A stretch of 59,300 bases of DNA, taken from positions 1-59,300 of the forward strand of contig JABCYU010000001.1 in the NCBI GenBank assembly GCA_013290045.1, read 5' to 3'. The position numbers and the translations under genes were made by a program. The notes under the pieces are model-generated. The model saw nothing but the letters and a program-made list of their open reading frames with translations. It was not told where the DNA came from and ran no database searches. This document shows positions 1 to 59,300 of this stretch, in pieces; the first letter of the stretch is position 1; every line of letters starts with the position of its first letter. This DNA comes from Methanobacteriota archaeon (GTDB lineage: Archaea > Thermoplasmatota > Thermoplasmata > Lutacidiplasmatales > UBA184).

Positions 1-627
1 TCGGGGGCCGAGCTCGAGGAGCTTGTCGTTCTGGATGACGATGGTGGTGTCGCAGACGCGCCGCAGGCGCTCGAGGCCGTCACGGGCCTGCTCCATTCGC
101 GCGGCACCCTCACCCGAGAAGGGGAGCGTGACGACGCCCATCGTGAGAGCCCCGGCCTCCTTCGCGAGACGGGCGACCAGGTGGGCGGAACCGGTCCCGG
201 TCCCGCCGCCCATGCCGGCCGTCACGAAGACGATGTGCGCCCCGTTGACGAAGGCGCGCAGTTCCTCCTCGTTCTCCCGGGCCGCCTCTTCGCCGATCTC
301 CGGGCGGGCGCCGGCGCCGAGTCCCTTCGTCGCGCGTCGACCGATGAGGATCTTGCGCGGCGAGTGGACGGTCAATAGGTGCTTCGCGTCGGTGTTGATG
401 GCGCACATCTCGGCGCCTTGGATCCCCTCCTCGACGCACCGGTTGATCGTGTTCGAGCCGCCGCCGCCGCATCCGATGATGCGGATGTTGACTTTCAGCG
501 TCTCGGCCAGCTTCGCGAGTTCGGCATCGTCGGCGTTGACGTAGGCGGGGGCCGCCGGCTTCTTCTCCTCGACCAGGGACTGGTTCTCCTGGTGCTTGGC
601 GATCGCTTCCTGAATGATGGATTTCAT
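1..627 (-). CDS. ftsZ: Cell division GTPase FtsZ, N-terminal 209 codons; the 3' end runs off the left edge of the window
   Basis: Hand translation of the minus strand from the ATG at 627-625 gives MKSIIQEAIAKHQENQ...VNIRIIGCGGGGSNTINR...IVFVTAGMGGGTGTGSAHLVARLAKE...TTIVIQNDKLLELGP. The tubulin/FtsZ signature GGGTGTG is present. It is absent from the ORF track because no stop codon lies inside the window. Confidence 0.9.
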   Translation of the reverse strand, partial: MKSIIQEAIAKHQENQSLVEEKKPAAPAYVNADDAELAKLAETLKVNIRIIGCGGGGSNTINRCVEEGIQGAEMCAINTDAKHLLTVHSPRKILIGRRATKGLGAGARPEIGEEAARENEEELRAFVNGAHIVFVTAGMGGGTGTGSAHLVARLAKEAGALTMGVVTLPFSGEGAARMEQARDGLERLRRVCDTTIVIQNDKLLELGPR

Positions 628-1154
628 CGTTCCGTTCTCCGCCCTGTTTGTCAGACGAGCGTCATACGCTCTGTCTTGACGATTTTGGCGATTTGTACAT
701 AAACGTTTGGTTGGAGAGGTGCTCCGACACTACCGAGACCCGACGGCGTTGTGCGGGGACCGCCAACCGACGCGATCGGCCCGGTTCCCGACTCAGCCAA
801 GCAGGATCCGGGCCGCGGGTCGGTGAGCCGGTGAGGTCCGTGCCGGTCCGTCCTGGGCCAGTGGCTCGGCCGACGCGGATCCCAGGGAATCCGGCGCCTC
901 GGGCGGACGTGCCGATCGACCCTGCTGGGAAACCTGAGCCACCTCGCGAATCCACGACGCGCCGGGGCGTCGGCTGAGGCTCCAGGAGGTGCACGCCAAC
1001 ATCGACCTGCTCGACGCCGGCGAGAAGGTCCCGGGAACGCGCGAGGGCCTCCGCCGGGTTCAGGGGGTTTTCGAAAAGCAGGAAGAAGGGTCTGTCCGTT
1101 CGGCGGGTCGTGGGGTCCGCCGCCGCTCGCACCGGCGAGCGGCGGTCGGTGGGG

Positions 1155-1316
1155 TTACGCCGATACGCCTTCGATGCTCCGACGGAAGAGCCGGGAGAGC
1201 GGATTGACGTAGTCGTTCGAGTCGTGGGCGGGAGCCTGCCCGATCGAGGGGTCGGTATCGGAGAGCCATACGACCTGTTCGTTTTCGTTAGACGACCGTT
1301 CGAATCTCGCTGCCAT
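1155..1316 (-). CDS. Hypothetical small protein, 53 aa
   Basis: Minus-strand ATG at 1316 and TAA at 1155 give MAARFERSSNENEQVVWLSDTDPSIGQAPAHDSNDYVNPLSRLFRRSIEGVSA. A TATA-like ATATAC lies 33-38 nt upstream and is overlapped by a perfect palindrome. About 40 of 53 third positions are G/C by hand count, lower than in neighbouring genes. No family recognised. Confidence 0.35.
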   Translation of the reverse strand: MAARFERSSNENEQVVWLSDTDPSIGQAPAHDSNDYVNPLSRLFRRSIEGVSA

Positions 1317-1350
1317 GATTTCTGTTCCTGGCCCCCGGGGGGAGCAGTGT

Positions 1351-1372
1351 ATATGCGCATTGATGCGCATAT
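1351..1372. promoter_or_regulatory. Perfect 22-bp palindrome ATATGCGCAT-TG-ATGCGCATAT, made of two self-complementary ATGCGCAT boxes 10 bp apart; candidate operator over a TATA-like element
   Basis: Read directly: 1351-1360 ATATGCGCAT, 1363-1372 ATGCGCATAT, exact reverse complements. The minus-strand ATATAC (1349-1354) overlaps the left arm and lies upstream of the small ORF starting at 1316. Confidence 0.5.
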
Positions 1373-1653
1373 CAAGCCTTCGCGACGTTCTCCGGAGACG
1401 CCCGTCGCGAGAATTGCGCGATATCCCGGCGGTGTCTCCTCGAACGTCCCGATCGGTGGCCGCCGAACGACGCCTTCTTCCCGGCCCTTTCGAGGGCCCG
1501 TTCCGGTTCGCTCGCGCTCGTCGCAGCAGGTGGCACGCGCCGTCGAGCCGCGGACCAGGTGACCGGGCGGTAACGCAGCGAGCCTTTGGTCCCGGGGTGG
1601 GGCGTCGCCTCAGGTTTCGCGCGCGGACCTTCGACGGGAGATCCCGGGGAAGG

Positions 1654-2052
1654 TCACGCGCCGGCGGAGCGTTTCATTTCCCGTAGCAGTTCCTCGACCA
1701 GCGCCCAGGACGGCTCGCCCGTCCGATTCCATTGAAGGCAGTTCCGCATCACCTTGAACCCGGCCGTTTCCAGTCGCGTCCGGAATCCGTCCAGGAAGTA
1801 GTAGTCCGCCGGGTTGGTGAGGTGTAGCGAGAGTCCGGCCTTGCGGAACGCGGGCAGCACGAGCACGTAGCGCGGGTCGATGGGGCTGCCCTTCGCCGCC
1901 GGGGCAGGAGCCGGGTCCCTCGCGATCCTCCATCCGTTCATCCCGTAACGTTCGTCGGGCACCGCATTCGGAAAGACGCGGAAGACGATCGTTTCCAGGG
2001 CGGCTCGGATGAGGTCCTGGGACGATCTGGGGTCGGCGGTTCGCTCGGCCAT
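1654..2052 (-). CDS. DUF1801-like (YdhG-like) domain protein
   Basis: 132-aa ORF from the track. The stretches ERYGMNGWRI...YVLVLPAFRKAGLSLHL...FKVMRNCLQWNRTGEPSWALVEELLRE match the DUF1801 layout as I remember it. Confidence 0.6.
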   Translation of the reverse strand: MAERTADPRSSQDLIRAALETIVFRVFPNAVPDERYGMNGWRIARDPAPAPAAKGSPIDPRYVLVLPAFRKAGLSLHLTNPADYYFLDGFRTRLETAGFKVMRNCLQWNRTGEPSWALVEELLREMKRSAGA

Positions 2053-2171
2053 CGGGCGTCGCGGGGGGGAAAGGGCAGCCCCGTAAATCGGGAGCGAACC
2101 GAGGCTCCGGGGACCGGGGCCCGTGTGCCAAGGACGTTGATCGCGGTGCGCGGCGCGGCGCCCACCCCGAG

Positions 2172-2180
2172 GGTTTAAGG
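2172..2180 (+). promoter_or_regulatory. TATA-like box GGTTTAAGG upstream of the PolD large subunit gene
   Basis: An A/T island in GC-rich DNA centred about 28 nt upstream of the GTG at 2204. This spacing fits a leaderless archaeal transcript. Confidence 0.4.
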
Positions 2181-2203
2181 AACGGGAGGGGACTGGGCGG
2201 GCC

Positions 2204-5200
2204 GTGGAGGAGTATTTCCGGTCGCTCGAGGCCGATGTCGGCCTCGCCTACGATGCGGCCGAACGGGCCCGTCGACAGGGCCTGGACCCGGAGACCCACA
2301 CGGAGATCCCTCGGGCCCAGGACATGGCGATGCGGGTGGAGAAGCTCCTCCAGCACCTTCAGATCGACGGAATCTCGACGACGATCCGCGACCTGTGCAA
2401 GACGATGCCGCGCGAAGAGGTCGCGCTGACGATCGCCCGGCAGCTCGCCCGGGATGAGGCCCGGGGAGGAACGCTCGAGCAGCGGCTCGATGCGGCGCTG
2501 CGCGTCGGCCTGGCGATCCTCACCGAAGGGATACTGGTCGCCCCCCTCGAGGGGCTGGCCGAGGTGCACATCCGCGAAGGCCGGCGCGGCGGTTCGTACG
2601 TGGAGTTGTACTATGCCGGGCCCATCCGAGCCGCCGGAGGGACGGCCCAGGCCCTCTCGGTCCTGCTGGCGGACCTCGTCCGGCGGGACCTGGGGTTGGG
2701 GGCGTACCACCCCGACTCCGATGAGGTCGGCCGATACCAGGAAGAGATCCCGCTGTACAAGCACCTCCAGCACCTGCAGTACGTCCCTAGCGCGGAGGAG
2801 ATCGCGACGGTCACCCGGAACGTCCCCGTCTGCATCTCGGGGGAATCGACGGAAGGGGATGCCGAGGTGAGCGCCTTCCGAAACCTCCCGAGGGTATCGA
2901 CGAACGGCATCCGAGGCGGAGCCTGCCTCGTGATCGCCGAGGGGCTCTGCCAGAAATCCGCGAAGCTCCGCAAGGTCGTCGAGAAGCTCGGAGTGCCCGG
3001 ATGGGAGTTCCTCGCCGCGCTCGGCCGTCAGAAGACCGACGATTCGGACGGGGGGCACGGACCGAAGTACCTCGCCGAGGCGCTCGGAGGACGACCGATC
3101 CTCGGCTACCCCCACCGCGCCGGGGGGTTCCGGCTCACCTACGGCCGGGCCCGCACCGCCGGGCTCGCCGCCTGCGCCGTGAACCCGGCGACAATGGTCC
3201 TCCTCCGGCGATTCGTCGCCGTCGGGACCCAGGTCAAGCTCGAGTTTCCCGGCAAGGCCGCCGCGATGGGCCTCTGCGACACGATCGAGGGTCCGATCGT
3301 CGAGCTCACCGACGGTACGCTCACCGCCGTCCACGATCCGTCGACCGCCGAGTCGTTGCTCCCGGAGGTCCAGCGGATCATCGATCTCGGAGCGCTGCTC
3401 GTTCCGTTCGGCGAGTTCCTGGAGAACAACCGGGCCCTCTCGCCGGGCGCCTACACGGTCGACTGGCACCTCGAGGAGCTCCGGGCGCTCGGCGTCCCGT
3501 TGGACCACGCGGCGAGGTCCCCGACCTACGAGGAGGCGGTGGAGGTGAGCCGCCGCTGGGGCGTACCGCTCCACCCCCGATTCCTCCTCTTCTGGCACGA
3601 CCTCGGAACTCAGGAGATCTGCGAGCTCTCGGAATGGATCCTCGAGAACGGACACGTCGGGGGCCGGGGAGTGGAGCTTCCCTGGGTTCCGGGGCCCCGG
3701 GAGCTCCTGGTGCGCCTCGGGTTCCTCCACCGGCGGGATCCGACGGGGGGGCTCGTGGGAGACGCCGAGATGACCGCGGCGCTCCTCGGTGGCCTGGGCC
3801 TCCGCGTGATCGATGGGGAGGTGTACCGGCGCGTCCCGCTGGAACCGATCGAGGCGTCGAGCTTGGCGCTGGTGAGCCGGCTCTCCGGAACCCTCGTCCG
3901 AGCGCGGGCGCCGACTAGGATCGGCGCGCGGGTCGGCCGTCCGGAGAAGGCCCGTCAGCGGAAGATGAGCCCGAACGTCCACGTGCTCCTGCCGCTCGGC
4001 GAGGCCGGAGGGCCCCACCGGTCGATCGCCGAGGCCGCGCGTCGCGCCCCCGCCGAGGGGGTCCGGGTACAGCTCGGCCATCGACAGTGCCCGAGCTGCG
4101 GGAAAGCGAGCGCCTGGCTACGCTGTGCCTGCGGCCACCATACCGAGCCGACGGGGGAGGTGGCCGCCGAATTGCTCCCGATCGCGCCGCTGTGGACCGA
4201 CGCGCTCCACCGGCTCCACCTTCGCACCGTTCCGGAAGTGAAAGGGGTGAAGGGGCTGACCTCGCCGGGCAAGGTGCCGGAGATGATCGAGAAGGGGATC
4301 CTCCGGGCCTCGCACGGCATCTCCGTCTACCAGGACGGGACGGCGCGCTTCGATCTCACCGACCTGCCCCTCACGCACTTCCGGCCTCGGGAGATCCAGC
4401 TCTCGGTCGATCGGGCCCGGTCGATGGGGTACGCCTCGGACTGGTCGGGCGGGCCGCTCACCGACCCCGAGCAGCTCGTCGAGCTGAAGCCTCAGGACCT
4501 GATCGTCTCGCGTTCGTGCGGGAAGTACCTCCTGCACCTGGCGCAGTTCGTCGACGATGAGCTCGTCCGTCTGTACAACGTCGAGCCATTCTACCGGGCC
4601 GGAAAGATCGACGACCTCCTCGGATCGATCGTCGTCGCGCTCGCCCCCCACACCTCCGGAGGGGTCGCGGGGCGGATCATCGGGTTCACCGATGCCGAGG
4701 CGTGCTTCGCGCACCCGGTGTTCCACGCGGCGAAGCGGCGCAACTGCGACGGGGACGAGGACTCGGTGACCCTACTGATGGATGCGCTCCTGAACTTCTC
4801 GCGTTCCTACCTGCCCGAGAGCCGCGGGGCGTTGATGGACAAGCCCCTCGTGCTGACGACCCGGCTCAATGGGACCGAGGTCGACAAGGAGGCGCACAAC
4901 CTGGACGTCGTGGCGCGCTACCCGCTCGCGCTCTACCGGGCGGCCGAGGAAGGACGTCCGGCGAAGGACGTCGAGCCGCTGATCGAGACCCTCGGCCGGC
5001 GTTTGGACGGTCCGGATCCCCTCTGCGGGCTCGGGTTCACGCACGACACGAGCGACATCGCCGGCGGCCCGGTCTACTCGGCGCACCGAGAGGCCGGCTC
5101 CATGGCCCGGATCGTGGAGCAGTCGCTCACCCTGACCGTGCAGATCCGCGCCGTCGACGTCGCCGACGCGGTGAGCCTGGTCCTCAACTCCCACTTCCTC

Positions 5201-5569
5201 CCCGATCTCATGGGGAATCTCAAGAGCTACGCGACCCAGAAGTTCCGCTGCAAGGTCTGCGGGGAGTCGTTCCGCCGCCCGCCGCTTTCGGGGCATTGCA
5301 CCGCGCCGAAGGGGAACGGCCGGTGCGACGGAGAACTCCTGCCGACCGTCTACGAGGGGGCGGTGAAGAAGTACCTCGGGCTTTCCCGACGGCTCGCGGA
5401 GACCGGCGGCGTGACCCCGTACATCCGCCAGCGGATCGCGCTGCTGGAGTCGTCGCTCGCGACGTTGTTCCCCGGCAGCCTCGCCCAGACGACGCTGGAA
5501 CTCTATGGGCCGGGAACCGCCCCGACGCGGGCCAACGCGGATGGCGGCGTCCACACAACCCCCAAATAG
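2204..5569 (+). CDS. polC: DNA polymerase II (PolD) large subunit DP2
   Basis: 1121-aa ORF with a GTG start. The N-terminus MEEYFRSLEADVGLAYDAAERARRQGLDP and the cysteine clusters (CPSCGK...CACGH; CKVCGESFRRPPLSGHCTAPKGNGRCDGEL) are typical of archaeal DP2. Confidence 0.93.
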   Translation: MEEYFRSLEADVGLAYDAAERARRQGLDPETHTEIPRAQDMAMRVEKLLQHLQIDGISTTIRDLCKTMPREEVALTIARQLARDEARGGTLEQRLDAALRVGLAILTEGILVAPLEGLAEVHIREGRRGGSYVELYYAGPIRAAGGTAQALSVLLADLVRRDLGLGAYHPDSDEVGRYQEEIPLYKHLQHLQYVPSAEEIATVTRNVPVCISGESTEGDAEVSAFRNLPRVSTNGIRGGACLVIAEGLCQKSAKLRKVVEKLGVPGWEFLAALGRQKTDDSDGGHGPKYLAEALGGRPILGYPHRAGGFRLTYGRARTAGLAACAVNPATMVLLRRFVAVGTQVKLEFPGKAAAMGLCDTIEGPIVELTDGTLTAVHDPSTAESLLPEVQRIIDLGALLVPFGEFLENNRALSPGAYTVDWHLEELRALGVPLDHAARSPTYEEAVEVSRRWGVPLHPRFLLFWHDLGTQEICELSEWILENGHVGGRGVELPWVPGPRELLVRLGFLHRRDPTGGLVGDAEMTAALLGGLGLRVIDGEVYRRVPLEPIEASSLALVSRLSGTLVRARAPTRIGARVGRPEKARQRKMSPNVHVLLPLGEAGGPHRSIAEAARRAPAEGVRVQLGHRQCPSCGKASAWLRCACGHHTEPTGEVAAELLPIAPLWTDALHRLHLRTVPEVKGVKGLTSPGKVPEMIEKGILRASHGISVYQDGTARFDLTDLPLTHFRPREIQLSVDRARSMGYASDWSGGPLTDPEQLVELKPQDLIVSRSCGKYLLHLAQFVDDELVRLYNVEPFYRAGKIDDLLGSIVVALAPHTSGGVAGRIIGFTDAEACFAHPVFHAAKRRNCDGDEDSVTLLMDALLNFSRSYLPESRGALMDKPLVLTTRLNGTEVDKEAHNLDVVARYPLALYRAAEEGRPAKDVEPLIETLGRRLDGPDPLCGLGFTHDTSDIAGGPVYSAHREAGSMARIVEQSLTLTVQIRAVDVADAVSLVLNSHFLPDLMGNLKSYATQKFRCKVCGESFRRPPLSGHCTAPKGNGRCDGELLPTVYEGAVKKYLGLSRRLAETGGVTPYIRQRIALLESSLATLFPGSLAQTTLELYGPGTAPTRANADGGVHTTPK

Positions 5570-5593
5570 CCCGGGCGGGGTGGAGCCGATCGC

Positions 5594-5694
5594 GGGCTTG
5601 TAGGGTAGTCTGGACTATCCTTTTGGCCTTCGAAGCCAAAGACCGGGGTTCGAATCGTCCGGCGGAGCCGGGCGCGAAACTCCCCGCAAGCCCG
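5594..5694 (+). tRNA. tRNA-Arg (anticodon UCG) with a 26-nt intron in the T loop at position 59/60
   Basis: Cloverleaf read by hand. Acceptor GGGCTTG/CAAGCCC has 7 Watson-Crick pairs. D arm is GGGT-AGTCTGGACT-ATCC. Anticodon arm is TTGGC-CTTCGAA-GCCAA. T stem is CGGGG (5644-5648)/CCCCG (5682-5686). Discriminator is G and no CCA is encoded. T loop TTCGAA..T is interrupted by 5655-5680. Two nt sit between the D and anticodon stems, so exact numbering needs tRNAscan-SE. Confidence 0.85.
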
Positions 5695-5725
5695 TCAACC
5701 GGCCCGGGCCGGGATGCCCGGGGGC

Positions 5726-6034
5726 CTAGCGGAAGTATCCGGCCGAGGCCGTCGTGTCGGCGCGCTTCTCCTCTTCCGGTTTCGCGGCGTCCAGGACGTC
5801 GAGCGAGAGGAGCGCGTTGAGCGGGATCAGCCGGATCCGGCCCTTCTCCTCCTTCACGGTGTCGTCGAGCTCGAGGGCGAGCGAGTTGTCCCCCCCGACC
5901 GAGACGAGTCCCCGGAACGTGCCGTTCGAGACGAGCGCCTCGTCCTCGCTGGAGGCGGAGCGGACGCGGACCTTCGATCCGGCGGTCAGGACGATCGACG
6001 GCTTCTTCGAGGAGGACGCCGGCTCCGGCGTCAT
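5726..6034 (-). CDS. Hypothetical small protein, 102 aa, coupled to the upstream wHTH gene
   Basis: This is the in-frame 3' part of track ORF 5726..6565. The ATG at 6034 overlaps the stop of the upstream gene (ATGA). Translation: MTPEPASSSKKPSIVLTAGSKVRVRSASSEDEALVSNGTFRGLVSVGGDNSLALELDDTVKEEKGRIRLIPLNALLSLDVL... Confidence 0.6.
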   Translation of the reverse strand: MTPEPASSSKKPSIVLTAGSKVRVRSASSEDEALVSNGTFRGLVSVGGDNSLALELDDTVKEEKGRIRLIPLNALLSLDVLDAAKPEEEKRADTTASAGYFR

Positions 6035-6549
6035 CGCGCCGTCCCCTTCTCGCGCCCGGCCGCCTTCGTCGCCGCGCCCTTCTGCACGATCTCCGATTGG
6101 GCCTTCTCGATGAGCGTCTGCAAGTGATTCACCGTCTCCCGGTACCGGCGGAGCGCGTTCTGGGCGTTCGCCTCGGTGAAGTCCCACGCGCGGGCCAGGT
6201 TGCCGTATCGCAACCGGTACCCCTTGCGTCCCTTCCCGTCGGCGGACCCCCCGACCTCCTCCAGCAGGTCGAGGGACTTCAGCTTGTTGATGTGGCGGTA
6301 GACCGTCGGCTTCGAGGTCTTCAGCACCGCGACGAGCTCCTCGGCGTACCACGCCCGGCTCGGGTCCTTGAGCAGGCAGTCGCGCACGAGTCGGAAGGCG
6401 AGGCTCTGTTCGACCGGCCCCTCCCCGCCCCGGCCGTCCTCCCCCTCCGGCAGGTACCCGACGAGCCGCAGGAACTCCATCAGGACCTCGTCGAGGTCCG
6501 GTATCGGAGTGAGCGGGGTCGAGTACTTCAGTGAAAGTTCGAACGGCAT
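6031..6549 (-). CDS. Winged helix-turn-helix transcriptional regulator (ArsR/TrmB-like)
   Basis: 172-aa ORF. The stretch WYAEELVAVLKTSKPTVYRHINKLKSLDLLEEV...KGYRL is a typical wHTH recognition helix plus wing. Confidence 0.75.
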   Translation of the reverse strand: MPFELSLKYSTPLTPIPDLDEVLMEFLRLVGYLPEGEDGRGGEGPVEQSLAFRLVRDCLLKDPSRAWYAEELVAVLKTSKPTVYRHINKLKSLDLLEEVGGSADGKGRKGYRLRYGNLARAWDFTEANAQNALRRYRETVNHLQTLIEKAQSEIVQKGAATKAAGREKGTAR

Positions 6550-6577
6550 TGAGCGGACCCGGCACGTGTCCCCGGTC

Positions 6578-6584
6578 TAAAAAG
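6578..6584 (-). promoter_or_regulatory. TATA-like box (minus-strand CTTTTTA) upstream of the wHTH gene
   Basis: The only A/T run in the 6550-6627 spacer, 29-35 nt upstream of the ATG at 6549. It may also serve the divergent molybdo-hydroxylase operon. Confidence 0.4.
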
Positions 6585-6627
6585 GCCGGGGGCTCCGGGC
6601 GCCCATCGCCGGGCGAAATGATTAGAC

Positions 6628-7506
6628 GTGGGGTTCCGTGCGAGGCCGATGGGCTTCACGCTCGTGGCTCCCGACCAGCCCAAGGAGGCGTGCGCGCTGT
6701 TGGCGCGCTCCGCCCCCGGTGAGATCTCGGTCCTGGCCGGGGGGACGGACGTGCTCCCCGACGTCGAGGCCGGTCGCGTCCGACCCTCTCGCCTGCTCTC
6801 GCTCCGTCGGCTCCCGTGGCGGACGCTCGGCTGGAACGGCGGGTCGTTGACGATCGGCAGCACCCTGCCCCTCCGGGAGATCGAGGCAGATCCGGGCGTC
6901 CGGGAGCGGATCCCCGGATTGGCCCAAGCGGTCCACGCCGTCGGGAGCCTCGCGTTAAGGCACCGGGCGACGCTCGGGGGCAACCTGGGCCGGGCGGCGC
7001 CGACCTCCGATCTGCTACCGATCCTGCTGACGCTCGATGCCGTCGTGAACCTGGTGGGGGTCGACGCGAGCCGCTCGGTCCCGGTCGATCAGTTCGTCGT
7101 CGCGTCGCGCTCGACGACGCTCCGTCCCGGCGAGCTCATCGCCTCGATCACGATCCCCGAGGCACGCCCTTCCCAGTACGTCTGGCAACGGGTGCGGCCC
7201 TCGAACGACATCTCCCAGGTGGGCGTCGCGGCCGCCCGGGCCTCCCGGCCTCCCTACTGGCGGATTGCCCTCGGCGGGGTTGTGCCGAGGTCGATCCGGT
7301 TGGAGGGGGCGGAGCGGCTGCTCCCCGCGGTACGACCGCTGGTCTCTGAGCTGGAGGCGGCGGCCGCTCTGGCGGCCCGCCTGGCCCCGTTCGCCACCGA
7401 CAAGCGGGCGAGCGAGGCGTATCGACGCCAGCTGGTCGGCATCCTCGTACGTCGGGCCGTCGCGTCGATCTCCCCGCCGATCGTGCCGCCGGTGGGAGTC
7501 GCGTGA
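6628..7506 (+). CDS. Xanthine dehydrogenase/CO dehydrogenase family, FAD-binding medium subunit (CoxM-like)
   Basis: 292-aa ORF. The stretches VLAGGTDVLPDV...ATLGGNLG...YRRQL fit the FAD-binding subunit pattern. The start is either the GTG at 6628 or the ATG at 6649. Confidence 0.85.
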   Translation: MGFRARPMGFTLVAPDQPKEACALLARSAPGEISVLAGGTDVLPDVEAGRVRPSRLLSLRRLPWRTLGWNGGSLTIGSTLPLREIEADPGVRERIPGLAQAVHAVGSLALRHRATLGGNLGRAAPTSDLLPILLTLDAVVNLVGVDASRSVPVDQFVVASRSTTLRPGELIASITIPEARPSQYVWQRVRPSNDISQVGVAAARASRPPYWRIALGGVVPRSIRLEGAERLLPAVRPLVSELEAAAALAARLAPFATDKRASEAYRRQLVGILVRRAVASISPPIVPPVGVA

Positions 7507-7976
7507 TGGGGGACTCCGAACTCGTCGTGAACGGTCGAGCGACGGCGCTCGCCTCGGTCCCGGAGGACGAACGGCTGCTCGACACGCTCCGGTGGCGACT
7601 CGGCCTTCGGGGAACCAAGGAGGGCTGTCGAAGCGGCGACTGCGGCGCGTGCGTGGTCCTCGTCGACGGGCGCAGCACGCTCTCGTGCCTGACCCTCACG
7701 CACGAGCTCCCCGGGGCTTCGGTGACGACGATCGAATCGATCTCCGAAGACCCGGTGGGGCGGGTCGTGCAGGACGCCTTCGTGGCCGAGGGCGCCGTCC
7801 AATGCGGCTACTGCACCCCGGGGTTCGTCGTCGCGCTGACCGGCCTGCTGAAGGAGCTCCCGCCCTCGGCGCCGCTCCCCGAGCTGCTGGACGAGATGCA
7901 GGGGAACCTGTGCCGGTGCACGGGCTACGGATCGATCGTTCGCGCCATCGTCCGCGCCCGGGAGGCGACCCGATGA
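7503..7976 (+). CDS. (2Fe-2S)-binding small subunit of a molybdo-hydroxylase (CoxS-like)
   Basis: 157 aa with GCRSGDCGACVVLVDG...CGYCTPGF...NLCRCTGY. The start overlaps the upstream stop. Confidence 0.9.
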   Translation: MMGDSELVVNGRATALASVPEDERLLDTLRWRLGLRGTKEGCRSGDCGACVVLVDGRSTLSCLTLTHELPGASVTTIESISEDPVGRVVQDAFVAEGAVQCGYCTPGFVVALTGLLKELPPSAPLPELLDEMQGNLCRCTGYGSIVRAIVRAREATR

Positions 7977-10201
7977 TCCGCTCCGATCTCCTCGCGAAGG
8001 CCTCCGGCGCGACGGAGTTCGGAACGGACCTCGCCGAGCCCGAGATGCTCTGGGCGGCCCTCGTCCTGGCCCCGATCGCCCACGGAAGGATCCGACGGGT
8101 GGACCTGTCGAAGGCGCGGGCGATGCCCGGCGTCCACGCCGTGGTGGGCGCCGAGGAGACGGCTCGGCTGTTGGGGCCGGGCGCCGGAGATCCGGAGCGC
8201 CCGCTGTTCCCGTCGACCGAGGTGCGTTACCGGGGCCAACCGCTCGCCGCGGTCGCGGCCTCCTCGCTCGCCGAGGCGCGGGCGGCCGCGAGGGCGGTCC
8301 AGATGGAGTTCGACCCGTTGCCCATCGCGGGCGACCTGGAGGAGGTCGTGGCGGAGTGGCCGGGGTCGGAGGCCGGAAGCGACCCCCGGATGATCGCGCA
8401 CGTCCGGGCGTCCAACGGGGATCTCGGGGAGGAGTTCCGCCTGGCGGAGTTCGTCCACGCCGAGACGTACCGGACGAACGGCGTCGCCCAGGTCGCCCTC
8501 GAGCCCCACGCCTGCGTGGCGAAGGTCGACGTCGGGCGCTGGTTCGTCCGAACCTCGACCCAGACCCCGTTCGGGATCCGCGAGGACGCGAGCTCGATCC
8601 TCGGGGTGCCCGAGGCGTCGCTGGTCGTCGAAGGCAGCTGGGTCGGCGGAGGGTTCGGCGGCAAGACGGCCGCCCTGGTCGAACCGTACGCCCTCCTCCT
8701 CTCCGCCGCGACCGGACGGTGGGTGCGGCTTTCGCTCAGCTACACCGAGGAGTTCGTCCTCGGACGCTCGACGTTGCCGGCCGTGGTCCGGCTCGAGAGC
8801 GCAGTACGAGCCGGACGGGTCACGGCCCGTCGCGTGCGCCTCCTGCTCGACACCGGTGCCTCACTCCCCGGCCGGGACTTCGCGACCGGCTACGCGATCG
8901 GATTCCTCCTCGGACCCTACCGGAGCGACGCCTTCGACATCGAAGGGTACGCCGTCCGGACGAACAAGCCCCCGTTCGGACCCCACCGCGCCCCGTTCGC
9001 GCCCCAGTGTTCGTTCGTTGCGGACTCGCACATGGACAGCATCGCGCGCCGGCTCGGCGTGGACCCGGTCGCGTTCCGTCTCGCCCACGTCTGGCGTGCC
9101 GGCGACGTGACGCCGCTGGGCCAGGCCGTGGGACCGTTCGGGCTCGCCGAATGCCTCGAGAAGGCGGGGGCGCTCCTCGCCATCTGGCGCCGGGAGCTAC
9201 CGACCGCCGACGGCTTCGGGTTGGGCGTCGGGTGCGGATACTGGTCGACGAACGCGGGGGCCGGAGGGGAGGCGCTCCTTCGGCTCTCCCCGAACGAGCT
9301 CACGATCGACCAGGGCGAGCGGGAGATCGGCTCGGGGAGCGTCGTCCGGGGGCTCGTCGCGGTCGCCGAGCGGGTCCTGAAGATTCCCTCCGACGCGGTC
9401 CGCGTCGGCTACTCGGACACCTCGAGGGCCCCGTTCGACTCCGGGGTGTTCGGGAGCCGGACGGTCGGGGCGCTCGGCCAGGCGGTCGAGAAGGCCGCCC
9501 GACGACTGGCCACCGAGCTCGGCCGACGCCTGGGGACGTCCGACCCCGCGACCCTGGCCCGGGACGATGATCAGCTGGTGGCGATCTCCGGGGCGGTCCG
9601 GCGACCGGTGCGCGAGCTCCTGACCTCCGAGGAGCTCCGGGCCGGCGGGCTCGAATTCCCCGGTCAACACGCCGCGCCCCCCGGTCGGATCGACGACTCC
9701 CGGGTCGGGGCCGGAACGTTCTACCCGTACACCGACTTCACCGGCGCCGCCCACGTCGCGCTCGTGCACGTCGACCGGGCCACGGGGGCGGTCCGGGTCC
9801 TCCGGTACGCGGCGTTCCACGATGCGGGGGTCGTCATCGACCCGGCGACGTTCCGGGCCCAGGTCGAGGGGGGGGTCGCGATGGGGCTCGGCTCGGCCTT
9901 GACCGAGGAGACCCTGTGGGGTCCGGACGGCCGGCTCCTGAATCCGTCGCTCCTCGACTACCGCATCCCGACGCTCGGGGAGGTTCCCCCCATCGAGGTC
10001 CACGCGGTGCCCGGACACCCCGGGGCGGGACCGTTCGGCGCGAAGGGGCTCGGCGAACCGCCGATCATCCCGGTTCCGGCGGCGGTGGCGAACGCCGTCG
10101 CCGATGCGACGGGGGCCAGGGTCCGGGAGATGCCGCTGACGCCGGAGCGGGTGGCGAGAACCCTTAATCTTCTTGCGTCGGGGGGGACGGGGCGGGGATG
10201 A
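7973..10201 (+). CDS. Molybdopterin-binding large subunit of a xanthine dehydrogenase family enzyme (CoxL-like)
   Basis: The ATG at 7973 overlaps the stop of the small subunit (ATGA). Contains WVGGGFGGKTA and the C-terminal AKGLGEPPIIPVPAAVANAV carrying the catalytic Glu. It is the in-frame part of track ORF 7265..10201. Confidence 0.9.
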   Translation: MIRSDLLAKASGATEFGTDLAEPEMLWAALVLAPIAHGRIRRVDLSKARAMPGVHAVVGAEETARLLGPGAGDPERPLFPSTEVRYRGQPLAAVAASSLAEARAAARAVQMEFDPLPIAGDLEEVVAEWPGSEAGSDPRMIAHVRASNGDLGEEFRLAEFVHAETYRTNGVAQVALEPHACVAKVDVGRWFVRTSTQTPFGIREDASSILGVPEASLVVEGSWVGGGFGGKTAALVEPYALLLSAATGRWVRLSLSYTEEFVLGRSTLPAVVRLESAVRAGRVTARRVRLLLDTGASLPGRDFATGYAIGFLLGPYRSDAFDIEGYAVRTNKPPFGPHRAPFAPQCSFVADSHMDSIARRLGVDPVAFRLAHVWRAGDVTPLGQAVGPFGLAECLEKAGALLAIWRRELPTADGFGLGVGCGYWSTNAGAGGEALLRLSPNELTIDQGEREIGSGSVVRGLVAVAERVLKIPSDAVRVGYSDTSRAPFDSGVFGSRTVGALGQAVEKAARRLATELGRRLGTSDPATLARDDDQLVAISGAVRRPVRELLTSEELRAGGLEFPGQHAAPPGRIDDSRVGAGTFYPYTDFTGAAHVALVHVDRATGAVRVLRYAAFHDAGVVIDPATFRAQVEGGVAMGLGSALTEETLWGPDGRLLNPSLLDYRIPTLGEVPPIEVHAVPGHPGAGPFGAKGLGEPPIIPVPAAVANAVADATGARVREMPLTPERVARTLNLLASGGTGRG

Positions 10202-11355
10202 CGGTGGAGCGGGGCGAGATGCAGGCGCTCCTCGAACGATACCCCACGCCCCCGATCATCGCCGCCGTCGGCTCGCACTCTGCGATCGATATCGCCGACG
10301 GAGCCGTCTCGGAGGGGTTCCGGACCCTCGTCCTGGCCCAAGAAGGGCGGGAGCTCACCTACCGACGGTACTACCGGGCCCAGCGGGACGCCGACGGCAC
10401 GCTTCGGCGCGGCTGCGTGGACGACGTCTGGACCTACCCAAGGTTCGCCGACCTCGCGGCGCCGCTCGAACAGGAGCGGTTGCGGGGGGCCGGCGCCCTG
10501 CTGGTGCCGAATCGCGCCTTCAGTTCCTACGTCCCCCTGGACGCGATCGAGGCGCAGTTCCGGGTGCCGCTCGTCGGTTCCCGCACGATGCTTCGGCTCG
10601 AGGAGCGCTCGGAGCGGGAGAACTATTACACGCTGCTCGAGGCGGCGGGGATCCCGACCCCCACGCGCGTCGCGGGACCCGGGGCGATCGATGGGCTGAG
10701 CATCGTGAAGCTCCCGCACGCGGTGAAGCGGCTGGAGCGTGGGTTCTTCACCGTGGCCAGCCCCGCCGAATACGACCGGAAGAGCGCCCAGCTCCTCGAA
10801 CTCGGGACGATCTCGCGCGAGGACCTCGCGACGGCGCGGATCGAGCGGTACATCGTCGGGCCGGTGTTCAACTTCAACTTCTTCTTCTCCCCCCTCGTCC
10901 CCCGGGCCGACGGGCTCGAACTCCTCGGGGTCGACGAGCGCCGGGAGAGCTCCTTGGACGGGCTGGTACGGCTGCCGGCGGCGCAGCAGATGGAGCTCGG
11001 GGAGGCGGCCCGGGTCCCCGAGTATACCGTGGTCGGCCACGGGACGCTCACCGTCCGCGAGTCGATCCTCGAGGACGTTTTCCGGTTGGGCGAGCGGTTC
11101 GTCGACGCCGCTCGCCGCCGCTACCCGCCGGGGATCCTCGGTCCGTTCTGCCTGCAGACGTGCCTCGACCGGGACGGAAAGCCGACCGTCTTCGATGTCG
11201 CGGCCCGGATCGGAGGGGGCACCAACATCCACCTCGGGGTCGGCCACCCGTACGGCAATGCGTTGTGGCGCACCCCGATGAGCTCCGGGCGACGCATCGC
11301 CGTGGAGATCCGCCGGGCCCTCGAAGTGCATCGCCTGAAGGAGATCGTCACATGA
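10198..11355 (+). CDS. purP: 5-formaminoimidazole-4-carboxamide ribonucleotide (FAICAR) synthetase, archaeal PurP
   Basis: 385 aa. The stretches IAAVGSHSAIDIADGA...ERYIVGPVFNFNFFFSP...GPFCLQT...VFDVAARIGGGTN are typical of PurP. There is an ATGA overlap with the upstream gene. Confidence 0.9.
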   Translation: MTVERGEMQALLERYPTPPIIAAVGSHSAIDIADGAVSEGFRTLVLAQEGRELTYRRYYRAQRDADGTLRRGCVDDVWTYPRFADLAAPLEQERLRGAGALLVPNRAFSSYVPLDAIEAQFRVPLVGSRTMLRLEERSERENYYTLLEAAGIPTPTRVAGPGAIDGLSIVKLPHAVKRLERGFFTVASPAEYDRKSAQLLELGTISREDLATARIERYIVGPVFNFNFFFSPLVPRADGLELLGVDERRESSLDGLVRLPAAQQMELGEAARVPEYTVVGHGTLTVRESILEDVFRLGERFVDAARRRYPPGILGPFCLQTCLDRDGKPTVFDVAARIGGGTNIHLGVGHPYGNALWRTPMSSGRRIAVEIRRALEVHRLKEIVT

Positions 11356-12542
11356 GCGAAACCGCTGCCCCGGGAGCCGCGCCCGTCCTCGAACGCACCC
11401 CATTGTACCCGTTCCATCTCGTGCACCTCGCGAAGATGGTCCCGTTCGCGGGATGGGAGATGCCGCTCTACTATGCCGGGATCATCCCCGAGCACCAGGC
11501 GGTGCGCTCGTCGGTCGGGTTGTTCGACGTCTCCCACATGGGGATCATCACCGCCGTCGGCGAGACGGCGATCGCGCTCCTCAGTCGCCGCACGACGTCG
11601 AACGTCGCGAAGATCGTCCCGGGCCAGGTACGCTACACCTTCCTCCTCGACCTCGACGGCACCATCGTCGACGATCTGCTCATCACGCGGACGGACGACG
11701 GGGCCGGCGCGGTCCCCGCGTTCCTCGTGGTCCCGAACGCGAGCCGCGCCCGGCGGGTCTTCGACCTGTTCCGACAGCACCGCAAGCCGGACGTGACATT
11801 GGGCTACCACAACCACCAGGCGGCGATCCTCGCGGTCCAGGGTCCCGGCGCCCGGGCCCTCCTCGAGGCGGAGTTCGGGTGGGATCTGGGGGGTCTCAAG
11901 TTCTACCACGGCGCCGCGTTCCCGGCCTCCCGAGGGGGGGCGGGAGATCCGAAGGGACGGCTCGGCCTGGAGATCCCGGCCGGGCTCTCCTCCGAGCTGT
12001 GGGTGAGCCGCACCGGCTACACCGGCGAAAGCGGCTTTGAACTGTTCGCCCCAGCCCCCCTCGCGATCCCGTTGGCGGACGCCATTGTCGCCCGCGGCGC
12101 GCTCCCGGTCGGACTCGGAGCCCGCGACACGCTGCGACTCGAGAAGGGCTACCTGCTCTCCGGGCAGGATTTCGACCGCGATCGCACCCCGCTCGAGGCC
12201 GCGCAGGACCGGTTCGTGGAGCTCGACCACGACTTCGTCGGTCGGCCGGTGCTCGAAAAGCAGCGGAAGGAAGGGCTCCCCGTCCGGCTCGCCGGTCTCG
12301 CCGTCGCCGAGCCGAACGCCATCCCCCGACACGGTACTCCCGTGCTCCACGACGGCCGGCCGGTCGGTATCGTGACCTCCGGGGGGCTCTCCCCGACCCT
12401 GCAGCACGGGATCGCGCTCGCCTACCTGCCGCCTCCGCTCGCGGCGGAGGGGACGGCGCTCACGCTCGACCTCCGGGGACGGTCGGTACCGGCCCAGGTC
12501 GTCCGCCTCCCGTTCCTCGCGGCCACGCCCGTCCGACGTTGA
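11352..12542 (+). CDS. gcvT: Glycine cleavage system T protein (aminomethyltransferase)
   Basis: The ATG at 11352 overlaps the purP stop. Contains PLYPFHLVHLAKMVPFAGWEMPLYYAGIIPEHQAVRSSVGLFDVSHMG...RTGYTGESGFE...ARDTLRLEKGY. Confidence 0.9.
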   Translation: MSETAAPGAAPVLERTPLYPFHLVHLAKMVPFAGWEMPLYYAGIIPEHQAVRSSVGLFDVSHMGIITAVGETAIALLSRRTTSNVAKIVPGQVRYTFLLDLDGTIVDDLLITRTDDGAGAVPAFLVVPNASRARRVFDLFRQHRKPDVTLGYHNHQAAILAVQGPGARALLEAEFGWDLGGLKFYHGAAFPASRGGAGDPKGRLGLEIPAGLSSELWVSRTGYTGESGFELFAPAPLAIPLADAIVARGALPVGLGARDTLRLEKGYLLSGQDFDRDRTPLEAAQDRFVELDHDFVGRPVLEKQRKEGLPVRLAGLAVAEPNAIPRHGTPVLHDGRPVGIVTSGGLSPTLQHGIALAYLPPPLAAEGTALTLDLRGRSVPAQVVRLPFLAATPVRR

Positions 12543-12571
12543 TATACTGAGGCTCTGCCCTAGAGGCGCCC

Positions 12572-15019
12572 ATGGCTGTCGCGGCCGCCCCCGGGGGCGA
12601 GCGGACGTTCATCGGCCGCGCCGAGGTGATCGATGCGCTCAGGAGGCGCAGCGATGCGGCGCGCTCCGGCCGCGGGGGGTTCACCGTCATCGAGGGCGAC
12701 GCCGGCGTCGGCAAGTCGACCCTGGTCCTCGGCGTCGTCGCCGAGGCGAAGGCCCGGGGGATGCGGGTCCTCGTCGGGCGCGCGGCCGCGCTCGACAACC
12801 CGCCGCCGTACAACCTCATCCGGGCCGCCCTCACCCCGGAGGAGAAGCCCGCGGGCCTCCTCCCGTCGGGCGAAAGCGCCCCCATCGCCTTCGTCCCCGA
12901 AACGGGCGGGGAGACGCTGATGCTCGGCTTCGCCGGGCGCGCCGACCTCTCCGGGAACCCCGGCGCCTGGCCCGTGGAGGAGCGCCTCCTCGAGTCGATC
13001 ACCGGTCCGGGCGAACCCGCGGAGACGAGCCGGGAGCGCCTCATGGCGCAGCTCGCCGACGAGGTCCTCGACGTCGCCCATCGGGGCCCGTCCCTCCTGG
13101 TGCTCGAGGACCTCCATTTCGCCGACGACCCGTCGCTCGAGTTCCTGGAGTACCTGGCGCCCCAGCTCGAGACCCACGCCCTGTGGATCGTCGCGACGAC
13201 CCTGTCCATCGGCCTCCTGAGCGACCGGCGTCGCGCCGGGGTCGAACGGATCGTCCGCTCCTCGGACGCCGAGCGCCTCTCGGTCCGGCCGTTCACCCCC
13301 GGAGAGCTCGTCGAGTTCGTCCACCAGATCGCGGGCCGGGACGTCCCGGCCGAGGAGATCACCCGATGGCACTCCCAGACCGGCGGGAACCCCCAGTTCG
13401 TGGAACAGCTGCTCCGGACGCGCGGCGCCGACCGGTCGTCCTCGACCGCCGACCCGTTCGAGGGGTCCGGCCCCCCGGAGCTCGCCCAGTACCTCGCCCG
13501 CCAGCTCCCGAACCTCTCGGAAGAGGAGCACCGGGCGATGTCCGTCGCCTCCGTGCTGGGGAAGGGGTTCACCTTCCAGCTGCTCCTGAAGGCGAGCGGC
13601 GAAGAGGAGGAGCGGCTCGCCGAGATCACCGAGCACCTGGTGCGGCGCGGCATCCTGAGGGAGCGGGACGACGAGCATCTCGAGTTCGTCCGCGACGAGC
13701 TTCGGACCGAGGTGTACGGATCGCTCACCGACACGCGCCGCCGGCTGCTCCACAAGAAGGCCGCCGAGGCGCTCGAGGCGACCGGCGCCGCCGACGTCGC
13801 CACCGTCTTCGCGCTGGCCCGCCACTTCTACCTGGGCAAGATCGATGACCGGGCGCAGGAGTACAACCACCTCGCGGCCGAGTTCGCGGCCCGCTCGATG
13901 AGCCCGGCGGTCGCCCGCGACCACCTCGAGCGCGCGCTCGAGTGCCACCGGCGGGCGCGACCGGCCGACCGCTCCGGCGAGGTCGAGATCGCGCTCGAGC
14001 TCTCCGTCCAGCTGGACCGCTTAGGAGAGCTCAACGCCGCCGAGGCGCTCCTCCGGGAGATCCTCGCACGCCCCGAGCGCCTCACCGACGTCCCCGCCCG
14101 CCAGCGGATGCTGGTGCGCGTCTACCTGGCCCACCTCCTGACCGAGGAGGGACGATGGGAGGAGGCCGATCTCCTCACGGGAGAGCTCCTCGCGGGGGAG
14201 GAGGCGAAGGCGGCGCCGCTCACGCGGATTGCCATCCATCGGTTGCGGGGGGAGGTGCGCTACTACCTCGGTCGCTACGACGAGTCGCTCTCGGAGCACG
14301 ACGAGGCGCTCACGCTCGCGCGGCGGTTGGGCGACGCCCGGGAGATCGCGCTCGAGACGGTCCGGCGCGCGAACGTCCTCGGCATGATCCCGGGTCGGTT
14401 CGAGGAGGCGGTCAACGACTACCGGGCCGCCACGGAGTCGCTCATCGAGTTGGGCGAACGCGGCGAGGCGGCGTACGCCCTCCTGTTCCTCGGGGTCGTC
14501 CAGAGCCAGCACCGACAGAACGCCGAAGGGCTCGCCTCCCTGAAGCGAGCGCTCGCCCTCGCCGAGGAGGCCCACGACCTGCGGCGCATCGGCTGGTCAT
14601 TGTTCAACATCGCTGACCTGCTCCAGGAGGAGGGCCACCTCGAGGAGGCGGAGGAGCGGAACCGCCGCTCCCGGGCGATCCTCGAGAAGGTCGGCGACCG
14701 CTTCGGCCTGGCGCAGACCCACATCATCGCCGGGAAGATCCTGCTGCGGAAACCCGCCCTCGCCGAGGCGGAGCTCGAGCTCCTCGAAGCGTACCGGCTC
14801 GTCCGCGAGCTCCACACGCCCGCCGACGAGCTCGACGTGGTGCTGCGTCTCGCCGAAGTGGCGTACGCCCGGGGCGACCGCGCCCAGGCGAAGAGTCGGG
14901 TCGACGAGCTCGCGAAACGGGAGATCGCGCGAATCCGCCCGGACCTCGCGACCGATTTCGTCGAGCTCCGCACCCGGCTCGAAGGGGGGGACGGTCCACC
15001 TGACGCCCCCTCCGGCTAG
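12572..15019 (+). CDS. STAND-type P-loop ATPase (AAA_16-like) with C-terminal TPR repeats
   Basis: 815 aa. It has an N-terminal FIGRAEVIDALRRR...GGFTVIEGDAGVGKSTLV, a Walker B LLVLEDLHFAD, and a long TPR-like C-terminal half. No HTH or effector domain recognised. Confidence 0.8.
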   Translation: MAVAAAPGGERTFIGRAEVIDALRRRSDAARSGRGGFTVIEGDAGVGKSTLVLGVVAEAKARGMRVLVGRAAALDNPPPYNLIRAALTPEEKPAGLLPSGESAPIAFVPETGGETLMLGFAGRADLSGNPGAWPVEERLLESITGPGEPAETSRERLMAQLADEVLDVAHRGPSLLVLEDLHFADDPSLEFLEYLAPQLETHALWIVATTLSIGLLSDRRRAGVERIVRSSDAERLSVRPFTPGELVEFVHQIAGRDVPAEEITRWHSQTGGNPQFVEQLLRTRGADRSSSTADPFEGSGPPELAQYLARQLPNLSEEEHRAMSVASVLGKGFTFQLLLKASGEEEERLAEITEHLVRRGILRERDDEHLEFVRDELRTEVYGSLTDTRRRLLHKKAAEALEATGAADVATVFALARHFYLGKIDDRAQEYNHLAAEFAARSMSPAVARDHLERALECHRRARPADRSGEVEIALELSVQLDRLGELNAAEALLREILARPERLTDVPARQRMLVRVYLAHLLTEEGRWEEADLLTGELLAGEEAKAAPLTRIAIHRLRGEVRYYLGRYDESLSEHDEALTLARRLGDAREIALETVRRANVLGMIPGRFEEAVNDYRAATESLIELGERGEAAYALLFLGVVQSQHRQNAEGLASLKRALALAEEAHDLRRIGWSLFNIADLLQEEGHLEEAEERNRRSRAILEKVGDRFGLAQTHIIAGKILLRKPALAEAELELLEAYRLVRELHTPADELDVVLRLAEVAYARGDRAQAKSRVDELAKREIARIRPDLATDFVELRTRLEGGDGPPDAPSG

Positions 15020-15059
15020 TCGGCGGCGCCGCCGGCGACTGCCGCCGGGGACGGCGGCG

Positions 15060-15893
15060 GTGGTCCGTCGGGCGTTGCTCGAGGACCGGGTCCGATCCGA
15101 CCGGACCAGCCAGGCGCTCGTCGATCGAAGGCGGCGCGCCGTCGGCGTGGTGACGGCCCAGCGTTCCGGGGTGCTCTCCGGGAACGCCGTCGCCGCGGCC
15201 GTCGCCCGCGCCTGCGGGCTACGCGTCCTCGGGGCCGCCCCGGATGGGAGCCGGTTGCGTCCCGGCCGGGAAGTGCTGACCGTGGGCGGGTCGGCGCGCG
15301 CGATCCTCGGCGCGGAACGGACGATGCTCAACTTCCTCATGCACCTCTCCGGCGTGGCCAGCCGAACCGCGCTCGCGGTACGCTCCGCCCGGCCGCTCGG
15401 CGTCCTGGCGACGCGCAAGACGATCCCCGGGCTCCGGGCGCTCGAGAAGGCGGCCGTCGTCCACGGGGGCGGCGAGCCCCATCGCTCGGACCTCGCTTCC
15501 GGATTGCTGGTCAAGAACAACCACCTCGCCCTGGTGCCCATCGCTTCGGCCGTGGCCCGCCTGAGGGACCGGGAGGGGCGGGCGGCGCGGATCGAGATCG
15601 AGATCCGCACCGCGCGGGAAGCGGTCGAGGCGGCCCGGTCCGGGGCCGATGCGATCCTCATCGACAACGCCTCCCCGACGGCCGCCCGCCGGATCGTGCA
15701 GGCGCTCGAGGTCGCGGGGCTGAGGAGGTCCGTCCTCGTCGAACTTTCCGGGGGGATCACCGTCGAGAACGTCCACCGGTACCGCCGCACGGGAGCCGAT
15801 GCGGCGAGCCTCGGAGCGCTCACCCACTCCGCCGAGGCGCTCCCGTTCCACCTCACGGTGCGGCCCCAGGGTAACCGACCCCACCGCCGTTAA
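15060..15893 (+). CDS. nadC: Nicotinate-nucleotide pyrophosphorylase (quinolinate phosphoribosyltransferase)
   Basis: 277 aa with ERTMLNFLMHLSGVAS...ATRKTIPGLRALEKAAVVHGGGEPHR...LVKNNH. Confidence 0.9.
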   Translation: MVRRALLEDRVRSDRTSQALVDRRRRAVGVVTAQRSGVLSGNAVAAAVARACGLRVLGAAPDGSRLRPGREVLTVGGSARAILGAERTMLNFLMHLSGVASRTALAVRSARPLGVLATRKTIPGLRALEKAAVVHGGGEPHRSDLASGLLVKNNHLALVPIASAVARLRDREGRAARIEIEIRTAREAVEAARSGADAILIDNASPTAARRIVQALEVAGLRRSVLVELSGGITVENVHRYRRTGADAASLGALTHSAEALPFHLTVRPQGNRPHRR

Positions 15894-15928
15894 GAGAGGC
15901 CCCGGCCTCGTTTCCGGGGGGACGGGGG

Positions 15929-16834
15929 ATGTCGCTCGAAGCGGAGGTCCGGCGGCTGAAGGAGGAGCGCAACGCGCTGCTCCTCGCCCACAACTACCAG
16001 CTCCCCGAGGTGCAGGATGCCGCCGACTATGTCGGGGATTCGCTCTACCTGTCGCGGAAGGCGGTCGAGGACGACCGCCCGGTGATCGTCTTCGCCGGCG
16101 TGACGTTCATGGCGGAGACGGCGAAGATCCTGAACCCGGGCAAGACCGTCCTGTTGCCCGACCTGAAGGCCGGCTGCGGTCTCGCCGACTCGATCACCGG
16201 CGACCAATTGAGGACCTGGAAGGCCGAGCATCCGGGGGCCGTCGTCGTCGCCTACATCAACACCACGGCGGACGTCAAGGCGGAGTCCGACTACTGCTGC
16301 ACGAGCTCGAACGCGATCAAGGTCGTGAGCGGCGTCCCGGCCGACAAGGAGATCCTGTTCCTCCCGGATATGTTCCTCGGCGAGTGGGTGCGCCAGAAGA
16401 CCGGGCGCAAGATGCACCTGTGGGTCGGCGACTGCCCCGTGCATGCCAAGCTGCGCCCGGAGGACCTTCAGCGCGCCCGCCACGAACATCCGGGAGCGGA
16501 GATCGTCGCCCACCCCGAGTGCGGGTGTTCGACGGCGGCGCTCCCGCATGTCGATCGGATCCTGTCGACCGACGGGATGGTCCGGTTCGCCGAGGAGACC
16601 CGCGCCCCCGAGGTGCTGGTCGCGACGGAGGTCGGGATCCTCCACCGGATGCGCCGGCTGAACCCGGGAACTCGCTTCACCCCCCTATCGGAGGGCGCCA
16701 TCTGCCCGTACATGAAGCAGATCGACCTGACCGATGTCCGCGACTCGTTGCGGCTCAACCGCTATGTCATCGACGTGCCGCCGGAGACGGCCCGCAAGGC
16801 CCGTCGCGCGCTCGACCGGATGATCGCGTCGTAG
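15929..16834 (+). CDS. nadA: Quinolinate synthase
   Basis: 301 aa with LLLAHNYQLPEVQDAADYVGDSL...VFAGVTFMAETAKILNP...AYINTTADVKA...CPYMK. Confidence 0.9.
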   Translation: MSLEAEVRRLKEERNALLLAHNYQLPEVQDAADYVGDSLYLSRKAVEDDRPVIVFAGVTFMAETAKILNPGKTVLLPDLKAGCGLADSITGDQLRTWKAEHPGAVVVAYINTTADVKAESDYCCTSSNAIKVVSGVPADKEILFLPDMFLGEWVRQKTGRKMHLWVGDCPVHAKLRPEDLQRARHEHPGAEIVAHPECGCSTAALPHVDRILSTDGMVRFAEETRAPEVLVATEVGILHRMRRLNPGTRFTPLSEGAICPYMKQIDLTDVRDSLRLNRYVIDVPPETARKARRALDRMIAS

Positions 16835-16841
16835 GCCGTGG

Positions 16842-17201
16842 CTACGGGCCGGGGACTCCCGGCACCAGCGGGGCGAGGCCGCGGACCAGGTAGAGATAGG
16901 CGGAAAGCAACAGCAGGAACGAGGAGAGGAAGACGACCCCCATGGCGCTCCACGACGGTTTCGTCGTGAGATAGAACCCGATCGAGAACGGGTTCATCCG
17001 CGTCGAGAGGAACGATCCGCCGGTCCACAGCAACATCACGCCCAACATCGCCGGGATCAAGATCGAGTAGGCGCCCAGCAGCAGACCGGCGAGAAGGATC
17101 ACGGCCGCCACCGGGGCCGCGGCGTGGGAGCGGCGCTTCGGCTCGGCGGGCGTTTCGGACGGGGGCGGATGCGGAGGGTGGTGTTTGTGCGGGCGCACCA
17201 C
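16842..17201 (-). CDS. Small integral membrane protein, about 119 aa
   Basis: This is the 3' part of track ORF 16842..18308. Three hydrophobic segments are visible (AAVILLAGLLLGAYSILIPAMLGVMLLW..., MGVVFLSSFLLLLSAYLYLV). I prefer the GTG at 17201: the 48 codons up to the ATG at 17345 have only about 31 of 48 G/C third positions by hand count and would overlap the divergent gene. The start remains uncertain. Confidence 0.55.
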   Translation of the reverse strand: MVRPHKHHPPHPPPSETPAEPKRRSHAAAPVAAVILLAGLLLGAYSILIPAMLGVMLLWTGGSFLSTRMNPFSIGFYLTTKPSWSAMGVVFLSSFLLLLSAYLYLVRGLAPLVPGVPGP

Positions 17202-17318
17202 CGGAACGCCGCCCTCGCCCAGTACAAATCCGTCGGCCTCCAGTGGAAATCTCGACCCGCCGTCGCGGGAACGCCCTCGTCGCGATTCTCGAGGGTAAGG
17301 TAGATACGGGCGGAGCCT

Positions 17319-18359
17319 GTGATAGCCGCCCGGGTCGTTCGCCATGGCTGGGAGCTCCACTCGTTCGACGGACCAGCATGGCCCGGGCGGCTCCCGGTGA
17401 ACGCGTCGGCGCTGACCCTCCGCGCGCTCTGGTTCGCCATGGGGGCCACCATCGCGACGCTCGCCGCCCTCGCCGTGCTCGTGGCGGTCGCCGGGGTCGC
17501 TACCTTGAGGGCGCAGCCGCTGACCTCGCAGGTCTTTCTCCTCGACGCGTTCCTGGCGTTCGTTCTCGGCGGCGTCGTGCTCTGGGGCCTTTCTCCCCCG
17601 CGACCGGTGGATGCGGCGGGCGACGAGATCCCTTCCGACTCCCCGGTGGAGCGGTTCGCGGCCGAGGAGGAGCTCCCCGGGGACCTCGACGCGATCGCGG
17701 AGATGCGCATCCCTCCCGACCCCTCGGATACCGAGGGGTTCCGCCTGCCCCCGATGATGCCGGCGGCACGGGCCCCTTCCGGCGTGGCGGCCTCCTCCAT
17801 TCTCGGAACGTATGAGGAGCGACGCTGGTCGGAGGATCCGGTCTCCTCCGCTCCCCCATGGTCCGAAGACCCTGAACTCATGCGGGCCTCGCTCTCCTTC
17901 ACCCCGGGGCTGCACCCCGAGCTCCGGGCCGACCGGTACCGGGCCGGACCCCCCCCACCTCCCCACCTGCCGCTGACCCCGGGGATCCCGGATGGCGGTC
18001 TGCGTCCGGTACGTTCCGGCTCGCTGAGCCGCTCCGGCGCCCGCGCGACCTCGGGCCCGTCCTCTCCTCTCGATCGCGTGCCCGCCCCGCCGGGTCCGTC
18101 CGGAATGCCGATGCTCGGCCGCCGGATGTGCGTCAGCTGCGGGACCGGTCTCGCGGGGGCGACCACGGACCCGCTCTGTGCCGGCTGCGGCCGCCCGCTG
18201 TGTTCCGCATGCTATTGGCGGAGCCCCTCGGGCCCGGCCGCCCACCGTTGTCCGACGTGCGTTACCGAGGCGACCCACCCGTCCGAGGTGGGCCGGTCCG
18301 GCGGACACTCGACCGGGGTGGCGTCGTTCGGGGCCCCGGTCCGCGGCCCACCCCCGTGA
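17319..18359 (+). CDS. Membrane-anchored proline-rich protein with a C-terminal double zinc ribbon
   Basis: 346-aa ORF with a GTG start; an alternative ATG lies at 17439. It has two N-terminal TM helices, a Pro/Ser-rich linker, then CVSCGTGL...CAGCGRPLCSACYW...HRCPTC. Confidence 0.6.
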   Translation: MIAARVVRHGWELHSFDGPAWPGRLPVNASALTLRALWFAMGATIATLAALAVLVAVAGVATLRAQPLTSQVFLLDAFLAFVLGGVVLWGLSPPRPVDAAGDEIPSDSPVERFAAEEELPGDLDAIAEMRIPPDPSDTEGFRLPPMMPAARAPSGVAASSILGTYEERRWSEDPVSSAPPWSEDPELMRASLSFTPGLHPELRADRYRAGPPPPPHLPLTPGIPDGGLRPVRSGSLSRSGARATSGPSSPLDRVPAPPGPSGMPMLGRRMCVSCGTGLAGATTDPLCAGCGRPLCSACYWRSPSGPAAHRCPTCVTEATHPSEVGRSGGHSTGVASFGAPVRGPPP

Positions 18360-19959
18360 GCTCGGCCATCGCCCGGGCGTTCAGGATCGCGGGGGCCGTG
18401 GCCCAGCCCCGTCGCGCGAGACCGACCGCCAATGTGAGCGGGTCGGGGACGACCGGCCCCGCACCGCGTACCGAGACCGGGACCCGCGCCTCGATCGCCC
18501 GTCGGACCCCCGAGCTGTCGAGCCCGTCCTGGGGTCCGTCCGGCGTCACCTCCAGCCCCGCGCCCGCGCGTCGGGCGTACTCCACCCATCGCGCGACCCG
18601 CTCGGCCGACGCTTCGGCGCCCGCCTCGGGCAGCGGGAGGTGCGTGAGGAGGAGCGGGCCGTGGGTCGGGAGGGGATCGGGGGGATCGGGGCCGACGGCG
18701 GAGTGGATTCGATAGTCGCAGCCCGCGGGCGGGAGCCGGTCGCTCCCCAATGGGTCCTCCCAAGCCGCCAACAACCAGGGGGTCATCGTTCCCGGTCGCT
18801 GGCCCGCCCGCAACTGGTCGAGGAGCTCCTTCGCATCGGGTCGATCGGAGACGACGACGCCGACGTACTCCCAGCCGCGTTGGGTCGCATACGATCGGAG
18901 CCGGTCGATCCCGTCCCGCGACGAACCTTCCGGAAGATGAACGTGGAGATCTCCCCGCAGGTGCGACTCCTCGAGAAGGGGCGGGAGATCGCGGGCCGCC
19001 GCTTCGAACTCCCCTTGGTTTTCGCGGATCTCGGGGGGGAACCAGGGCAGTCCGAGCGACCGGTAGACGTCCTCCTCGCTCGCTCCGGCGACCCGGGTCT
19101 CCTCCCGGGTCACGCCGTACTCGTTGAGGCGCAGCCCCATATCGCGCGCCAGCGATCGCAACCGGACGTTGTGGTCCTTGGAGCCGGTAAAGTACTGCCA
19201 TGCGGCCCCGAAGGCGGCCGGCTCGACGACCCGGAGGTCGACCTGCAGGTCGTCCGAGAGCACCACCGTCTCCTTCGTGGGGCCTCTCAGTTTCACCTCG
19301 CGCACCATGGGGAGGGCGCTGAAGACCTCGAAGACCCGCTCCGGCACGTTCGAGGTCACGAGGATGTCGAGATCGCCCACCGATTCCCGGCGGCGACGTA
19401 GGCTGCCGGCGACCTCGACCCGCTCCACGGGGGCTTCGGCGCGAAGCCGTTCGACGAGGGAGGTCGCGATGCTCCAGGCGGCCCGCAACGACTGGCGGCG
19501 GCCGACCGGGCCCCGCGCCTCGACCGCCTGCCGGAACAGCGCGATCTTCCGATCCCCGAACCCGGCGAGGCCCTTCAGACGGCCCGCGTCGATCGCGGCG
19601 GCCAGCTCGGCGGGTCCCTCGACCTGGAGCTCGACGAGGAAGCGTCGAGCGGTCTTCGGCCCGATCCCGGGCAATCGCATGAGCTCGACGATCCCCGGCG
19701 GGAACTGCTGACGAAGTTTCTCGAGATAGGCGATGTGGCCGTCCCGCAGGAACTCCCGGATCTTCTCTCCGATGGCGGCTCCGACCCCCGGGATCGACTC
19801 GAGTTCGCCGCGGCCGGCAACCTTGCGGACATCCTCCGTGAGCGTCTCGATCGATCGCGAGGCCCGCCGGTACGCGTCGGGTTTGAATCGCTCCCCGTTC
19901 AGGTCGAGGAGGTCCCCGATCTCCCGAAGCGTGGCCGCGACGTCGGCGTTCGTCCCCAT
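18262..19959 (-). CDS. polX: Family X DNA polymerase with C-terminal PHP domain
   Basis: Contains MGTNADVAATLREIGDLLDLNGERFKPDAYRRASRSI...IPGVGAAIGEKI...LPGIGPKTA...GSLRRRRESVGDLDILV...GSKDHN, then GDLHVHL. The ATG at 19959 is preferred over the TTG at 19986. Confidence 0.9.
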   Translation of the reverse strand: MGTNADVAATLREIGDLLDLNGERFKPDAYRRASRSIETLTEDVRKVAGRGELESIPGVGAAIGEKIREFLRDGHIAYLEKLRQQFPPGIVELMRLPGIGPKTARRFLVELQVEGPAELAAAIDAGRLKGLAGFGDRKIALFRQAVEARGPVGRRQSLRAAWSIATSLVERLRAEAPVERVEVAGSLRRRRESVGDLDILVTSNVPERVFEVFSALPMVREVKLRGPTKETVVLSDDLQVDLRVVEPAAFGAAWQYFTGSKDHNVRLRSLARDMGLRLNEYGVTREETRVAGASEEDVYRSLGLPWFPPEIRENQGEFEAAARDLPPLLEESHLRGDLHVHLPEGSSRDGIDRLRSYATQRGWEYVGVVVSDRPDAKELLDQLRAGQRPGTMTPWLLAAWEDPLGSDRLPPAGCDYRIHSAVGPDPPDPLPTHGPLLLTHLPLPEAGAEASAERVARWVEYARRAGAGLEVTPDGPQDGLDSSGVRRAIEARVPVSVRGAGPVVPDPLTLAVGLARRGWATAPAILNARAMAELTGVGRGPGPRTTPPRSSVRRTGPPRTGGSPR

Positions 19960-20001
19960 CGTTGGGGGGAACCCCGTCGGGGCCAAAACGGGGCGGTCCG
20001 G

Positions 20002-20790
20002 TCAGCCCCGGGTCTCGGCGGCCGCCAGCAGATGGAGGCGCCGGCCCACGGGGCGGAAGCCGATCCGATCGTAGGCCCTTCGCGCCGGGGCGTTGTCCTC
20101 GCGGACGACCAGGGCGGCCGTCGCACCGGCGGCCTCCGCGGCCCGGCTGATCACCTCGGTCACATCCCCCCCGATCCCCCGGTTCCGGACACTCGGCGAT
20201 GTGAACACGCCCCCGACGAACCAGACCTCGGGCAGGATGACCTGGGCCCGGGCGACCGCCACGAGGCGACCGTTCAGGAACGCCCCGTACACCTGGGTCG
20301 TCTCCGGGTCAAAGGAGCGGTACGCGGAGACGAGCAGCTCATCCATGCCTTCGGCGATCGAACGGAGCTGCGTCAGGTCGTGCCGGGCGAGCCGACGGAC
20401 GGTGTGCTCGCGACGCTCGCGGGCCACCGGGGTCGACCGGTCCCGGGTGAGGACGAGGAGCGGACTCGCCACCACGGGGCCGCGCGCCGCGGGAACGTCC
20501 GGGGCGACGGGCTCCGGAACGAGAGCCACGAACGGGCGACGCGGGAGCGCTTCGAGCAGGAGCCGGTCGGGGGTCGGGTCGCCGCACCAGTGGACGATCG
20601 GTCGCTCCGGCGTTCCGAGCCAGATCAGGAGGTACGACACCCGGCGCCCGTCCCGTCGGAGGGTGACGAAACGGCATTGGGTCGGAGCGAAGTCGACGTC
20701 CCATCGGGCGAACGCGTGGCCCACGGGGTCTCGGGCGTACTGCGCCAGGAGCCACTCTCGGTCGATCCCCGGCTCGATCGCACTCGTCAT
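20002..20790 (-). CDS. GNAT family N-acetyltransferase
   Basis: 262 aa. The C-terminal VFTSPSVRNRGIGGDVTEVISRAAEAAGATAALVVREDNAPARRAYDRIGFRPV is a GNAT motif A/B. Confidence 0.8.
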   Translation of the reverse strand: MTSAIEPGIDREWLLAQYARDPVGHAFARWDVDFAPTQCRFVTLRRDGRRVSYLLIWLGTPERPIVHWCGDPTPDRLLLEALPRRPFVALVPEPVAPDVPAARGPVVASPLLVLTRDRSTPVARERREHTVRRLARHDLTQLRSIAEGMDELLVSAYRSFDPETTQVYGAFLNGRLVAVARAQVILPEVWFVGGVFTSPSVRNRGIGGDVTEVISRAAEAAGATAALVVREDNAPARRAYDRIGFRPVGRRLHLLAAAETRG

Positions 20791-20870
20791 GGACCGCGGT
20801 CGGGCCTCGAGGGCGGGGGGGTCCCGCCGGGCAGCCCCGATCCCCCGGACGAGGGCACGCCAACGGTAAA

Positions 20871-21782
20871 ATGGCGCCGGTCGCGTGGTGGGGCGTGACC
20901 CGCCCCCATCGCCCGACGGCCGAGCTCCCGCAGCACCTGGAGGCGCTGTTCCGCCGGTTCCCGTTCGACCGCTCCCTGGCCCAGGACCCGCTATCCTGCG
21001 TGCTGCCCTACGCCCGGGACCGGCAGAGCGCGGAGATCGCCGGTCTGTTCGCCGCGACGCTCGCCGTCGGCAACACGACGGCCATCCGACGATCGTTCGC
21101 GGAGCTCGAGGCCCTCACGGGAGGGGACCTGCGGGGGTTCGTCGAGGCCCGCTCCGACTCCCGTTGGGCCGATGCGCTCCCGGGATTTCGCCATCGGTGG
21201 ATCCGGGGGGACCAGATCGGGTTCCTCGCGCTGCGACTGAAGCGCATCTACGAGCGGCACGCGTCGCTCGAGGAGCTGTTCGTCGAGGGGATGAGGGACG
21301 ACGGTTTCGCCGGCGGCCTCGGGCGGCTCTCCGACGAGCTCCGGGGGACCGGGGCGGCCGGGGACGCCGCACCGCCCCCCGGATATCGGGCGCTGTTCCC
21401 CCAGCCCCGCGAACCGGCGCACAGTGCCTGCAAGAGGATGACCCTCTTCGTGCGCTGGATGGTCCGGCGGGAGAGACCGGACCTCGGATTGTGGACCCAC
21501 GTGGATCCGGGCGAGCTACGGATCCCCCTCGATCAGCACACGTTCTGGATCGCCTACCATCTGGGCCTCACCGCGCGCCGGACCCGGGGGTGGAGCGCCG
21601 TGGAGGAAGTGACCGCCGCGCTGAAGGCCGTGGACGGCTCGGACCCGATCAAATTCGACTTCGTCCTCTGCCACACGGGGATCTCCGGGGATTGTCCGAA
21701 GGAACGCGACCTCACGGTCTGCGGGCCGTGCGTGGTCCGCCCGGACTGCCTGCTCTGGAAAGGGCGGAGGGGAGCGGGTTGA
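20871..21782 (+). CDS. TIGR02757/DUF2400 family protein (HhH-GPD-like fold)
   Basis: 303 aa with DPLSCVLPY...AATLAVGN...HRWIRGDQI...CKRMTLFVRWMVRRERPDLGLW...IPLDQHTFWIAYHLGLT...DPIKFDFVLCHTGISG. Confidence 0.8.
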   Translation: MAPVAWWGVTRPHRPTAELPQHLEALFRRFPFDRSLAQDPLSCVLPYARDRQSAEIAGLFAATLAVGNTTAIRRSFAELEALTGGDLRGFVEARSDSRWADALPGFRHRWIRGDQIGFLALRLKRIYERHASLEELFVEGMRDDGFAGGLGRLSDELRGTGAAGDAAPPPGYRALFPQPREPAHSACKRMTLFVRWMVRRERPDLGLWTHVDPGELRIPLDQHTFWIAYHLGLTARRTRGWSAVEEVTAALKAVDGSDPIKFDFVLCHTGISGDCPKERDLTVCGPCVVRPDCLLWKGRRGAG

Positions 21783-22192
21783 CCGGGTCGATCCTCCCGA
21801 TCGCGCCCGGGCTGTTGGAGCGGTTCCGGCAAGCCGGGTCGAAGATCGCCTGGCGTCCCGCCGCTCGCTCTCCCGGCAAACCCACCCGCCCTGGGGGCGC
21901 CCGACGCGCCCGGATCGCCCACCTGAACGACGAGGAGTCCCGGGTCGAGGACGACCAGCCCGACGCGGGCTACCGGATCGTGACCGACTCGGGGCCGGTC
22001 GGCGCGCTCGTCCTCGTGCTCGAGATCGACCGTCGAGGTCCTCCCGATCGGCTCCGGGCCCACGAGGCGGGAAAACTCCCGGGGTTCCCGAGCGGCTCGC
22101 TCGAGGCCGTTTGGGGGGCGCCACCGAGGAAGGACGACCCGATCCTGGCGCTGCCGGACCTCATCGGTCTCGCGCGGTACGCGCTCGCCTGA
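21779..22192 (+). CDS. Hypothetical protein, 137 aa
   Basis: The TTG at 21779 overlaps the upstream TGA. Third positions are almost all G/C in this frame. No family recognised. It is the in-frame tail of track ORF 20885..22192. Confidence 0.4.
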   Translation: MTGSILPIAPGLLERFRQAGSKIAWRPAARSPGKPTRPGGARRARIAHLNDEESRVEDDQPDAGYRIVTDSGPVGALVLVLEIDRRGPPDRLRAHEAGKLPGFPSGSLEAVWGAPPRKDDPILALPDLIGLARYALA

Positions 22193-22244
22193 GGGGCCTC
22201 GACACCTCGCCTGCCCGCCGGGGTCCGGCCCCATTCGTTAAGTA

Positions 22245-22259
22245 GTCTAATCGTTAGAC
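22245..22259. promoter_or_regulatory. Inverted repeat GTCTAA-TCG-TTAGAC in an A/T-rich patch; candidate MarR operator/promoter
   Basis: Read directly, 22-36 nt upstream of the marR-type ATG at 22281. It sits in the only A/T-rich stretch of the spacer (CGTTAAGTAGTCTAATCGTTAGACA). Confidence 0.45.
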
Positions 22260-22280
22260 ACTCGAACTATTGGGCCGGCG

Positions 22281-22754
22281 ATGAACTCTCGTTCCCGATC
22301 GAAGCCGCACCCGCCCGTCCGGGAACTGATGGACGGGTTGCACCGCACCGTGCTCGGGTTCAAGCAGATGGTCCTCCCCCACCTCGAAAAGGTGGGCGTG
22401 ACCCCGGCGCAGTTCTGGGTCATGAACAACCTGAGCGAGAACGGCGAGCTCGGCTGCGGCCCCCTCGCCTCGCGCCTCGGCGTCACCCTCCCCTCCGTCA
22501 CCTCCCTCGTGGACCCGCTCGAACAGACCGGCCTGGTCCGGCGGGTCCGCTCGACGGAGGACCGGCGCATCGTTCGACTGGAGATCACTCCGCGCGGCTC
22601 GGCCCTCATCGCCAGCGTCTGGACGGAGATCGAGAGGGAAGTGGCCCGCCGGGTGCGGGGGCTCGACCCGGCGGACGTTCGGGGAGCTGGGCGGGTCCTG
22701 GCGGTCCTGGGCCGTCAGAACGGACCGGTCCCGGCACGGGAGTCGGGCTCGTGA
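22281..22754 (+). CDS. MarR family transcriptional regulator
   Basis: 157 aa with VTPAQFWVMNNLSENGELGCGPLASRLGVTLPSVTSLVDPLEQTGLVRRVRSTEDRRIVRLEITPRG. Confidence 0.85.
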   Translation: MNSRSRSKPHPPVRELMDGLHRTVLGFKQMVLPHLEKVGVTPAQFWVMNNLSENGELGCGPLASRLGVTLPSVTSLVDPLEQTGLVRRVRSTEDRRIVRLEITPRGSALIASVWTEIEREVARRVRGLDPADVRGAGRVLAVLGRQNGPVPARESGS

Positions 22755-24337
22755 CCGGCGGGGAGCGGCCCGCCGAGGCAAAACCCCCGAGCGTCGGCGA
22801 GACCCCGGCGCCGATCAGCACGATCGACCGCAAGGCGATGATCGTCGTCGTCTCGCTGATGATGGGGCTCCTCATGGGGGCCCTCGACGGGACGATCGTC
22901 CTGACGGCCCTCGGCCAGATCCTCAAGGACCTCAACGGGCAGTCGGCCGCGGAGACGACGTTCGTCGTCGCCGCCTACCTGATCGCCCAGACGATCGCGC
23001 TACCGATCTTCGGCAAGCTATCGGACTCCTACGGCCGCCGACGCTTCTTCCTCCTCGGACTGGTCGTCTTTCTGATCGGCTCCGCCCTCTCGGGGATCAG
23101 CCAGACGACGAACGAGCTCATCGTGTTCCGGGCCGTCCAAGGAGTGGGCGCGGGCGCGTTCTTCCCCGTCGCCATGTCGATCATCGGCGTGATGTTCACG
23201 CCGGAAGCGCGGGCCCGCCTCACCGGGGTCTTCGCCTCGGTGTTCGGGATCGCGAGCGTGATCGGTCCGTTCGTCGGGAGCTACATCGTCGACAACCTGA
23301 GCTGGCGCTGGGTGTTCTACGTGAACATCCCCATCGGGGTGATCGCCCTCGCGATGATCGTCGCGTACCTCCCTCCCCTGCGGGCGACGGTGAAGCCGAA
23401 GCCGTTCGATACCGTGGGCTCCGTCCTTCTGGCCGCCTGGGTCGGGCCGTTGGTCTTCGTCCTCCAGGAGGTGTCGGCCCCGGCGGGCGCCGCCTGGGCG
23501 TGGACCGACCCCCGGGTGCTGGGCCTGCTCGCCGCTAGCGCCGCCCTCTTCGTCGGGTTCCTCCTCCAGGAGCTCCGCAGCGCGGACCCGCTCGTGCCGC
23601 TAAGATACTTCCAGCAACGGGTCATCCTGATCGGCAGCGCGATCAGCCTGCTGCGCGGCGTGGTCCTGCTCGGCGTCAGCGTCTTCGTCACCGTCTTCGT
23701 CGACATCCAGCTCAACAACGGCCCCACATCGGCGGACGCCGTCCGCAACGTGCTCTATGGGTTCGTCCTGCCCCTCGTCTTCGGCTCGATCGTCGGCGGC
23801 CGGCTCCTGCTGAGGTTCCCGTACCGCCCGATCATGGTCTCGGCGATGGCCCTCATGACGTTCGGGATGTTCGTCCTCTCGACGGCGACGCTCGCGACGC
23901 CCACGTGGGGATGGACCGCGGCGGGCGGGCCCACCGGTCTCGGGGTGTTCCTGATCCCGGTCGGCTTCGGCGTCGGGATGTCGTTCTCGGCGGTCATCCT
24001 CTCGGTCCAGTACGCGGTCCCGGTCCGGGAGATCGGCACGGCGACGAGCCTCATCCAGTTCCTGGGCTCGCTCGGCGGTTCCATCGGGATCCCGGTCCTC
24101 ACCGCCTACTATACGGCCCGGTTCTCCGCGCTCACCCAAGGCGGCCCGCCGGCGGGGACGGCCTCTCCGCTCGGCTGGTTCCAGGCGAACGGGGTCGAGT
24201 CGGTCCACTCGGTGTTCCTGGTGATGGCCGGCGTGGCGCTAGCCGCCGCCGTGCTGGCGGTCCTGGTGAGCGGGGCGTTGCCGCGCGACAAGCCGAAGGA
24301 GGCCCACGTCGTGCCGCCGGCCGCCGAACCGGCGTGA
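22751..24337 (+). CDS. MFS transporter, DHA2/EmrB-like with 14 TM segments
   Basis: 528 aa. The GTG overlaps the marR stop. Contains LDGTIVLTAL...GKLSDSYGRRRFF...FRAVQGVGAGA. Confidence 0.9.
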   Translation: MTGGERPAEAKPPSVGETPAPISTIDRKAMIVVVSLMMGLLMGALDGTIVLTALGQILKDLNGQSAAETTFVVAAYLIAQTIALPIFGKLSDSYGRRRFFLLGLVVFLIGSALSGISQTTNELIVFRAVQGVGAGAFFPVAMSIIGVMFTPEARARLTGVFASVFGIASVIGPFVGSYIVDNLSWRWVFYVNIPIGVIALAMIVAYLPPLRATVKPKPFDTVGSVLLAAWVGPLVFVLQEVSAPAGAAWAWTDPRVLGLLAASAALFVGFLLQELRSADPLVPLRYFQQRVILIGSAISLLRGVVLLGVSVFVTVFVDIQLNNGPTSADAVRNVLYGFVLPLVFGSIVGGRLLLRFPYRPIMVSAMALMTFGMFVLSTATLATPTWGWTAAGGPTGLGVFLIPVGFGVGMSFSAVILSVQYAVPVREIGTATSLIQFLGSLGGSIGIPVLTAYYTARFSALTQGGPPAGTASPLGWFQANGVESVHSVFLVMAGVALAAAVLAVLVSGALPRDKPKEAHVVPPAAEPA

Positions 24338-24349
24338 TCCCGCGACGCC

Positions 24350-27142
24350 CTACGAGCAGCCGCTCGTCGACCCGCAGACGGTGCACGCGTAGCACGTCCC
24401 GGAGCGGACCATGATGCCCCCGCAGTTCGAGCACGAGGGGGAGTCCTCCTGGCTGCTGCCGCGCGTGAGCGCGTCCTCCCCGAACGCATCGAGGGGCTTC
24501 GTCTCGAACTTCACCGTCTGGGCCGACGTGGGCTTCGCCGAGGGCACCGCCGCGGCGTGGCCGCCGCCGTTCCCCTCCGACGGGTTCTCGAGGCCGATCG
24601 CCCGACGGTCCTCCTCGGTGAGGAACTCGATCGCCATCCAGCGAGCGACGTAGTCCGGGATGGATTTCGCGAAGCGGACCTTCGGGTTGTTGGTGGCCCC
24701 CGCCGGTTCGAACCGCATGTGGGCGAGCTTGCGGACGAGGTCCTTGAGCGGCACTCCGTGCTGGAGGGCCATCGACATGGAGATCCCGAGGGAGTCCATG
24801 AGGCCGTTCACCGTCGAGCCTTCCTTCGTGACGCGGAAGAACAATTCGCCCGGCCGACCGTCGGGGTAGAGGCCGACGGTGACGTAGCCGTCGTGGCCGC
24901 CGACCTGGAAGTGATGGGTGATCGCCTTCCGTTCGTCCGGCAATCGCTCGCGCGCCGGGCCACGGACCCCGGGGGTCGCGACGGCGGTCCGTCCCTTCCC
25001 GGTCTCGTAGGGTTGGGATGCCTTGCAGCCGTCGCGGTACAATGCGATCGACTTGACGCCGAGCTTCCAACCTTCGAGGTAGATCTTCTCGATGTCCTCC
25101 ACGGTCGCGTCGTTCGGCAGGTTGATCGTCTTCGAGGCGCCCCCAGATAGGAACGGCTGGACCGCTCCCAGCATCGATAGGTGACCCATCGGGGCGATCG
25201 TCCGGACCCCCGCCGCCGGGGCGAGCGCGCAGTCGAAGACGGCGAGATGCTCGGCCTTGAGCCCGGGCGCTCCCTCGATCGTGCCGGCCGTTTCCACGTG
25301 CTGGCGGATCTTGGCGATCTCCTCGGCCCCGTAGCCCAGCGCCACGAGCGCCTCCTCGGCGGTGCGGTTGACCATCCGCATCGTTCCGCCGCCGACCAGG
25401 TTCTTCGTCTTGACGAGCGAGAGCTCCGGCTCGATCCCGAGCGTGTCGCAGCCCATCAAGAGGCCGATCGTCCCCGTCGGGGCGATCACGGAGATCTGGG
25501 CGTTCCGGTAGCCCCAGAGCTCTCCGGCCTTCGCGGTGTCGTGCCAGCGGTCCCGGGCGGCCTCGACGTAGCGGGTCACGCGCGGGTCGTTGAGCGGGAT
25601 CTGGTCGGCCGCATGGGTGTGCTTCCCCATCACGCGCAGCATCGGCGAGCGGTTCTTGTCGAACCCGGGGAACGGGCCCATGCGGCGGGCGATCTCCGCG
25701 GACATGTGGTAGCCTTCCGCCGAAAGGAACGCGCTCACGCCCGCCGACAGGGTCCGGGCCGCGTCGGAATCGTACGGCAGCCCGTAGTGCATGATGAGGG
25801 AGCCCAGGTTGGCGTAGCCGAGGCCGAGGGGCCGGAAGTCGTGGGAGTTCTGGGCGATCGGCCCGGTGGGGTAGCTCGAGGCGTCGACGAGGATCTCCAT
25901 GGCGAAGATCATCGTGCGGACCGCCTCCTGGAACAGGTCGAGGTCGAATTGGCCCTTCGCGTCCAGGAACCGCATCAGGTTGATCGACGCGAGGTTGCAC
26001 GCCGTGTCGTCGAGGAACAGGTACTCGCTGCACGGGTTGGACGCATTGATGCGCCCGGACATCGGGCTCGTGTGCCAGTCGTTCGTGACGTCGTCGTACT
26101 GGACCCCGGGATCGCCGCAGCGCCACGCGGCGTAGGCGAGCTTGCGCCACAGATCGCGGGCCTGGTAGGTGTTGGCGACGGAGTGGTCGGTGCGGTTGTA
26201 GGTCTTCCAGACGCCGTCCTTGACGACGGCCTCCATGAACGCGTCCGGGATCCGGACCGAGTGGTTCGCGTTCTGGTAGGCGATCGACGCGTAGGCGCTG
26301 TCGGGGTCGGTGCCGTCGAAGTTCGGGGAATACCCCTCGCGGATCAACGCGTAGGCCTTGTCCTCCTCGCGGACCTTGCACTCGATGAAGTCGACGATAT
26401 CCGGGTGGTCCATGTTCAGGATCACCATCTTGGCGGCCCGGCGCGTCGTCCCGCCGGACTTGATGACGCCCGCCATGGCGTCGAAGGCGCGCATGAAGGA
26501 GACCGGGCCGCTCGCGATCCCTCCGCCGGAGAGCCGCTCGTGGCTCCCCCGCAGGTTCGACAGGTTCGAGCCGGTCCCGCTCCCGCCCTTGAACAGCCGT
26601 CCCTCGCTCGTCGCGAGCGCCAGGATGGAGTCCATGTCGTCCGAGACGGCCTGGATGAAGCACGCCGAGCATTGGGGGGGCTGCCGGACGCCGACGTTGA
26701 ACCAGACGGGGCTGTTGAACGCGGCCATCTGGTGGACCATGAGGTAGGAGAGGCTCTCCTCGAGGAGCGTCGACTCTTCCGCGGTGTCGAGGTAGCCGAG
26801 CTCGAGGCCCCGCTCGGCGATCCAGTGGGTGACGCGACGGATCATCCCGTCGACGGAGCTCTCCCGGTGTCCGTTGATGACCCGGAAATATTTCGACGCC
26901 GCGATGTTGATCGCGTTGTCGGACCAGTTCGCCGGCGCGCGGATCCCGCGCTGCTCGAAGATCACCTTGCCGTCGGCGTTCTTGATCACCGAGTCGTGGC
27001 TGCGCCACTCGACGGTGTCGAACGCGGTCTTGCCGCGAGGCACGAGGCGGGGGATCGGAATCGGTTCGCGTCCCAACCGGGTCGGCGATCGGTTGACCGT
27101 CTCCTCGGGAGGCGACGAGGCGCGCTTCTTTGCTGTGGCCAT
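24350..27142 (-). CDS. nrdJ: Adenosylcobalamin-dependent (class II) ribonucleotide reductase with C-terminal zinc ribbon
   Basis: 930 aa with INIAASKYFR...FNSPVWFN...CSACFI...GGSGTGSNLSNLRG...NPCSEYLFLDDTACNLASINL, and the tail CSNCGGIMVRSGTCYACTVCGSTSGCS. Confidence 0.92.
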   Translation of the reverse strand: MATAKKRASSPPEETVNRSPTRLGREPIPIPRLVPRGKTAFDTVEWRSHDSVIKNADGKVIFEQRGIRAPANWSDNAINIAASKYFRVINGHRESSVDGMIRRVTHWIAERGLELGYLDTAEESTLLEESLSYLMVHQMAAFNSPVWFNVGVRQPPQCSACFIQAVSDDMDSILALATSEGRLFKGGSGTGSNLSNLRGSHERLSGGGIASGPVSFMRAFDAMAGVIKSGGTTRRAAKMVILNMDHPDIVDFIECKVREEDKAYALIREGYSPNFDGTDPDSAYASIAYQNANHSVRIPDAFMEAVVKDGVWKTYNRTDHSVANTYQARDLWRKLAYAAWRCGDPGVQYDDVTNDWHTSPMSGRINASNPCSEYLFLDDTACNLASINLMRFLDAKGQFDLDLFQEAVRTMIFAMEILVDASSYPTGPIAQNSHDFRPLGLGYANLGSLIMHYGLPYDSDAARTLSAGVSAFLSAEGYHMSAEIARRMGPFPGFDKNRSPMLRVMGKHTHAADQIPLNDPRVTRYVEAARDRWHDTAKAGELWGYRNAQISVIAPTGTIGLLMGCDTLGIEPELSLVKTKNLVGGGTMRMVNRTAEEALVALGYGAEEIAKIRQHVETAGTIEGAPGLKAEHLAVFDCALAPAAGVRTIAPMGHLSMLGAVQPFLSGGASKTINLPNDATVEDIEKIYLEGWKLGVKSIALYRDGCKASQPYETGKGRTAVATPGVRGPARERLPDERKAITHHFQVGGHDGYVTVGLYPDGRPGELFFRVTKEGSTVNGLMDSLGISMSMALQHGVPLKDLVRKLAHMRFEPAGATNNPKVRFAKSIPDYVARWMAIEFLTEEDRRAIGLENPSEGNGGGHAAAVPSAKPTSAQTVKFETKPLDAFGEDALTRGSSQEDSPSCSNCGGIMVRSGTCYACTVCGSTSGCS

Positions 27143-27485
27143 GGGAGATTACTCCTACCGGAGGGTGAGAGGACGAGTGGCCGCTTGCCGCCGGCGAAGA
27201 TACCACGCGCCGTGTCCCTTAAGGTCCCCCCCCACCCGCGAGGTGAAACGGCTCGCCGTGGGGCCGTTTCGACGTGGGGGAAGGGACTCCGGAACGCGAG
27301 CGCGGGCACCCTCCACACCCGTTGCGGACCCTCCGGGTCGCGCGTAGCGTGTTCGGCTATATCTGGGATGTGCCGGACTCGCCCGACGGATCTCGCCGCG
27401 GGGGGTTTTTCGCCCGGCCTCGCGCGACGCGCCGCTCGTCAGAGGAACTCGAAGCGCATGCGGGAAACCGTTCGGCAGGAACGGT

Positions 27486-27635
27486 TCACGCGGACGGCGG
27501 AACGGGGAGGAGCCGCATCGTGCACGGCATCGTGACGCCGCACTCCCCGCAGTAGAGCCCTTCCTCGGCGACCCAGAGGAACTCGCCGCACCGGTCGCAC
27601 CGGCGCGGGTCGTCGTTGGAGTACCGGCAGACCAA
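27486..27635 (-). CDS. Small zinc-ribbon protein, 49 aa, TTG start
   Basis: Not in the ORF track. Hand translation gives (L/M)VCRYSNDDPRRCDRCGEFLWVAEEGLYCGECGVTMPCTMRLLPVPPSA. 47 of 49 third positions are G/C. A TATA-like ATATAC (27669-27674) lies upstream and a 7-bp hairpin follows the stop directly. Confidence 0.45.
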   Translation of the reverse strand: MVCRYSNDDPRRCDRCGEFLWVAEEGLYCGECGVTMPCTMRLLPVPPSA

Positions 27636-27706
27636 TAGAACCGCCTCGGCGACTCGGACCGGGTCCGGGTATATGGGGAGTTGGCCGGACCTGCCCCGAA
27701 GAGGCG

Positions 27707-27748
27707 AAAAAAAAGGGAAGGAACCCGCTCCCCGAGGGGAGGGGTTCC
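27707..27748 (-). terminator. Hairpin plus T8 tract terminator downstream of the small basic protein gene
   Basis: The minus strand reads GGAACCC-C-TCCCC-tc-GGGGA-G-C-GGGTTCC (27748-27720), i.e. about 13 bp with one bulge, followed by TTCCC and TTTTTTTT (27714-27707). It begins 22 nt after the stop at 27770. Confidence 0.6.
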
Positions 27749-27769
27749 CGGGAAGGTGGGATGGCCCGA

Positions 27770-27985
27770 TCAGGCGTTCTTCATCCGGGCACGGGAAATG
27801 TACCCCTTCTTGTCCAAGAAGTACATGTAACCGTCCGCCCGGGTGACCTTTTCTGACCCAACCTTAGCTTTCCGGCCTGATTTGTTAAGCTTGGTTGGCG
27901 TTTTCCATAGGTACCCGTCTTTGCCCAGGTAGTACAGGTATCCCTTCTCTCGCGTAATCTGCTCTTTGCCCACACGTTCGGCCAT
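27770..27985 (-). CDS. Small basic protein with two tandem GY(L/M)Y(Y/F)L-x-K-x-GY hairpin-like repeats, 71 aa
   Basis: Translation: MAERVGKEQITREKGYLYYLGKDGYLWKTPTKLNKSGRKAKVGSEKVTRADGYMYFLDKKGYISRARMKNA. The ATG at 27985 is preceded by GGTGAGGT 8 nt upstream. A TATA-like TTCAAATA lies near 28021-28032 and a T8 terminator lies downstream. The gene is visibly less GC-rich than its surroundings. Confidence 0.65.
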   Translation of the reverse strand: MAERVGKEQITREKGYLYYLGKDGYLWKTPTKLNKSGRKAKVGSEKVTRADGYMYFLDKKGYISRARMKNA

Positions 27986-28042
27986 TTTCGGCGACCTCAC
28001 CGGCGAGAAGGAAAGCCCCCCTATTTGAATGTAGGGTCCGAC

Positions 28043-29302
28043 TTACGGCGGTGAAATAGGTATTCCCTGACGATAAACTCGGACCGGAACGGCCCCCCAC
28101 CGGTACCCGATCCCTTCGACGGATCCGGTGTCGAACAGCGCCAGGTCGGCGCTTCGGCCGACGGCGATCTGGCCGGATTCTCCGGCGACACCGATGGCGT
28201 GGGCGGCGTTGACCGTGGCGGCGGTGATCGCCTCGGCCGGCGTGAGGCGGGCGAGATACGAGGCGAACGACAGGACGAGCGGCATCGATTCGATCCACGA
28301 GTTCGGCGAGAGGTCGCTGCCGAGGGCGACGGGGACCCCGGCATCGACCATCGCGCGCCCCGGCGAGTGGCGGGACGTGAGCGAGGCGACGGGGGTCGCG
28401 GGAAGGAGCACCGCGGTCACTCCCGCGCGGGCCAGGGCCGCGCGGTCGTCGTCGGACGCCTCGACGAGGTGGTCGGCCGACCTCACGCCGAGCCGCGCGG
28501 CGAGGGCGGCCCCCCCGCTGACGACGAACTCCTCGGCGTGGATCTTGGTCCCGAGACCGAGCGCCGAGGCGGCGCGGAGCAATCGCTCCGACTGGGCGGG
28601 CGTGAAGAATCCGGGCTCGCAGAAGACGTCGCAGAACGCCGCGAGATGGCGCCGAGCGATCTCGGGGAGGGTGCGACGGATCATGCGATCGATGTACTCG
28701 TCGGCGCGGCCCGCGTACTCCGGCGGCACCGCGTGGGCGCCGAGGAAGGTCGGGACGATCCGGATCCCGGAGCGACGGGCGAGCCGCGGCATGAGCTCGA
28801 GGAGCCGGATCTCGCCGAGGTGGTTGAGCGCGTAGCCGCTCTTCACCTCGACGCAGGTGGCGCCGTTCGCGGCCATCCGGGCGAGGCGCTGGTCGGTCTC
28901 GGCGATGAGCGTGGCGTCGGAGGCCCGACGCGTCGCGCGCACCGTCGAATACATCCCACCGCCCTCCCGGGCGATCTCCGAGTAGGTCGAACCCTGGATC
29001 TTGAGGGCCAGCTCGCCGTGACGATCACCGGCGAACAGGGCGTGGGTATGGGCGTCGACGAACCCCGGCACCCCGACCGCGCCCCGGGCATCCCATTCGG
29101 ACCCGCCGGCCCGGAGCCGGACCTCCCGACGGGCGGCGCGTTCGGTGCCCACGAACACGAACCGCCCCTGGTCGACCGCCACCGCCGCGTGATCGATGAC
29201 GGTGAGCTCGCGCATCGCGGCCCCCACCCGCGGCACGCCTCCGCCCGTCAGCGTCGCGAGCTCACGGACCCCCACGACGAGGAGGCCGGCGCGGACCGTC
29301 AT
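28043..29302 (-). CDS. hutI: Imidazolonepropionase (amidohydrolase superfamily)
   Basis: 419 aa, the in-frame 3' part of track ORF 28043..30337. Contains GFVDAHTHALFAGDR...STYSEIAREGGGMYSTVRATR...VEVKSGY...TFLGAHAVPPEY...FCDVFCEPGFF...KIHAEEF...SADHL...GSDLSPNS. The ATG at 29302 overlaps the rnz stop. Confidence 0.85.
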   Translation of the reverse strand: MTVRAGLLVVGVRELATLTGGGVPRVGAAMRELTVIDHAAVAVDQGRFVFVGTERAARREVRLRAGGSEWDARGAVGVPGFVDAHTHALFAGDRHGELALKIQGSTYSEIAREGGGMYSTVRATRRASDATLIAETDQRLARMAANGATCVEVKSGYALNHLGEIRLLELMPRLARRSGIRIVPTFLGAHAVPPEYAGRADEYIDRMIRRTLPEIARRHLAAFCDVFCEPGFFTPAQSERLLRAASALGLGTKIHAEEFVVSGGAALAARLGVRSADHLVEASDDDRAALARAGVTAVLLPATPVASLTSRHSPGRAMVDAGVPVALGSDLSPNSWIESMPLVLSFASYLARLTPAEAITAATVNAAHAIGVAGESGQIAVGRSADLALFDTGSVEGIGYRWGAVPVRVYRQGIPISPP

Positions 29303-30201
29303 GGCTGCCGGATCAGATGGTCGAGGAGGTCGCGTGCCGTATTGGCCCCGGGGTAGACCGCCCGGGCCTCGGCCTCGAGCGGTTCCAGCTCCTTGTACCG
29401 GGACGAGAAGTGGGTCAGGTAGAGCGAGTCGACCTCCGCGTCGCGCGCCAGTGCCGCGGCCTGCCGCGCCGAGGAGTGACCCCATCGGTTCGCTTCCTGT
29501 TCGAGCTCCTGACCGGTCGTCGCTTCGTGGATGAGCAGGGTGGCCCGGCGGGCGAGGTCGCGGATCGACTCGGTCGGGGAACTGTCCCCCGAGTAGACGA
29601 CCGAGCGGCCCGCCCGCGCCGGGCCCATGACGTCCTCCGGCCGCACCACGTGGTCGCCGACGGTGACCGATTCCCCGGCCTCGAGCTGGCCGAACGCCGC
29701 CCCCTTGATCCCCAGCGCGCGGGCCTTCGGCCCGTCGAACCGGCCTCGCCGCGGTCCCTCGTCCACGCGGAAGGCCACGGAGGGGACCGGATGCTCCGCC
29801 TTGGCGGTCCGCACGGTGTACCCCGGGAGCTCGACCGATTCGCCGGCGCTCATCGGGTGGATCTCGACCGGGAAGCGGAGCGTGAAGTAGCCGAGCTCGA
29901 GGACCCGCTGCACGATCTCCTTCGTGTCCGATGGACCGTAGATGTCGAGCGGCTCGGTCCGATTGTTGAGGCACATGCTCTGGATGAGCCCCGGGAGCCC
30001 GAGGAAGTGATCCCCGTGGAAATGCGTGAGGAAGACGCGGCGCACCCGCATGAACGACTTCGAGGAGTGGAAGAACTGGCGCTGGGTGCCTTCCCCGCAG
30101 TCGAGCAGGATCAGCTCGCGCTCGAGGTCGAGGGCGATCGCGCTGGCCGAACGCTCCTTCGTCGGCCACGAACCGGCCGTCCCAAGGAACGTCACCTCCA
30201 T
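29299..30201 (-). CDS. rnz: Ribonuclease Z (tRNA 3' endonuclease, metallo-beta-lactamase fold)
   Basis: 300 aa with MEVTFLGTAGSWPTKERSASAIAL...LLDCGEGTQRQ...FLTHFHGDHFLGLPGLIQSM. Confidence 0.9.
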   Translation of the reverse strand: MEVTFLGTAGSWPTKERSASAIALDLERELILLDCGEGTQRQFFHSSKSFMRVRRVFLTHFHGDHFLGLPGLIQSMCLNNRTEPLDIYGPSDTKEIVQRVLELGYFTLRFPVEIHPMSAGESVELPGYTVRTAKAEHPVPSVAFRVDEGPRRGRFDGPKARALGIKGAAFGQLEAGESVTVGDHVVRPEDVMGPARAGRSVVYSGDSSPTESIRDLARRATLLIHEATTGQELEQEANRWGHSSARQAAALARDAEVDSLYLTHFSSRYKELEPLEAEARAVYPGANTARDLLDHLIRQP

Positions 30202-30299
30202 GGAGTCGGGGGAGACCGGAGCGGCTTAATGAGGGACCCGGCCAGCGCCCGCGGTCCCGGGTAAAGCGGATGTAGGCTGCCCGACCTCGGGCGGAAGTC

Positions 30300-31406
30300 A
30301 TGGTCGACTGGGCGGCCGTCGACGCGCTCCGGGCCAAGGGGTATGACTGGGAGCGGATCGCGGCCGATCCCAGCGTCCGGTTCCGACCACCCGGCGACCC
30401 GACCCCGGGGGCGACGCTCCGGGCCCGCTACTACCGGAGGTCGAGCGTCCGGGAGGCGGTGCTGCCGGGCGACCGGTTACCCGAACCCACCCCCACCGAC
30501 CCGCCACGACGCTGGGGGATGGTCCGGATCGGGTTCCTCCTGGCCCCGTGGTTCGGGGTCTGGGCGCTCCTCGCCTTCGTCGCCCCGTCCCCGATCGGCA
30601 CGTATCTCGCGGCCCTACCGATCCTCGCGCTCCTGTTCGCGGTCGCGGCCGGGGTCCTCTTCTTCGGCCTTTGGCGCGCCATCGAACGCTGGAACTCGGT
30701 GTATCGACGGACCCTCACCGTCGGCCTCGTCGGCGGTCTGGTGGCGGCCGGCGCGCTTGGCGGGGTGGCGTTCGCCGAGGGTTGCCCCTATCTCACCCCG
30801 ATCACGAGCGACGCCCCCGCGGGTTGGATCCATGCCTCCAACCCCGTGTGGTCATCGGGCGGGGCGCCCATCCTGTTCTTCTACGGCTCCGCGGCCTGTC
30901 CGTACTGCTCGGCCTCGAGCTGGGCGATCGCGGGAGCGTTGGTTAAGTTCGGGCCCCTCGCCGGGATCGGATTCGGTCATTCCAGCCCGACGGACGTCTT
31001 CCCCAACACCCCCGAGCTCCTCCTCTCGAACGTCACGATCTCGAGCCCGTTCGTCGCGCTCGACGTGCGCGAAGGGACCGACCAGAACCAGATCACCGTC
31101 CCGCCGACCGCCCACTGCATCGAGCAGGGCTACCTCAGCGCGTACGATCCGGCCGGCACGATACCGTTCGTCGCCGTCGGGGGCGTGTACATCCACGCCT
31201 CGACGCTCGTCGACCCCTCCGCGCTCGCCGGCGTGAGCGCGGGGTCGTTGGAGCAACAGGTCACGAACGAATCCGGGCCGCAGTGGGGGGCGATCGCGCC
31301 CTCGGCGTTCCTCCTGATGGCGCTCTTGGTCCAGCTCGACCACGGTCAGCCGGCGGCCGTCGCGCAGCTACCCGGGGTCGCTGCCGACCTCCGCCAGCTC
31401 GGGTAG
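30300..31406 (+). CDS. DUF929-like membrane protein with a thioredoxin-like CPYC motif
   Basis: 368 aa with several TM helices, then ILFFYGSAACPYCSASSWAIAGALVKFGPL...SSPTDVFPNTPE. Confidence 0.75.
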   Translation: MVDWAAVDALRAKGYDWERIAADPSVRFRPPGDPTPGATLRARYYRRSSVREAVLPGDRLPEPTPTDPPRRWGMVRIGFLLAPWFGVWALLAFVAPSPIGTYLAALPILALLFAVAAGVLFFGLWRAIERWNSVYRRTLTVGLVGGLVAAGALGGVAFAEGCPYLTPITSDAPAGWIHASNPVWSSGGAPILFFYGSAACPYCSASSWAIAGALVKFGPLAGIGFGHSSPTDVFPNTPELLLSNVTISSPFVALDVREGTDQNQITVPPTAHCIEQGYLSAYDPAGTIPFVAVGGVYIHASTLVDPSALAGVSAGSLEQQVTNESGPQWGAIAPSAFLLMALLVQLDHGQPAAVAQLPGVAADLRQLG

Positions 31407-32150
31407 CGGAGGCCATCGAGAGGCGCCCGATTTGCCGCGGTTCTTCTTCGTGAACGGGTGGGCGGCGGAGTTGCGGCGGCGGGTGTCCTCCTCCCCCACG
31501 ATCTGGTTCGCGTGGCGGATCGCCCGGACCTCTTGGGCGAACTTCTCCAGGTGGTCCCCGCGGATCCCGATGACCATCTGGTCGTCGCCCATCTGGGTGT
31601 AGATCCGCGAGCCGACGCAGGCCGTCGAGATCGCGACGGGGGCGCCGGCGTTGAGGGTCGGGACGATCGCGCACATAGGTCGACCGTTCATGGGGACGGG
31701 GCCCTTGGCCGCCTCCACGGCGAGCATCGCGGATTTCGGTCGCGCGAAGATCAGCACGCTGGTCGGCGGCATCGGGAGCGAGCCCAGCGGACCGTACGCC
31801 ACGTACTTCGGGGCCTTCGGATTGTGCGGGACCTTCGCCTCCTCGCCGGGGAGCAGGTATCCCTCCTTCTGCATCATGCCGATCATCGACATCAGGGCCG
31901 CGCCTTTTTCCCCCTCGGGGGGGATCCCGAGGACGAAGGCGCCGATCTCGCACGCCTCGTGGCCCTTCATCCCCGAGTAGAACGGCGTCTGCTGCCCCTC
32001 GGCGAAGAAAGTGCAGACGGAGGGAGCGCCTCCGGGATGCTCTTTCACTCCGGCCGGGGGATCGTCGAGGTACGAGATCTGGATCGGGGTCCCGGTGAGC
32101 TCGAGGTCGGCTTTCAACTGGTCGGCGATCTGGTGAAGCTTACCCGGCAT
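31368..32150 (-). CDS. DUF169 (COG2043) family protein
   Basis: 260 aa starting MPGKLHQIADQLKADLELTGTPIQISYLDD...VCTFFAEGQQ...HEACEIGAFVLGI. The longer track ORF (to 32297) would run through the atpK TATA box, so the ATG at 32150 is preferred. Confidence 0.8.
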   Translation of the reverse strand: MPGKLHQIADQLKADLELTGTPIQISYLDDPPAGVKEHPGGAPSVCTFFAEGQQTPFYSGMKGHEACEIGAFVLGIPPEGEKGAALMSMIGMMQKEGYLLPGEEAKVPHNPKAPKYVAYGPLGSLPMPPTSVLIFARPKSAMLAVEAAKGPVPMNGRPMCAIVPTLNAGAPVAISTACVGSRIYTQMGDDQMVIGIRGDHLEKFAQEVRAIRHANQIVGEEDTRRRNSAAHPFTKKNRGKSGASRWPPLPELAEVGSDPG

Positions 32151-32260
32151 GGCGACCGTCGAGGTTCGGGGGCTATTCAGGGTTTCCGGGGCCGGAGCGA
32201 GGCGGGGGAGCGCCGACCCACCGTGCCCGCACCGGTCGGGGGGAATCGGGGGGTCGCGCG

Positions 32261-32267
32261 TTATATA
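32261..32267 (+). promoter_or_regulatory. TATA box TTATATA upstream of atpK
   Basis: Read directly, 36-42 nt upstream of the ATG at 32303. Confidence 0.45.
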
Positions 32268-32302
32268 CCCGACCTTTCTCGGCGGCGCGGGAGACATCTC
32301 AG

Positions 32303-32521
32303 ATGACGGATCCGACCCTCTCGCTGGCCGCCGGAATCGCGATCGCAGGAGGCCTGATCGGGACGGGGATGGCCCAGTCCGGTATCGGCGCCGCGGGCAT
32401 GGGGATCATCGCCGAGAAGCCGGAGAAGTTCGGGCAGGTCCTCTTCTTCTTCGTTATCCCCGAAACCCTGTGGATCATCGGATTCGTGCTGGGGATCATC
32501 CTGCTGCTGGGCATCCTGTAG
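32303..32521 (+). CDS. atpK: A-type ATP synthase proteolipid subunit K (c)
   Basis: 72 aa forming two hydrophobic helices: GIAIAGGLIGTGMAQSGIGAAGMG...FFFVIPETLWIIGFVLGIILL. The carboxylate sits in the PET motif. Confidence 0.9.
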   Translation: MTDPTLSLAAGIAIAGGLIGTGMAQSGIGAAGMGIIAEKPEKFGQVLFFFVIPETLWIIGFVLGIILLLGIL

Positions 32522-32543
32522 GCCCTCGTCGAGGTCGACCCCG

Positions 32544-33098
32544 ATGCCGCTCGAGCGCCTGGTCGAGGAGATCCGATCGCGCGCCGAGCAGGAGCTCGAA
32601 CGCGAGCGAAGCCGCATCGAGGGCGAGAAATCGAAGATCGCCGCGGACCGGGATCGACGGATCGCCGAGCTGCGCGCCGAGGGTAGCCGGCTCACCGAGA
32701 TCGAATCGGCCCGCGACCGCGCCCAGCGGCTCGCCGCGGCGAAGCTCCAGGCCCGCAAGCTCCAGTACGAGGCCCAGGAACGCCAGGTCGCCGCCACGCT
32801 CGGCCAGGCCCGCCAGCTGCTCGCCGACTACACCAAGAGCCCCGAGTACGCCCAGGTCCTGAAGCGGATGTTCGCCGTCGCCGCCGACCAGTTGGGCCGG
32901 CAGCTTAGGGTCACCGGTCGCGCCGAGGACGCCGCACTGCTGAAGACCGTCGCCGGCAAGAGCTTCGACCCGACCCCGATCCCGATCCTGGGCGGCCTCG
33001 TCGCCGAGACCCCGGACGGCACGCGCCGGCTCACGCTGACGTTCGACGAACTCTCCCGGCTCCGCGAGGACAAGGTCCGCGCGCTCCTCGCCGCCTAG
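32544..33098 (+). CDS. atpE: A-type ATP synthase subunit E
   Basis: 184 aa. It has a charged coiled-coil N-terminus and a globular C-terminus, and lies between atpK and atpC. Confidence 0.85.
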   Translation: MPLERLVEEIRSRAEQELERERSRIEGEKSKIAADRDRRIAELRAEGSRLTEIESARDRAQRLAAAKLQARKLQYEAQERQVAATLGQARQLLADYTKSPEYAQVLKRMFAVAADQLGRQLRVTGRAEDAALLKTVAGKSFDPTPIPILGGLVAETPDGTRRLTLTFDELSRLREDKVRALLAA

Positions 33099-33111
33099 GC
33101 GGGGACATCCG

Positions 33112-34188
33112 ATGACCGGGTTTGCGTACGCCAGCGCCCTCGGGCGGCTGAAACCGCAGTTCCCGGCGTTCCTCCCGAAGGAGTTCTACTCGACCCTCAC
33201 GGGGGCGAAGGACCTCAACGAGATCACGAAGCTCCTGGAGGGGACCGCCTACGGGCCGGAGATCGCCCGGGCCGCCAGCCAGTACAAGGGCGCCCCCCTG
33301 CTCGAGGTCGCGATCAACCGGGCGTTCGTCCACCGGAACCGGACCGCCTACGAGTCGGCCCCGTTCGCCGGCCGCGGGGTCGTCGGCGCCTACCTGAAGC
33401 GCTGGGACACCCAGAACATCGGGCTCATCCTGTCGTCGAAGGCCCTCGGCCGCTCCGTCACCGAGGCCGAGCTGTTCCTCGTGTCGAGCCGCGAGATCCC
33501 GGCCGGGTTGTTCGCCGGGGCGATGACGATCGACGACTTCCGCCTCCTCCTCCAGCAACCGACGCTCGACGCCGTCGCCCAGAACCTGGTCCGGTTCGGC
33601 TACGGGAGCGTGCTCCTCCCGCTGATGGAGGCGTACGGACGGACCCACGACATCTTCCCCCTCCTCCTCGCCCTCGACCGGGACTACTACGCGCGCCTCC
33701 TCGAGACGAGCCGGTTCTACCAGGGCGACGAATGGACCGTCCGACTGTTCATCCAGAGCGAGATCGACGTCCGCAACGCGCTCCTCGTGCTGAAGGGGAA
33801 GGCCGGGGGCCTTCCGGTCGACGTCGTGCAGGAACGGTTCCTGCCGGGGGGGACCCTGCCGGCCTCCGCCGTCCCCGAGCTCTACTCGGCCCGCGCGGTC
33901 CCCGAACTCGTCCAGGCGCTCGAACCCCGCTTCCCGACGCTCTCCGAGGGGAATCCCCTCTACGCGGCCGACCACAGCCTCACCGGCTTCGAGGCCGAGC
34001 TCCTTCGTGACCGGGCGGTTCGGGAGCTCAAGCGGCTGAAATCCTACCCCCTCTCGCTGTCGGTGATCTTCACCTACCTGTTGATCTCCGAGCTCGAACG
34101 GACGGACCTTCGTCGGATCATCTACGGCAAGGTCTACAACTTCGATCCGAACACCGTCGCGGGCCTGCTCGTGGTCCCGAGGATCTGA
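33112..34188 (+). CDS. atpC: A-type ATP synthase subunit C (V-type d homolog)
   Basis: 358 aa with MTGFAYASALGRLKPQFPAFLPKEFY...YLKRWDTQNIGLILSSK...VRNALLVLKGK. Confidence 0.9.
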   Translation: MTGFAYASALGRLKPQFPAFLPKEFYSTLTGAKDLNEITKLLEGTAYGPEIARAASQYKGAPLLEVAINRAFVHRNRTAYESAPFAGRGVVGAYLKRWDTQNIGLILSSKALGRSVTEAELFLVSSREIPAGLFAGAMTIDDFRLLLQQPTLDAVAQNLVRFGYGSVLLPLMEAYGRTHDIFPLLLALDRDYYARLLETSRFYQGDEWTVRLFIQSEIDVRNALLVLKGKAGGLPVDVVQERFLPGGTLPASAVPELYSARAVPELVQALEPRFPTLSEGNPLYAADHSLTGFEAELLRDRAVRELKRLKSYPLSLSVIFTYLLISELERTDLRRIIYGKVYNFDPNTVAGLLVVPRI

Positions 34189-34235
34189 GTTCGACGAACC
34201 TCCGGTGGGGTCCCCCCCGTGGGGCCCCGGGAGCT

Positions 34236-36206
34236 CTACGATCGGGCCGGAGGCGCCGCGGCGGCCGGCGACGGGCTCGTGTGGCGCCGCGAGGAGCCGA
34301 ACGGGCGGAACTCCTTGCCGTTGCCGCTGTAGAACTTCGAGAAGTACTCGACGAAGATCAGCCGCGCCCCCTGGATGCCGGGCTCGAAGACCCCGAGGAT
34401 GATGTTGAACATCTCGATGACGATGATGATGACGGCCCCGGCGATGAACCCGGCGACGCCGTGGGCCGGATAGAGGAGACCGGCGACGGTGAACGCGACG
34501 ACGGTGAGGATCACCGAGGCGAGCAGGATCCCCACGAGCCGGGTGTACGAGAGGACGTGGCTCACCACCTCGAGGAGGCCGAGCCCGCCCTCCTGGGCCC
34601 CGAGGCCGACCGGCATCAGGATCCCTCCGGCCACCAGGACCCCGAAGATGAGGGCGTTGACCGCCGTCAGCGGGGAGAAGGTGAAGGTGTGCCGGATGAC
34701 GCCCAGGCCGAGGAACGCGACCCCGAACGCGAAGAGGATCCCGCCGACCTTCCCCATCGCGCCGAGCAGGTGGTGGTGGTAGTACTCCTTGATGGCGCCC
34801 AGGAGGAAGCCGAAGGAGACCATGGCGAGACCCACGTAGCCGGTCAGCAGCAGCAGCTGGGAGGCACCGGCCTTGCTCGCCGGGTCGATGAACGGGGTCG
34901 GGAGGAGGTGGTAGCCGAAGAACTCGTTGAAGACGAGCCCGACGCCGATCGCGACGAGGCAGCCCGGGACCAGGGCGTAGGCGAGGGAGCGCATCGAGCT
35001 CGGCCCCATGATCCGTTTGAGGAAGCTGCGCAGGAACGACGGGACGTGGTGCCCTCCGGGGAAGCCGGCGATCATCCACAGCGAGATTCCCAGGATCGTG
35101 AGGCCGTAGCCCCAGTCGCCCAGCATCAGCCCGAAGAAGATCGGGAAGACGACGGCGAAGACGAACGTCGGGTCGAACTCGGAGGCCGTCGGGAGCGAGT
35201 AGAACCGGATGAAGAACTCGAAGCGGCGCACGCCGGGAGGGTTGTCCATCAGCGTCGGCGGCTCCTCGTGGGTCTCGAGCTCGTAGACGAGGGCGCGGCC
35301 CTGGGTCGCCCCGACGAGCAACCGTTCCACCTCCGCCATACGTCGGCGCGGGATCCACGCCTCGAGCGTGAACGTGCTGCGTCCGGCGGCGAGCTTCGTG
35401 TAGATGTCGAGCTTGCGGGATTCGATGGAGAGCGCCTCCTCGATCGACGCGACGTGGGGGTACCACTGGGCCGAGATCTCCGCCAGGCGGGCCCGGATCT
35501 GCGCGAGCCGACCGTCGACCGTCGCGAGCTCCGCGGTCACCGTCGGGAGGACCTCGGAGATCGTCCCCGAATAGCGCGGCGCGGCGACGAGGGTGACGCC
35601 CCGCTGCTGCGCGAGCCGGCTCACCGCCTCGGCCTGCTCGGCCCGGACGGCGAGGATGAACCGGACGTTGGCCCCGACGGACGATTCGAGGAACATCGCC
35701 TCGGAGAGGGCGGGCGTCTCCGAGCGAAGCCGGGCGAAGACGTCGGCCGGAGCTTCCCCGAAGAACGCGAGGACACTTCTGGCCGTCAGGACCTCGAGCC
35801 GCTCCGGATAGAACCGGAACCGTTCGAACAGATCGAGGTCGTCGGTGAGCGACTTGCGGCGCGTCAAGAGGGCGTCCTCCTCGCGCTTCAGCGCCCCGAC
35901 CTCGTCGTCGACGGGGACGACGTGGGCCTCGGCGAGCACCGCGGCGAGTTCGTCGAACCGGCGCGGCTGGGGGACCGGCGTCGGCGGCAGCGCCGACTTC
36001 AGGCCCCGGAACCGCACCAGCTGGTCGCCGACGGTCCGCTGGAGGTCGCTGGCCCGCTCCGGCTCGAGGACCTGGAGCGCCTCCTTCCCGACCGGTTCGA
36101 CCTGGGCGACCCCCAGGTCGTAGAGGATCGAGAGGATCCGGTCCCGGTCGTCCTTGAGGCCGACGACGGCGACCTTCGCCATCGCGACGGGGCGCAGGAA
36201 GGACAC
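34236..36206 (-). CDS. atpI: A-type ATP synthase subunit I (a)
   Basis: 656 aa. It has a soluble N-terminal half and a polytopic C-terminal half carrying SHVLSYTRLVGILLAS with the conserved Arg. Confidence 0.9.
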   Translation of the reverse strand: MSFLRPVAMAKVAVVGLKDDRDRILSILYDLGVAQVEPVGKEALQVLEPERASDLQRTVGDQLVRFRGLKSALPPTPVPQPRRFDELAAVLAEAHVVPVDDEVGALKREEDALLTRRKSLTDDLDLFERFRFYPERLEVLTARSVLAFFGEAPADVFARLRSETPALSEAMFLESSVGANVRFILAVRAEQAEAVSRLAQQRGVTLVAAPRYSGTISEVLPTVTAELATVDGRLAQIRARLAEISAQWYPHVASIEEALSIESRKLDIYTKLAAGRSTFTLEAWIPRRRMAEVERLLVGATQGRALVYELETHEEPPTLMDNPPGVRRFEFFIRFYSLPTASEFDPTFVFAVVFPIFFGLMLGDWGYGLTILGISLWMIAGFPGGHHVPSFLRSFLKRIMGPSSMRSLAYALVPGCLVAIGVGLVFNEFFGYHLLPTPFIDPASKAGASQLLLLTGYVGLAMVSFGFLLGAIKEYYHHHLLGAMGKVGGILFAFGVAFLGLGVIRHTFTFSPLTAVNALIFGVLVAGGILMPVGLGAQEGGLGLLEVVSHVLSYTRLVGILLASVILTVVAFTVAGLLYPAHGVAGFIAGAVIIIVIEMFNIILGVFEPGIQGARLIFVEYFSKFYSGNGKEFRPFGSSRRHTSPSPAAAAPPARS

Positions 36207-36209
36207 CGA

Positions 36210-36596
36210 CTACGCCTCCGGGCGGCTCCCGTTCTTGCGGAACTCGCCCGCCACGACGTCGAGCAGCCGGTCCCGAAGCTTCGTCAGGTCCTTGGCGGCG
36301 GTCGAGGTGATGACCTTCGCCGCGAGCTCGCCCTGGGCCAGGATCGCGGCGGCCTCGGCCTCGGCTCTCGCCCGCGAATCCTGGAGCGCCCGCTCGCGGA
36401 TCCGGTCGACCTCGATCCGGGCGGCATGGACCGCGGCCTCCGCCTCCGCCCTCAGCTGGGCGATGCCCTTCTCGCCCTCGGCAAGGAGCGCCTTCAGCGA
36501 CGACTCCCCGTCGACCTCGGCCTGCTTCAACTGTTTCAGGGTGTCGATGCCGGGCTTGCTGGCGTTCGTGGGTCCGGTGGGTGGAGCGGTCTCCAT
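36210..36596 (-). CDS. atpH: A-type ATP synthase subunit H
   Basis: 128 aa, an Ala/Glu-rich coiled coil lying 3 nt upstream of atpI. The assignment rests on position and composition. Confidence 0.75.
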   Translation of the reverse strand: METAPPTGPTNASKPGIDTLKQLKQAEVDGESSLKALLAEGEKGIAQLRAEAEAAVHAARIEVDRIRERALQDSRARAEAEAAAILAQGELAAKVITSTAAKDLTKLRDRLLDVVAGEFRKNGSRPEA

Positions 36597-36600
36597 GGTC

Positions 36601-36711
36601 CTAGTGCCCCCCGATGTAAGCGAGGAGCGCGAGGAAGACGAGGAACGCCGCGATCTTGACGCCGAGGGAGCGGCCGATCATCCGGTAGAAGCGCCCCCGC
36701 GCGCTCTCCAC
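36601..36711 (-). CDS. Micro-ORF for a 36-aa single-pass membrane peptide between atpD and atpH
   Basis: Not in the ORF track. The GTG at 36711 lies 1 nt after the atpD stop, and the TAG at 36601 lies 4 nt before the atpH ATG. Translation: VESARGRFYRMIGRSLGVKIAAFLVFLALLAYIGGH. 35 of 36 third positions are G/C. Confidence 0.45.
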   Translation of the reverse strand: MESARGRFYRMIGRSLGVKIAAFLVFLALLAYIGGH

Positions 36712-36712
36712 C

Positions 36713-37357
36713 TCAGCCTGGGACGGCACCGGCCTCCTCCTGCTCCATCTTGCGCTTGACCGTCTTCAGCATGCTGAAGGCGTCGCGCTCGAGCTCGTCG
36801 AATCGGAACTTGATGTATCGGACCGTGTTCTGGAGTCGCGGGATCAGCACGTTCTCGATCGCGCTCGCCCGGCGCTTGGTCTTCTCGATCTCGTGGAGCA
36901 GGCGCCTGAGCGCGTTCTCCTTCTCGGCGATGTCGAGAACGACCTTGTAGATCCGCTGGAAGTGGCGGATCGACTCGTCGACGGAGGTCGGGAGGTCCAA
37001 CAGCGAGGCGGCGCCGACCGGCACGTACGTCCCGGCATCGACCTTCGGGGTCTTGACCCCCATGACATTCTTCGTCTGGACGGTCACCGGGTGGATGTCG
37101 GGGAGCAGCATCGAGATGTTCTCGAGGCGCGTCGGGCCCTCCATCATCTCGGCCATCCGGATCGCCTGGTAGCCGTCGGCGATCTTCTTCTGGAGGTCGC
37201 CGCGCAGCGCGAGCGCCTCCTTCGACAGGTTGAAGAACTCCGCGATCAGCGCCGAGCGCTTCAGCTTCAGCAGGTTGAGCCCCTTGCGCGCGAGCACGAT
37301 GCGACGCCGGGTGCGCAACAGCTCGAGGCGCGTCGGTCGGATGTTCTCCTGAGCCAT
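36713..37357 (-). CDS. atpD: A-type ATP synthase subunit D
   Basis: 214 aa with MAQENIRPTRLELLRTRRRIVLARKGLNLLKLKRSALIAEF. Confidence 0.9.
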   Translation of the reverse strand: MAQENIRPTRLELLRTRRRIVLARKGLNLLKLKRSALIAEFFNLSKEALALRGDLQKKIADGYQAIRMAEMMEGPTRLENISMLLPDIHPVTVQTKNVMGVKTPKVDAGTYVPVGAASLLDLPTSVDESIRHFQRIYKVVLDIAEKENALRRLLHEIEKTKRRASAIENVLIPRLQNTVRYIKFRFDELERDAFSMLKTVKRKMEQEEAGAVPG

Positions 37358-37388
37358 CGATCCCCCCGTCCGGGCGTCGCCGGGGCCC

Positions 37389-38813
37389 TCAGGCCGCCGG
37401 GGCCTTTCGGTACTTGGCGATGAACTCCGGCTTGATCCGCTTGAGCTCGCTCTCCGGGAGCTCCGAGAGGATCTCCCAGGCGATGGCGAGCGACTGGTCG
37501 ATCGACCGCTCCTCGTCGGGGCGCTGGTTGACGAACTCGTTCTCGAACCGGTCGGCGATCTTCAGGTAGATGCGGTCCGTCGCGCTGAGCGATTCCTCGC
37601 CGACGATCGCCGAGAGGGCCCGCTGGTCCTTCCCCGTCGCGTAGCTCGCGTAGAGCTGGTCGGCGACGCCCCGATGGTCCTCGCGGGTGCGGCCCTTGCC
37701 GATCCCCTGGTTCATCAATCGCGAGAGCGACGTCAGCACGTCGACCGGGGGGTAGACTCCGCGGCGCTGGAGGTCGCGGCTCGCCACGATCTGGCCCTCG
37801 GTGATGTACCCGGTCAGGTCCGGGATCGGGTGGGTGATGTCGTCGGCGGGCATCGTGAGGATCGGCAGCTGGGTGATGGATCCCTTGCGGCCGTGGATCT
37901 TTCCCGCGCGCTCGTAGAGCGTCGCCAGGTCGGTGTAGAGATACCCCGGATAGCCGCGGCGCCCGGGAACCTCCTCGCGCGCCGAGGCGATCTCCCGGAG
38001 CGCCTCGCAGTAGTTGGTCATGTCCGTGAGCACGACCAGGATGTGCATGTCGCATTCGTAGGCGAGATACTCGGCGGTGGTGAGCGCCATGCGCGGCGTC
38101 ACGACCCGCTCCATCGACGGGTCGCTCGAGAGGTTCAGGAAGACGACGGTGCGCTCGAGGGCGCCGGTCGTCTCGAACTCCTTGAGGAAGAAGTTCGCCT
38201 CCTCGCTCGTGATCCCCATGGCGGCGAAGATGACGGCGAAGCTTTCGGAGGAGTCGCGCAGCTTCGCCTGCCGGACGATCTGGGCGGCGACCTGGTTGTG
38301 GGGGAGCCCCGCGCCGGAGAAGATCGGGAGCTTCTGGCCGCGGACGAGGGTGTTCATCACGTCGATGTTCGACAGCCCCGTCTGGATGAACTCGCTCGGC
38401 TCCTCGCGCGAATAGGGGTTCATGGCGTTCCCGACGATCTCGAGCCGGGTGTCGGAGACGATGGGGGGCCCGCCGTCGCGCGGCTCGCCCAGGCCGGTGA
38501 ACACCCGACCCAGCATGTCGCGCGAGACCGGCAGGCGGGCGACCTCGCCGAGGAACTTGACGGAGGTGTCGGTGACGTTCATGCCCATCGTCGGCCCGAA
38601 GACCTGGACGATGGCCAGCCCCTTGCGCGAATCGAGGACCTGGCCCTGGCGCCGCGTCCCGTCGGGGAGCGAGATCTCGACGATCTCGCCGTACGCGGCG
38701 TTCTCGACCTCGCGAACGAACAGGAGCGGGCCCGAGACGCGGTCGATCGTGCGGTAATCGACGGGGATGGACGGGGCCGGCGCGGCGCCGCCGGGTGACT
38801 TCGCCTGCGCCAT
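37389..38813 (-). CDS. atpB: A-type ATP synthase subunit B
   Basis: 474 aa. The ATG at 38813 overlaps the atpA stop. Contains [14 protein letters not shown]...[16 protein letters not shown]...[21 protein letters not shown]. It is the in-frame part of track ORF 37389..39836. Confidence 0.95.
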
Positions 38814-41800
38814 CAGGCCGCTCCCGCCGCGGCGGAGATCGCTTCCGCCATCTCGAGCTCGAGGGCGTCGAACGAGGCGGCCAGCTCCTTCTCCGGGATC
38901 GACTTCATGCGCGAGAGCTTCGAACGGACGGGGAGCTTGTTGAGGGCGCTGACCGTCGCGCCCTTGCCGATCGCGTCCTGCTCCTGGTCCCCGAACGAGA
39001 GGATCGCGCGGAGCATGCGGTACTGCTTGCCGATCGAGGTGTACGTATCGACGTCGTCGTACGCGCTCTGCTGCAGGTAGTCCTCGCGCAGCATCTTCGC
39101 CACGTCCAGGACGCCCTTCTCCCGCTCCGGGAGCGCGTCGACGCCGACGAGCTGGACGATCTCCTGCAGCTCGGACTCCTTCTGGAGGACCTCGAGGGCC
39201 TTCTGGCGGAGCGGGATGAACTCCTTCGCCAGGTTCGCGCGGAACCACGGCTCGAGGTCGCCGACGTAGAGCGAGTAGCTGTTCAGCCAGTTGATCGACG
39301 GGAAGTGGCGGCGCGAGGCGAGCGAGGCGTCCAGGGCCCAGAAGACCCGCGTCACGCGCAGCGTGTTCTGGCTCACCGGCTCGGAGAAGTCGCCGCCCGG
39401 CGGGGAGACCGCCCCGACGACGGTCACGGACCCTGGCCGACCCTCGGGTGAGAGCGTGACGACGCGCCCGGCGCGCTCGTAGAACTCGGCGATCCGGCGT
39501 CCGAGGTACGCCGGGTATCCCTCCTCGCCGGGCATCTCCTCGAGTCGTCCGGAGATCTCGCGCATCGCCTCGGCCCACCGGCTCGTCGAGTCGGCCATGA
39601 GGGCGACGTCGTAGCCCATGTCCCGGTAGTACTCGGCGATGGTGATGCCCGTGTAGACGCTCGCCTCCCGGGCGGCGACGGGCATGTTGGAGGTGTTGGC
39701 GATGAGGATCGTCCGCTCCATCAGCGGCCGGCCCGACTTCGGGTCCTGGAGGTTCGGGAAGGTGGCGAGCACCTCCGTCATCTCGTTGCCCCGCTCCCCG
39801 CAACCGACGTAGACCACGATGTCGGAGTCGGCCCACTTCGCGAGCTGCTGCTGCGTCACGGTGTTGTGGAGCAGCAGCGCACCATGGCCACCGACGAAGT
39901 TGGCGCCGAAGTCGGGGAGCGAGACGTCGTAGACATCGTATGGTCCTTCGCGCTCCTGGACCACGTCGAGGATCTCGTCGCAGTAGAGCGTGTCCAGTAG
40001 CCCCGCGAGGCGCGTGGCCACGGGCTCCGTTGCGTCCAGGTCAGCACCACCCGCCGGCGGGGCGTTGAGGAAGTTCTGGAAGGTGGCGGCTCCCATCCGC
40101 TCGCGGTTGCCGATGTAGTTGTGGATCTCGATACCCGATGCGGAAAGATCGCGGTACCGGAAATTGGAGCGGTAGATCCGCTCGAGGGTCTCCGGGGCAA
40201 GTGGTACGACATCGGTCGCGGTGTACGACGCGTGCTTCGAGGCGACATACTCGCGGATCCCGGCCACCTTCGGGGCATCGGATCCCATGGCCCGCTCGAG
40301 CCGCGTGAGGTTGGCGATTCCCCGGACGAAGACCCGGTAGTAGGGGGTCCCATCGACCCAGCGCTGGGCCATGGAAGAGACGATCCCGAACCGGGAGAGG
40401 GCGTACACGAGCTCGGTCTGAAGACGCGCGCTGGCCGTGCAGAACTCGATCTCGCCACCGGACAGGCCACCGTCCCCGAGGTAGTAGGCGCGCAGGAACG
40501 CACCCAACGACTCGTCGGAGGACCGGAGGACCGTGGCCGGCAACCGTTTCTCTTTCGAGCTCCGGCCCGTGCCGAGCGCGTCGAGCAGGCGGACCAGCGA
40601 GATGCTGTGGAGGAGCACGTTGGGCGTCTTGGTCGGCTGGCGCTCGACCCGTCCGTCGATGCCGAACAGCTCCTTGGCGAGTTGGCGGAATCGGCCGAGC
40701 AGCTCCTCCTCGGAATTCGTGTAGACGACCGTGCGGTCCCCTCGAACGTAGCCCTCGGCCACGAAATGACCGAGGAATTCGGCGAGTTCGGGGGACATCC
40801 GGGTGGGGACCTTCAGGAGGTTCCCGCGACGACGGAGCTTGGGCAACTCGATCCCGAGGACGGCGTTGCGGCCCGGCCCCGGCAGCTGGCGCACGGAAGC
40901 GACGTAGTCCCCCGGACGGAGGTCCTTCGCCATCGTCTCCCGAACTGCGCCGTCGGGGCCGATGATGAACAGGCGGTGGACGGGCGTCAGTCGAACGTGC
41001 CGTCCCGTCCGAGTTCGGACCCGGATCAACGAGTCGCTCTTGCCCTTGTAGAACGTCCGGCTCTCGCTGGGGACGAGCCGGTCCCCGACCAGCGACAGGA
41101 GCCGGATCGGTTCTCGGAGGTGGTACCATTCATCGGATCCGTCGTCGGTCCGTTCCCCATGCTGCTGCGCCCACCGGTAGAGTTCCTCCATGGGGAGGAT
41201 TCGGCCCCCGGAAAGGAGGACCGGCGTGTCGCCGGCGACGCATTTCCCCGACCCGAAAGGTCCGGGGATACAAGCAGCTCCGCCCTTGGCGACCGGGAAG
41301 AACGTGTCGATGACGCGCTGGCCCGTGATGAGGGGAATCCCCGGGGCGAGCTTCTGCTTGACCGGCCGGGGGATCCGGACGACCCACTTCTGGACGAGCG
41401 TGACGGGCTGGCTGCCGGCCGAGGTCTTGATCGAGCCGATCGGTTCGCGGATATTGTACGACCCGCTCGACAGTTTCTCGAGCGTCCCGTTCACTCCGGG
41501 CGCGACCATGATTTTGTGGAGGATGAGCGGGGTCTCCTGGACGGTGCCGAGGATCGCGCCCGGGGAGACCACGCTCCCGACCTTCGCCGTCGCCGTGAAC
41601 TCCCACTTCTTGGTCTCGTCGAGCGCCGCGGCGGAGAACCCGCGGGTGATGAAGTCCCCGAGGTTCTTCTTCAGGACGTCCAGCGGGCGCTGGACCCCGT
41701 CATAGATCGAGGTCAGGAGCCCGGGGCCCAGCTCCACCGACAGCGCTTGGCCCGTGTTCTCGACCGGATCGCCCGGCCGGACGCCGGTCGTGTCCTCGTA

Positions 41801-41947
41801 GACCTGGACGGTCGCCGAGTCCCCGACGAGCTTGATGATCTCCCCGACCAGGCCGAGCGTCCCGACGCGGACGACATCGAACATCTTCGCCCCGGTCAAC
41901 CCTTCGGCGATGACAACGGGTCCAGAAACGCGGCCCACGACTCCCAT
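38813..41947 (-). CDS. atpA: A-type ATP synthase catalytic subunit A, interrupted by an intein (584-aa extein plus 460-aa intein)
   Basis: 1044-aa ORF. The P-loop GPFGSGK is followed by CVAGDT...GALLLHN and then resumes [32 protein letters not shown]. Confidence 0.95.
39863..41242 (-). mobile_element. Intein in the AtpA P-loop (VMA-a site) with a LAGLIDADG homing endonuclease domain
   Basis: Residues 236-695 of AtpA. N-terminal Cys (TGC at 41242-41240), block [18 protein letters not shown]-type motifs [13 protein letters not shown] and [12 protein letters not shown]-terminal HN (39868-39863), then Thr +1. Confidence 0.9.
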
Positions 41948-41962
41948 CTTCTTCCTCCCGGA

Positions 41963-42301
41963 TCAGGTTGGAACGGCCAGCGAGACCCCGAGGACCCGCT
42001 TCGCGAGCGTGCCGATGCTCTCGACCTCGTACTCCCCGCTCGGGGTGGGAACGAAGACGACGAGCGGCTTCAGCGACGAGTCGGCGAAGGCCCGCTGGTT
42101 CTCCGAGAGCTTGGGACGGATCGATTGGCTCGCGATGACGAGGGAGTAACGCCCGCTCGCCACCACCCGCTGGTACTCCGCGGCCGCGGTGTCGGGGGTG
42201 ACCTCGACGACCTCCTTGAGCCCGATCAATCGGAAGCCGATCGCGAGCTCGCGCTCGCCGAGGACGACGGTCTGACCGGCGTCAGGAACGAACTCCGGCA
42301 C
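41963..42301 (-). CDS. atpF: A-type ATP synthase subunit F
   Basis: 112 aa with a GTG start, containing VVLGERELAIGFRLIGL...YSLVIASQSI. It lies immediately upstream of atpA. Confidence 0.85.
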   Translation of the reverse strand: MPEFVPDAGQTVVLGERELAIGFRLIGLKEVVEVTPDTAAAEYQRVVASGRYSLVIASQSIRPKLSENQRAFADSSLKPLVVFVPTPSGEYEVESIGTLAKRVLGVSLAVPT

Positions 42302-42325
42302 GGCGCCCCCGGCGGGGTCTCGACG

Positions 42326-42332
42326 TATTTAA
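42326..42332 (-). promoter_or_regulatory. TATA box (minus-strand TTAAATA) upstream of atpF
   Basis: Read directly, 25-31 nt upstream of the GTG at 42301, which suggests a leaderless atpFABD-x-HI transcript. Confidence 0.5.
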
Positions 42333-42437
42333 GGCCTGCCCCGACCGGCGGGATCGGTGGCGATTCACGACAAGAAACGACGGAAAATTCGGCCTAAGCG
42401 GCCTCGGTCCGGGCGCGGGGGTCCCCGCCGATCGCCG

Positions 42438-42716
42438 CTACTTGTAGGTCGAGGTGTGGACGTGGCCCTCGTCGTCGGTGATCGTGATGCACTCGCCCTC
42501 GCACTCGAAGAGGCACGCCTCGCAGACGATGCACTCCGGTCCATTGACCGCGAGCGAGCGCTCGGTGCGGAACTGGAACTTGGCGGCCACGCCCGGGTCA
42601 TCGACGACGCCCGGAAACTGGTCGCGCGGCTTGAGCTCGAAGACGTTGACCGGGCAGACGTCACGGCAGTGAGCGCACCCCGTGCACTTTTCCAGCGCGA
42701 TATCGACCTGGACCAT
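42438..42716 (-). CDS. 2x[4Fe-4S] ferredoxin
   Basis: Contains CTGCAHCRDVCP and CIVCEACLFEC. The ATG at 42716 (MVQVDIALEK...) is preferred because the GTG at 42740 lies only about 12 nt from the TATATA box. Confidence 0.85.
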   Translation of the reverse strand: MVQVDIALEKCTGCAHCRDVCPVNVFELKPRDQFPGVVDDPGVAAKFQFRTERSLAVNGPECIVCEACLFECEGECITITDDEGHVHTSTYK

Positions 42717-42750
42717 CTCCAGCCTCGAGGGTTTTTCCACAGGTCCATTG

Positions 42751-42756
42751 TATATA
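42751..42756 (-). promoter_or_regulatory. TATA box TATATA upstream of the ferredoxin gene
   Basis: Read directly, 35-40 nt upstream of the ATG at 42716. Confidence 0.45.
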
Positions 42757-42862
42757 GGGTTTCGCCCGGAGGGCCGTCGACGCGCGTTCTCCTCGAGGAT
42801 TCGGGCGTTTCACCGGCTCTGCGTTGCGGCCTTGTAGCGCCCGGTGGGTGACCTCGGAGGCG

Positions 42863-43630
42863 ATGGGCGAGGTCGTCCTCGGGACCAGCGGGTGGGACTA
42901 CCCGGAGTGGGTCGGGCGGGTCTATCCGCGTCACGGTCCGCTCGATCGCCTGAAGTTCTACACGGAGCTGTTCCCGATCGTCGAGGTCAACACCACCTTC
43001 TACCGGCTCCCGCCGGTCGGCGTCGTGGCTTCGTGGGCGCGTCGCACGCCGCGACGCTTCCGGTTCTCCGCGAAGTTCCCCCAGACGATCACCCACGAAC
43101 GTCGTCTCGTCGGGGCGGCCGAGGAGCTTCACCGGTTCCTCGAGGTGATCCAGCCGCTCCGCGACGCGGGCAAGTTCGCCGCTGCCTTGCTCCAGCTCCC
43201 CCCATCGCTCGCGTTCGACCCTCGGATGGTCCGGGCGTTCTACGAGATCCTGCCGCGGGACCTTCCGGTGGCGGTCGAGTTCCGCGAGTCCAGCTGGAGG
43301 TCGCCGGAATCGTTCGCCCTCCTGAGGGAGTTCGGACTCGCCTACGTGGTGGTCGACGAACCGTTCCTCCCGATCGAGCTCGAGGTCACCGCCCCGTTCT
43401 GCTACGTGCGATGGCACGGCCGCGGCGAACCGCTCTGGTACGACTACACCTACTCGGCGGAGGAGATCGCCGAGTGGGTCCCGAAGGTCCGATCGCTGCA
43501 GGAACGGGTCGGGACCGTCTACGGCTTCTTCAACAACCACTTCCGCGGCGACGCCGCGGTCAACGCCCAGAGCCTGACGGAGCTACTGGGACTTCCACCG
43601 CCCCCGTGGAGCTCTCGGCTGGACCGGTAA
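42863..43630 (+). CDS. DUF72 family protein
   Basis: Contains MGEVVLGTSGWDYPEWVGRVYP...FYTELFPIVEVNTTFYRLP...FRFSAKFPQTITHE...VEFRESSW...YVRWHGR...FFNNH. Confidence 0.85.
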   Translation: MGEVVLGTSGWDYPEWVGRVYPRHGPLDRLKFYTELFPIVEVNTTFYRLPPVGVVASWARRTPRRFRFSAKFPQTITHERRLVGAAEELHRFLEVIQPLRDAGKFAAALLQLPPSLAFDPRMVRAFYEILPRDLPVAVEFRESSWRSPESFALLREFGLAYVVVDEPFLPIELEVTAPFCYVRWHGRGEPLWYDYTYSAEEIAEWVPKVRSLQERVGTVYGFFNNHFRGDAAVNAQSLTELLGLPPPPWSSRLDR

Positions 43631-43868
43631 GGGTGGGGAGCGGCGTGCCGTACTGCAACAGGAGCGTCTTGCACTCCCGGCATCGGAAGCCGGCGATGTA
43701 GACCATCCCGAAGCCGCTCGTCGCGGCGAGCTCCTCGCCACCGAAGCCGAGGCGGGTCCGCTCGAGGTACCATTTCGATCCGGCGACGAGTCCCTCGGAG
43801 CCGAGGAATCCGGGCGACATCGGTTTCGAACAGTTCGGACAATTGGGCACGGCGCGACCCTCGGGCAT
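43560..43868 (-). CDS. Small zinc-ribbon protein (CPNC...CREC)
   Basis: 102-aa ORF: MPEGRAVPNCPNCSKPMSPGFLGSEG...YIAGFRCRECKTLLLQY. Its 3' end overlaps the convergent DUF72 gene by about 70 nt. Confidence 0.6.
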   Translation of the reverse strand: MPEGRAVPNCPNCSKPMSPGFLGSEGLVAGSKWYLERTRLGFGGEELAATSGFGMVYIAGFRCRECKTLLLQYGTPLPTLTGPAESSTGAVEVPVAPSGSGR

Positions 43869-43993
43869 GGTTCAAGGTCCTCCACGTTGGATAAAGATTC
43901 CGGACGCCGTCGGCGCGTGGGCCGCGCTGGGAACGGCGGTCAGCTCGTCGTGGCGGTCCCTCGGGTCCGCGCCGGGTCTTGGGGGGGAACGGA

Positions 43994-44410
43994 TCATCGC
44001 GCCGCCGTACGCTGGAAGATCGTCGGGACGCCGGTCCCGTTGAGGAGTTCGAGCTCGCCACCACACGCGGGACAGAACCGGGCCTGCGGATCCGAGGAGG
44101 TGTGCCCACAGGAGCGGCAGAATCTCGACGGCCCGGCCCCGGACCCCCCGGACCCCGGCGGGGGGTCGTCCGGTTCGACCAGCCAGAACGGGCTCAGCCC
44201 GATCGGGATCGTTTCTCCCCCGTAGTCGAGGAGATCCTGCATGACCTGGAACTGACGAAACTGCAGCGGGACGATGATCGCGAGACAGACCGCCGCCCCC
44301 AACAGCGAGAGTCCGAGGTTACCGGAGGCGAGGTAGAACGTGCCGAGCAGGAGGACCGCGAGCACCACCATGCCCGCGTAGTTCAGCTGCTTGTACAGTC
44401 GAAGGTCCAT
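43994..44410 (-). CDS. Membrane protein with a C-terminal zinc ribbon
   Basis: 138 aa with two TM helices, then FCRSCGH...FCPACGG. Confidence 0.6.
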   Translation of the reverse strand: MDLRLYKQLNYAGMVVLAVLLLGTFYLASGNLGLSLLGAAVCLAIIVPLQFRQFQVMQDLLDYGGETIPIGLSPFWLVEPDDPPPGSGGSGAGPSRFCRSCGHTSSDPQARFCPACGGELELLNGTGVPTIFQRTAAR

Positions 44411-44597
44411 GGGCGCCGATCCCGATCTAAGAGGAGCGAACGGAACGCGGTCCTATGAACCCCCCGTAACGCCCGGGACCGCCGCCCGGCCGGCCTCCCC
44501 TTAGGGAGGCACGCGGTGGGGAGTTCGGGTGACGCACAACGGATATCCCCTCCTCCGCGGTAGGGGACTCACCACCCTCAGGGTGGAGGTAGAGAAC

Positions 44598-44756
44598 ATG
44601 GGCTGCGGAGCGATGAAGGTCGCCTGTGAGGACGGCTTCGAAGTGGTGACGAAAGACCAGAAGGAACTTGTGGCGTTGACCCAGTGGCACGTGCAGCACG
44701 CCCACCACAAGGCCGTGACCGAGCACGAGGTCATGGCGATGTCGAAGCACCCCTGA
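44598..44756 (+). CDS. DUF1059 family small metal-binding protein
   Basis: Translation: MGCGAMKVACEDGFEVVTKDQKELVALTQWHVQHAHHKAVTEHEVMAMSKHP. GGTGGAGGT lies 8 nt upstream of the ATG. Confidence 0.7.
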   Translation: MGCGAMKVACEDGFEVVTKDQKELVALTQWHVQHAHHKAVTEHEVMAMSKHP

Positions 44757-44931
44757 GACCCCGGGCCGTCGAACCCTTTCCGGCGACCGCCGCATCGAGC
44801 CGTGGCCCCGGCTCGGGGGGAACCGCTCTGTCGCCCGCGATCGAAGCGGGCGCCCCGTCCCGGAGCGCGCTCGCAGGGTAGTTCGACCGCCGACGACTAG
44901 TTGAAAGCTCCACGAGCCTCTCGATGCCCCG

Positions 44932-45672
44932 ATGCCGGCCCAACCCCTGGCGTCCGCGGGCTCTGCGGCCCCAGCGATCCCGCCCTCCGATCCGGTGGCG
45001 CAACGGAAGACCAATCAGTGGACCGACCCGACCGTGGCCCGCAAGCCGCTCCCGTACCGGTCGGAGCGGCAGGTCGGTCCCCTTCCGACCCAGCGGATGC
45101 AGCAGATCTCGAGCCAGCTGTGCGTCGAGCTCGGCTTCCCGGTGGTCATGGATTCTCCGCCGATCTTCCCCAAGAAGCCGAAGCCGGGCGCTCCGACCCC
45201 CTGGTTCGAGGGAGTGACCGTCGGGGAGCGGTCCTTGAACATGGACCTCGCCCGGCGTCGGACCGCGTTCCGCTGGTTCGGTGCGCTGCTGGCGATCTCG
45301 ATGGGCCTCCTGGTGGGCGGATTGCTCGTGACCACGTACGATCCCACCTCCCCGGCCGTCCTGGCGCTGCTCCTCCCGGCCGGAATGCTGCTCGCCGGGT
45401 CGATCATCGCCCTCAACGGGATCGGATCGTTCGACAGCGACATCCTATGCGTCCGCTACCTCGGTAGCGCCGCCGACCCCACGGCCCCGCCACTCTCCCC
45501 CGACGCCCCGGCGGTGTTCGCGGTCACGATCCAATCCGGCCGGGTCGCCTCGGCGAACTGGTCGTCGAAGACCGGCAGCGGCCGTGATTTCAAGGCCGTC
45601 CTGCCCGGTCATGAGGAGCTCACCACGTTTCCGGACGCCGCGACCCGGCGCCTGGGTAGCCTCACCTCGTGA
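44932..45672 (+). CDS. Hypothetical membrane protein, 246 aa with two central TM helices
   Basis: Track ORF with uniformly G/C third positions. The TM region reads FRWFGALLAISMGLLVGGLLV...VLALLLPAGMLLAGSIIAL. No family recognised. Confidence 0.55.
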   Translation: MPAQPLASAGSAAPAIPPSDPVAQRKTNQWTDPTVARKPLPYRSERQVGPLPTQRMQQISSQLCVELGFPVVMDSPPIFPKKPKPGAPTPWFEGVTVGERSLNMDLARRRTAFRWFGALLAISMGLLVGGLLVTTYDPTSPAVLALLLPAGMLLAGSIIALNGIGSFDSDILCVRYLGSAADPTAPPLSPDAPAVFAVTIQSGRVASANWSSKTGSGRDFKAVLPGHEELTTFPDAATRRLGSLTS

Positions 45673-45814
45673 GCCGGGCCGTCCCGTTCGACGTAACGGG
45701 GTGCGTCAGGCCCGGCGTCCCCGGACGGAAACGCCGTCCTTCCGCCCCGTTTCCGTCCCTCCCGCCGGGTCCTTAACGGTCGGAATCCGCGTCCACCGAC
45801 CGAGGTGATCTCGC

Positions 45815-46696
45815 GTGCTCGACCCGCTCGATGCGCTGGCCATCGACCCGGTCGATCTCTCCGACCTCACGGAGGAGACGCCGTTCGTCGGGCCGGAACT
45901 GCCGCCGACGCGACCGGAGCGGGTCGAGCCGATCCCCTCGTCGGTGCGGATCCCGCGGGGCCGTCCGCTCCGCCACCGCTCGACGTTCCCGAACTCCCCG
46001 CCGCTCGTGCACTGGCTCGGCCGGCACCTGACGCCGGGCGAGGCGACCGTATGGGTCGGCTCGCCCGCGACGCTCGACCCGCTGCTGGAGCTGTTCTACG
46101 CCGGCGTCGCGCGCGCCGGGGGGCGCCTCTCGCTCATCGAGGGCGCCAACCGGTTCCAGCCGTACCGGATCGGCGAGACGGGCCGCTCGCTCGGGATCGA
46201 TCCGGGCCGGCTGCTCGACCGCATCCGGCTCGCCCGGGCGTTCACGGCCTACCAGCTCGTCGCGCTGGTCGACGGATGGGCGTCGGAGGCCCGCCGGCGC
46301 CGCCCGACGGTCCTCGTCGGCCACGATCTCCCGGCGCTGTTCGAGACCGCCGAGGTCCCGGAGGACGAGCGCGCCCCGCTCCTCACCCACGTCGCCGAGA
46401 CGCTCCGCGCGACGCTGCGCGCGGTGCCGGTGCCGCTCGTCCTGACGCTCACCCGGGGGTTCTCCGAGTTCCCGGGGCTCACCGACCGCGGTCCGCGCCT
46501 GTTCGACCTGATCCGCGTCGGCGCCCGTCGCGACGACTGGAAGCTGGAGGCGCTCCGCGACGGCTCGCGCCTGACCGTCGTCCCCCGGCCGGCCGGCCAG
46601 TGGGGGCTCGAGGAGTTCGGGTCGACCGGCCCGGAGGAGGTGACCGCGTGGGCCGCACAGTTCCAACGTACCGCCAGGCGCTTGAGGAGCGGATGA
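45815..46696 (+). CDS. RadA/RadB-like RecA-fold protein with a degenerate Walker A (predicted non-ATPase)
   Basis: 293 aa, with GAGGTGAT 5 nt upstream of the GTG. Contains GEATVWVGSPATLDPLLELFYAGVARAGGRLSLIEGANRFQPYRI...LDRIRLARAFTAYQLVALV...PTVLVGHDLPALF. The P-loop position reads GSPATLDP rather than GxxGxGK[T/S]. Confidence 0.65.
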   Translation: MLDPLDALAIDPVDLSDLTEETPFVGPELPPTRPERVEPIPSSVRIPRGRPLRHRSTFPNSPPLVHWLGRHLTPGEATVWVGSPATLDPLLELFYAGVARAGGRLSLIEGANRFQPYRIGETGRSLGIDPGRLLDRIRLARAFTAYQLVALVDGWASEARRRRPTVLVGHDLPALFETAEVPEDERAPLLTHVAETLRATLRAVPVPLVLTLTRGFSEFPGLTDRGPRLFDLIRVGARRDDWKLEALRDGSRLTVVPRPAGQWGLEEFGSTGPEEVTAWAAQFQRTARRLRSG

Positions 46697-46917
46697 AACG
46701 CTGGGAGGCGTTCGGGCGCCTCCTCACGAGCCCCGAGGAGCGGGCGGCGTTCGAGCAGCTCGTCACCGGGGCCCGGCGCTACGCGGCGCAGGCGACGTAC
46801 GTCGGGAGCCCCGACCTCCTCGAATCGATCCTCCTCTCCGTCCTCCTGGACCTCTCCCGCCGGATGGCGCCGGTCCCGGATCCGGACGGGTCCCCGGTCG
46901 CGCCGTTGCGGGAGTGA
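46648..46917 (+). CDS. Small helical hypothetical protein, 89 aa (74 aa if it starts at the ATG at 46693)
   Basis: GGAGGTGA lies 4 nt upstream of the GTG at 46648. The alternative ATG at 46693 forms an ATGA overlap with the upstream stop. Contains ...MKRWEAFGRLLTSPEERAAFEQLVTGARRYAAQATYVGSPDLLESILLSVLLDLSRRM... Confidence 0.5.
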   Translation: MGRTVPTYRQALEERMKRWEAFGRLLTSPEERAAFEQLVTGARRYAAQATYVGSPDLLESILLSVLLDLSRRMAPVPDPDGSPVAPLRE

Positions 46918-46942
46918 CCGCCCTCCCGCGCCGGAGGGACGG

Positions 46943-49240
46943 TTGAGCGACGCCTGGCTGCTCGACATCACCGAGGACCGGCGGGGCCACGACGTCGTCC
47001 TCTGGCTGAAGGACGACGGCCCGGACGGCCGCGTGCGCCCGGTGCGGCGCCCGTTCCGGCCGCCGTTCCTCGTCGACGGACCGCGCGAGCACCTGAAGGC
47101 CATCGCGAAGCGGTTCACCGGCGCCCCGGACGTGGCGACGATCGAGTGGCGGACCGAGCGCCCGTCGATCTTCGATCGGCGGCCGCGGCGCCTGCTCTCG
47201 ATCACCCCGGAGCGGAACGACCGGCGCCGCCGCGTGGCGACGGCCGTCGACGCGTTCGGCGGGTACCACCGGGGGACGCTCTACGACGTCGACCTCGCGC
47301 CGCCCCAGCTCTACCACCTGGCGTTCGGCCTCTACCCGTTCGCCCCGGTGCGGGAAGAGGGGGAGCGGTACGTCGCGACCCTCCCGGCCGAGGCGATCGA
47401 CTACCCGTTGCCCCCACTGCGCGTCGCGCGGCTCGCCGCCGAGCTCGCCGGGGTGCGGCGCGGCGGGATTGTCCGCGGCGATCCCCCGCTCGCGGCGGTC
47501 GTCGTCGGCGACGCCCGCATCGAGGGAGCGGAGCCGGAACTGTTCGATGAAGTGATGGCCGAGCTCGCCCGCCAGGACCCCGACATCCTCCTCACCGACG
47601 ACGGCGACGGGTTCGATCTCCCGTGCCTGTACCGCCGTGCGGCGGCGCTGGGTCGATCGGAGGAGGAGTTCTTCCTCGGACGCGAACCCGTGTCGTTCCG
47701 GCCGGCGCGGCCGGCCCGGTCGTTCGCCACCTACGGCCAGGTCCTGCACCGCGAGGCGTCGTTCCCGCTCCCGGGGCGGTTCCACCTCGACCGGGAGAAC
47801 TCGTTCCTGTACGGCGACGCGGCGATCGACGGGCTCATCGACGCGGCGAGGCTCTCGCGCCTCTCGCTGCAGACGGTCGTGCGCCAGTCGCCGGGGACGT
47901 GCTTCACCGCCATGGAGATGGCCCACGCCCTCGAGGGAGGCGCCCACGTCCCGTTCCGCAAGAACCGGCCGGAGGAGTTCAAGTCGGCCCACCGGCTCGT
48001 CGAGGCCGACCGCGGTGGCGTGATCTTCCTCCCGCCGGTCGGGGTCCACGACCGGATCGACGAGTTCGATTTCGCGAGCCTGTACCCGCACATCATGGTG
48101 CGGCACAACCTGTCGACGGAGACGCTCAACTGCCGGTGCTGCCCGAAGAGCCCCGAGGTCGTCCCCGGCCTGGGCTACCGCTCCTGCGTCCGCCGGACGG
48201 GGCTCATCCCGACCACGTTGGAACCGCTCCTCGCCCGGCGGCTCGCCTACAAGGCGGCGATCAAGCGGCCCGGGACGCCCCCCGCCGAGGTCGAGCGGCT
48301 CAAACGCCGCGTGAAGATGCTCAAGTGGATCCTCGTCACCGCCTTCGGCTACCAGGGCTACCGCAACGCCCGGTTCGGCCGCATCGAGTGCCACGAGGCG
48401 ATCAACGCCTACGCCCGGGAGCTGATCGTCCGCCTCGTCCGCCACGCCGAGGAGCGGGGCTACCGGGTCGTCCACGGGATCGTCGACTCGCTCTGGCTCG
48501 CGCCCCGGGACCCGGCGAAGTGGCCGGACGCCGAGGCGTTCGCGCGGTCGGCGAGCGAGGAGTTCGACCTGCCGCTCGGCTACGAGGGCCGCTACCGCTG
48601 GATCGTCTTCCTGCCGTCGGTGACCGGGATCGGCGTGCCGAACCGGTACTACGGCCTCTACGAGAGCGGGGCGTTCAAGCTTCGGGGCGTCGGGTCGCGC
48701 CGGCACGACACGCCGCTCCTCCTGCGCCGGTTCGAGGGGGAGATCCTCGATATGATGAAGCGGGCGCCGGACGCGCCGGCGGTGCTCCGCCTCCTCCCGC
48801 GGCTCCTGGCGCGCACCGACCGGTTCGCCGAGCAGCTGAAAGAGCGGCGCTGGCCGGTCGAGGAGCTGCTCATCACCCACCGGCTGAGCCAGGAGGTGTC
48901 GGCGTACGTCACGTTCACCGACAGCGTCGCCGCGATGCGCCAGTTGGCCGACGCCGGCGTGACCCGGATGCCGGGCGAGTCGGTGCGGTTCGTCGTGCGC
49001 GACCGCCGATCGCGCTCGTGGCGCGACCGGGTCCGCGTCGCGGAACTGCTCGAACCGGACGACGACTACGACGTCGGGGCGTACCTGGAGCTGATGGCCC
49101 GCAGCGCCGAGACGCTCCTCGCGCCGCTCGGGGTGAAGCGCGCGGCGCTCCTCGAGCGGTGGGGGGTGGCGCCGGCACCGGAGCGCGACCGGTACCGCTC
49201 GGTCGAGGGCCGGGCGCAGCGGGCGCTCCCCGTCGCGTAG
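46943..49240 (+). CDS. polB: Family B DNA polymerase, PolB2-like, with degenerate exonuclease motifs and motif C
   Basis: 765 aa, TTG start with GGAGGG 4 nt upstream. Motif A is FDFASLYPHIM. Motif B is KMLKWILVTAFGYQGY. Motif C reads HGIVDS where YGDTDS is expected. The Exo I position reads RLAAEL. Exo II is partly retained (DGDGFDLPCLY). Confidence 0.85.
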   Translation: MSDAWLLDITEDRRGHDVVLWLKDDGPDGRVRPVRRPFRPPFLVDGPREHLKAIAKRFTGAPDVATIEWRTERPSIFDRRPRRLLSITPERNDRRRRVATAVDAFGGYHRGTLYDVDLAPPQLYHLAFGLYPFAPVREEGERYVATLPAEAIDYPLPPLRVARLAAELAGVRRGGIVRGDPPLAAVVVGDARIEGAEPELFDEVMAELARQDPDILLTDDGDGFDLPCLYRRAAALGRSEEEFFLGREPVSFRPARPARSFATYGQVLHREASFPLPGRFHLDRENSFLYGDAAIDGLIDAARLSRLSLQTVVRQSPGTCFTAMEMAHALEGGAHVPFRKNRPEEFKSAHRLVEADRGGVIFLPPVGVHDRIDEFDFASLYPHIMVRHNLSTETLNCRCCPKSPEVVPGLGYRSCVRRTGLIPTTLEPLLARRLAYKAAIKRPGTPPAEVERLKRRVKMLKWILVTAFGYQGYRNARFGRIECHEAINAYARELIVRLVRHAEERGYRVVHGIVDSLWLAPRDPAKWPDAEAFARSASEEFDLPLGYEGRYRWIVFLPSVTGIGVPNRYYGLYESGAFKLRGVGSRRHDTPLLLRRFEGEILDMMKRAPDAPAVLRLLPRLLARTDRFAEQLKERRWPVEELLITHRLSQEVSAYVTFTDSVAAMRQLADAGVTRMPGESVRFVVRDRRSRSWRDRVRVAELLEPDDDYDVGAYLELMARSAETLLAPLGVKRAALLERWGVAPAPERDRYRSVEGRAQRALPVA

Positions 49241-49371
49241 GCCGGGCGTCGGGCCCGACCGGCCGGACGGAGGGGCGGGGGCGGGGATCGCACGACGAAG
49301 AAACGGTCGAACGCCGAAGGCGGGCGCGAAATGGAGCGCGACCTTATGCGGGGAAAGCGTCTCGGCCGGGT

Positions 49372-50856
49372 GTGACCGGACGTTCGCGCCGGCCCAGCGT
49401 CCGGGACCGCGGCCGGGACCGGGAGCCGGCGACCCCCGCCGCCCGCCTCGCCGAGATCAAGGCGATGTCGGAGGAGGGGGGAACGGTCGACGTCGACCGC
49501 CTGGTCCGGTGGCTCTCCGACCCCGATCCGCTCGTCCGGCAGGGATCGGCGTGGGTCTTGGGAGCGAAGGTGGAGCGTCGCGGACGCGCGGCGCTGGAGG
49601 CCGCGCTCAACGACCCGTCGAACCGGGTCCGCGCGACGGCCGTCGAATCGCTGGGCGCGCTACGGGCCCCGGAGAGCCGCATCGCGCTCGAGCTCTCGCT
49701 CCGCGACCCGGACGCCCGGGTCCGATCCCAGGCGGCGTGGGCGGTCTGGGCGCTCGACGACAGTCGTTCCGGGGCCGCGATGCTGCCGCTTGCCGTCGAC
49801 CCCGACCCGGCGGTCCGCCAGGGGGCCGCGGCGGCGCTCGGGCGACTGCAGCCGAAGGGCGCGTACGAGCGGCTCACGATCCTATTGAGCGACGTCAACG
49901 ACCGCGTCCGACGCCAGGCGGTCTACGCGCTGGGCGGGTTCCGAAGCCCGCGGACCGCGTCGCTCGTTCGACCGATGCTCGCCGACCCCGCGCTGCGCGT
50001 CCGCATCGCGGCCGCCGGGATCCTCGGCCGGTGCCGCGACGTCGAGTCGGTGGGGCCGCTCCTCGACCGATTGCGCCACGACGACGCGTGGATGAAACCG
50101 GCGATCCTGGTCGCCCTCGGGCAGATCGGCGACCGCACGGCGCTCCCGGAGATCACCGCCGCGGTCGACGACCCGGCGGGATGGTCCCGGGTCTGCGCGC
50201 TGCACGCGCTTCGGGCGATGAAGGACCCGACCTCCCGAAACGCGGTCCGCCCGAAACTGCACGATCCCCTATGGTCGGTGCGCGGGGCCGCGGCCGAATG
50301 CCTCGGAGCCGTCGGCGGCCCGGACGACCTCGCGCTCCTCCTCGAGACCCTCGAGGACCTCCACCCGTGGCCCCGACGCGGGGCGATCTACGCGCTCGGG
50401 GCCCTCGGACTCACCGAGGCCGCGCCGAGGATCCGCGAGGAGCTGCGCCACACCGACGCCGAGATCCGTCTCGCGGCGGTCTGGGCGTTGGGCCGGCTCC
50501 GCGACGACGGGGCCCGCGAGGCGATCGCCGCGCTGCTCCGCCAATCGCACCCGGCCCGGGGCGAGCGCCCGACGCTCGCCGAGGGGGAGGGGGCGGTGCG
50601 GCTGCTCAGCGACGCCGAGGACCGTCTGTTCGATTCCGCCGTCCAGGCGCTCGGGCGGTTGAGCCAGGGCGAGTTCGATCCCGTCGTCGCCCGCGCCCTG
50701 CTCGAAGCCCGATCGCGCGTGCCGGACGACGAGCTCGAGCGGCTCGCCCGGCTCCCGACCCCCGAGCAATCCGTGAGCGGCACTCCTCCCACGCTCCGAC
50801 TGGTCTTCGAGACGGCCCTGCCGGCGGCGGTCGATGAGGACGAGCTGGGATGCTGA
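49372..50856 (+). CDS. HEAT (PBS-lyase-like) repeat protein
   Basis: About 11-12 repeats of the type DPDPLVRQGSAWVLG / DPSNRVRATAVESLG / DPALRVRIAAAGILG. The GTG at 49372 gives an Arg-rich N-terminus with G/C third positions; an alternative ATG lies at 49465. It is the in-frame 3' part of track ORF 47623..50856. Confidence 0.8.
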   Translation: MTGRSRRPSVRDRGRDREPATPAARLAEIKAMSEEGGTVDVDRLVRWLSDPDPLVRQGSAWVLGAKVERRGRAALEAALNDPSNRVRATAVESLGALRAPESRIALELSLRDPDARVRSQAAWAVWALDDSRSGAAMLPLAVDPDPAVRQGAAAALGRLQPKGAYERLTILLSDVNDRVRRQAVYALGGFRSPRTASLVRPMLADPALRVRIAAAGILGRCRDVESVGPLLDRLRHDDAWMKPAILVALGQIGDRTALPEITAAVDDPAGWSRVCALHALRAMKDPTSRNAVRPKLHDPLWSVRGAAAECLGAVGGPDDLALLLETLEDLHPWPRRGAIYALGALGLTEAAPRIREELRHTDAEIRLAAVWALGRLRDDGAREAIAALLRQSHPARGERPTLAEGEGAVRLLSDAEDRLFDSAVQALGRLSQGEFDPVVARALLEARSRVPDDELERLARLPTPEQSVSGTPPTLRLVFETALPAAVDEDELGC

Positions 50857-51788
50857 GGGACCTTCGGAAGGCCGAGGTCGGGCAGTTCAACACGCTCATC
50901 ACCCGCGAGTTCCCGCAGGAGGGAGCGCTGCTGGGGATCGATGTCGACGCCCAGCGTCGGATCCTGGCACGCGCGTTCCAGCCCCTGTTCCGATTCCTCC
51001 TGGGTTTCGCCCGTCTCGTTCGCCACCCGATCGTCCGGTTCTTCGTCGTGGAATCGGAGGGCCGGGTCGCCGCGACGGCCGTCCTGTCGTACGGCCGGCG
51101 GGCCGGCTACATCGGGGCGGTCAGCGTCGACCCGGCGTTCCGACGGCGGGGACTCGGGCGCCAGGTGATCGGGGGGTGCGCGGCGGACGCGAAGGCGACG
51201 GGCCGCGAGTTCGTCGTCCTCGACGTCATCCACGACAACGCCCCGGCGCAGGCGCTGTACCGATCGGTCGGCTACCGACCGCTGCGGACCGGGGCGTTCC
51301 TCCGCAAGGATCTCGCGGCGCGACCGGCCCCGCTCCCCCGACCGCCGGGGGTCCGGCCCCTCCGCCGTAGCGACCGCAAACCGTTGGCCGCGATCGCGGC
51401 CGCCGCCCTGCCCCCCGAGGTCGCGAGGATCCTGCCGGTCGAGCCGGGGTCGTTCACCCTGGCGCCGGTGATCGTCCGGTTCCTCGAGTCGGAGACGGAG
51501 GCGTGGGTGATAGATGACGGCCGCGGACCCGTGGCGTTCCTGCGGGGCACGGTCGGCCGGGCGATGCAATCCGGCAACCTGACCTCCCCCATCCTCGCCC
51601 CGGACCTGTCGACGGAGCGGTCGCTCGAGTTCCTCCGGTACGCCGAATCGTGGCTCGCCTCGAAAGGGGTCCCGAGGGCGGTCGTCGAGCAGTGGAGCGA
51701 CCCTCCGAGGGTCATCGACCTGCTCCGGTCGGGAGGGTGGGTCGAGGCGATCCCGATCGACACCCTCTACCTGCCGCTCCATGCGTGA
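50850..51788 (+). CDS. GNAT family N-acetyltransferase with an extra C-terminal domain
   Basis: 312 aa. The ATG overlaps the HEAT gene stop. Contains IGAVSVDPAFRRRGLGRQVIGGCAADAKATGREFVVLDVIHDNAPAQALYRSVGYRP. Confidence 0.8.
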   Translation: MLRDLRKAEVGQFNTLITREFPQEGALLGIDVDAQRRILARAFQPLFRFLLGFARLVRHPIVRFFVVESEGRVAATAVLSYGRRAGYIGAVSVDPAFRRRGLGRQVIGGCAADAKATGREFVVLDVIHDNAPAQALYRSVGYRPLRTGAFLRKDLAARPAPLPRPPGVRPLRRSDRKPLAAIAAAALPPEVARILPVEPGSFTLAPVIVRFLESETEAWVIDDGRGPVAFLRGTVGRAMQSGNLTSPILAPDLSTERSLEFLRYAESWLASKGVPRAVVEQWSDPPRVIDLLRSGGWVEAIPIDTLYLPLHA

Positions 51789-53094
51789 CCCGGCCGGTAC
51801 TACTCACATCGACGTCTACCTTTTTCCGGCGGCGATCGGAGGCGGCCGGGGCGACATCGACGAGGTGCTCGTCGCCGGTCGGGTCCTCGAGGGGGCGGGG
51901 GCGCGGGTGCGGATCCTCCGCCTCGGAGGGCGGTCGCTCCCCGGAGCGGCGGCCGATCTCGGGAGCTGGCCGCGGTTCTCCCGGGTCGGCCGGATCCGAT
52001 CTTCCCGAGGCTGGGCGATCACCGTGAGCCCGTCGTGGGGGGTGACCGCGGCCCCGCGCCGTCCCGGCCGGCTCGGCGGGGCCGGTCCGTGGGCCCCCGA
52101 ATCCGCGGAAGTGGAGCGGTGCTATGGGCCCGAGCGCACCGTTCATGTGAGCTTCGAGGAGTTCGCCCGAACCCTGTCGAGCCGGGCGCAGACGATCGAG
52201 CGCTACCGGGAGGGGGGCTGGACGCGCCCGCAGATCCGGCGGCTCACCCGGACCCGCCGGTTCCGGCGGGAGGTCGCCGAGTTCCGCGTCGCGTACCGGC
52301 GGTTTCGGGCGTTCGAGGTCCCGAACGTCCTGTCCGTGTTTCCCGGCTTCGTTCGGTCCGAAGTGTTCGGGCGCGAATTCCCCCGAGCCATCCAGACCGG
52401 CCCGCTCTGGCCGGGCCGATTCCCCCGGAGGATCGGTCGGATCCCCTCGAGGTGGCTCTGGTACGTCAATTCGCCTTCTGCCACCCGCCTCGTGCCGGGC
52501 CTCCGTACCGGACTCTCCGGGCCGGGTCCACCCGTCCGGGTCGGGATCCGGGGTCGTCTGGCGCCCCATCCCGGGATCTCGACCGAAGGTCCGTGGCGGA
52601 TCCTTCCGGCGATGAGCCCCCAACGCTGGGAGCGTCGGTTCGCCACAGCGGGGGTGCGGATCGTCACTGGGAGCCGCAGCCTCCTGGACGCACTCGAGGC
52701 TGGCGGCCCGTTCCTCTACTTCAACGGAGTGACGGGCGACGGCCGGAGGACGCGCCGGCACCGGCCGGAGAAGCTCCAGCAGCTGTTGCGCGTCTTCGCG
52801 GCGGCTGGCGGGCCGCCGGCGAGGGTGAGGGACCTCAGGTCGTTCGCCCTGGCTCGGCGGGTTCCCCAGATCGTCGGGGCGGCTCGCACCCCGGAGTGGC
52901 AGCTCGGGTTCCCTCGAACGGTCCGGGTCCAGGGGTACCTTCCGCCGTTCGACTCGGCCAACTCGTGGCTCGTCGATCTCCTCCGGCACGTCCGGAGGGC
53001 GGCGGCCGAGGGCGGTAGCGCCTCGAGTTTGGTAGCCGAGCTCCGGCGGGGTTCGCATGGCCGGCGCCCGTCCGGCTCCTCCGGGAAGGTCTAA
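51781..53094 (+). CDS. Arg-rich hypothetical protein; possible EarP/DUF2331-like GT-B glycosyltransferase homolog
   Basis: 437 aa. The ATG overlaps the GNAT stop, and third positions are G/C throughout. IDVYLFPAAIGGGRGDIDEV and WRILPAMSPQRWERRFATAGVRIVTGSRSLLDALEAGGPFLYFNG...HRPEKLQQLL resemble the EarP signature stretches as I remember them. The functional call is tentative. Confidence 0.6.
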   Translation: MRDPAGTTHIDVYLFPAAIGGGRGDIDEVLVAGRVLEGAGARVRILRLGGRSLPGAAADLGSWPRFSRVGRIRSSRGWAITVSPSWGVTAAPRRPGRLGGAGPWAPESAEVERCYGPERTVHVSFEEFARTLSSRAQTIERYREGGWTRPQIRRLTRTRRFRREVAEFRVAYRRFRAFEVPNVLSVFPGFVRSEVFGREFPRAIQTGPLWPGRFPRRIGRIPSRWLWYVNSPSATRLVPGLRTGLSGPGPPVRVGIRGRLAPHPGISTEGPWRILPAMSPQRWERRFATAGVRIVTGSRSLLDALEAGGPFLYFNGVTGDGRRTRRHRPEKLQQLLRVFAAAGGPPARVRDLRSFALARRVPQIVGAARTPEWQLGFPRTVRVQGYLPPFDSANSWLVDLLRHVRRAAAEGGSASSLVAELRRGSHGRRPSGSSGKV

Positions 53095-53118
53095 ACCCCG
53101 GCTCCCCCTTCCCGAGGC

Positions 53119-54228
53119 ATGGCCCCCGAGGAGGCGGCCCCTTCTGCGGTCGCCGAAGTCCTCCTCGGCCCGGCGCTCCGCCTACGTCGCGGGGAGAACG
53201 TCATCATCGAGAGCTGGAGCCACACGCTTCCCTACGCCTCCGCCTGCGTCGTCGAGGCGCGGCGTATCGGCGCCCACCCGATGCTCCTGCTCGAGGAAGA
53301 GGCGGCGTTCTGGGAGAGCCTCGACCGCGTTCCCTCGACGTCGTGGGTGAGCGGCGTCGGAGCGCACGAGTGGGCGGCGCTCGGAAAGACCCACGCCTAC
53401 GTCTTCTTCCCTGGCCCCTCGGACCGGCCCCGGCTCCGGGCGCTGCCCAAATCGAGGAGCCGGGACGTCGTGACATCGAACGACGAGTGGTTCCGCCGCG
53501 CCCGCTCCGCGAAGCTGCGGGCGGTGCGGAGCGTGCTCGGGTACGCCTCGGACCCGCAGGCGGCCCACTGGGGGGTCTCCGGGGCGGCGTGGCGGAGCGC
53601 CCTCGCGCAGGCCACCGTCGGCGTCGACTACCGGGTGCTGCAGCAGGAGGCGCAGCGCGCCGCGGCGAAGATCCAATCGGGGTCGACGTTGCGGATCACC
53701 GCGTCGAACGGCACGGACGTGAGCGTGAAGCTCCGGCACCGTCGTCCCTCGGTCGACGACGGGGTCGTCTCCCCGCAGGACGTGCGCGACGGCGAGGTCA
53801 TGACCGTCTCGCCTCCCGGGACCGTCGTCGTCGCCATCGACGAGAAGTCCGCGGATGGGGTGGCGATCGCCAACCGGCCGAGCTTCCTGAGGTCGGGAAG
53901 GGTCGAGGGCGGCCAGTGGGAGATGAAGGCGGGCCGGCTGACGAACTTCTGGTACACGGATGGACAGGGGGCGTTCGAGGAGTCGTACCGGGTCGCCGGG
54001 AAGGGCCGCGACGTCGTCGGGATGTTCTCCCTCGGCCTCAACCCCGCGCTCACCCCGGGGGTCCCCCAGGTCGAGGATCAGGAGGCGGGCGCCGTGACCC
54101 TGGCGATCGGCGGCAACCAGGCTCAGGGAGGCACGAACCGATCGCCGTTCATCTCGTGGATCGTCCTGGGCGAGGCGACCGTCGCCGTCGACGGCAAGCC
54201 GCTGTGCGACCGCGGAAAGCTCCTGTAG
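53119..54228 (+). CDS. M29 (aminopeptidase T/AmpS)-like metallopeptidase
   Basis: 369 aa with GENVIIESWSHTLPYASACVVEARRIGAHPMLLLEEE...ITASNGTDVSVKL...AVTLAIGGNQAQGGTN. The family call is made from memory and the sequence looks divergent. Confidence 0.7.
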   Translation: MAPEEAAPSAVAEVLLGPALRLRRGENVIIESWSHTLPYASACVVEARRIGAHPMLLLEEEAAFWESLDRVPSTSWVSGVGAHEWAALGKTHAYVFFPGPSDRPRLRALPKSRSRDVVTSNDEWFRRARSAKLRAVRSVLGYASDPQAAHWGVSGAAWRSALAQATVGVDYRVLQQEAQRAAAKIQSGSTLRITASNGTDVSVKLRHRRPSVDDGVVSPQDVRDGEVMTVSPPGTVVVAIDEKSADGVAIANRPSFLRSGRVEGGQWEMKAGRLTNFWYTDGQGAFEESYRVAGKGRDVVGMFSLGLNPALTPGVPQVEDQEAGAVTLAIGGNQAQGGTNRSPFISWIVLGEATVAVDGKPLCDRGKLL

Positions 54229-54241
54229 TCGCGCTCCCCCC

Positions 54242-54856
54242 GTGAACGTGGACGAGACGACCGCGTCGGTCGAGCGGGCGTTCGCGAAGCCGCTCCCTCG
54301 CCGGTTCTTCGACCGGCCGACCCGTCGGGTGGCGCGCGAGCTTCTCGGGAAAACGATCGTTCGGCGATCGGGAGCGCGATGGCGGGCGGCGCGGCTGGTC
54401 GAGGTCGAAGCCTACCTGGCAGGGGACCCGGCCAGTCACGCGTTCCGAGGTCCGACCCCGCGCAACGCGTCGATGTTCGGGGCGCCCGGCACGCTCTACG
54501 TCTTCCGGATCCACCAGGTCGTCTGCGCGAACGTGGTGACGCAACGGGGGGAGGCGGTCCTCCTTCGGGCGGGCTCGCTGCCGGAGGGGAGTTCAGGAAA
54601 CCCTTCGGGCCCGGGGCGCCTGTGTCGGTATCTCGGGATCACCCGGTCGGACGACGGAATCGACCTCGTCCGGTCTCAGACGAGGCTATTGGACGGTCCA
54701 CCGCCGACCGAACCCGTCCGGACCGCGCCCCGGGTCGGGATCTCCCGCGCGAAGGAGCGGCGCCTCCGATACCTGCTATGGGGGAATCCGTGGGTCTCTC
54801 GTCCCCGGCCCTGGGGTCGCCGCCCGCCGGCTCAGCGGAGCTTGGCCCAGGCGTAA
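54242..54856 (+). CDS. mpg: DNA-3-methyladenine glycosylase (AAG/MPG family)
   Basis: 204 aa with a GTG start, containing [13 protein letters not shown]...[49 protein letters not shown]. Confidence 0.85.
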
Positions 54857-54993
54857 CGCCGCAGGTGGGCGGTGTCGCCGAACCCGCAGGAAGCGCACAC
54901 GCGCTTCTGGCGGTGGTACGAGTGCTTCCCGCAGCGCCGGCAGCGGAAGTGGACGATCTTCCCGCCACGCATCGACGGGGTTCCTTTGGTCAT
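54832..54993 (-). CDS. rpl37e: 50S ribosomal protein L37e
   Basis: Not in the ORF track. Hand translation gives [53 protein letters not shown], with a CxxC...CxxC zinc ribbon. It overlaps the 3' end of the convergent mpg gene by 25 nt. Confidence 0.9.
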
Positions 54994-55011
54994 AGGTGTC
55001 CTCCGACCCGA

Positions 55012-55224
55012 TTACGGCGAGATATAAACGATGGAGTCGCCGCGGAGCAGGGTGAGGCCCTGGCGGGGCGTGACGACCTCCTGGACGACCTCTTCGGCAG
55101 AAGAGAGGACCAGGTTGAGGTGCTGGTCGTAGGCGTCGAGCACCCCGCGGAACGAACGGCCGCCCTTCATCTCCACGAGGACCCGCTTGTGCAGGCTCTG
55201 CTGGAGGAGGTCGAGAGGCTTCAT
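55012..55224 (-). CDS. Sm-like archaeal protein (LSm/SmAP)
   Basis: 70 aa: LHKRVLVEMKGGRSFRGVLDAYDQHLNLVLSSAEEV...LLRGDSIVYISP, showing the Sm1/Sm2 motifs. This is the classical LSm-L37e gene pair. Confidence 0.9.
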   Translation of the reverse strand: MKPLDLLQQSLHKRVLVEMKGGRSFRGVLDAYDQHLNLVLSSAEEVVQEVVTPRQGLTLLRGDSIVYISP

Positions 55225-55257
55225 CGGCGGAGAGGTCGGGGAGAAAAGCTGGTCTTC

Positions 55258-55992
55258 TTAACGGTTGCCGAGGCGGGCCGGTCGGGACCCCGTCCGAACG
55301 GCGGCGAGGGCGCGCACGACCTCCGACGCCTCGCGGCGACGAGCGTTCCCGGTCGCCGGAGATCTCCGAACCGTTTCGAGGATCCGGCGGACGACGGCGG
55401 GGATCGACCCATCGGCGGGGACGACGGCCACCCGATCCGGAGCGGCCGCCGATATCGTCTCCTTCCAACATCGCCGCTCCCAGGCCCCGACGACCGCGTG
55501 ACGGGCGGCGAGCCTCGGCGGGTGGGTCTCGGGGCTCCCCGACGCCCGGGACGCGACGACGACCGGGTCGGCGTCGAGGTAGAGCGTCAGGTCCGGGATT
55601 CCCCAGGCACCACGAGAGAGCCGCTCCGATACGATTCCGATCACGTCAGAGCTCACGTCCCACCGGATCCCCATGGTCTTGGCGATCCCGAGGCTATAGG
55701 TCAACGGCCCGAGGAAGCCGGTGTCGAGGTAGAGGAGCTCGCCGGATCTCCGGAGTCGGGTCGCCTCGGCGAACCGGGCGAGATCCAGCCGGACCAGCTC
55801 GAGCTCGATTCCCCGAAGCTCCTCCGGGCTGCGGTACTCCAGCGACGGCGGGTGCCCGACGGAGTCGTACGCCTCGGCGAGACCGCCGCGGCCCGATTCC
55901 CGGACCAGCCCCCGGAGGAGGGTGGTCTTCCCCACCCCGCTCGGGCCCTCGAGGGCGATCCAAGGGAGGTCGTCCCGGCGCGACTCCGCCAC
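55258..55992 (-). CDS. P-loop NTPase, nucleoside/nucleotide kinase-like
   Basis: 244 aa with WIALEGPSGVGKTTLLRGL...LYLDTGF...LTLYLDADP. Substrate unknown. Confidence 0.7.
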   Translation of the reverse strand: MAESRRDDLPWIALEGPSGVGKTTLLRGLVRESGRGGLAEAYDSVGHPPSLEYRSPEELRGIELELVRLDLARFAEATRLRRSGELLYLDTGFLGPLTYSLGIAKTMGIRWDVSSDVIGIVSERLSRGAWGIPDLTLYLDADPVVVASRASGSPETHPPRLAARHAVVGAWERRCWKETISAAAPDRVAVVPADGSIPAVVRRILETVRRSPATGNARRREASEVVRALAAVRTGSRPARLGNR

Positions 55993-56364
55993 GGCCGCCC
56001 ACCGCCCGAGGGGCCGATAACCATCCCCGGGCCCCTCCCCGGATTCGCTTTAAGCCGCCCCGAGGGTCGCCGGCACGTGCCGGCCCCCGAACCGCCCCTA
56101 CGTCGACCGACCGGTCCCCCGGGGTTCTATGCCAGGACGCTGGATCCGCTCCCGGCGTGGGCCGGTGAGGCCGAGAGCGCCCGAGGAGCCCCCCCACGGG
56201 CCTTAGGTCCCGGCGGCGGCATCCCCGGCTCCGGGTTCCGGGTCCGCCTTCGAGGGCTTTCTCCGGAGGAGCAACGCGCCTGGACCGGTTCCGTGGCGAC
56301 ACCCTCGCCAGCCCGTCTCCCGCCGTCGGGCGAGGCGACGGACGAACCCCCCTGGTCCGAGGTT

Positions 56365-57345
56365 GTGGTCGAACTTCCTCTCCCGCCCCCGGCGCTCGGG
56401 GCAGGAGCCGGGTCCAGCCTGGAGCCTGGGGACGGGCTTGTCGCCGAGGCGATCCAGGCCGCGGTGCGGAACTACGTCCACGACCCCCCGCGAGTGGTCG
56501 CCGGGCTGCACCGCCCCTTTGTGGTCGGCGCCAAGACCCTCGTCATGGGGGTCGTCAACGTGACCCCGGACTCGTTCTCCGATGGAGGGGAGTTCCTCGA
56601 GGCGGAGGCGGCGTTCTCCCACGGGCTTCGCCTGGTGGACGAAGGGGCCGATCTCCTCGATATCGGCGGCGAGTCGACCCGTCCGGGGGCTTCCGACGTG
56701 AGCCCCGAGGCGGAGTGGGCTCGCGTCGGTCCGGTCATCGCCCGGCTCCACGGGACGGTCTCGGTGCCGATATCGGTCGACACGCGGCACGCCGAGGTCG
56801 CGGCCCGCGCTCTCGACGCCGGGGCGGACCTGGTCAACGACGTGAGCGGACTAAGGGACGCCGAGATGCGGAGGGTGGTCGCCCGTTCGGGAGCCCCGGC
56901 GATCGCGATGCACATGCGGGGGACGCCGGCGACGATGCAGGCGAACCTCGCGTACCGGGACGTCGTCGGGGAGGTCTACGATTCCCTCGTCGACGCGGCC
57001 CGATCCGCCGTCTCGGACGGCATCGCGGCCGAACAGCTGCTCATCGACCCCGGCCTCGGTTTCGGGAAGAGCGCGGGGCAGAATCTCGAGCTGCTGGGCC
57101 GACTGGCGGAGTTCCGGTCGATGGGGTTCCCCGTCGTGGTGGGCGCGTCCCGCAAGTCGTTCTTGGGCTGGGTCGTCGGGAAGGCGCCCTTGGGCGACCG
57201 GCTCGAGGCCGGCCTCGCCGCCGCGGTGCTGGCCGCGCGCGCCCGGGCGCACGTGGTGCGGACGCACGACGTGGCCCCGACGGTCCGGGTGCTGGCCCTC
57301 GCCGATGCCGTGGTGGGCCGGACCCGGCCGGCCCCGCCGCGGTGA
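56365..57345 (+). CDS. folP: Dihydropteroate synthase
   Basis: Contains VMGVVNVTPDSFSDGGEF...GADLLDIGGESTRPG...VPISVDT...ADLVNDVSG...IDPGLGFGKS...VGASRKSF...RTHDV. The start is uncertain: GTG at 56293 or 56365, or ATG at 56545. Only the 3' part of track ORF 54379..57345 is real. Confidence 0.85.
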   Translation: MVELPLPPPALGAGAGSSLEPGDGLVAEAIQAAVRNYVHDPPRVVAGLHRPFVVGAKTLVMGVVNVTPDSFSDGGEFLEAEAAFSHGLRLVDEGADLLDIGGESTRPGASDVSPEAEWARVGPVIARLHGTVSVPISVDTRHAEVAARALDAGADLVNDVSGLRDAEMRRVVARSGAPAIAMHMRGTPATMQANLAYRDVVGEVYDSLVDAARSAVSDGIAAEQLLIDPGLGFGKSAGQNLELLGRLAEFRSMGFPVVVGASRKSFLGWVVGKAPLGDRLEAGLAAAVLAARARAHVVRTHDVAPTVRVLALADAVVGRTRPAPPR

Positions 57346-57346
57346 G

Positions 57347-57535
57347 CTACTTCCACTCCTTCTCGGGAGGGATCTGGGTCGGGTCGTCGAACTCGAGGAC
57401 GAGCGAGCCGACGTAGTCGCATCGCAGGCAGTGGTAGCGCTGGCCCGTGATGAGCCCCGCGTCGTAGATGAGACGCATCGAGTAGCACTGCGGGCAGACG
57501 AGGATCGGTTTACCCCGGGGTTTCCGGTGACGCAT
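57347..57535 (-). CDS. Small zinc-ribbon protein, 62 aa
   Basis: Translation: MRHRKPRGKPILVCPQCYSMRLIYDAGLITGQRYHCLRCDYVGSLVLEFDDPTQIPPEKEWK. The start lies 26 nt inside the 3' end of gyrA. Confidence 0.6.
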   Translation of the reverse strand: MRHRKPRGKPILVCPQCYSMRLIYDAGLITGQRYHCLRCDYVGSLVLEFDDPTQIPPEKEWK

Positions 57536-59300
57536 CGCCGTCCCCCTCCTCGTCGTCGTCCTCGCCGGGTTCCGCGCTCGGGTCCTCCGACTCGTCGTCG
57601 ACGGCGCCCGGGACCGGCCCCTCGCCGGCCGGAGGCGGGGGCGCCGGCGTCCCGGTCTCCGGACCGCCCGGCTCGGGACCGGGCAGGACGATGGCGTCGC
57701 GGACCGTGTCGCCCTCCTCGAGCCGGATGATCCGGACCCCCAGGGTGTTACGGCCCTGGGAGCGGACGCCGCCGACGGAGAGGCGGATCGTGATCCCCCC
57801 CTCCGTCGTCACGAGGATCTCGAGATCGTCGCGGACTGGGAGGACGGCGACGACGACGCCGTTGCGGCCCCCGGTGCGGATCGTCCGGACGCCCTTGGCG
57901 CCGCGCTTCGTCTCTCGGTAGTCGACGGTCGGGCTCCGCTTCCCGAACCCGGTGGAGGTGATCGTCAGCAGCGAGGGGTACTCCACGGTGACCGGCGCCA
58001 TGGTGACGAGGCCGTCCCCCTTCTCCGCCGAGAGGCGCACGCCGATGACGCCGTACGTCGCCCGGCCCATCGGCCGGACCTCGGCGAGGGGGAAGCGGAC
58101 CAGCTGGCCCATGCGCGTCGCGAGGACGATCTGGCTCGCCTCGTCGCGCAACAGGGCGACGTCGACGAGCTCGTCGCCCTCTTCGAGAAGGATCGCCTGG
58201 ATCCCGCTCGTTCGGATGTTCTGGAACTGGTCGAGGCCGGTGCGCTTGACGATGCCGCGGCGAGTCGCGAAGAACAGCGAACCGTCGGTCTCCAGATCGC
58301 GGATGGCGAGCAGCGTCTGGACCTTCTCGTGGTCCTTGAGGCGCGGGAGGAGGTTGATCACCGCCTTCCCCTTCGAATGGCGGCTCCCCTCCGGCAGCTC
58401 GTAGGCCTTGAGTCGATAGACGCGGCCGAGCGTCGTGAAGAACAGGACGTTGTCGTGGGTGCGGGTGACGAAGGTGCGGATGACGTAGTCCTCCTCCTTC
58501 GTCTCCATCTGGACGAGGCCCTTGCCGCCCCGGCGCTGGCGGCGGTACTGGTCGAGCGGCAGGCGCTTGATGTAGCCGTCCCGGGTGACGAGGACGACGA
58601 CATCGGTGTCCGGGATCAGGTCTTCGAGCGTGCGCTCGGTGAACGCCGGGACGATCCGCGTCCGCCGCGCGTCCCCGAAGCGCTTCTTCAGATCGGCGAG
58701 CTCGTGGGCGATGAGCTGGTCGAGCTCGTGCGGCGAGGCGAGGATCGCCTTCAGCGACGTGATCAGCGCCTCCTTCTCGGCGGCCTCCTTGAGCACCGCC
58801 TCGCGCTCGAGGGCGGTCAGGCGCGAGAGTCGCATGTCGAGGATCGCCTTCGCCTGCTCGGTGGAGAGCAGGAACCGACCCATGAGCGAGCTCTCGGCGG
58901 CCGGGACGTCCTTCGAGCGACGGATGATCTTGATGACCTCGTCGATATGGTCGATCGCCGTCAGGAACCCCTCGAGGATGTGCTTGCGCTCCTCCGCCTT
59001 CGTGAGGTCGAACTGGGTGCGGCGGGTGATCGTCGTGCGGCGGTGCTTGAGGTGGAGATCGAGCAGGTCGCGGAGCGGCAGGACCTTCGGTCGGCCGTCG
59101 ACCAGGCACAGGTTGATGACGCCGAAGCTCGACTCGAGCGGCGTGTGCTCGTAGAGCCGGTTGAGGATGATCTCGGCGGGCACGTCGCGCTTGAGCTCGA
59201 GGACCACGCTCGTCCCGTCGCGGTCCGACTCGTCGCGGAGATCGGTGACCCCCTCGAGCCGCTTGGTCTTGACCAGGTCGGCGATGATCTGCAACAGGTT
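57510..59300 (-). CDS. gyrA: DNA gyrase subunit A, C-terminal about 596 codons; the 5' end runs off the right edge
   Basis: Contains LQIIADLVKTKRLEGVTDLRDESDRDG...LLDLHLKHRRTTITRRTQFDL, followed by beta-pinwheel repeats and an acidic Gly/Pro/Asp/Glu tail. The frame stays open to position 59300. Confidence 0.95.
   Translation of the reverse strand, partial: NLLQIIADLVKTKRLEGVTDLRDESDRDGTSVVLELKRDVPAEIILNRLYEHTPLESSFGVINLCLVDGRPKVLPLRDLLDLHLKHRRTTITRRTQFDLTKAEERKHILEGFLTAIDHIDEVIKIIRRSKDVPAAESSLMGRFLLSTEQAKAILDMRLSRLTALEREAVLKEAAEKEALITSLKAILASPHELDQLIAHELADLKKRFGDARRTRIVPAFTERTLEDLIPDTDVVVLVTRDGYIKRLPLDQYRRQRRGGKGLVQMETKEEDYVIRTFVTRTHDNVLFFTTLGRVYRLKAYELPEGSRHSKGKAVINLLPRLKDHEKVQTLLAIRDLETDGSLFFATRRGIVKRTGLDQFQNIRTSGIQAILLEEGDELVDVALLRDEASQIVLATRMGQLVRFPLAEVRPMGRATYGVIGVRLSAEKGDGLVTMAPVTVEYPSLLTITSTGFGKRSPTVDYRETKRGAKGVRTIRTGGRNGVVVAVLPVRDDLEILVTTEGGITIRLSVGGVRSQGRNTLGVRIIRLEEGDTVRDAIVLPGPEPGGPETGTPAPPPPAGEGPVPGAVDDESEDPSAEPGEDDDEEGDGDASPETPG

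Follow-up and report, generated by a model that had tools for sequence, protein, structure and literature searches.

We wondered what kind of module three co-directional, tightly coupled genes at positions 45815-49240 might form, and whether such a module had been described before. An earlier note on this DNA had proposed that a specialised polymerase acts together with an inactive recombinase paralogue and a small helical protein, had taken the combination to be undescribed and had likened it to the bacterial ImuA-ImuB-DnaE2 cassette. We analysed the window, by which we mean the whole stretch of 59,300 nucleotides, and conclude with high confidence that the region is the archaeal PolB2 mutasome operon in its published group 1a order iRadA-PPB2-PolB2, carried by an uncultured high-GC soil/peat Thermoplasmata archaeon. 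The idea of one module with three such parts agrees with the present evidence and with the published model, and its polymerase probably has a specialised role in damage tolerance. The supposed novelty fails: an operon of PolB2, arCOG07300 and inactivated RadA has been in the literature since 2013-2014 (Makarova et al., 2014; PMC4104785), the PolB2-iRadA-(PPB2)3 mutasome was modelled in 2025 (Timinskas et al., 2025; PMC11791011), and the supplement of the latter contains Thermoplasmata rows of the same order ("SRAP DUF72 iRadA PPB2 PolB2", group 1a, with HGIVDSLWV). The trio is a typical copy of this already published operon for copying past damaged DNA. Its features are:

45815-46696, forward strand: iRadA, 293 aa, Rad51/RadA fold without Walker A/B residues or N-terminal HhH domain
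46598-46621, forward strand: PIP-like motif QWGLEEFG, a putative clamp-binding site in the disordered C-terminal tail of iRadA, by pattern match in homologues
46648-46917, forward strand: PPB2 (arCOG07300, Pfam PF26485 DUF8156), 89 aa, three-helix, with N-terminal MGRT arm (Arg3, Arg9)
46943-49240, forward strand: PolB2, 765-aa family B polymerase; IVD for DTD, motif A Asp kept, Exo I decayed, loop motif HLD283-R284

The iRadA and PPB2 genes overlap by 49 nt and a gap of 25 nt leads from PPB2 to PolB2. Each gene starts behind a ribosome-binding site, namely GAGGTGAT-5 nt-GTG at 45815, GGAGGTGA-4 nt-GTG at 46648 and GGAGGG-4 nt-TTG at 46943, all located as described before, and every peptide quoted earlier is present in the translations. 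The three genes are translationally coupled, and the Shine-Dalgarno sequence GGAGGTGA of PPB2 sits within the iRadA codons EEV. Two starts had been considered for PPB2, the GTG at 46648 and an ATGA overlap at 46693. The former stands and the latter falls, because the MGRT arm encoded upstream of the ATG is invariant; the 49-nt overlap likewise occurs in 72/74 related loci.

We looked upstream of the operon for sequences that might control it and found an inverted repeat, a second copy of which lies elsewhere in the window:

45728-45753, no strand assigned: inverted repeat GAAAC-N16-GTTTC with extended arms CGGAAACG / CGTTTCCG, candidate operator 5' of the operon promoter
45771-45776, forward strand: TATA-like box CCTTAA, 17 nt past the repeat and about 40 nt before the iRadA GTG
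27245-27270, no strand assigned: second copy of GAAAC-N16-GTTTC, 21 nt 5' of a CTTAAG box and about 100 nt 5' of the reductase gene
24350-27142, reverse strand: class II (B12-dependent) ribonucleotide reductase (Pfam Ribonuc_red_lgC 8e-134, Ribonuc_red_2_N, TSCPD)

From its position, which is taken in related loci by GCTTTAGAGC or CTTAAG, we infer that the CCTTAA box is the operon promoter. Two exact sites for the repeat occur in the window against 0.13 expected. With a spacer of 16 or 17 nt and at most one mismatch, the element was present 5' of iRadA in 70/73 related loci and in 0/80 control regions, and 5' of the class II reductase gene in 59/67 loci and in 0/77 controls, always 15-21 nt 5' of a TATA-like box. 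Where the operon is split (locus L010), iRadA and PolB2 each have their own copy. As the reductase gene carries the same repeat as the operon, this pattern suggests that the two are co-regulated by a candidate dimeric DNA-binding protein. The repeat might instead work as RNA, either as a hairpin in the 5' leader or as the terminator of an upstream gene, which we regard as unlikely. The iRadA copy, if transcribed, would fold at -19.4 kcal/mol (z = -4.8), but the reductase copy does not stand out from shuffled sequences in its folding (z = -1.3). In many cases the inner spacer is partly palindromic; however, two gene contexts that are unrelated preserve the sequence of the 5-nt arms, the distance to the TATA-like box is constrained, no T-run follows the repeat, the reductase locus has no co-directional upstream gene to terminate, and the repeat gave no match in Rfam.

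Gene 1 had been read as a RecA-fold protein of the RadA/RadB type, a reading that profile and structure comparisons bear out. Alone, iRadA gave a weak Pfam match to Rad51/RadA (PF08423, E=3.6e-4, below cut-off), whereas a profile of 22 homologues matched the ATPase core of P. furiosus RadA with E=9.5e-11. Its AlphaFold2 model (core pLDDT about 90) matched RadA/Rad51/DMC1 cores in Foldseek at E about 2e-10, with target TM-scores of 0.66-0.70. The sequence GSPATLDP indeed occupies the P-loop position, between strand 1 and the next helix; GK[TS] is absent there from all 22/22 homologues, and the position of the Walker B Asp, which is also replaced, aligns with His170. NCBIfam RadA models score the protein at 15-16 bits against cut-offs of 259-361. 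The N-terminal HhH domain is absent, and residues 1-60, which are poorly conserved, and 261-293 are predicted to be disordered. iRadA has the Rad51/RadA ATPase-core fold without nucleotide-binding residues. An active RadA/RadB recombinase is ruled out by the lack of a Walker A GxxGxGK[TS] and of the Walker B Asp.

The disordered C-terminal tail of iRadA contains a candidate clamp site. Its QWGLEEFG resembles QSHLEAFG of a Thermoplasmata iRadA, which is scored as a PCNA motif in the supplement of PMC11791011, and the pattern Q-x-G-[LIM]-[ED]-x-[FY]-x was found in 22/22 homologues. The PolD DP2 protein encoded in the same window has QTTLELYG at its C-terminus. At the C-terminus of PolB2, QxxL was the only clamp-motif-like sequence. 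In published mutasomes, usually just one of the two proteins iRadA and PolB2 bears the clamp motif (PMC11791011).

PPB2 is predicted to consist of three helices (residues 8-25, 29-52 and 55-73) and a free N-terminal arm. The N-terminus (M/V)GRT(V/A)PTYR is invariant, and the arm MGRTVPTYR, including Arg3 and Arg9, was found in 20/20 aligned homologues. The monomer model had no significant match among solved structures; the assignment to PF26485 DUF8156 is a precomputed annotation given to all listed homologues.

Gene 3 is a family B polymerase with an intact motif A, as first described: its profile matched a solved KOD-type PolB with E=4e-51, and the alignment keeps Asp376 of motif A. In motif C, H-G-I-V-D aligns against Y-S-D-T-D, so that Ile513 takes the place of the first Asp while Asp515, the second, remains. 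Motif B retains Lys461 and has Val for Asn. Exo II keeps F-D, and Exo III has a candidate F288...D292 picked by eye only. Exo I did not align to the KOD-type PolB, and neither a conserved DxE nor a conserved acidic pair past the PPL motif was found. Alignment thus restored neither the canonical DTD nor the DxE, whose loss the earlier note had pointed out, and judging by these motifs the exonuclease active site is not intact. In the loop that follows the conserved S260-F-x-T-Y264-G265, D283 is invariant and R284 nearly invariant; together they form a candidate D(K/R) motif, which in the published PolB2 mutasome comes after a beta-alpha segment that binds iRadA, and the D283 region aligns with HLD of a PolB2 catalogued in PMC11791011. 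Residues 1-401 are 33% identical to the PolB2 that the supplement of that paper lists for Thermoplasmata archaeon M9B2D (E=3e-79, colinear from residue 1); Thermoplasmata PolB2 appear there with HGIVDSLWV / IVD. The best-scoring NCBIfam models were short "type B" ones, with 408 and 369 bits versus 104-133 bits for "DNA polymerase I" models. By pairwise alignment and family models, gene 3 is related to the catalogued PolB2 rather than to PolB1 or PolB3.

Are these catalytic motifs degenerate to the point of inactivity? It has been argued that PolB2 is "inactivated" (the 2014 reading of PMC4104785), and the trio could then be a complex without enzymatic activity that serves a structural or regulatory purpose, such as the control of replication or of origin use. 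The decayed Exo I, the replaced first DTD Asp and an iRadA without ATPase residues would all suit such a complex. Yet Asp376, Asp515 and Lys461 are invariant across the family, and no Orc1/Cdc6 gene was seen beside the operon among the larger window ORFs scanned. Moreover, Sulfolobus islandicus Dpo2, which has the same I-x-D in the form of IID at the DTD position, is reported to be an active lesion and mismatch extender that is required for damage-induced mutagenesis (a 2022 mBio study, cited in PMC11791011). We therefore consider a dead complex very improbable. The description of the motifs as degenerate holds for the first DTD Asp and Exo I but not for the two metal-binding residues; since the motif A Asp and the second motif C Asp are kept and the S. 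islandicus enzyme with IID is reportedly active, degeneracy of this kind should not be equated with inactivity.

The surroundings of the operon were compared across 80 related species-level genomes:

42824-43630, forward strand: DUF72 gene (Pfam DUF72 E=9e-65), whose true start may be ATG 42863
49372-50856, forward strand: HEAT-repeat protein, first gene of a packed downstream operon (49372-54856)
50850-51788, forward strand: GNAT protein, downstream operon
51781-53094, forward strand: unknown 437-aa protein, downstream operon
53119-54228, forward strand: M29-like protein, downstream operon
54242-54856, forward strand: methylpurine/3-methyladenine DNA glycosylase (MPG), Pfam E=3e-45, TIGR00567 129 bits

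Both MPG scores, the latter above cut-off, back the 3-methyladenine glycosylase named earlier at 54242. The proposal of a module had been made to depend on synteny of the trio in other genomes, and the same order was found in 72-77 of the 80, with iRadA in 74/80 and PPB2 in 77/80. DUF72, which is enriched next to PolB2 operons (PMC11791011), was present in 62/80, upstream and co-directional, often only about 105-125 nt from iRadA; in the window about 2.2 kb with small, clade-specific genes lie between the two. The HEAT...MPG genes, separated from PolB2 by 131 nt without an inverted repeat, are kept 3' of it in 47-66/80 loci, and dozens of related Thermoplasmata genomes show the full order DUF72-iRadA-PPB2-PolB2-HEAT-GNAT-unknown-M29-like-MPG. 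No orc1/cdc6 or SRAP genes, reported neighbours of PolB2 operons in other archaea, were seen adjoining the operon among the larger window ORFs scanned. Archaeal mobile elements often carry family B polymerases with unusual motifs (PMC4104785), but an origin of this one from a casposon, provirus or plasmid-type PolB with its neighbours as cargo can be dismissed almost entirely, given a chromosomal context (DUF72 ... MPG, L37e, Sm) shared by dozens of species-level genomes, a GC content without discontinuity beyond 0.69-0.75, a gene order equal to that of the published cellular PolB2 operon, and no integrase, Cas1 or terminal repeats seen.

How would a PolB2 mutasome operate in this archaeon? 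Transcription would start at the TATA-like box preceded by GAAAC-N16-GTTTC. Following the models in the literature, the products may assemble as PolB2 : iRadA : (PPB2)3, in which a RadA-oligomerisation-like loop of PolB2 would hold iRadA and one PPB2 arm would reach into the cleft near the DNA, while iRadA, by analogy, may tether the complex to PCNA. Presumably lacking proofreading, the complex could, once DNA is damaged, extend primer ends that are mismatched or paired with a lesion, and damage-induced mutations might result, both as for Dpo2 in Sulfolobus islandicus. For stoichiometry, PCNA binding, translesion activity and damage induction we rely here on Sulfolobus experiments and published models.

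ImuA-ImuB-DnaE2 is a three-gene damage-inducible mutagenesis cassette that pairs a degenerate RecA-like protein with an error-prone polymerase; DnaE2 belongs to family C, and ImuB is an inactive Y-family homologue carrying the clamp motif. In contrast, gene 3 of the trio belongs to family B and gene 2 gave no match to Y-family relatives in family and structure searches, nor did Pfam and NCBIfam searches find ImuB or DnaE2 homologues among the trio. Membership in this cassette therefore fails, and the likeness drawn in the earlier note survives as an analogy but not as homology. The published analogy for the PolB2 mutasome is E. coli Pol V (UmuD'2C-RecA), which is damage-inducible (PMC11791011). 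In the model of that paper, the two agree in outline: both combine a translesion polymerase with a RecA/Rad51-family subunit through an oligomerisation-like motif and have a small subunit whose N-terminal arm lies close to the active site. However, the Pol V polymerase is of family Y rather than B, UmuD' is unrelated to PPB2, the RecA of Pol V is the active cellular recombinase and not a dedicated inactive paralogue, and its clamp motif is on the polymerase, whereas the putative motif here is on iRadA.

With the published PolB2 mutasome operon (PMC4104785, PMC11791011), the locus shares the three protein families, the group 1a order, the MGRT arm of PPB2 and the DUF72 neighbour. Its PolB2 likewise has I-x-D for DTD, an exonuclease domain that has decayed and a candidate D(K/R) loop motif. 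Its iRadA likewise has a RadA core that lacks Walker residues and HhH, and the putative PIP-like motif sits on this protein and not on PolB2. The order differs from PPB2-PolB2-iRadA of S. islandicus in the present high-GC Thermoplasmata lineage. To the published operons, the locus adds the conserved 49-nt iRadA/PPB2 overlap, the conserved downstream HEAT-GNAT-unknown-M29-like-MPG operon, and an inverted repeat that is also found at the reductase gene.

This repeat, common to the operon and the reductase gene, may be the one new item, as no description of the element was found in the literature searched, including the PolB2-operon papers. In Sulfolobales, the Orc1-2 element 5'-ANTTTC-3' is described in PMC6061795 as controlling the promoter of the Dpo2 operon after DNA damage. 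It has the core GTTTC(R) in common with the present half-site, which is a resemblance only: in Sulfolobus a lone hexamer lies 23-55 bp 5' of the ATG, whereas here a dyad with 16-17 bp spacing lies 5' of a TATA-like box. A term search of the main text of PMC6061795 gave 0 occurrences of ribonucleotide reductase. Tentatively, soil/peat Thermoplasmata could have a DNA-damage, replication-stress or S-phase regulon with this repeat as its operator, bound by a dimeric regulator that is possibly of the Orc1/Cdc6 type because of the GGAAAC/GTTTC core. If this is true, Thermoplasmatota would possess an element comparable to the SOS box of bacteria and to the Orc1-2 element of Sulfolobus.

With high confidence, we identify the region formed by the following genes as a typical PolB2 mutasome operon of group 1a, iRadA-PPB2-PolB2.

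45815-46696, forward strand, iRadA (inactivated RadA, gene 1), 293 aa
46648-46917, forward strand, PPB2 (arCOG07300, gene 2), 89 aa, GTG start
46943-49240, forward strand, PolB2 (family B polymerase, gene 3), 765 aa

An earlier note, made from the sequence alone, had taken this trio for an undescribed, mutasome-like damage-tolerance cassette. Translations and the sequence itself bear out its three open reading frames, their ribosome-binding sites and all the peptides quoted in it, each where it had placed them, but the claim of novelty is refuted by two papers. An operon uniting PolB2 with inactivated RadA paralogues and with arCOG07300, which is helical and ~90 aa long, was already predicted in 2014 (Makarova, Krupovic and Koonin; PMC4104785). 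The partners were renamed PPB2 and iRadA by Timinskas, Timinskas and Venclovas (2025; PMC11791011), who modelled the ‘mutasome’ as PolB2 : iRadA : (PPB2)3. Its hallmark on PPB2 is the MGRT arm with Arg3 and Arg9, through which, in the model, PPB2 makes its key contact to PolB2, iRadA and DNA. On PolB2 the hallmarks are a D(K/R) loop motif and a segment resembling the RadA oligomerisation motif, by which iRadA is held. Motifs for clamp binding are commoner on iRadA than on PolB2, and the operon neighbourhoods are enriched in orc1/cdc6, SRAP and DUF72 (PMC11791011). The operon is thus published and also already catalogued in the lineage of the window: Thermoplasmata rows in the supplement read "SRAP DUF72 iRadA PPB2 PolB2"; they are assigned to group 1a and give HGIVDSLWV (IVD) as motif C, and for one of them QSHLEAFG is listed as the iRadA PCNA motif (PMC11791011). 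The window has HGIVDSLWL and QWGLEEFG, respectively. The PPB2 N-terminus in the window, MGRTVPTYR, is that of the published MGRT arm, and a DUF72 neighbour is common to both. Against one PolB2 of the catalogue, that of Thermoplasmata archaeon M9B2D, the window protein aligns colinearly from its residue 1 onwards (33% identity, E=3e-79). Taken alone, a further instance of an operon that is published, in a lineage for which it is catalogued, adds little.

The assignment of gene 1 to the RecA fold was confirmed by profile and by structural model. iRadA alone scored weakly against the Rad51/RadA models of Pfam and NCBIfam, under their cut-offs, but a profile of 22 homologues matched the ATPase core of Pyrococcus RadA with E=9.5e-11. 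An AlphaFold2 model (mean pLDDT 78; about 90 over residues 61-260) found the RadA, Rad51 and DMC1 cores as its best solved-structure matches in Foldseek (E about 2e-10, target TM-score 0.66-0.70). In this model strand 77-81 passes almost straight into helix 84-100, and the P-loop position is filled by G82-SPATLDP; GK[TS] is absent from this position in all 22 aligned homologues. An invariant His170 pairs with the Walker B Asp of RadA in the profile alignment. An HhH domain is missing, since residues 1-60 show disorder and little conservation. The tail (residues 261-293) is also disordered and bears QWGLEEFG, a site at which Q-x-G-[LIM]-[ED]-x-[FY]-x is found in 22/22 homologues. The large subunit of PolD, DP2 (ORF 2141-5569), carries QTTLELYG at 5480-5503, about 20 residues from its C-terminus, so that a Q-x-x-L-x-x-[FY]-G pattern is common to the DP2 C-terminal region and the iRadA tail. 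The sequence suggests that this pattern may be a local form of the PCNA-binding box.

The start of gene 2 had been left between GTG 46648 and ATG 46693. It is GTG 46648, because the N-terminus is conserved, the overlap with gene 1 is fixed and a Shine-Dalgarno sequence is embedded in gene 1. Homologues of 84-92 aa open with (M/V)GRT(V/A)PTYRQALEER, invariant in 20/20 aligned sequences; the start overlaps the gene 1 stop codon by exactly 49 nt in 72/74 related loci, and the Shine-Dalgarno GGAGGTGA lies in the gene 1 codons E-E-V. In the public gene calls of JGI and Logan, PPB2 begins at the internal ATG 46693, which yields 74 aa and loses the MGRT arm; the 89-aa form is the one to take for any modelling or expression work. 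A programmed frameshift fusing iRadA to PPB2 was dropped since no slippery heptamer was seen in the 49-nt overlap and the strong internal Shine-Dalgarno explains the coupling. The PPB2 model places helices 8-25, 29-52 and 55-73 behind a free N-terminal arm. Foldseek gave no significant match of this model to solved structures, with ECF sigma factors appearing only at E above 4. Pfam and NCBIfam scans returned no match from either start codon, using a Pfam set without PF26485; precomputed annotation places PF26485 (DUF8156) on all listed PPB2 homologues.

For gene 3, a profile of 20 PolB2 homologues aligned with KOD- and 9°N-type archaeal PolB structures (E=4e-51), and the motif readings of the earlier note proved correct.

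Motifs of solved archaeal PolB and of window PolB2
Motif A: D-F-R-S-L-Y-P in solved PolB; D376-F-A-S-L-Y-P in the window, Asp kept
Motif B: K-I-L-A-N-S-x-Y-G in solved PolB; K461-W-I-L-V-T-A-F-G in the window, Lys kept, Asn replaced by Val
Motif C: Y-S-D-T-D in solved PolB; H-G-I513-V-D515 in the window, first Asp lost, second kept
Exo I: D-x-E in solved PolB; unaligned in the window, without a conserved acidic pair after the PPL motif
Exo II: G-D-N-F-D in solved PolB; G-D-G-F-D225 in the window, Asp kept

Judged by this alignment, both catalytic-metal-binding carboxylates of PolB2 are still present. D283, invariant among the homologues, and R284, nearly so, correspond to the published D(K/R) loop motif.

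The mutasome-like interpretation is sound as to function, because Dpo2 of Sulfolobus is damage-induced along with its two partner genes (literature, via PMC11791011 and PMC6061795), has polymerase activity, extends primer termini that are mismatched or paired with a lesion, and is needed for damage-induced mutagenesis (via PMC11791011). By analogy with the published models, the three proteins would assemble as a complex, and clamp tethering and a translesion role may be carried over to it from these models and the Sulfolobus experiments. The comparison with bacterial ImuA-ImuB-DnaE2 is an analogy only.

We analyzed gene order around PolB2 in one genome per GTDB species, which gave 80 loci, all Thermoplasmata of one clade, with PolB2 identities of 62-87%. 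The trio recurs in these genomes, with PPB2 beside PolB2 in 77/80 and iRadA in 74/80 loci. The earlier note had named a lack of synteny in every other genome as a ground for refutation, and this ground falls away. Other neighbours were a HEAT-repeat protein (66/80), a GNAT protein (63/80), DUF72 (62/80), an unknown 437-aa protein (60/80), an M29-like protein (53/80) and a methylpurine glycosylase, MPG (47/80). All counted neighbours are co-directional with PolB2, and many of the misses are contig ends. The order DUF72-iRadA-PPB2-PolB2-HEAT-GNAT-unknown 437 aa-M29-like-MPG (window 42824-54856) is conserved across the clade.

42824-43630, forward strand, DUF72 gene (Pfam E=9e-65)

The end of DUF72 lies only about 105-125 nt from iRadA in many genomes; in the window and its closest relative (L001) this interval holds about 2.2 kb of small genes. 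The downstream HEAT...MPG genes, five in number and ending with the methylpurine DNA glycosylase, are joined by 7-8 nt overlaps or 13-24 nt gaps and are separated from PolB2 by 131 nt. The 80 genomes compared come from a single clade, and synteny is therefore no proof that these five genes function jointly with PolB2: common ancestry explains it equally well. A mobile-element origin was considered and rejected in view of the stable chromosomal synteny.

The window has a G+C content of about 70% and carries archaeal markers (ribosomal protein L37e, an Sm protein, the PolD large subunit and the A-type ATPase A subunit). The closest relatives of iRadA, PPB2 and PolB2 come from uncultured Thermoplasmata, including Candidatus Lutacidiplasmatales and UBA184-type soil/peat genomes. 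The catalytic A subunit of the ATPase (38813-41962, reverse strand) carries an intein whose homing-endonuclease domain is of the LAGLIDADG type (Pfam Intein_splicing, LAGLIDADG_3). DNA-metabolism genes are abundant in these 59 kb: family X (Pol beta-like) polymerase (18262-20001, reverse strand), PolD, PolB2, ribonucleotide reductase and GyrA. An Rfam scan of the window found no RNA family, and a tRNA scan found one tRNA-Arg, far from the operon region. A 3,046-nt contig named Acidimicrobiia bacterium (P0151 / P0253; PPB2 75% and iRadA 60% identical to the window proteins) and a locus named ‘bacterium’ (L051; PolB2 67% identical) are as close to the window proteins as the Thermoplasmata homologues are. 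Both are probably mis-binned Thermoplasmata contigs and not evidence of transfer.

An inverted repeat, GAAAC-N16/17-GTTTC, emerged from hexamers that are over-represented before iRadA in the PolB2 loci; it is present twice in the window.

45727-45754 (core 45728-45753), repeat, iRadA copy, CGGAAACG ... CGTTTCCG
45771-45776, TATA-like box CCTTAA; the iRadA GTG is at 45815
27245-27270, repeat, second copy; towards the reductase gene, a CTTAAG box comes after 21 nt and the gene itself after about 100 nt
24350-27142, reverse strand, class II ribonucleotide reductase gene (Ribonuc_red_lgC 8e-134)

The general layout before iRadA is GAAAC(G/C)CC ... (C/T)GTTTC(A) with a spacer of 15-17 nt, then 15-20 nt, GCTTTAGAGC or CTTAAG, and 30-40 nt to the start codon. 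Two exact copies in 59.3 kb compare with 0.13 expected. Across 1.06 Mb of PolB2 loci there were 51 exact sites, 47 of them directly upstream of iRadA (45 in two bins around iRadA and two at displaced iRadA copies, in loci L010 and L031). With at most one mismatch, the repeat precedes iRadA in 70/73 upstream regions versus 0/80 control regions. In L010 (Lutacidiplasmatales), where PPB2 and PolB2 are separated by an insert of two membrane-protein genes (3673-6152), each half of the split operon has its own copy, upstream of iRadA and at -92 of PolB2; this PolB2 has acquired or kept a repeat of its own.

The same held for the reductase gene in 80 metagenomic loci of 77-84% identity. Here, 48/51 exact sites lay upstream of the reductase gene, and 59/67 reductase upstream regions versus 0/77 controls had the repeat with at most one mismatch, always with a 17-nt spacer. 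Both sets also agree in their flanking bases, the left side reading GAAACGSCC and the right side GTTTCA. The repeat is absent before DUF72 and before the HEAT...MPG operon in the PolB2 loci, and no exact copy precedes the family X polymerase gene in the window. Three further one-mismatch sites in the window, including one that precedes the PolD DP2 ORF by about 150 nt, were not counted, as mononucleotide shuffles gave a mean of 2.75.

We read the repeat as a candidate binding site of a dimeric regulator, placed upstream of the putative promoter, which would control the mutasome operon and the reductase gene together. Tentatively, at somewhat under an even chance, we propose that this operon and this gene truly share it as the operator of a regulon for damage or replication stress. 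The repeat may instead be an RNA hairpin; the iRadA copy would indeed fold well (z = -4.8), whereas the reductase copy would not (z = -1.3). As to the regulator itself, two neighbours of the repeat were rejected as its source: the L010 insert, with its two membrane-protein genes, and the gene that in related loci is transcribed away from the reductase gene on its upstream side, which encodes a multi-pass membrane protein and not a DNA-binding one. The latter protein (340-360 aa) is conserved in many of the reductase loci (L085-L156) and has no counterpart at that position in the window. Where the distance was measured, its gene starts about 230-250 nt past the repeat.

The core of the candidate regulator site resembles the Orc1-2 damage element of Sulfolobus, ANTTTC within the consensus AATAGTTTCRG (PMC6061795), a likeness that may serve as a lead and not as a test. 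Literature and full-text searches on the repeat and on archaeal ribonucleotide reductase returned no description of it, and the shared repeat may be the sole new element of this region. What is known of archaeal DNA-damage regulation comes largely from Sulfolobales and haloarchaea. The repeat offers a concrete entry point to how translesion synthesis and dNTP supply are switched on in a euryarchaeal-type lineage.

Follow-up and report, generated by a model that had tools for sequence, protein, structure and literature searches.

EarP, the arginine-32 rhamnosyltransferase of EF-P, defines CAZy family GT104 and Pfam family PF10093 (DUF2331). It is a bacterial enzyme whose gene is usually linked to efp. 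Other GT-B enzymes belong to families GT1 (GtfA/B, OleD, CalG1, plant UGTs) and GT28 (MurG). For many inverting GT-B enzymes of these two families a single Asp or His base suffices, and the Gtf enzymes carry a GSRGD motif, that is, a Gly-rich N-terminal loop plus an Asp. Among acetyltransferases, VipF of Legionella, the mycothiol synthase MshD and the glucosamine N-acetyltransferase of Clostridium share a layout of two GNAT domains in about 300 residues, with an acetyl-CoA motif in one domain, and the Nat complexes combine a catalytic GNAT with a helical-repeat auxiliary subunit. We analyzed a window of 59,300 nucleotides (positions 1 to 59,300 of contig JABCYU010000001.1, assembly GCA_013290045.1, from an archaeon of the Thermoplasmata) in which features recalling all of these systems are found in three consecutive genes. 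The relevant features are the following.

49341..49349, forward strand: TATA-like box ACCTTATGC; the HEAT GTG start follows after about 22 nt; likely promoter of a leaderless transcript.
49372..50856, forward strand: gene for a HEAT-repeat protein (Pfam HEAT_2) of 494 aa, pI 6.7; putative scaffold.
50850..51788, forward strand: gene for a tandem (double) GNAT acetyltransferase of 312 aa, pI 10.6, assigned by Pfam Acetyltransf_1, AF2 and Foldseek.
51781..53094, forward strand: gene for a GT-B fold protein with an EarP-like donor domain, 437 aa, pI 11.9, 16.7% Arg, assigned by AF2, Foldseek and hhalign.
51808..51867, forward strand: N-terminal beta1-loop-alpha1 motif GGGxGD(I/V)(E/D)E of the GT-B protein; its D25 is invariant and a candidate general base.
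52594..52788, forward strand: C-domain block ...W283...VTGSR(296-299)...PFLYFNG...HRPEK(327-331) of the GT-B protein; predicted EarP-like donor-binding region.
53119..54228, forward strand: gene for an M29/NicX-like protein of 369 aa, 24 nt downstream of the GT-B gene; Pfam Peptidase_M29 at threshold (E = 1.6e-6).
54242..54856, forward strand: gene for a 3-methyladenine DNA glycosylase (Mpg/AAG type), the last of the same-strand string; Pfam Pur_DNA_glyco E = 3.2e-45, TIGR00567 above cut-off.

Direct reading of the sequence confirmed the three genes, both overlapping junctions and the quoted motifs at the positions where the first-pass annotation had placed them. The GNAT ATG (50850-50852) lies within ...GGA TGC TGA, in which the TGA is the HEAT stop (50854-50856), and the GT-B ATG (51781-51783) lies within ...CAT GCG TGA, in which the TGA is the GNAT stop (51786-51788); the overlaps amount to 7 and 8 nt. 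The two motif stretches correspond to residues 10-29 (IDVYLFPAAIGGGRGDIDEV) and 272-336 (WRILPAM...HRPEKLQQLL) of the 437-aa protein. The trio had also been described as a unit directly downstream of the PolB gene. The overlaps and the closeness to PolB2 hold, but the trio, which starts 131 nt downstream of the end of PolB2 at 49240, is probably a separate transcription unit with a likely promoter of its own. Very few stretches of this 73% GC region contain A/T, the ACCTTATGC box being one of them, and in a homologous locus (L001) a GTG is preceded at about 25 nt by a matching ACCTTATCC, the consensus being ACCTTAT(G/C)C. Judged from sequence, the box at 49341..49349 is likely the promoter of a leaderless HEAT transcript. 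The start at GTG 49372 is supported by this upstream box and by a helix (...RLAEIKA) that lies upstream of an internal ATG at 49456 and is kept in homologues. HEAT, GNAT and GT-B probably form an operon that has a promoter to itself and begins with a leaderless GTG at 49372. The trio has DNA-repair genes in its neighbourhood: the PolB2 operon precedes it, and Mpg comes after it.

The 437-aa protein matched nothing in Pfam, NCBIfam or the PDB sequences. Its AF2 model (pLDDT 89.7, pTM 0.90) shows alternating strands and helices in two halves, followed by C-terminal helices (393-425); the GT-B superfamily is defined by two Rossmann-like beta/alpha/beta domains, a cleft between them and a C-terminal helix that crosses back. 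Foldseek matches of this model to the PDB numbered 89 at E <= 1e-3, and all those listed are of the GT-B fold. The best was EarP (5xvr_A, E = 3.6e-6), with EarP entries at ranks 1, 5, 12, 19, 22 and 25; GT1 enzymes were nearly tied (6e-6), so that the fold search does not separate the families, and the E-values of GT1 and MurG were near that of EarP. With these enzymes the protein shares the Gly-rich N-terminal loop followed by an Asp and the C-terminal pattern G-x-x-T/S-x-x-E-A-x-x-x-G-x-P. As far as the predicted structure can tell, the GT-B fold presumed for the third protein is borne out.

Profile comparisons pointed to one family. Aligned with 86 bacterial EarPs by hhalign, the GT-B family gave a probability of 81-88% (best 87.6%; P = 3.5e-6 to 1.2e-5), the alignments spanning some 340 collinear columns. 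EarP subsamples of matched size gave 83-89%, a MurG control (29 sequences) 2.1%, and the reversed control P = 0.6-0.8; 17 block shuffles scored 15-31, compared with 54 for the real EarP alignment. The remote homology to EarP thus goes beyond that to other GT-B families, with MurG as the control, and it is confined to the donor domain: the C-domain alone gave 91.5% (P = 8.8e-7) and the N-domain 0.5% (P = 0.13). The N-terminal motif, which had been taken as an EarP signature, is therefore not EarP-specific, the N-domain alone scoring P = 0.011 against MurG. PF10093 was the only Pfam family matched repeatedly, by 4 of 40 members and always below its curated threshold of 25 bits (best 17.7 bits, E = 0.002); for member P0188 the match covers residues 326-370 against profile positions 241-285, within the donor-binding block. 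None of the 40 members reached this threshold or matched a Pfam family of GT1 or GT28, for which a sequence-profile signal is absent, and a search of the whole genome with PF10093, the window protein included, gave no match. The EarP likeness noted in the first-pass annotation therefore stands in part: by sequence profile no known family comes closer than EarP, but only for the C-domain and below the Pfam threshold. The shared features are the GT-B fold, a length of about 380-440 aa, the homologous donor domain and the block V-x-G-x-x-S...A...G-x-P...K-L-x-x-L. The differences lie in the archaeal host, in the linkage to HEAT and GNAT genes instead of efp, and in an N-terminal acceptor domain that has large conserved inserts (SxEEFART, ERxREGG) and no specific EarP similarity. 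On these profiles the C-terminal domain, which in this fold binds the nucleotide sugar, is distantly homologous to that of EarP (GT104), the N-terminal acceptor domain is no longer recognisable as EarP-like, and the protein belongs to a new GT-B family, archaeal and akin to EarP, of putative glycosyltransferases. The family is extremely basic (median pI 11.5 versus 5.3 for EarP), which is partly due to the GC content of about 72%, about 9% of the window ORFs having a pI >= 11.

The second protein matched Pfam Acetyltransf_1 over residues 57-142 only (E = 3.4e-15). Its AF2 model (pLDDT 88.8) contains two GNAT folds, the N-terminal one with a conserved acetyl-CoA loop of the Q/R-x-x-G-x-G/A type (RRRGLG, residues 98-103) and the C-terminal one without this motif. 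The best Foldseek matches were tandem GNATs, namely VipF (8.8e-16), 2wpw, MAB_4324, the glucosamine N-acetyltransferase 5kf1 (these four spanning 8.8e-16 to 1e-13) and MshD. Sequence identity to solved tandem GNATs is only 10-19%, and the acetyl-CoA loop is here in the N-terminal domain. The first protein matched Pfam HEAT_2 in 7 stretches (E = 2.4e-71). A GNAT beside a large alpha-helical repeat protein recalls eukaryotic Nat complexes (Naa10-Naa15), the repeat protein being a possible scaffold or targeting subunit. This is an analogy only, since homology of the HEAT protein to Naa15-type TPR subunits is not shown and the GT-B partner has no counterpart there. We considered the HEAT protein as a deoxyhypusine hydroxylase, a HEAT-repeat di-iron enzyme, solely because we know of no archaeal one. 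This candidate was rejected, as the protein lacks the four His-Glu metal-binding motifs of that enzyme; no HE pairs are visible in the sequence of the HEAT repeats (VRQGSAWVLG, VRATAVESLG, VRSQAAWAVW etc.).

The same enzymes could serve a small-molecule pathway, in which the GT-B and tandem GNAT proteins would make an N-acetylated glycoside (a mycothiol-like thiol, a compatible solute or a glycolipid head group) by the logic of MshA (GT-B) and MshD (tandem GNAT), with the M29-like protein as amidohydrolase and the HEAT protein accessory or unrelated. Consistent with this, the best structural matches of the GNAT include tandem GNATs that act on small molecules (2wpw of the clavulanate pathway, the glucosamine enzyme 5kf1, a histidine acetyltransferase and MshD, 2c27/1ozp), natural-product GT1 enzymes, SenB and MshA are among those of the GT-B protein, the EarP-type acceptor domain is not conserved, and the M29-like gene follows GT-B in 25 of 29 loci. 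We nonetheless regard this pathway as unlikely: the donor domain has a protein glycosyltransferase as its closest relative in sequence, the best GNAT match, VipF, is a protein acetyltransferase, such extreme conserved basicity (pI 11.5 for GT-B and 10.6 for GNAT) is unusual in such enzymes, and such pathways have no role for a translationally coupled HEAT scaffold of 494 aa. Moreover, the M29-like gene is absent or displaced in the other loci and is thus a frequent but dispensable fourth gene; related genomes contain extra M29-like paralogues elsewhere.

All three genes are confined to a single GTDB family (f1) of high-GC soil Thermoplasmata. GT-B occurs in 54 of 59 genomes of this family and, apart from two weak fragments, in none of 341 others of the class (no full match); only 88 GT-B representatives were found among 1.84 billion proteins. 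The C-terminal 103 aa of HEAT were detected in 20/23 genomes within the family versus 0/177 elsewhere in the class, and the C-terminal GNAT domain in 30/37 versus one weak match in 263 other genomes. The order HEAT-GNAT-GT-B was found in all 29 sampled loci, including genera with GT-B identity down to 30%, and most called junctions in relatives overlap or have gaps of at most about 15 nt (in L001, HEAT and GNAT are 77 nt apart). The expected co-occurrence of the trio in related genomes thus applies to most of them, but two genera (g15 and g18) have the GT-B gene away from HEAT-GNAT while all genes are still present, so that physical linkage is not obligatory. In g18 HEAT, GNAT and Mpg are directly adjacent, and Mpg adjoins HEAT-GNAT even if the GT-B and M29-like genes have other locations. 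It should be noted that shared range and synteny amount to roughly one evolutionary observation, because all occurrences fall in one clade. This single clade, the separation of GT-B in g15 and g18 and the synteny of the flanking Mpg, LSM and Pterin_bind genes would also fit mere neighbours, their order inherited in one compact-genome family without functional coupling; we consider this improbable in view of the 7- and 8-nt overlaps and tight junctions in relatives, the order kept in 29/29 loci even at 30% GT-B identity, and the identical narrow ranges of all three genes.

The invariant catalytic acids of EarP are D13, D17 and E273 (P. putida numbering), every single alanine substitution of D13, E273 or R271 abolishes or strongly impairs activity, and the dTDP-rhamnose pocket consists of F191, Y193, F252, Q255, F258, R271, D274 and S275 (PMC5615199). 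The first-pass annotation had read the catalytic acids of VVD and GED as Gly and GSR, and hhalign agrees (VVD to G21, GED to S298/R299). D13 and E273 correspond to an invariant Gly (G21) and an invariant Ser (S298), and the second aspartate, D17, is retained as the invariant D25, so that one of three acids remains. By this remote alignment, pocket positions would be retained in kind at Y228 (F191), W283 (F258) and S300 (S275), and K301 corresponds to K331; Y193 is replaced by N/S, R271 by T296 and D274 by R/Q299, and F252 and Q255 fall on variable positions. With two of the three acids and the diphosphate-binding R271 exchanged, the protein may lack activity or take a different donor. Conservation in the family is high at these sites, with G20, G21, G22, G24 and D25, and the motifs GGGxGD, SxEEFART, TGSR, LYFNG and HRPEK, invariant in 38 sequences. 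A catalytically dead pseudo-glycosyltransferase that acts beside HEAT-GNAT as a structural subunit, senses nucleotides or binds nucleic acids would accord with the loss of these substitution-sensitive residues, the pI of 11.9 and the DNA-repair neighbours, but is less probable still, because the cleft motifs (GD25, G297-S298-R299, H327-R328-P329-x-K331) are invariant at 45-59% identity in an active-site-like manner, a single base is enough in many inverting GT-B enzymes, and a viral fold search revealed no particular likeness to DNA glucosyltransferases (DNA alpha-GT only at rank 34).

The reading that we favor, although it falls somewhat short of probable, is a lineage-specific operon of a HEAT scaffold, a tandem GNAT and an EarP-related GT-B enzyme, usually followed by the M29-like and Mpg genes; that the trio forms a protein-modification module is what we infer from it. 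With regard to the target, no EF-P was found in the genome, the only homologue being aIF5A (contig C42 of genome G000), which reads ...SKPGKHGEAK... and retains the hypusine Lys; the genome also has two genes for deoxyhypusine synthase. This makes an EarP-style arginine target unlikely, and an EF-P-type arginine acceptor was rejected on these grounds and for want of efp linkage. With regard to the donor, the proposed search for a dTDP-rhamnose pathway elsewhere in the genome succeeded: contig C29 carries a cluster of RmlD (213 bits), RmlC (55 bits) and a further RmlD_sub_bind-type epimerase/dehydratase (RmlB-like). Such pathways are widespread among archaea, which makes the finding unspecific.

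In the favored operon, the EarP-like C-domain would bind an NDP-sugar, with dTDP-rhamnose as an available candidate donor. The aromatic residues Y228 and W283 would stand in for F191 and F258 of EarP, R299, R328 and K331 would neutralise the diphosphate in place of the lost R271, and an inverting transfer would rely on the invariant D25 (EarP D17) as its only general base. The acceptor would be other than arginine, most likely a hydroxyl or amine; in view of the conserved pI near 11.5, the partner that carries it may be acidic or polyanionic. The HEAT protein, the sole non-basic member, could hold the two basic enzymes together, and the GNAT may acetylate the same substrate or a transferred amino sugar. 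That the EarP-derived glycosyltransferase and the tandem GNAT assemble on the HEAT scaffold for a novel glycosyl (and acetyl) modification of a protein or nucleic-acid-associated target is a considerably bolder and rather doubtful proposal. If true, the EarP lineage would gain its first archaeal descendant in the GT-B protein, whose acceptor chemistry, based on a single Asp instead of arginine activation, would be new.

All three open reading frames of the trio are present as the first-pass annotation had described them, in a window with a GC content of about 66-75% that comes from a Thermoplasmata MAG of 2.23 Mb (183 contigs, 89.5% complete). The genes considered here are the following.

49372-50856, forward strand: HEAT-repeat protein
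50850-51788, forward strand: tandem GNAT protein
51781-53094, forward strand: 437-aa GT-B protein
53119-54228, downstream of the trio: M29/NicX-like protein
54242-54856, downstream of the trio: Mpg

Read directly from the sequence, the HEAT gene ends in ...GGA TGC TGA with the next ATG at 50850, and the GNAT gene ends in ...CAT GCG TGA with the next ATG at 51781, the frames overlapping by 7 nt and 8 nt, respectively. The GTG start of the HEAT gene at 49372 is supported by the helix RLAEIKA, which lies 5' of the internal ATG at 49456 and is conserved in homologues. About 22 nt 5' of this GTG lies an ACCTTAT(G/C)C box, and a matching box of this type is found about 25 nt 5' of a GTG in a related locus (L001); judged by its sequence, the box would fit an archaeal TATA box with a leaderless transcript. 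The genes 5' of the trio are RadA-like/small protein/PolB, and the trio is probably a unit separate from these PolB2 genes, starting 131 nt downstream. A scan for sigma-70 promoters and terminators, a model that is inapplicable to archaea, gave no matches. The trio neighbours of PolB2 are unmentioned in the PolB2 mutasome paper (PMC11791011), which reports DUF72 to be enriched near polB2; in relatives, we observed a DUF72 gene near the PolB2/HEAT region (L001:1254-2024 and L003:1-41). The sole strongly A/T-rich octamer within 49100-55300, GATATAAA at 55019-55026, sits in the gap past Mpg, where it could serve downstream minus-strand genes as a promoter.

A database search with the 437-aa protein returned 442 relatives, with 43-59% identity among the 119 listed. 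Wherever the source names one of these relatives, the name is 'hypothetical protein', and every named organism is a Thermoplasmata archaeon. When 1.84 billion representatives were searched exhaustively with an HMM, only 88 family members emerged, among them two remote singletons and a divergent tier with an identity of about 30%. Invariant blocks (38 sequences) are GGGxGD25, S124xEEFART, E140RxREGG, T296-G-S-R299, LYFNG and H327RPEK331. Two apparent GNAT-GT-B fusions (P0165, P0172) have garbled, out-of-frame middles and were rejected as gene-calling artefacts. The contigs of the low-GC remote homologues P0218 and P0219, both singletons, measure about 1.5 kb at most and give no gene context. 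Neither the 437-aa protein nor a 38-sequence profile gave a significant match in Pfam, NCBIfam or PDB, and the EarP model PF10093 did not match the protein. From the family alignment, AlphaFold2 gave a confident model (pLDDT 89.7, pTM 0.90), for which Foldseek found 89 matches in the PDB at E <= 1e-3; all those listed were GT-B fold proteins. The top match was EarP with dTDP-rhamnose (5xvr_A, 3.6e-6), with further EarP entries at ranks 5, 12, 19, 22 and 25; the scores of GT1 enzymes (UGT71G1, CalG1, OleD, GtfA) and of SenB were nearly equal to those of EarP. Because of this near-tie, the comparison, made with a predicted structure, establishes 'GT-B' and not 'EarP', and on the same model the protein belongs to the GT-B superfamily.

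The relationship to EarP was examined by profile-profile comparison with 86 bacterial EarP genes, which were found with a back-translated DNYGDIGV-WR pattern in Pseudomonas, Shewanella, Bordetella, Ralstonia and relatives, and one of which matches the P. putida residue numbering of the literature. A narrow family alignment (A1) scored 22.7% (P = 9e-4) against this set, and a broad alignment (A2) scored 81-88% (P between 3.5e-6 and 1.2e-5), with about 340 columns aligned collinearly, an increase that is due to the addition of the divergent tier and the remote singletons. MurG from 29 Gammaproteobacteria served as control, since a Glyco_tran_28_C set from relatives was too small, with none from the GTDB family of the source genome (f1).

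Profile comparisons of the GT-B family and controls
Family (broad alignment) against EarP: 87.6%, P = 3.5e-6, score 54
Family against size-matched EarP subsamples: 83-89%
Reversed alignments: P = 0.6-0.8
Block-shuffled alignments (n = 17): scores 15-31
Family against MurG (29 sequences): 2.1%
C-domain (216-437) against EarP: 91.5%, P = 8.8e-7
N-domain (1-215) against EarP: 0.5%, P = 0.13
N-domain against MurG: 3.8%

By these profiles, the EarP likeness is confined to the donor-binding half, and it is the domain split that is decisive. The N-terminal motif that the first-pass annotation had read as an EarP signature is a general Gly-loop/Asp feature of GT-B proteins, in a domain that scores only 0.5% against EarP. 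When 40 family members were scanned against Pfam, EarP was the only family matched by more than one member (4/40; best E = 0.002, below threshold), and no other glycosyltransferase family was matched. Of the proposed kinship with EarP, the GT-B fold and a remote homology of the C-domain stand, but the Pfam threshold for EarP was not reached. Remote homology of the donor domain to EarP is supported by the alignments, whereas the family falls outside EarP/GT104 by profile threshold, catalytic triad and acceptor. EarP/GT104 is considered bacterial, with Arg32 of EF-P as its single substrate, and a search of the accessible literature found no description of archaeal EarP relatives.

In EarP, the residues D13, D17 and E273 are invariant and each is essential, R271 contacts the diphosphate, and the thymine is caged by F191, F252 and F258 (Krafczyk et al. 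2017, PMC5615199). The acidic triad was proposed specifically for guanidinium activation (PMC5615199). The corresponding residues of the family were taken from the remote profile alignment.

EarP residues and their counterparts in the GT-B family
D13: G21, invariant Gly
D17: D25, invariant Asp
F191: Y228
F258: W283, invariant
R271: T296
E273: S298, invariant Ser
D274: R299 (Gln in the divergent tier)
S275: S300
K301: K331

The loss of the EarP catalytic acids had been noticed correctly: G21 and S298 replace D13 and E273, and one acid, D25, survives. In this mapping, R299, R328 and K331 are new conserved basic residues that lie around the place where the diphosphate is expected. Many inverting GT-B enzymes that act on hydroxyls (GT1, GT28) need no more than one Asp as base; since the EarP triad was proposed for guanidinium, we infer from the alignment that the protein would be active and would use an acceptor other than arginine.

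Among candidate acceptors, aIF5A as a target in the manner of EarP was rejected on account of its canonical GKHG lysine (the genome copy, ...SKPGKHGEAK..., keeps the lysine that is hypusinated) and of two deoxyhypusine synthase genes; the GT-B gene is moreover unlinked to aIF5A. Both synthase genes (PF01916) are full-length, at C13:8172-9035 and C102:1651-2532 of the source genome (L183 and L184; 324 and 279 bits), and one copy may be a functionally distinct paralogue, e.g. homospermidine-synthase-like. A DNA glucosyltransferase was considered in view of the pI of 11.9 and the DNA-repair neighbours, and found no support: viral and PDB fold searches gave generic GT-B matches, with DNA alpha-GT only at rank 34. 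The median pI is 11.5 in the family versus 5.3 in EarP, and this high value is partly GC-driven. A dTDP-rhamnose pathway, which the first-pass annotation had proposed to look for, is represented by RmlD, RmlC and a related epimerase/dehydratase clustered on contig C29 of the source genome, which makes dTDP-rhamnose a plausible, though not specific, donor.

The HEAT protein contains seven HEAT_2 stretches (Pfam, E = 2.4e-71). It is excluded as the missing archaeal deoxyhypusine hydroxylase by the absence of His-Glu motifs from its sequence. In several genomes of the same genus, a second copy of its C-terminal region lies on another contig (G095:C7, G011:C40, G219:C1, G128:C17), so a HEAT paralogue exists. 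In the GNAT protein the Pfam GNAT domain spans residues 57-142 only, and the model (AF2 pLDDT 88.8) is a tandem GNAT that matches VipF, the clavulanate-pathway tandem GNAT, MAB_4324, glucosamine N-acetyltransferase and MshD (E = 1e-16 to 1e-11), with the acetyl-CoA loop in the first domain only. In one related locus (L002:5054-5999), the GNAT position is taken by two short called genes of 185 and 135 aa with no Pfam match and no tblastn match to the window GNAT; the gene there may have undergone a frameshift or been replaced.

Distribution of the trio in f1 and beyond
GT-B: 54 of 59 f1 genomes, in 7 genera; 341 other class genomes without a full-length match (two weak fragments only)
GT-B, divergent-tier query: 8 of 9 f1 genomes; 0 in 391 other phylum genomes
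GNAT C-terminal domain: 30 of 37 in f1; 1 weak match in 263 elsewhere
HEAT C-terminus: 20 of 23 in f1; 0 of 177 elsewhere

Recurrence of the trio in related genomes, which the first-pass annotation had suggested checking, was borne out by the HEAT-GNAT-GT-B order in 29/29 sampled loci, with the M29-like gene next after GT-B in 25 of them, and this order extends to two genera with a GT-B identity of only 30% (g17 and g19). The GT-B gene stands apart, however, in two genera: g18 has HEAT-GNAT-Mpg and carries its GT-B and M29-like genes at other sites, and g15 has GT-B beside long ORFs (putative MutS/MutL, by size and N-terminal sequence) with GNAT elsewhere. The association is strong but separable, and because all occurrences fall in one clade, the synteny is roughly one evolutionary observation. 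In two g18 loci (L170, L171) HEAT and GNAT adjoin without GT-B and M29-like genes, with Mpg directly after GNAT in L170; the GT-B and M29-like genes may have been inserted later, as a pair, into an older HEAT-GNAT-Mpg string, or excised from it. In another locus (L003:7360-10071), a gene for a 903-aa protein of the COX1 family (haem-copper oxidase subunit I) and a 75-aa ORF replace the M29-like gene between GT-B and Mpg. The M29/NicX-like protein of the window reaches 27.7 bits against a Peptidase_M29 threshold of 27, has no PDB sequence match, and has 2-3 paralogues in related genomes.

Overall, we rate the trio as a predicted operon in which a GT-B family of archaea, related to EarP but rebuilt in its acceptor half, is joined by a tandem GNAT and a HEAT protein as putative scaffold, its function being assigned by inference. 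The value of the finding is limited by its narrow taxonomic range (uncultured soil Thermoplasmata). The unannotated family of about 450 proteins could be labelled at least 'GT-B fold, EarP-related', and GT-B with its fixed partners, the tandem GNAT and the putative HEAT scaffold, offers a concrete three-protein system for reconstitution. A conserved archaeal family in which the donor domain of EarP is kept while the acceptor domain is rebuilt and the catalytic residues are altered would exemplify the re-targeting of a protein glycosyltransferase lineage.
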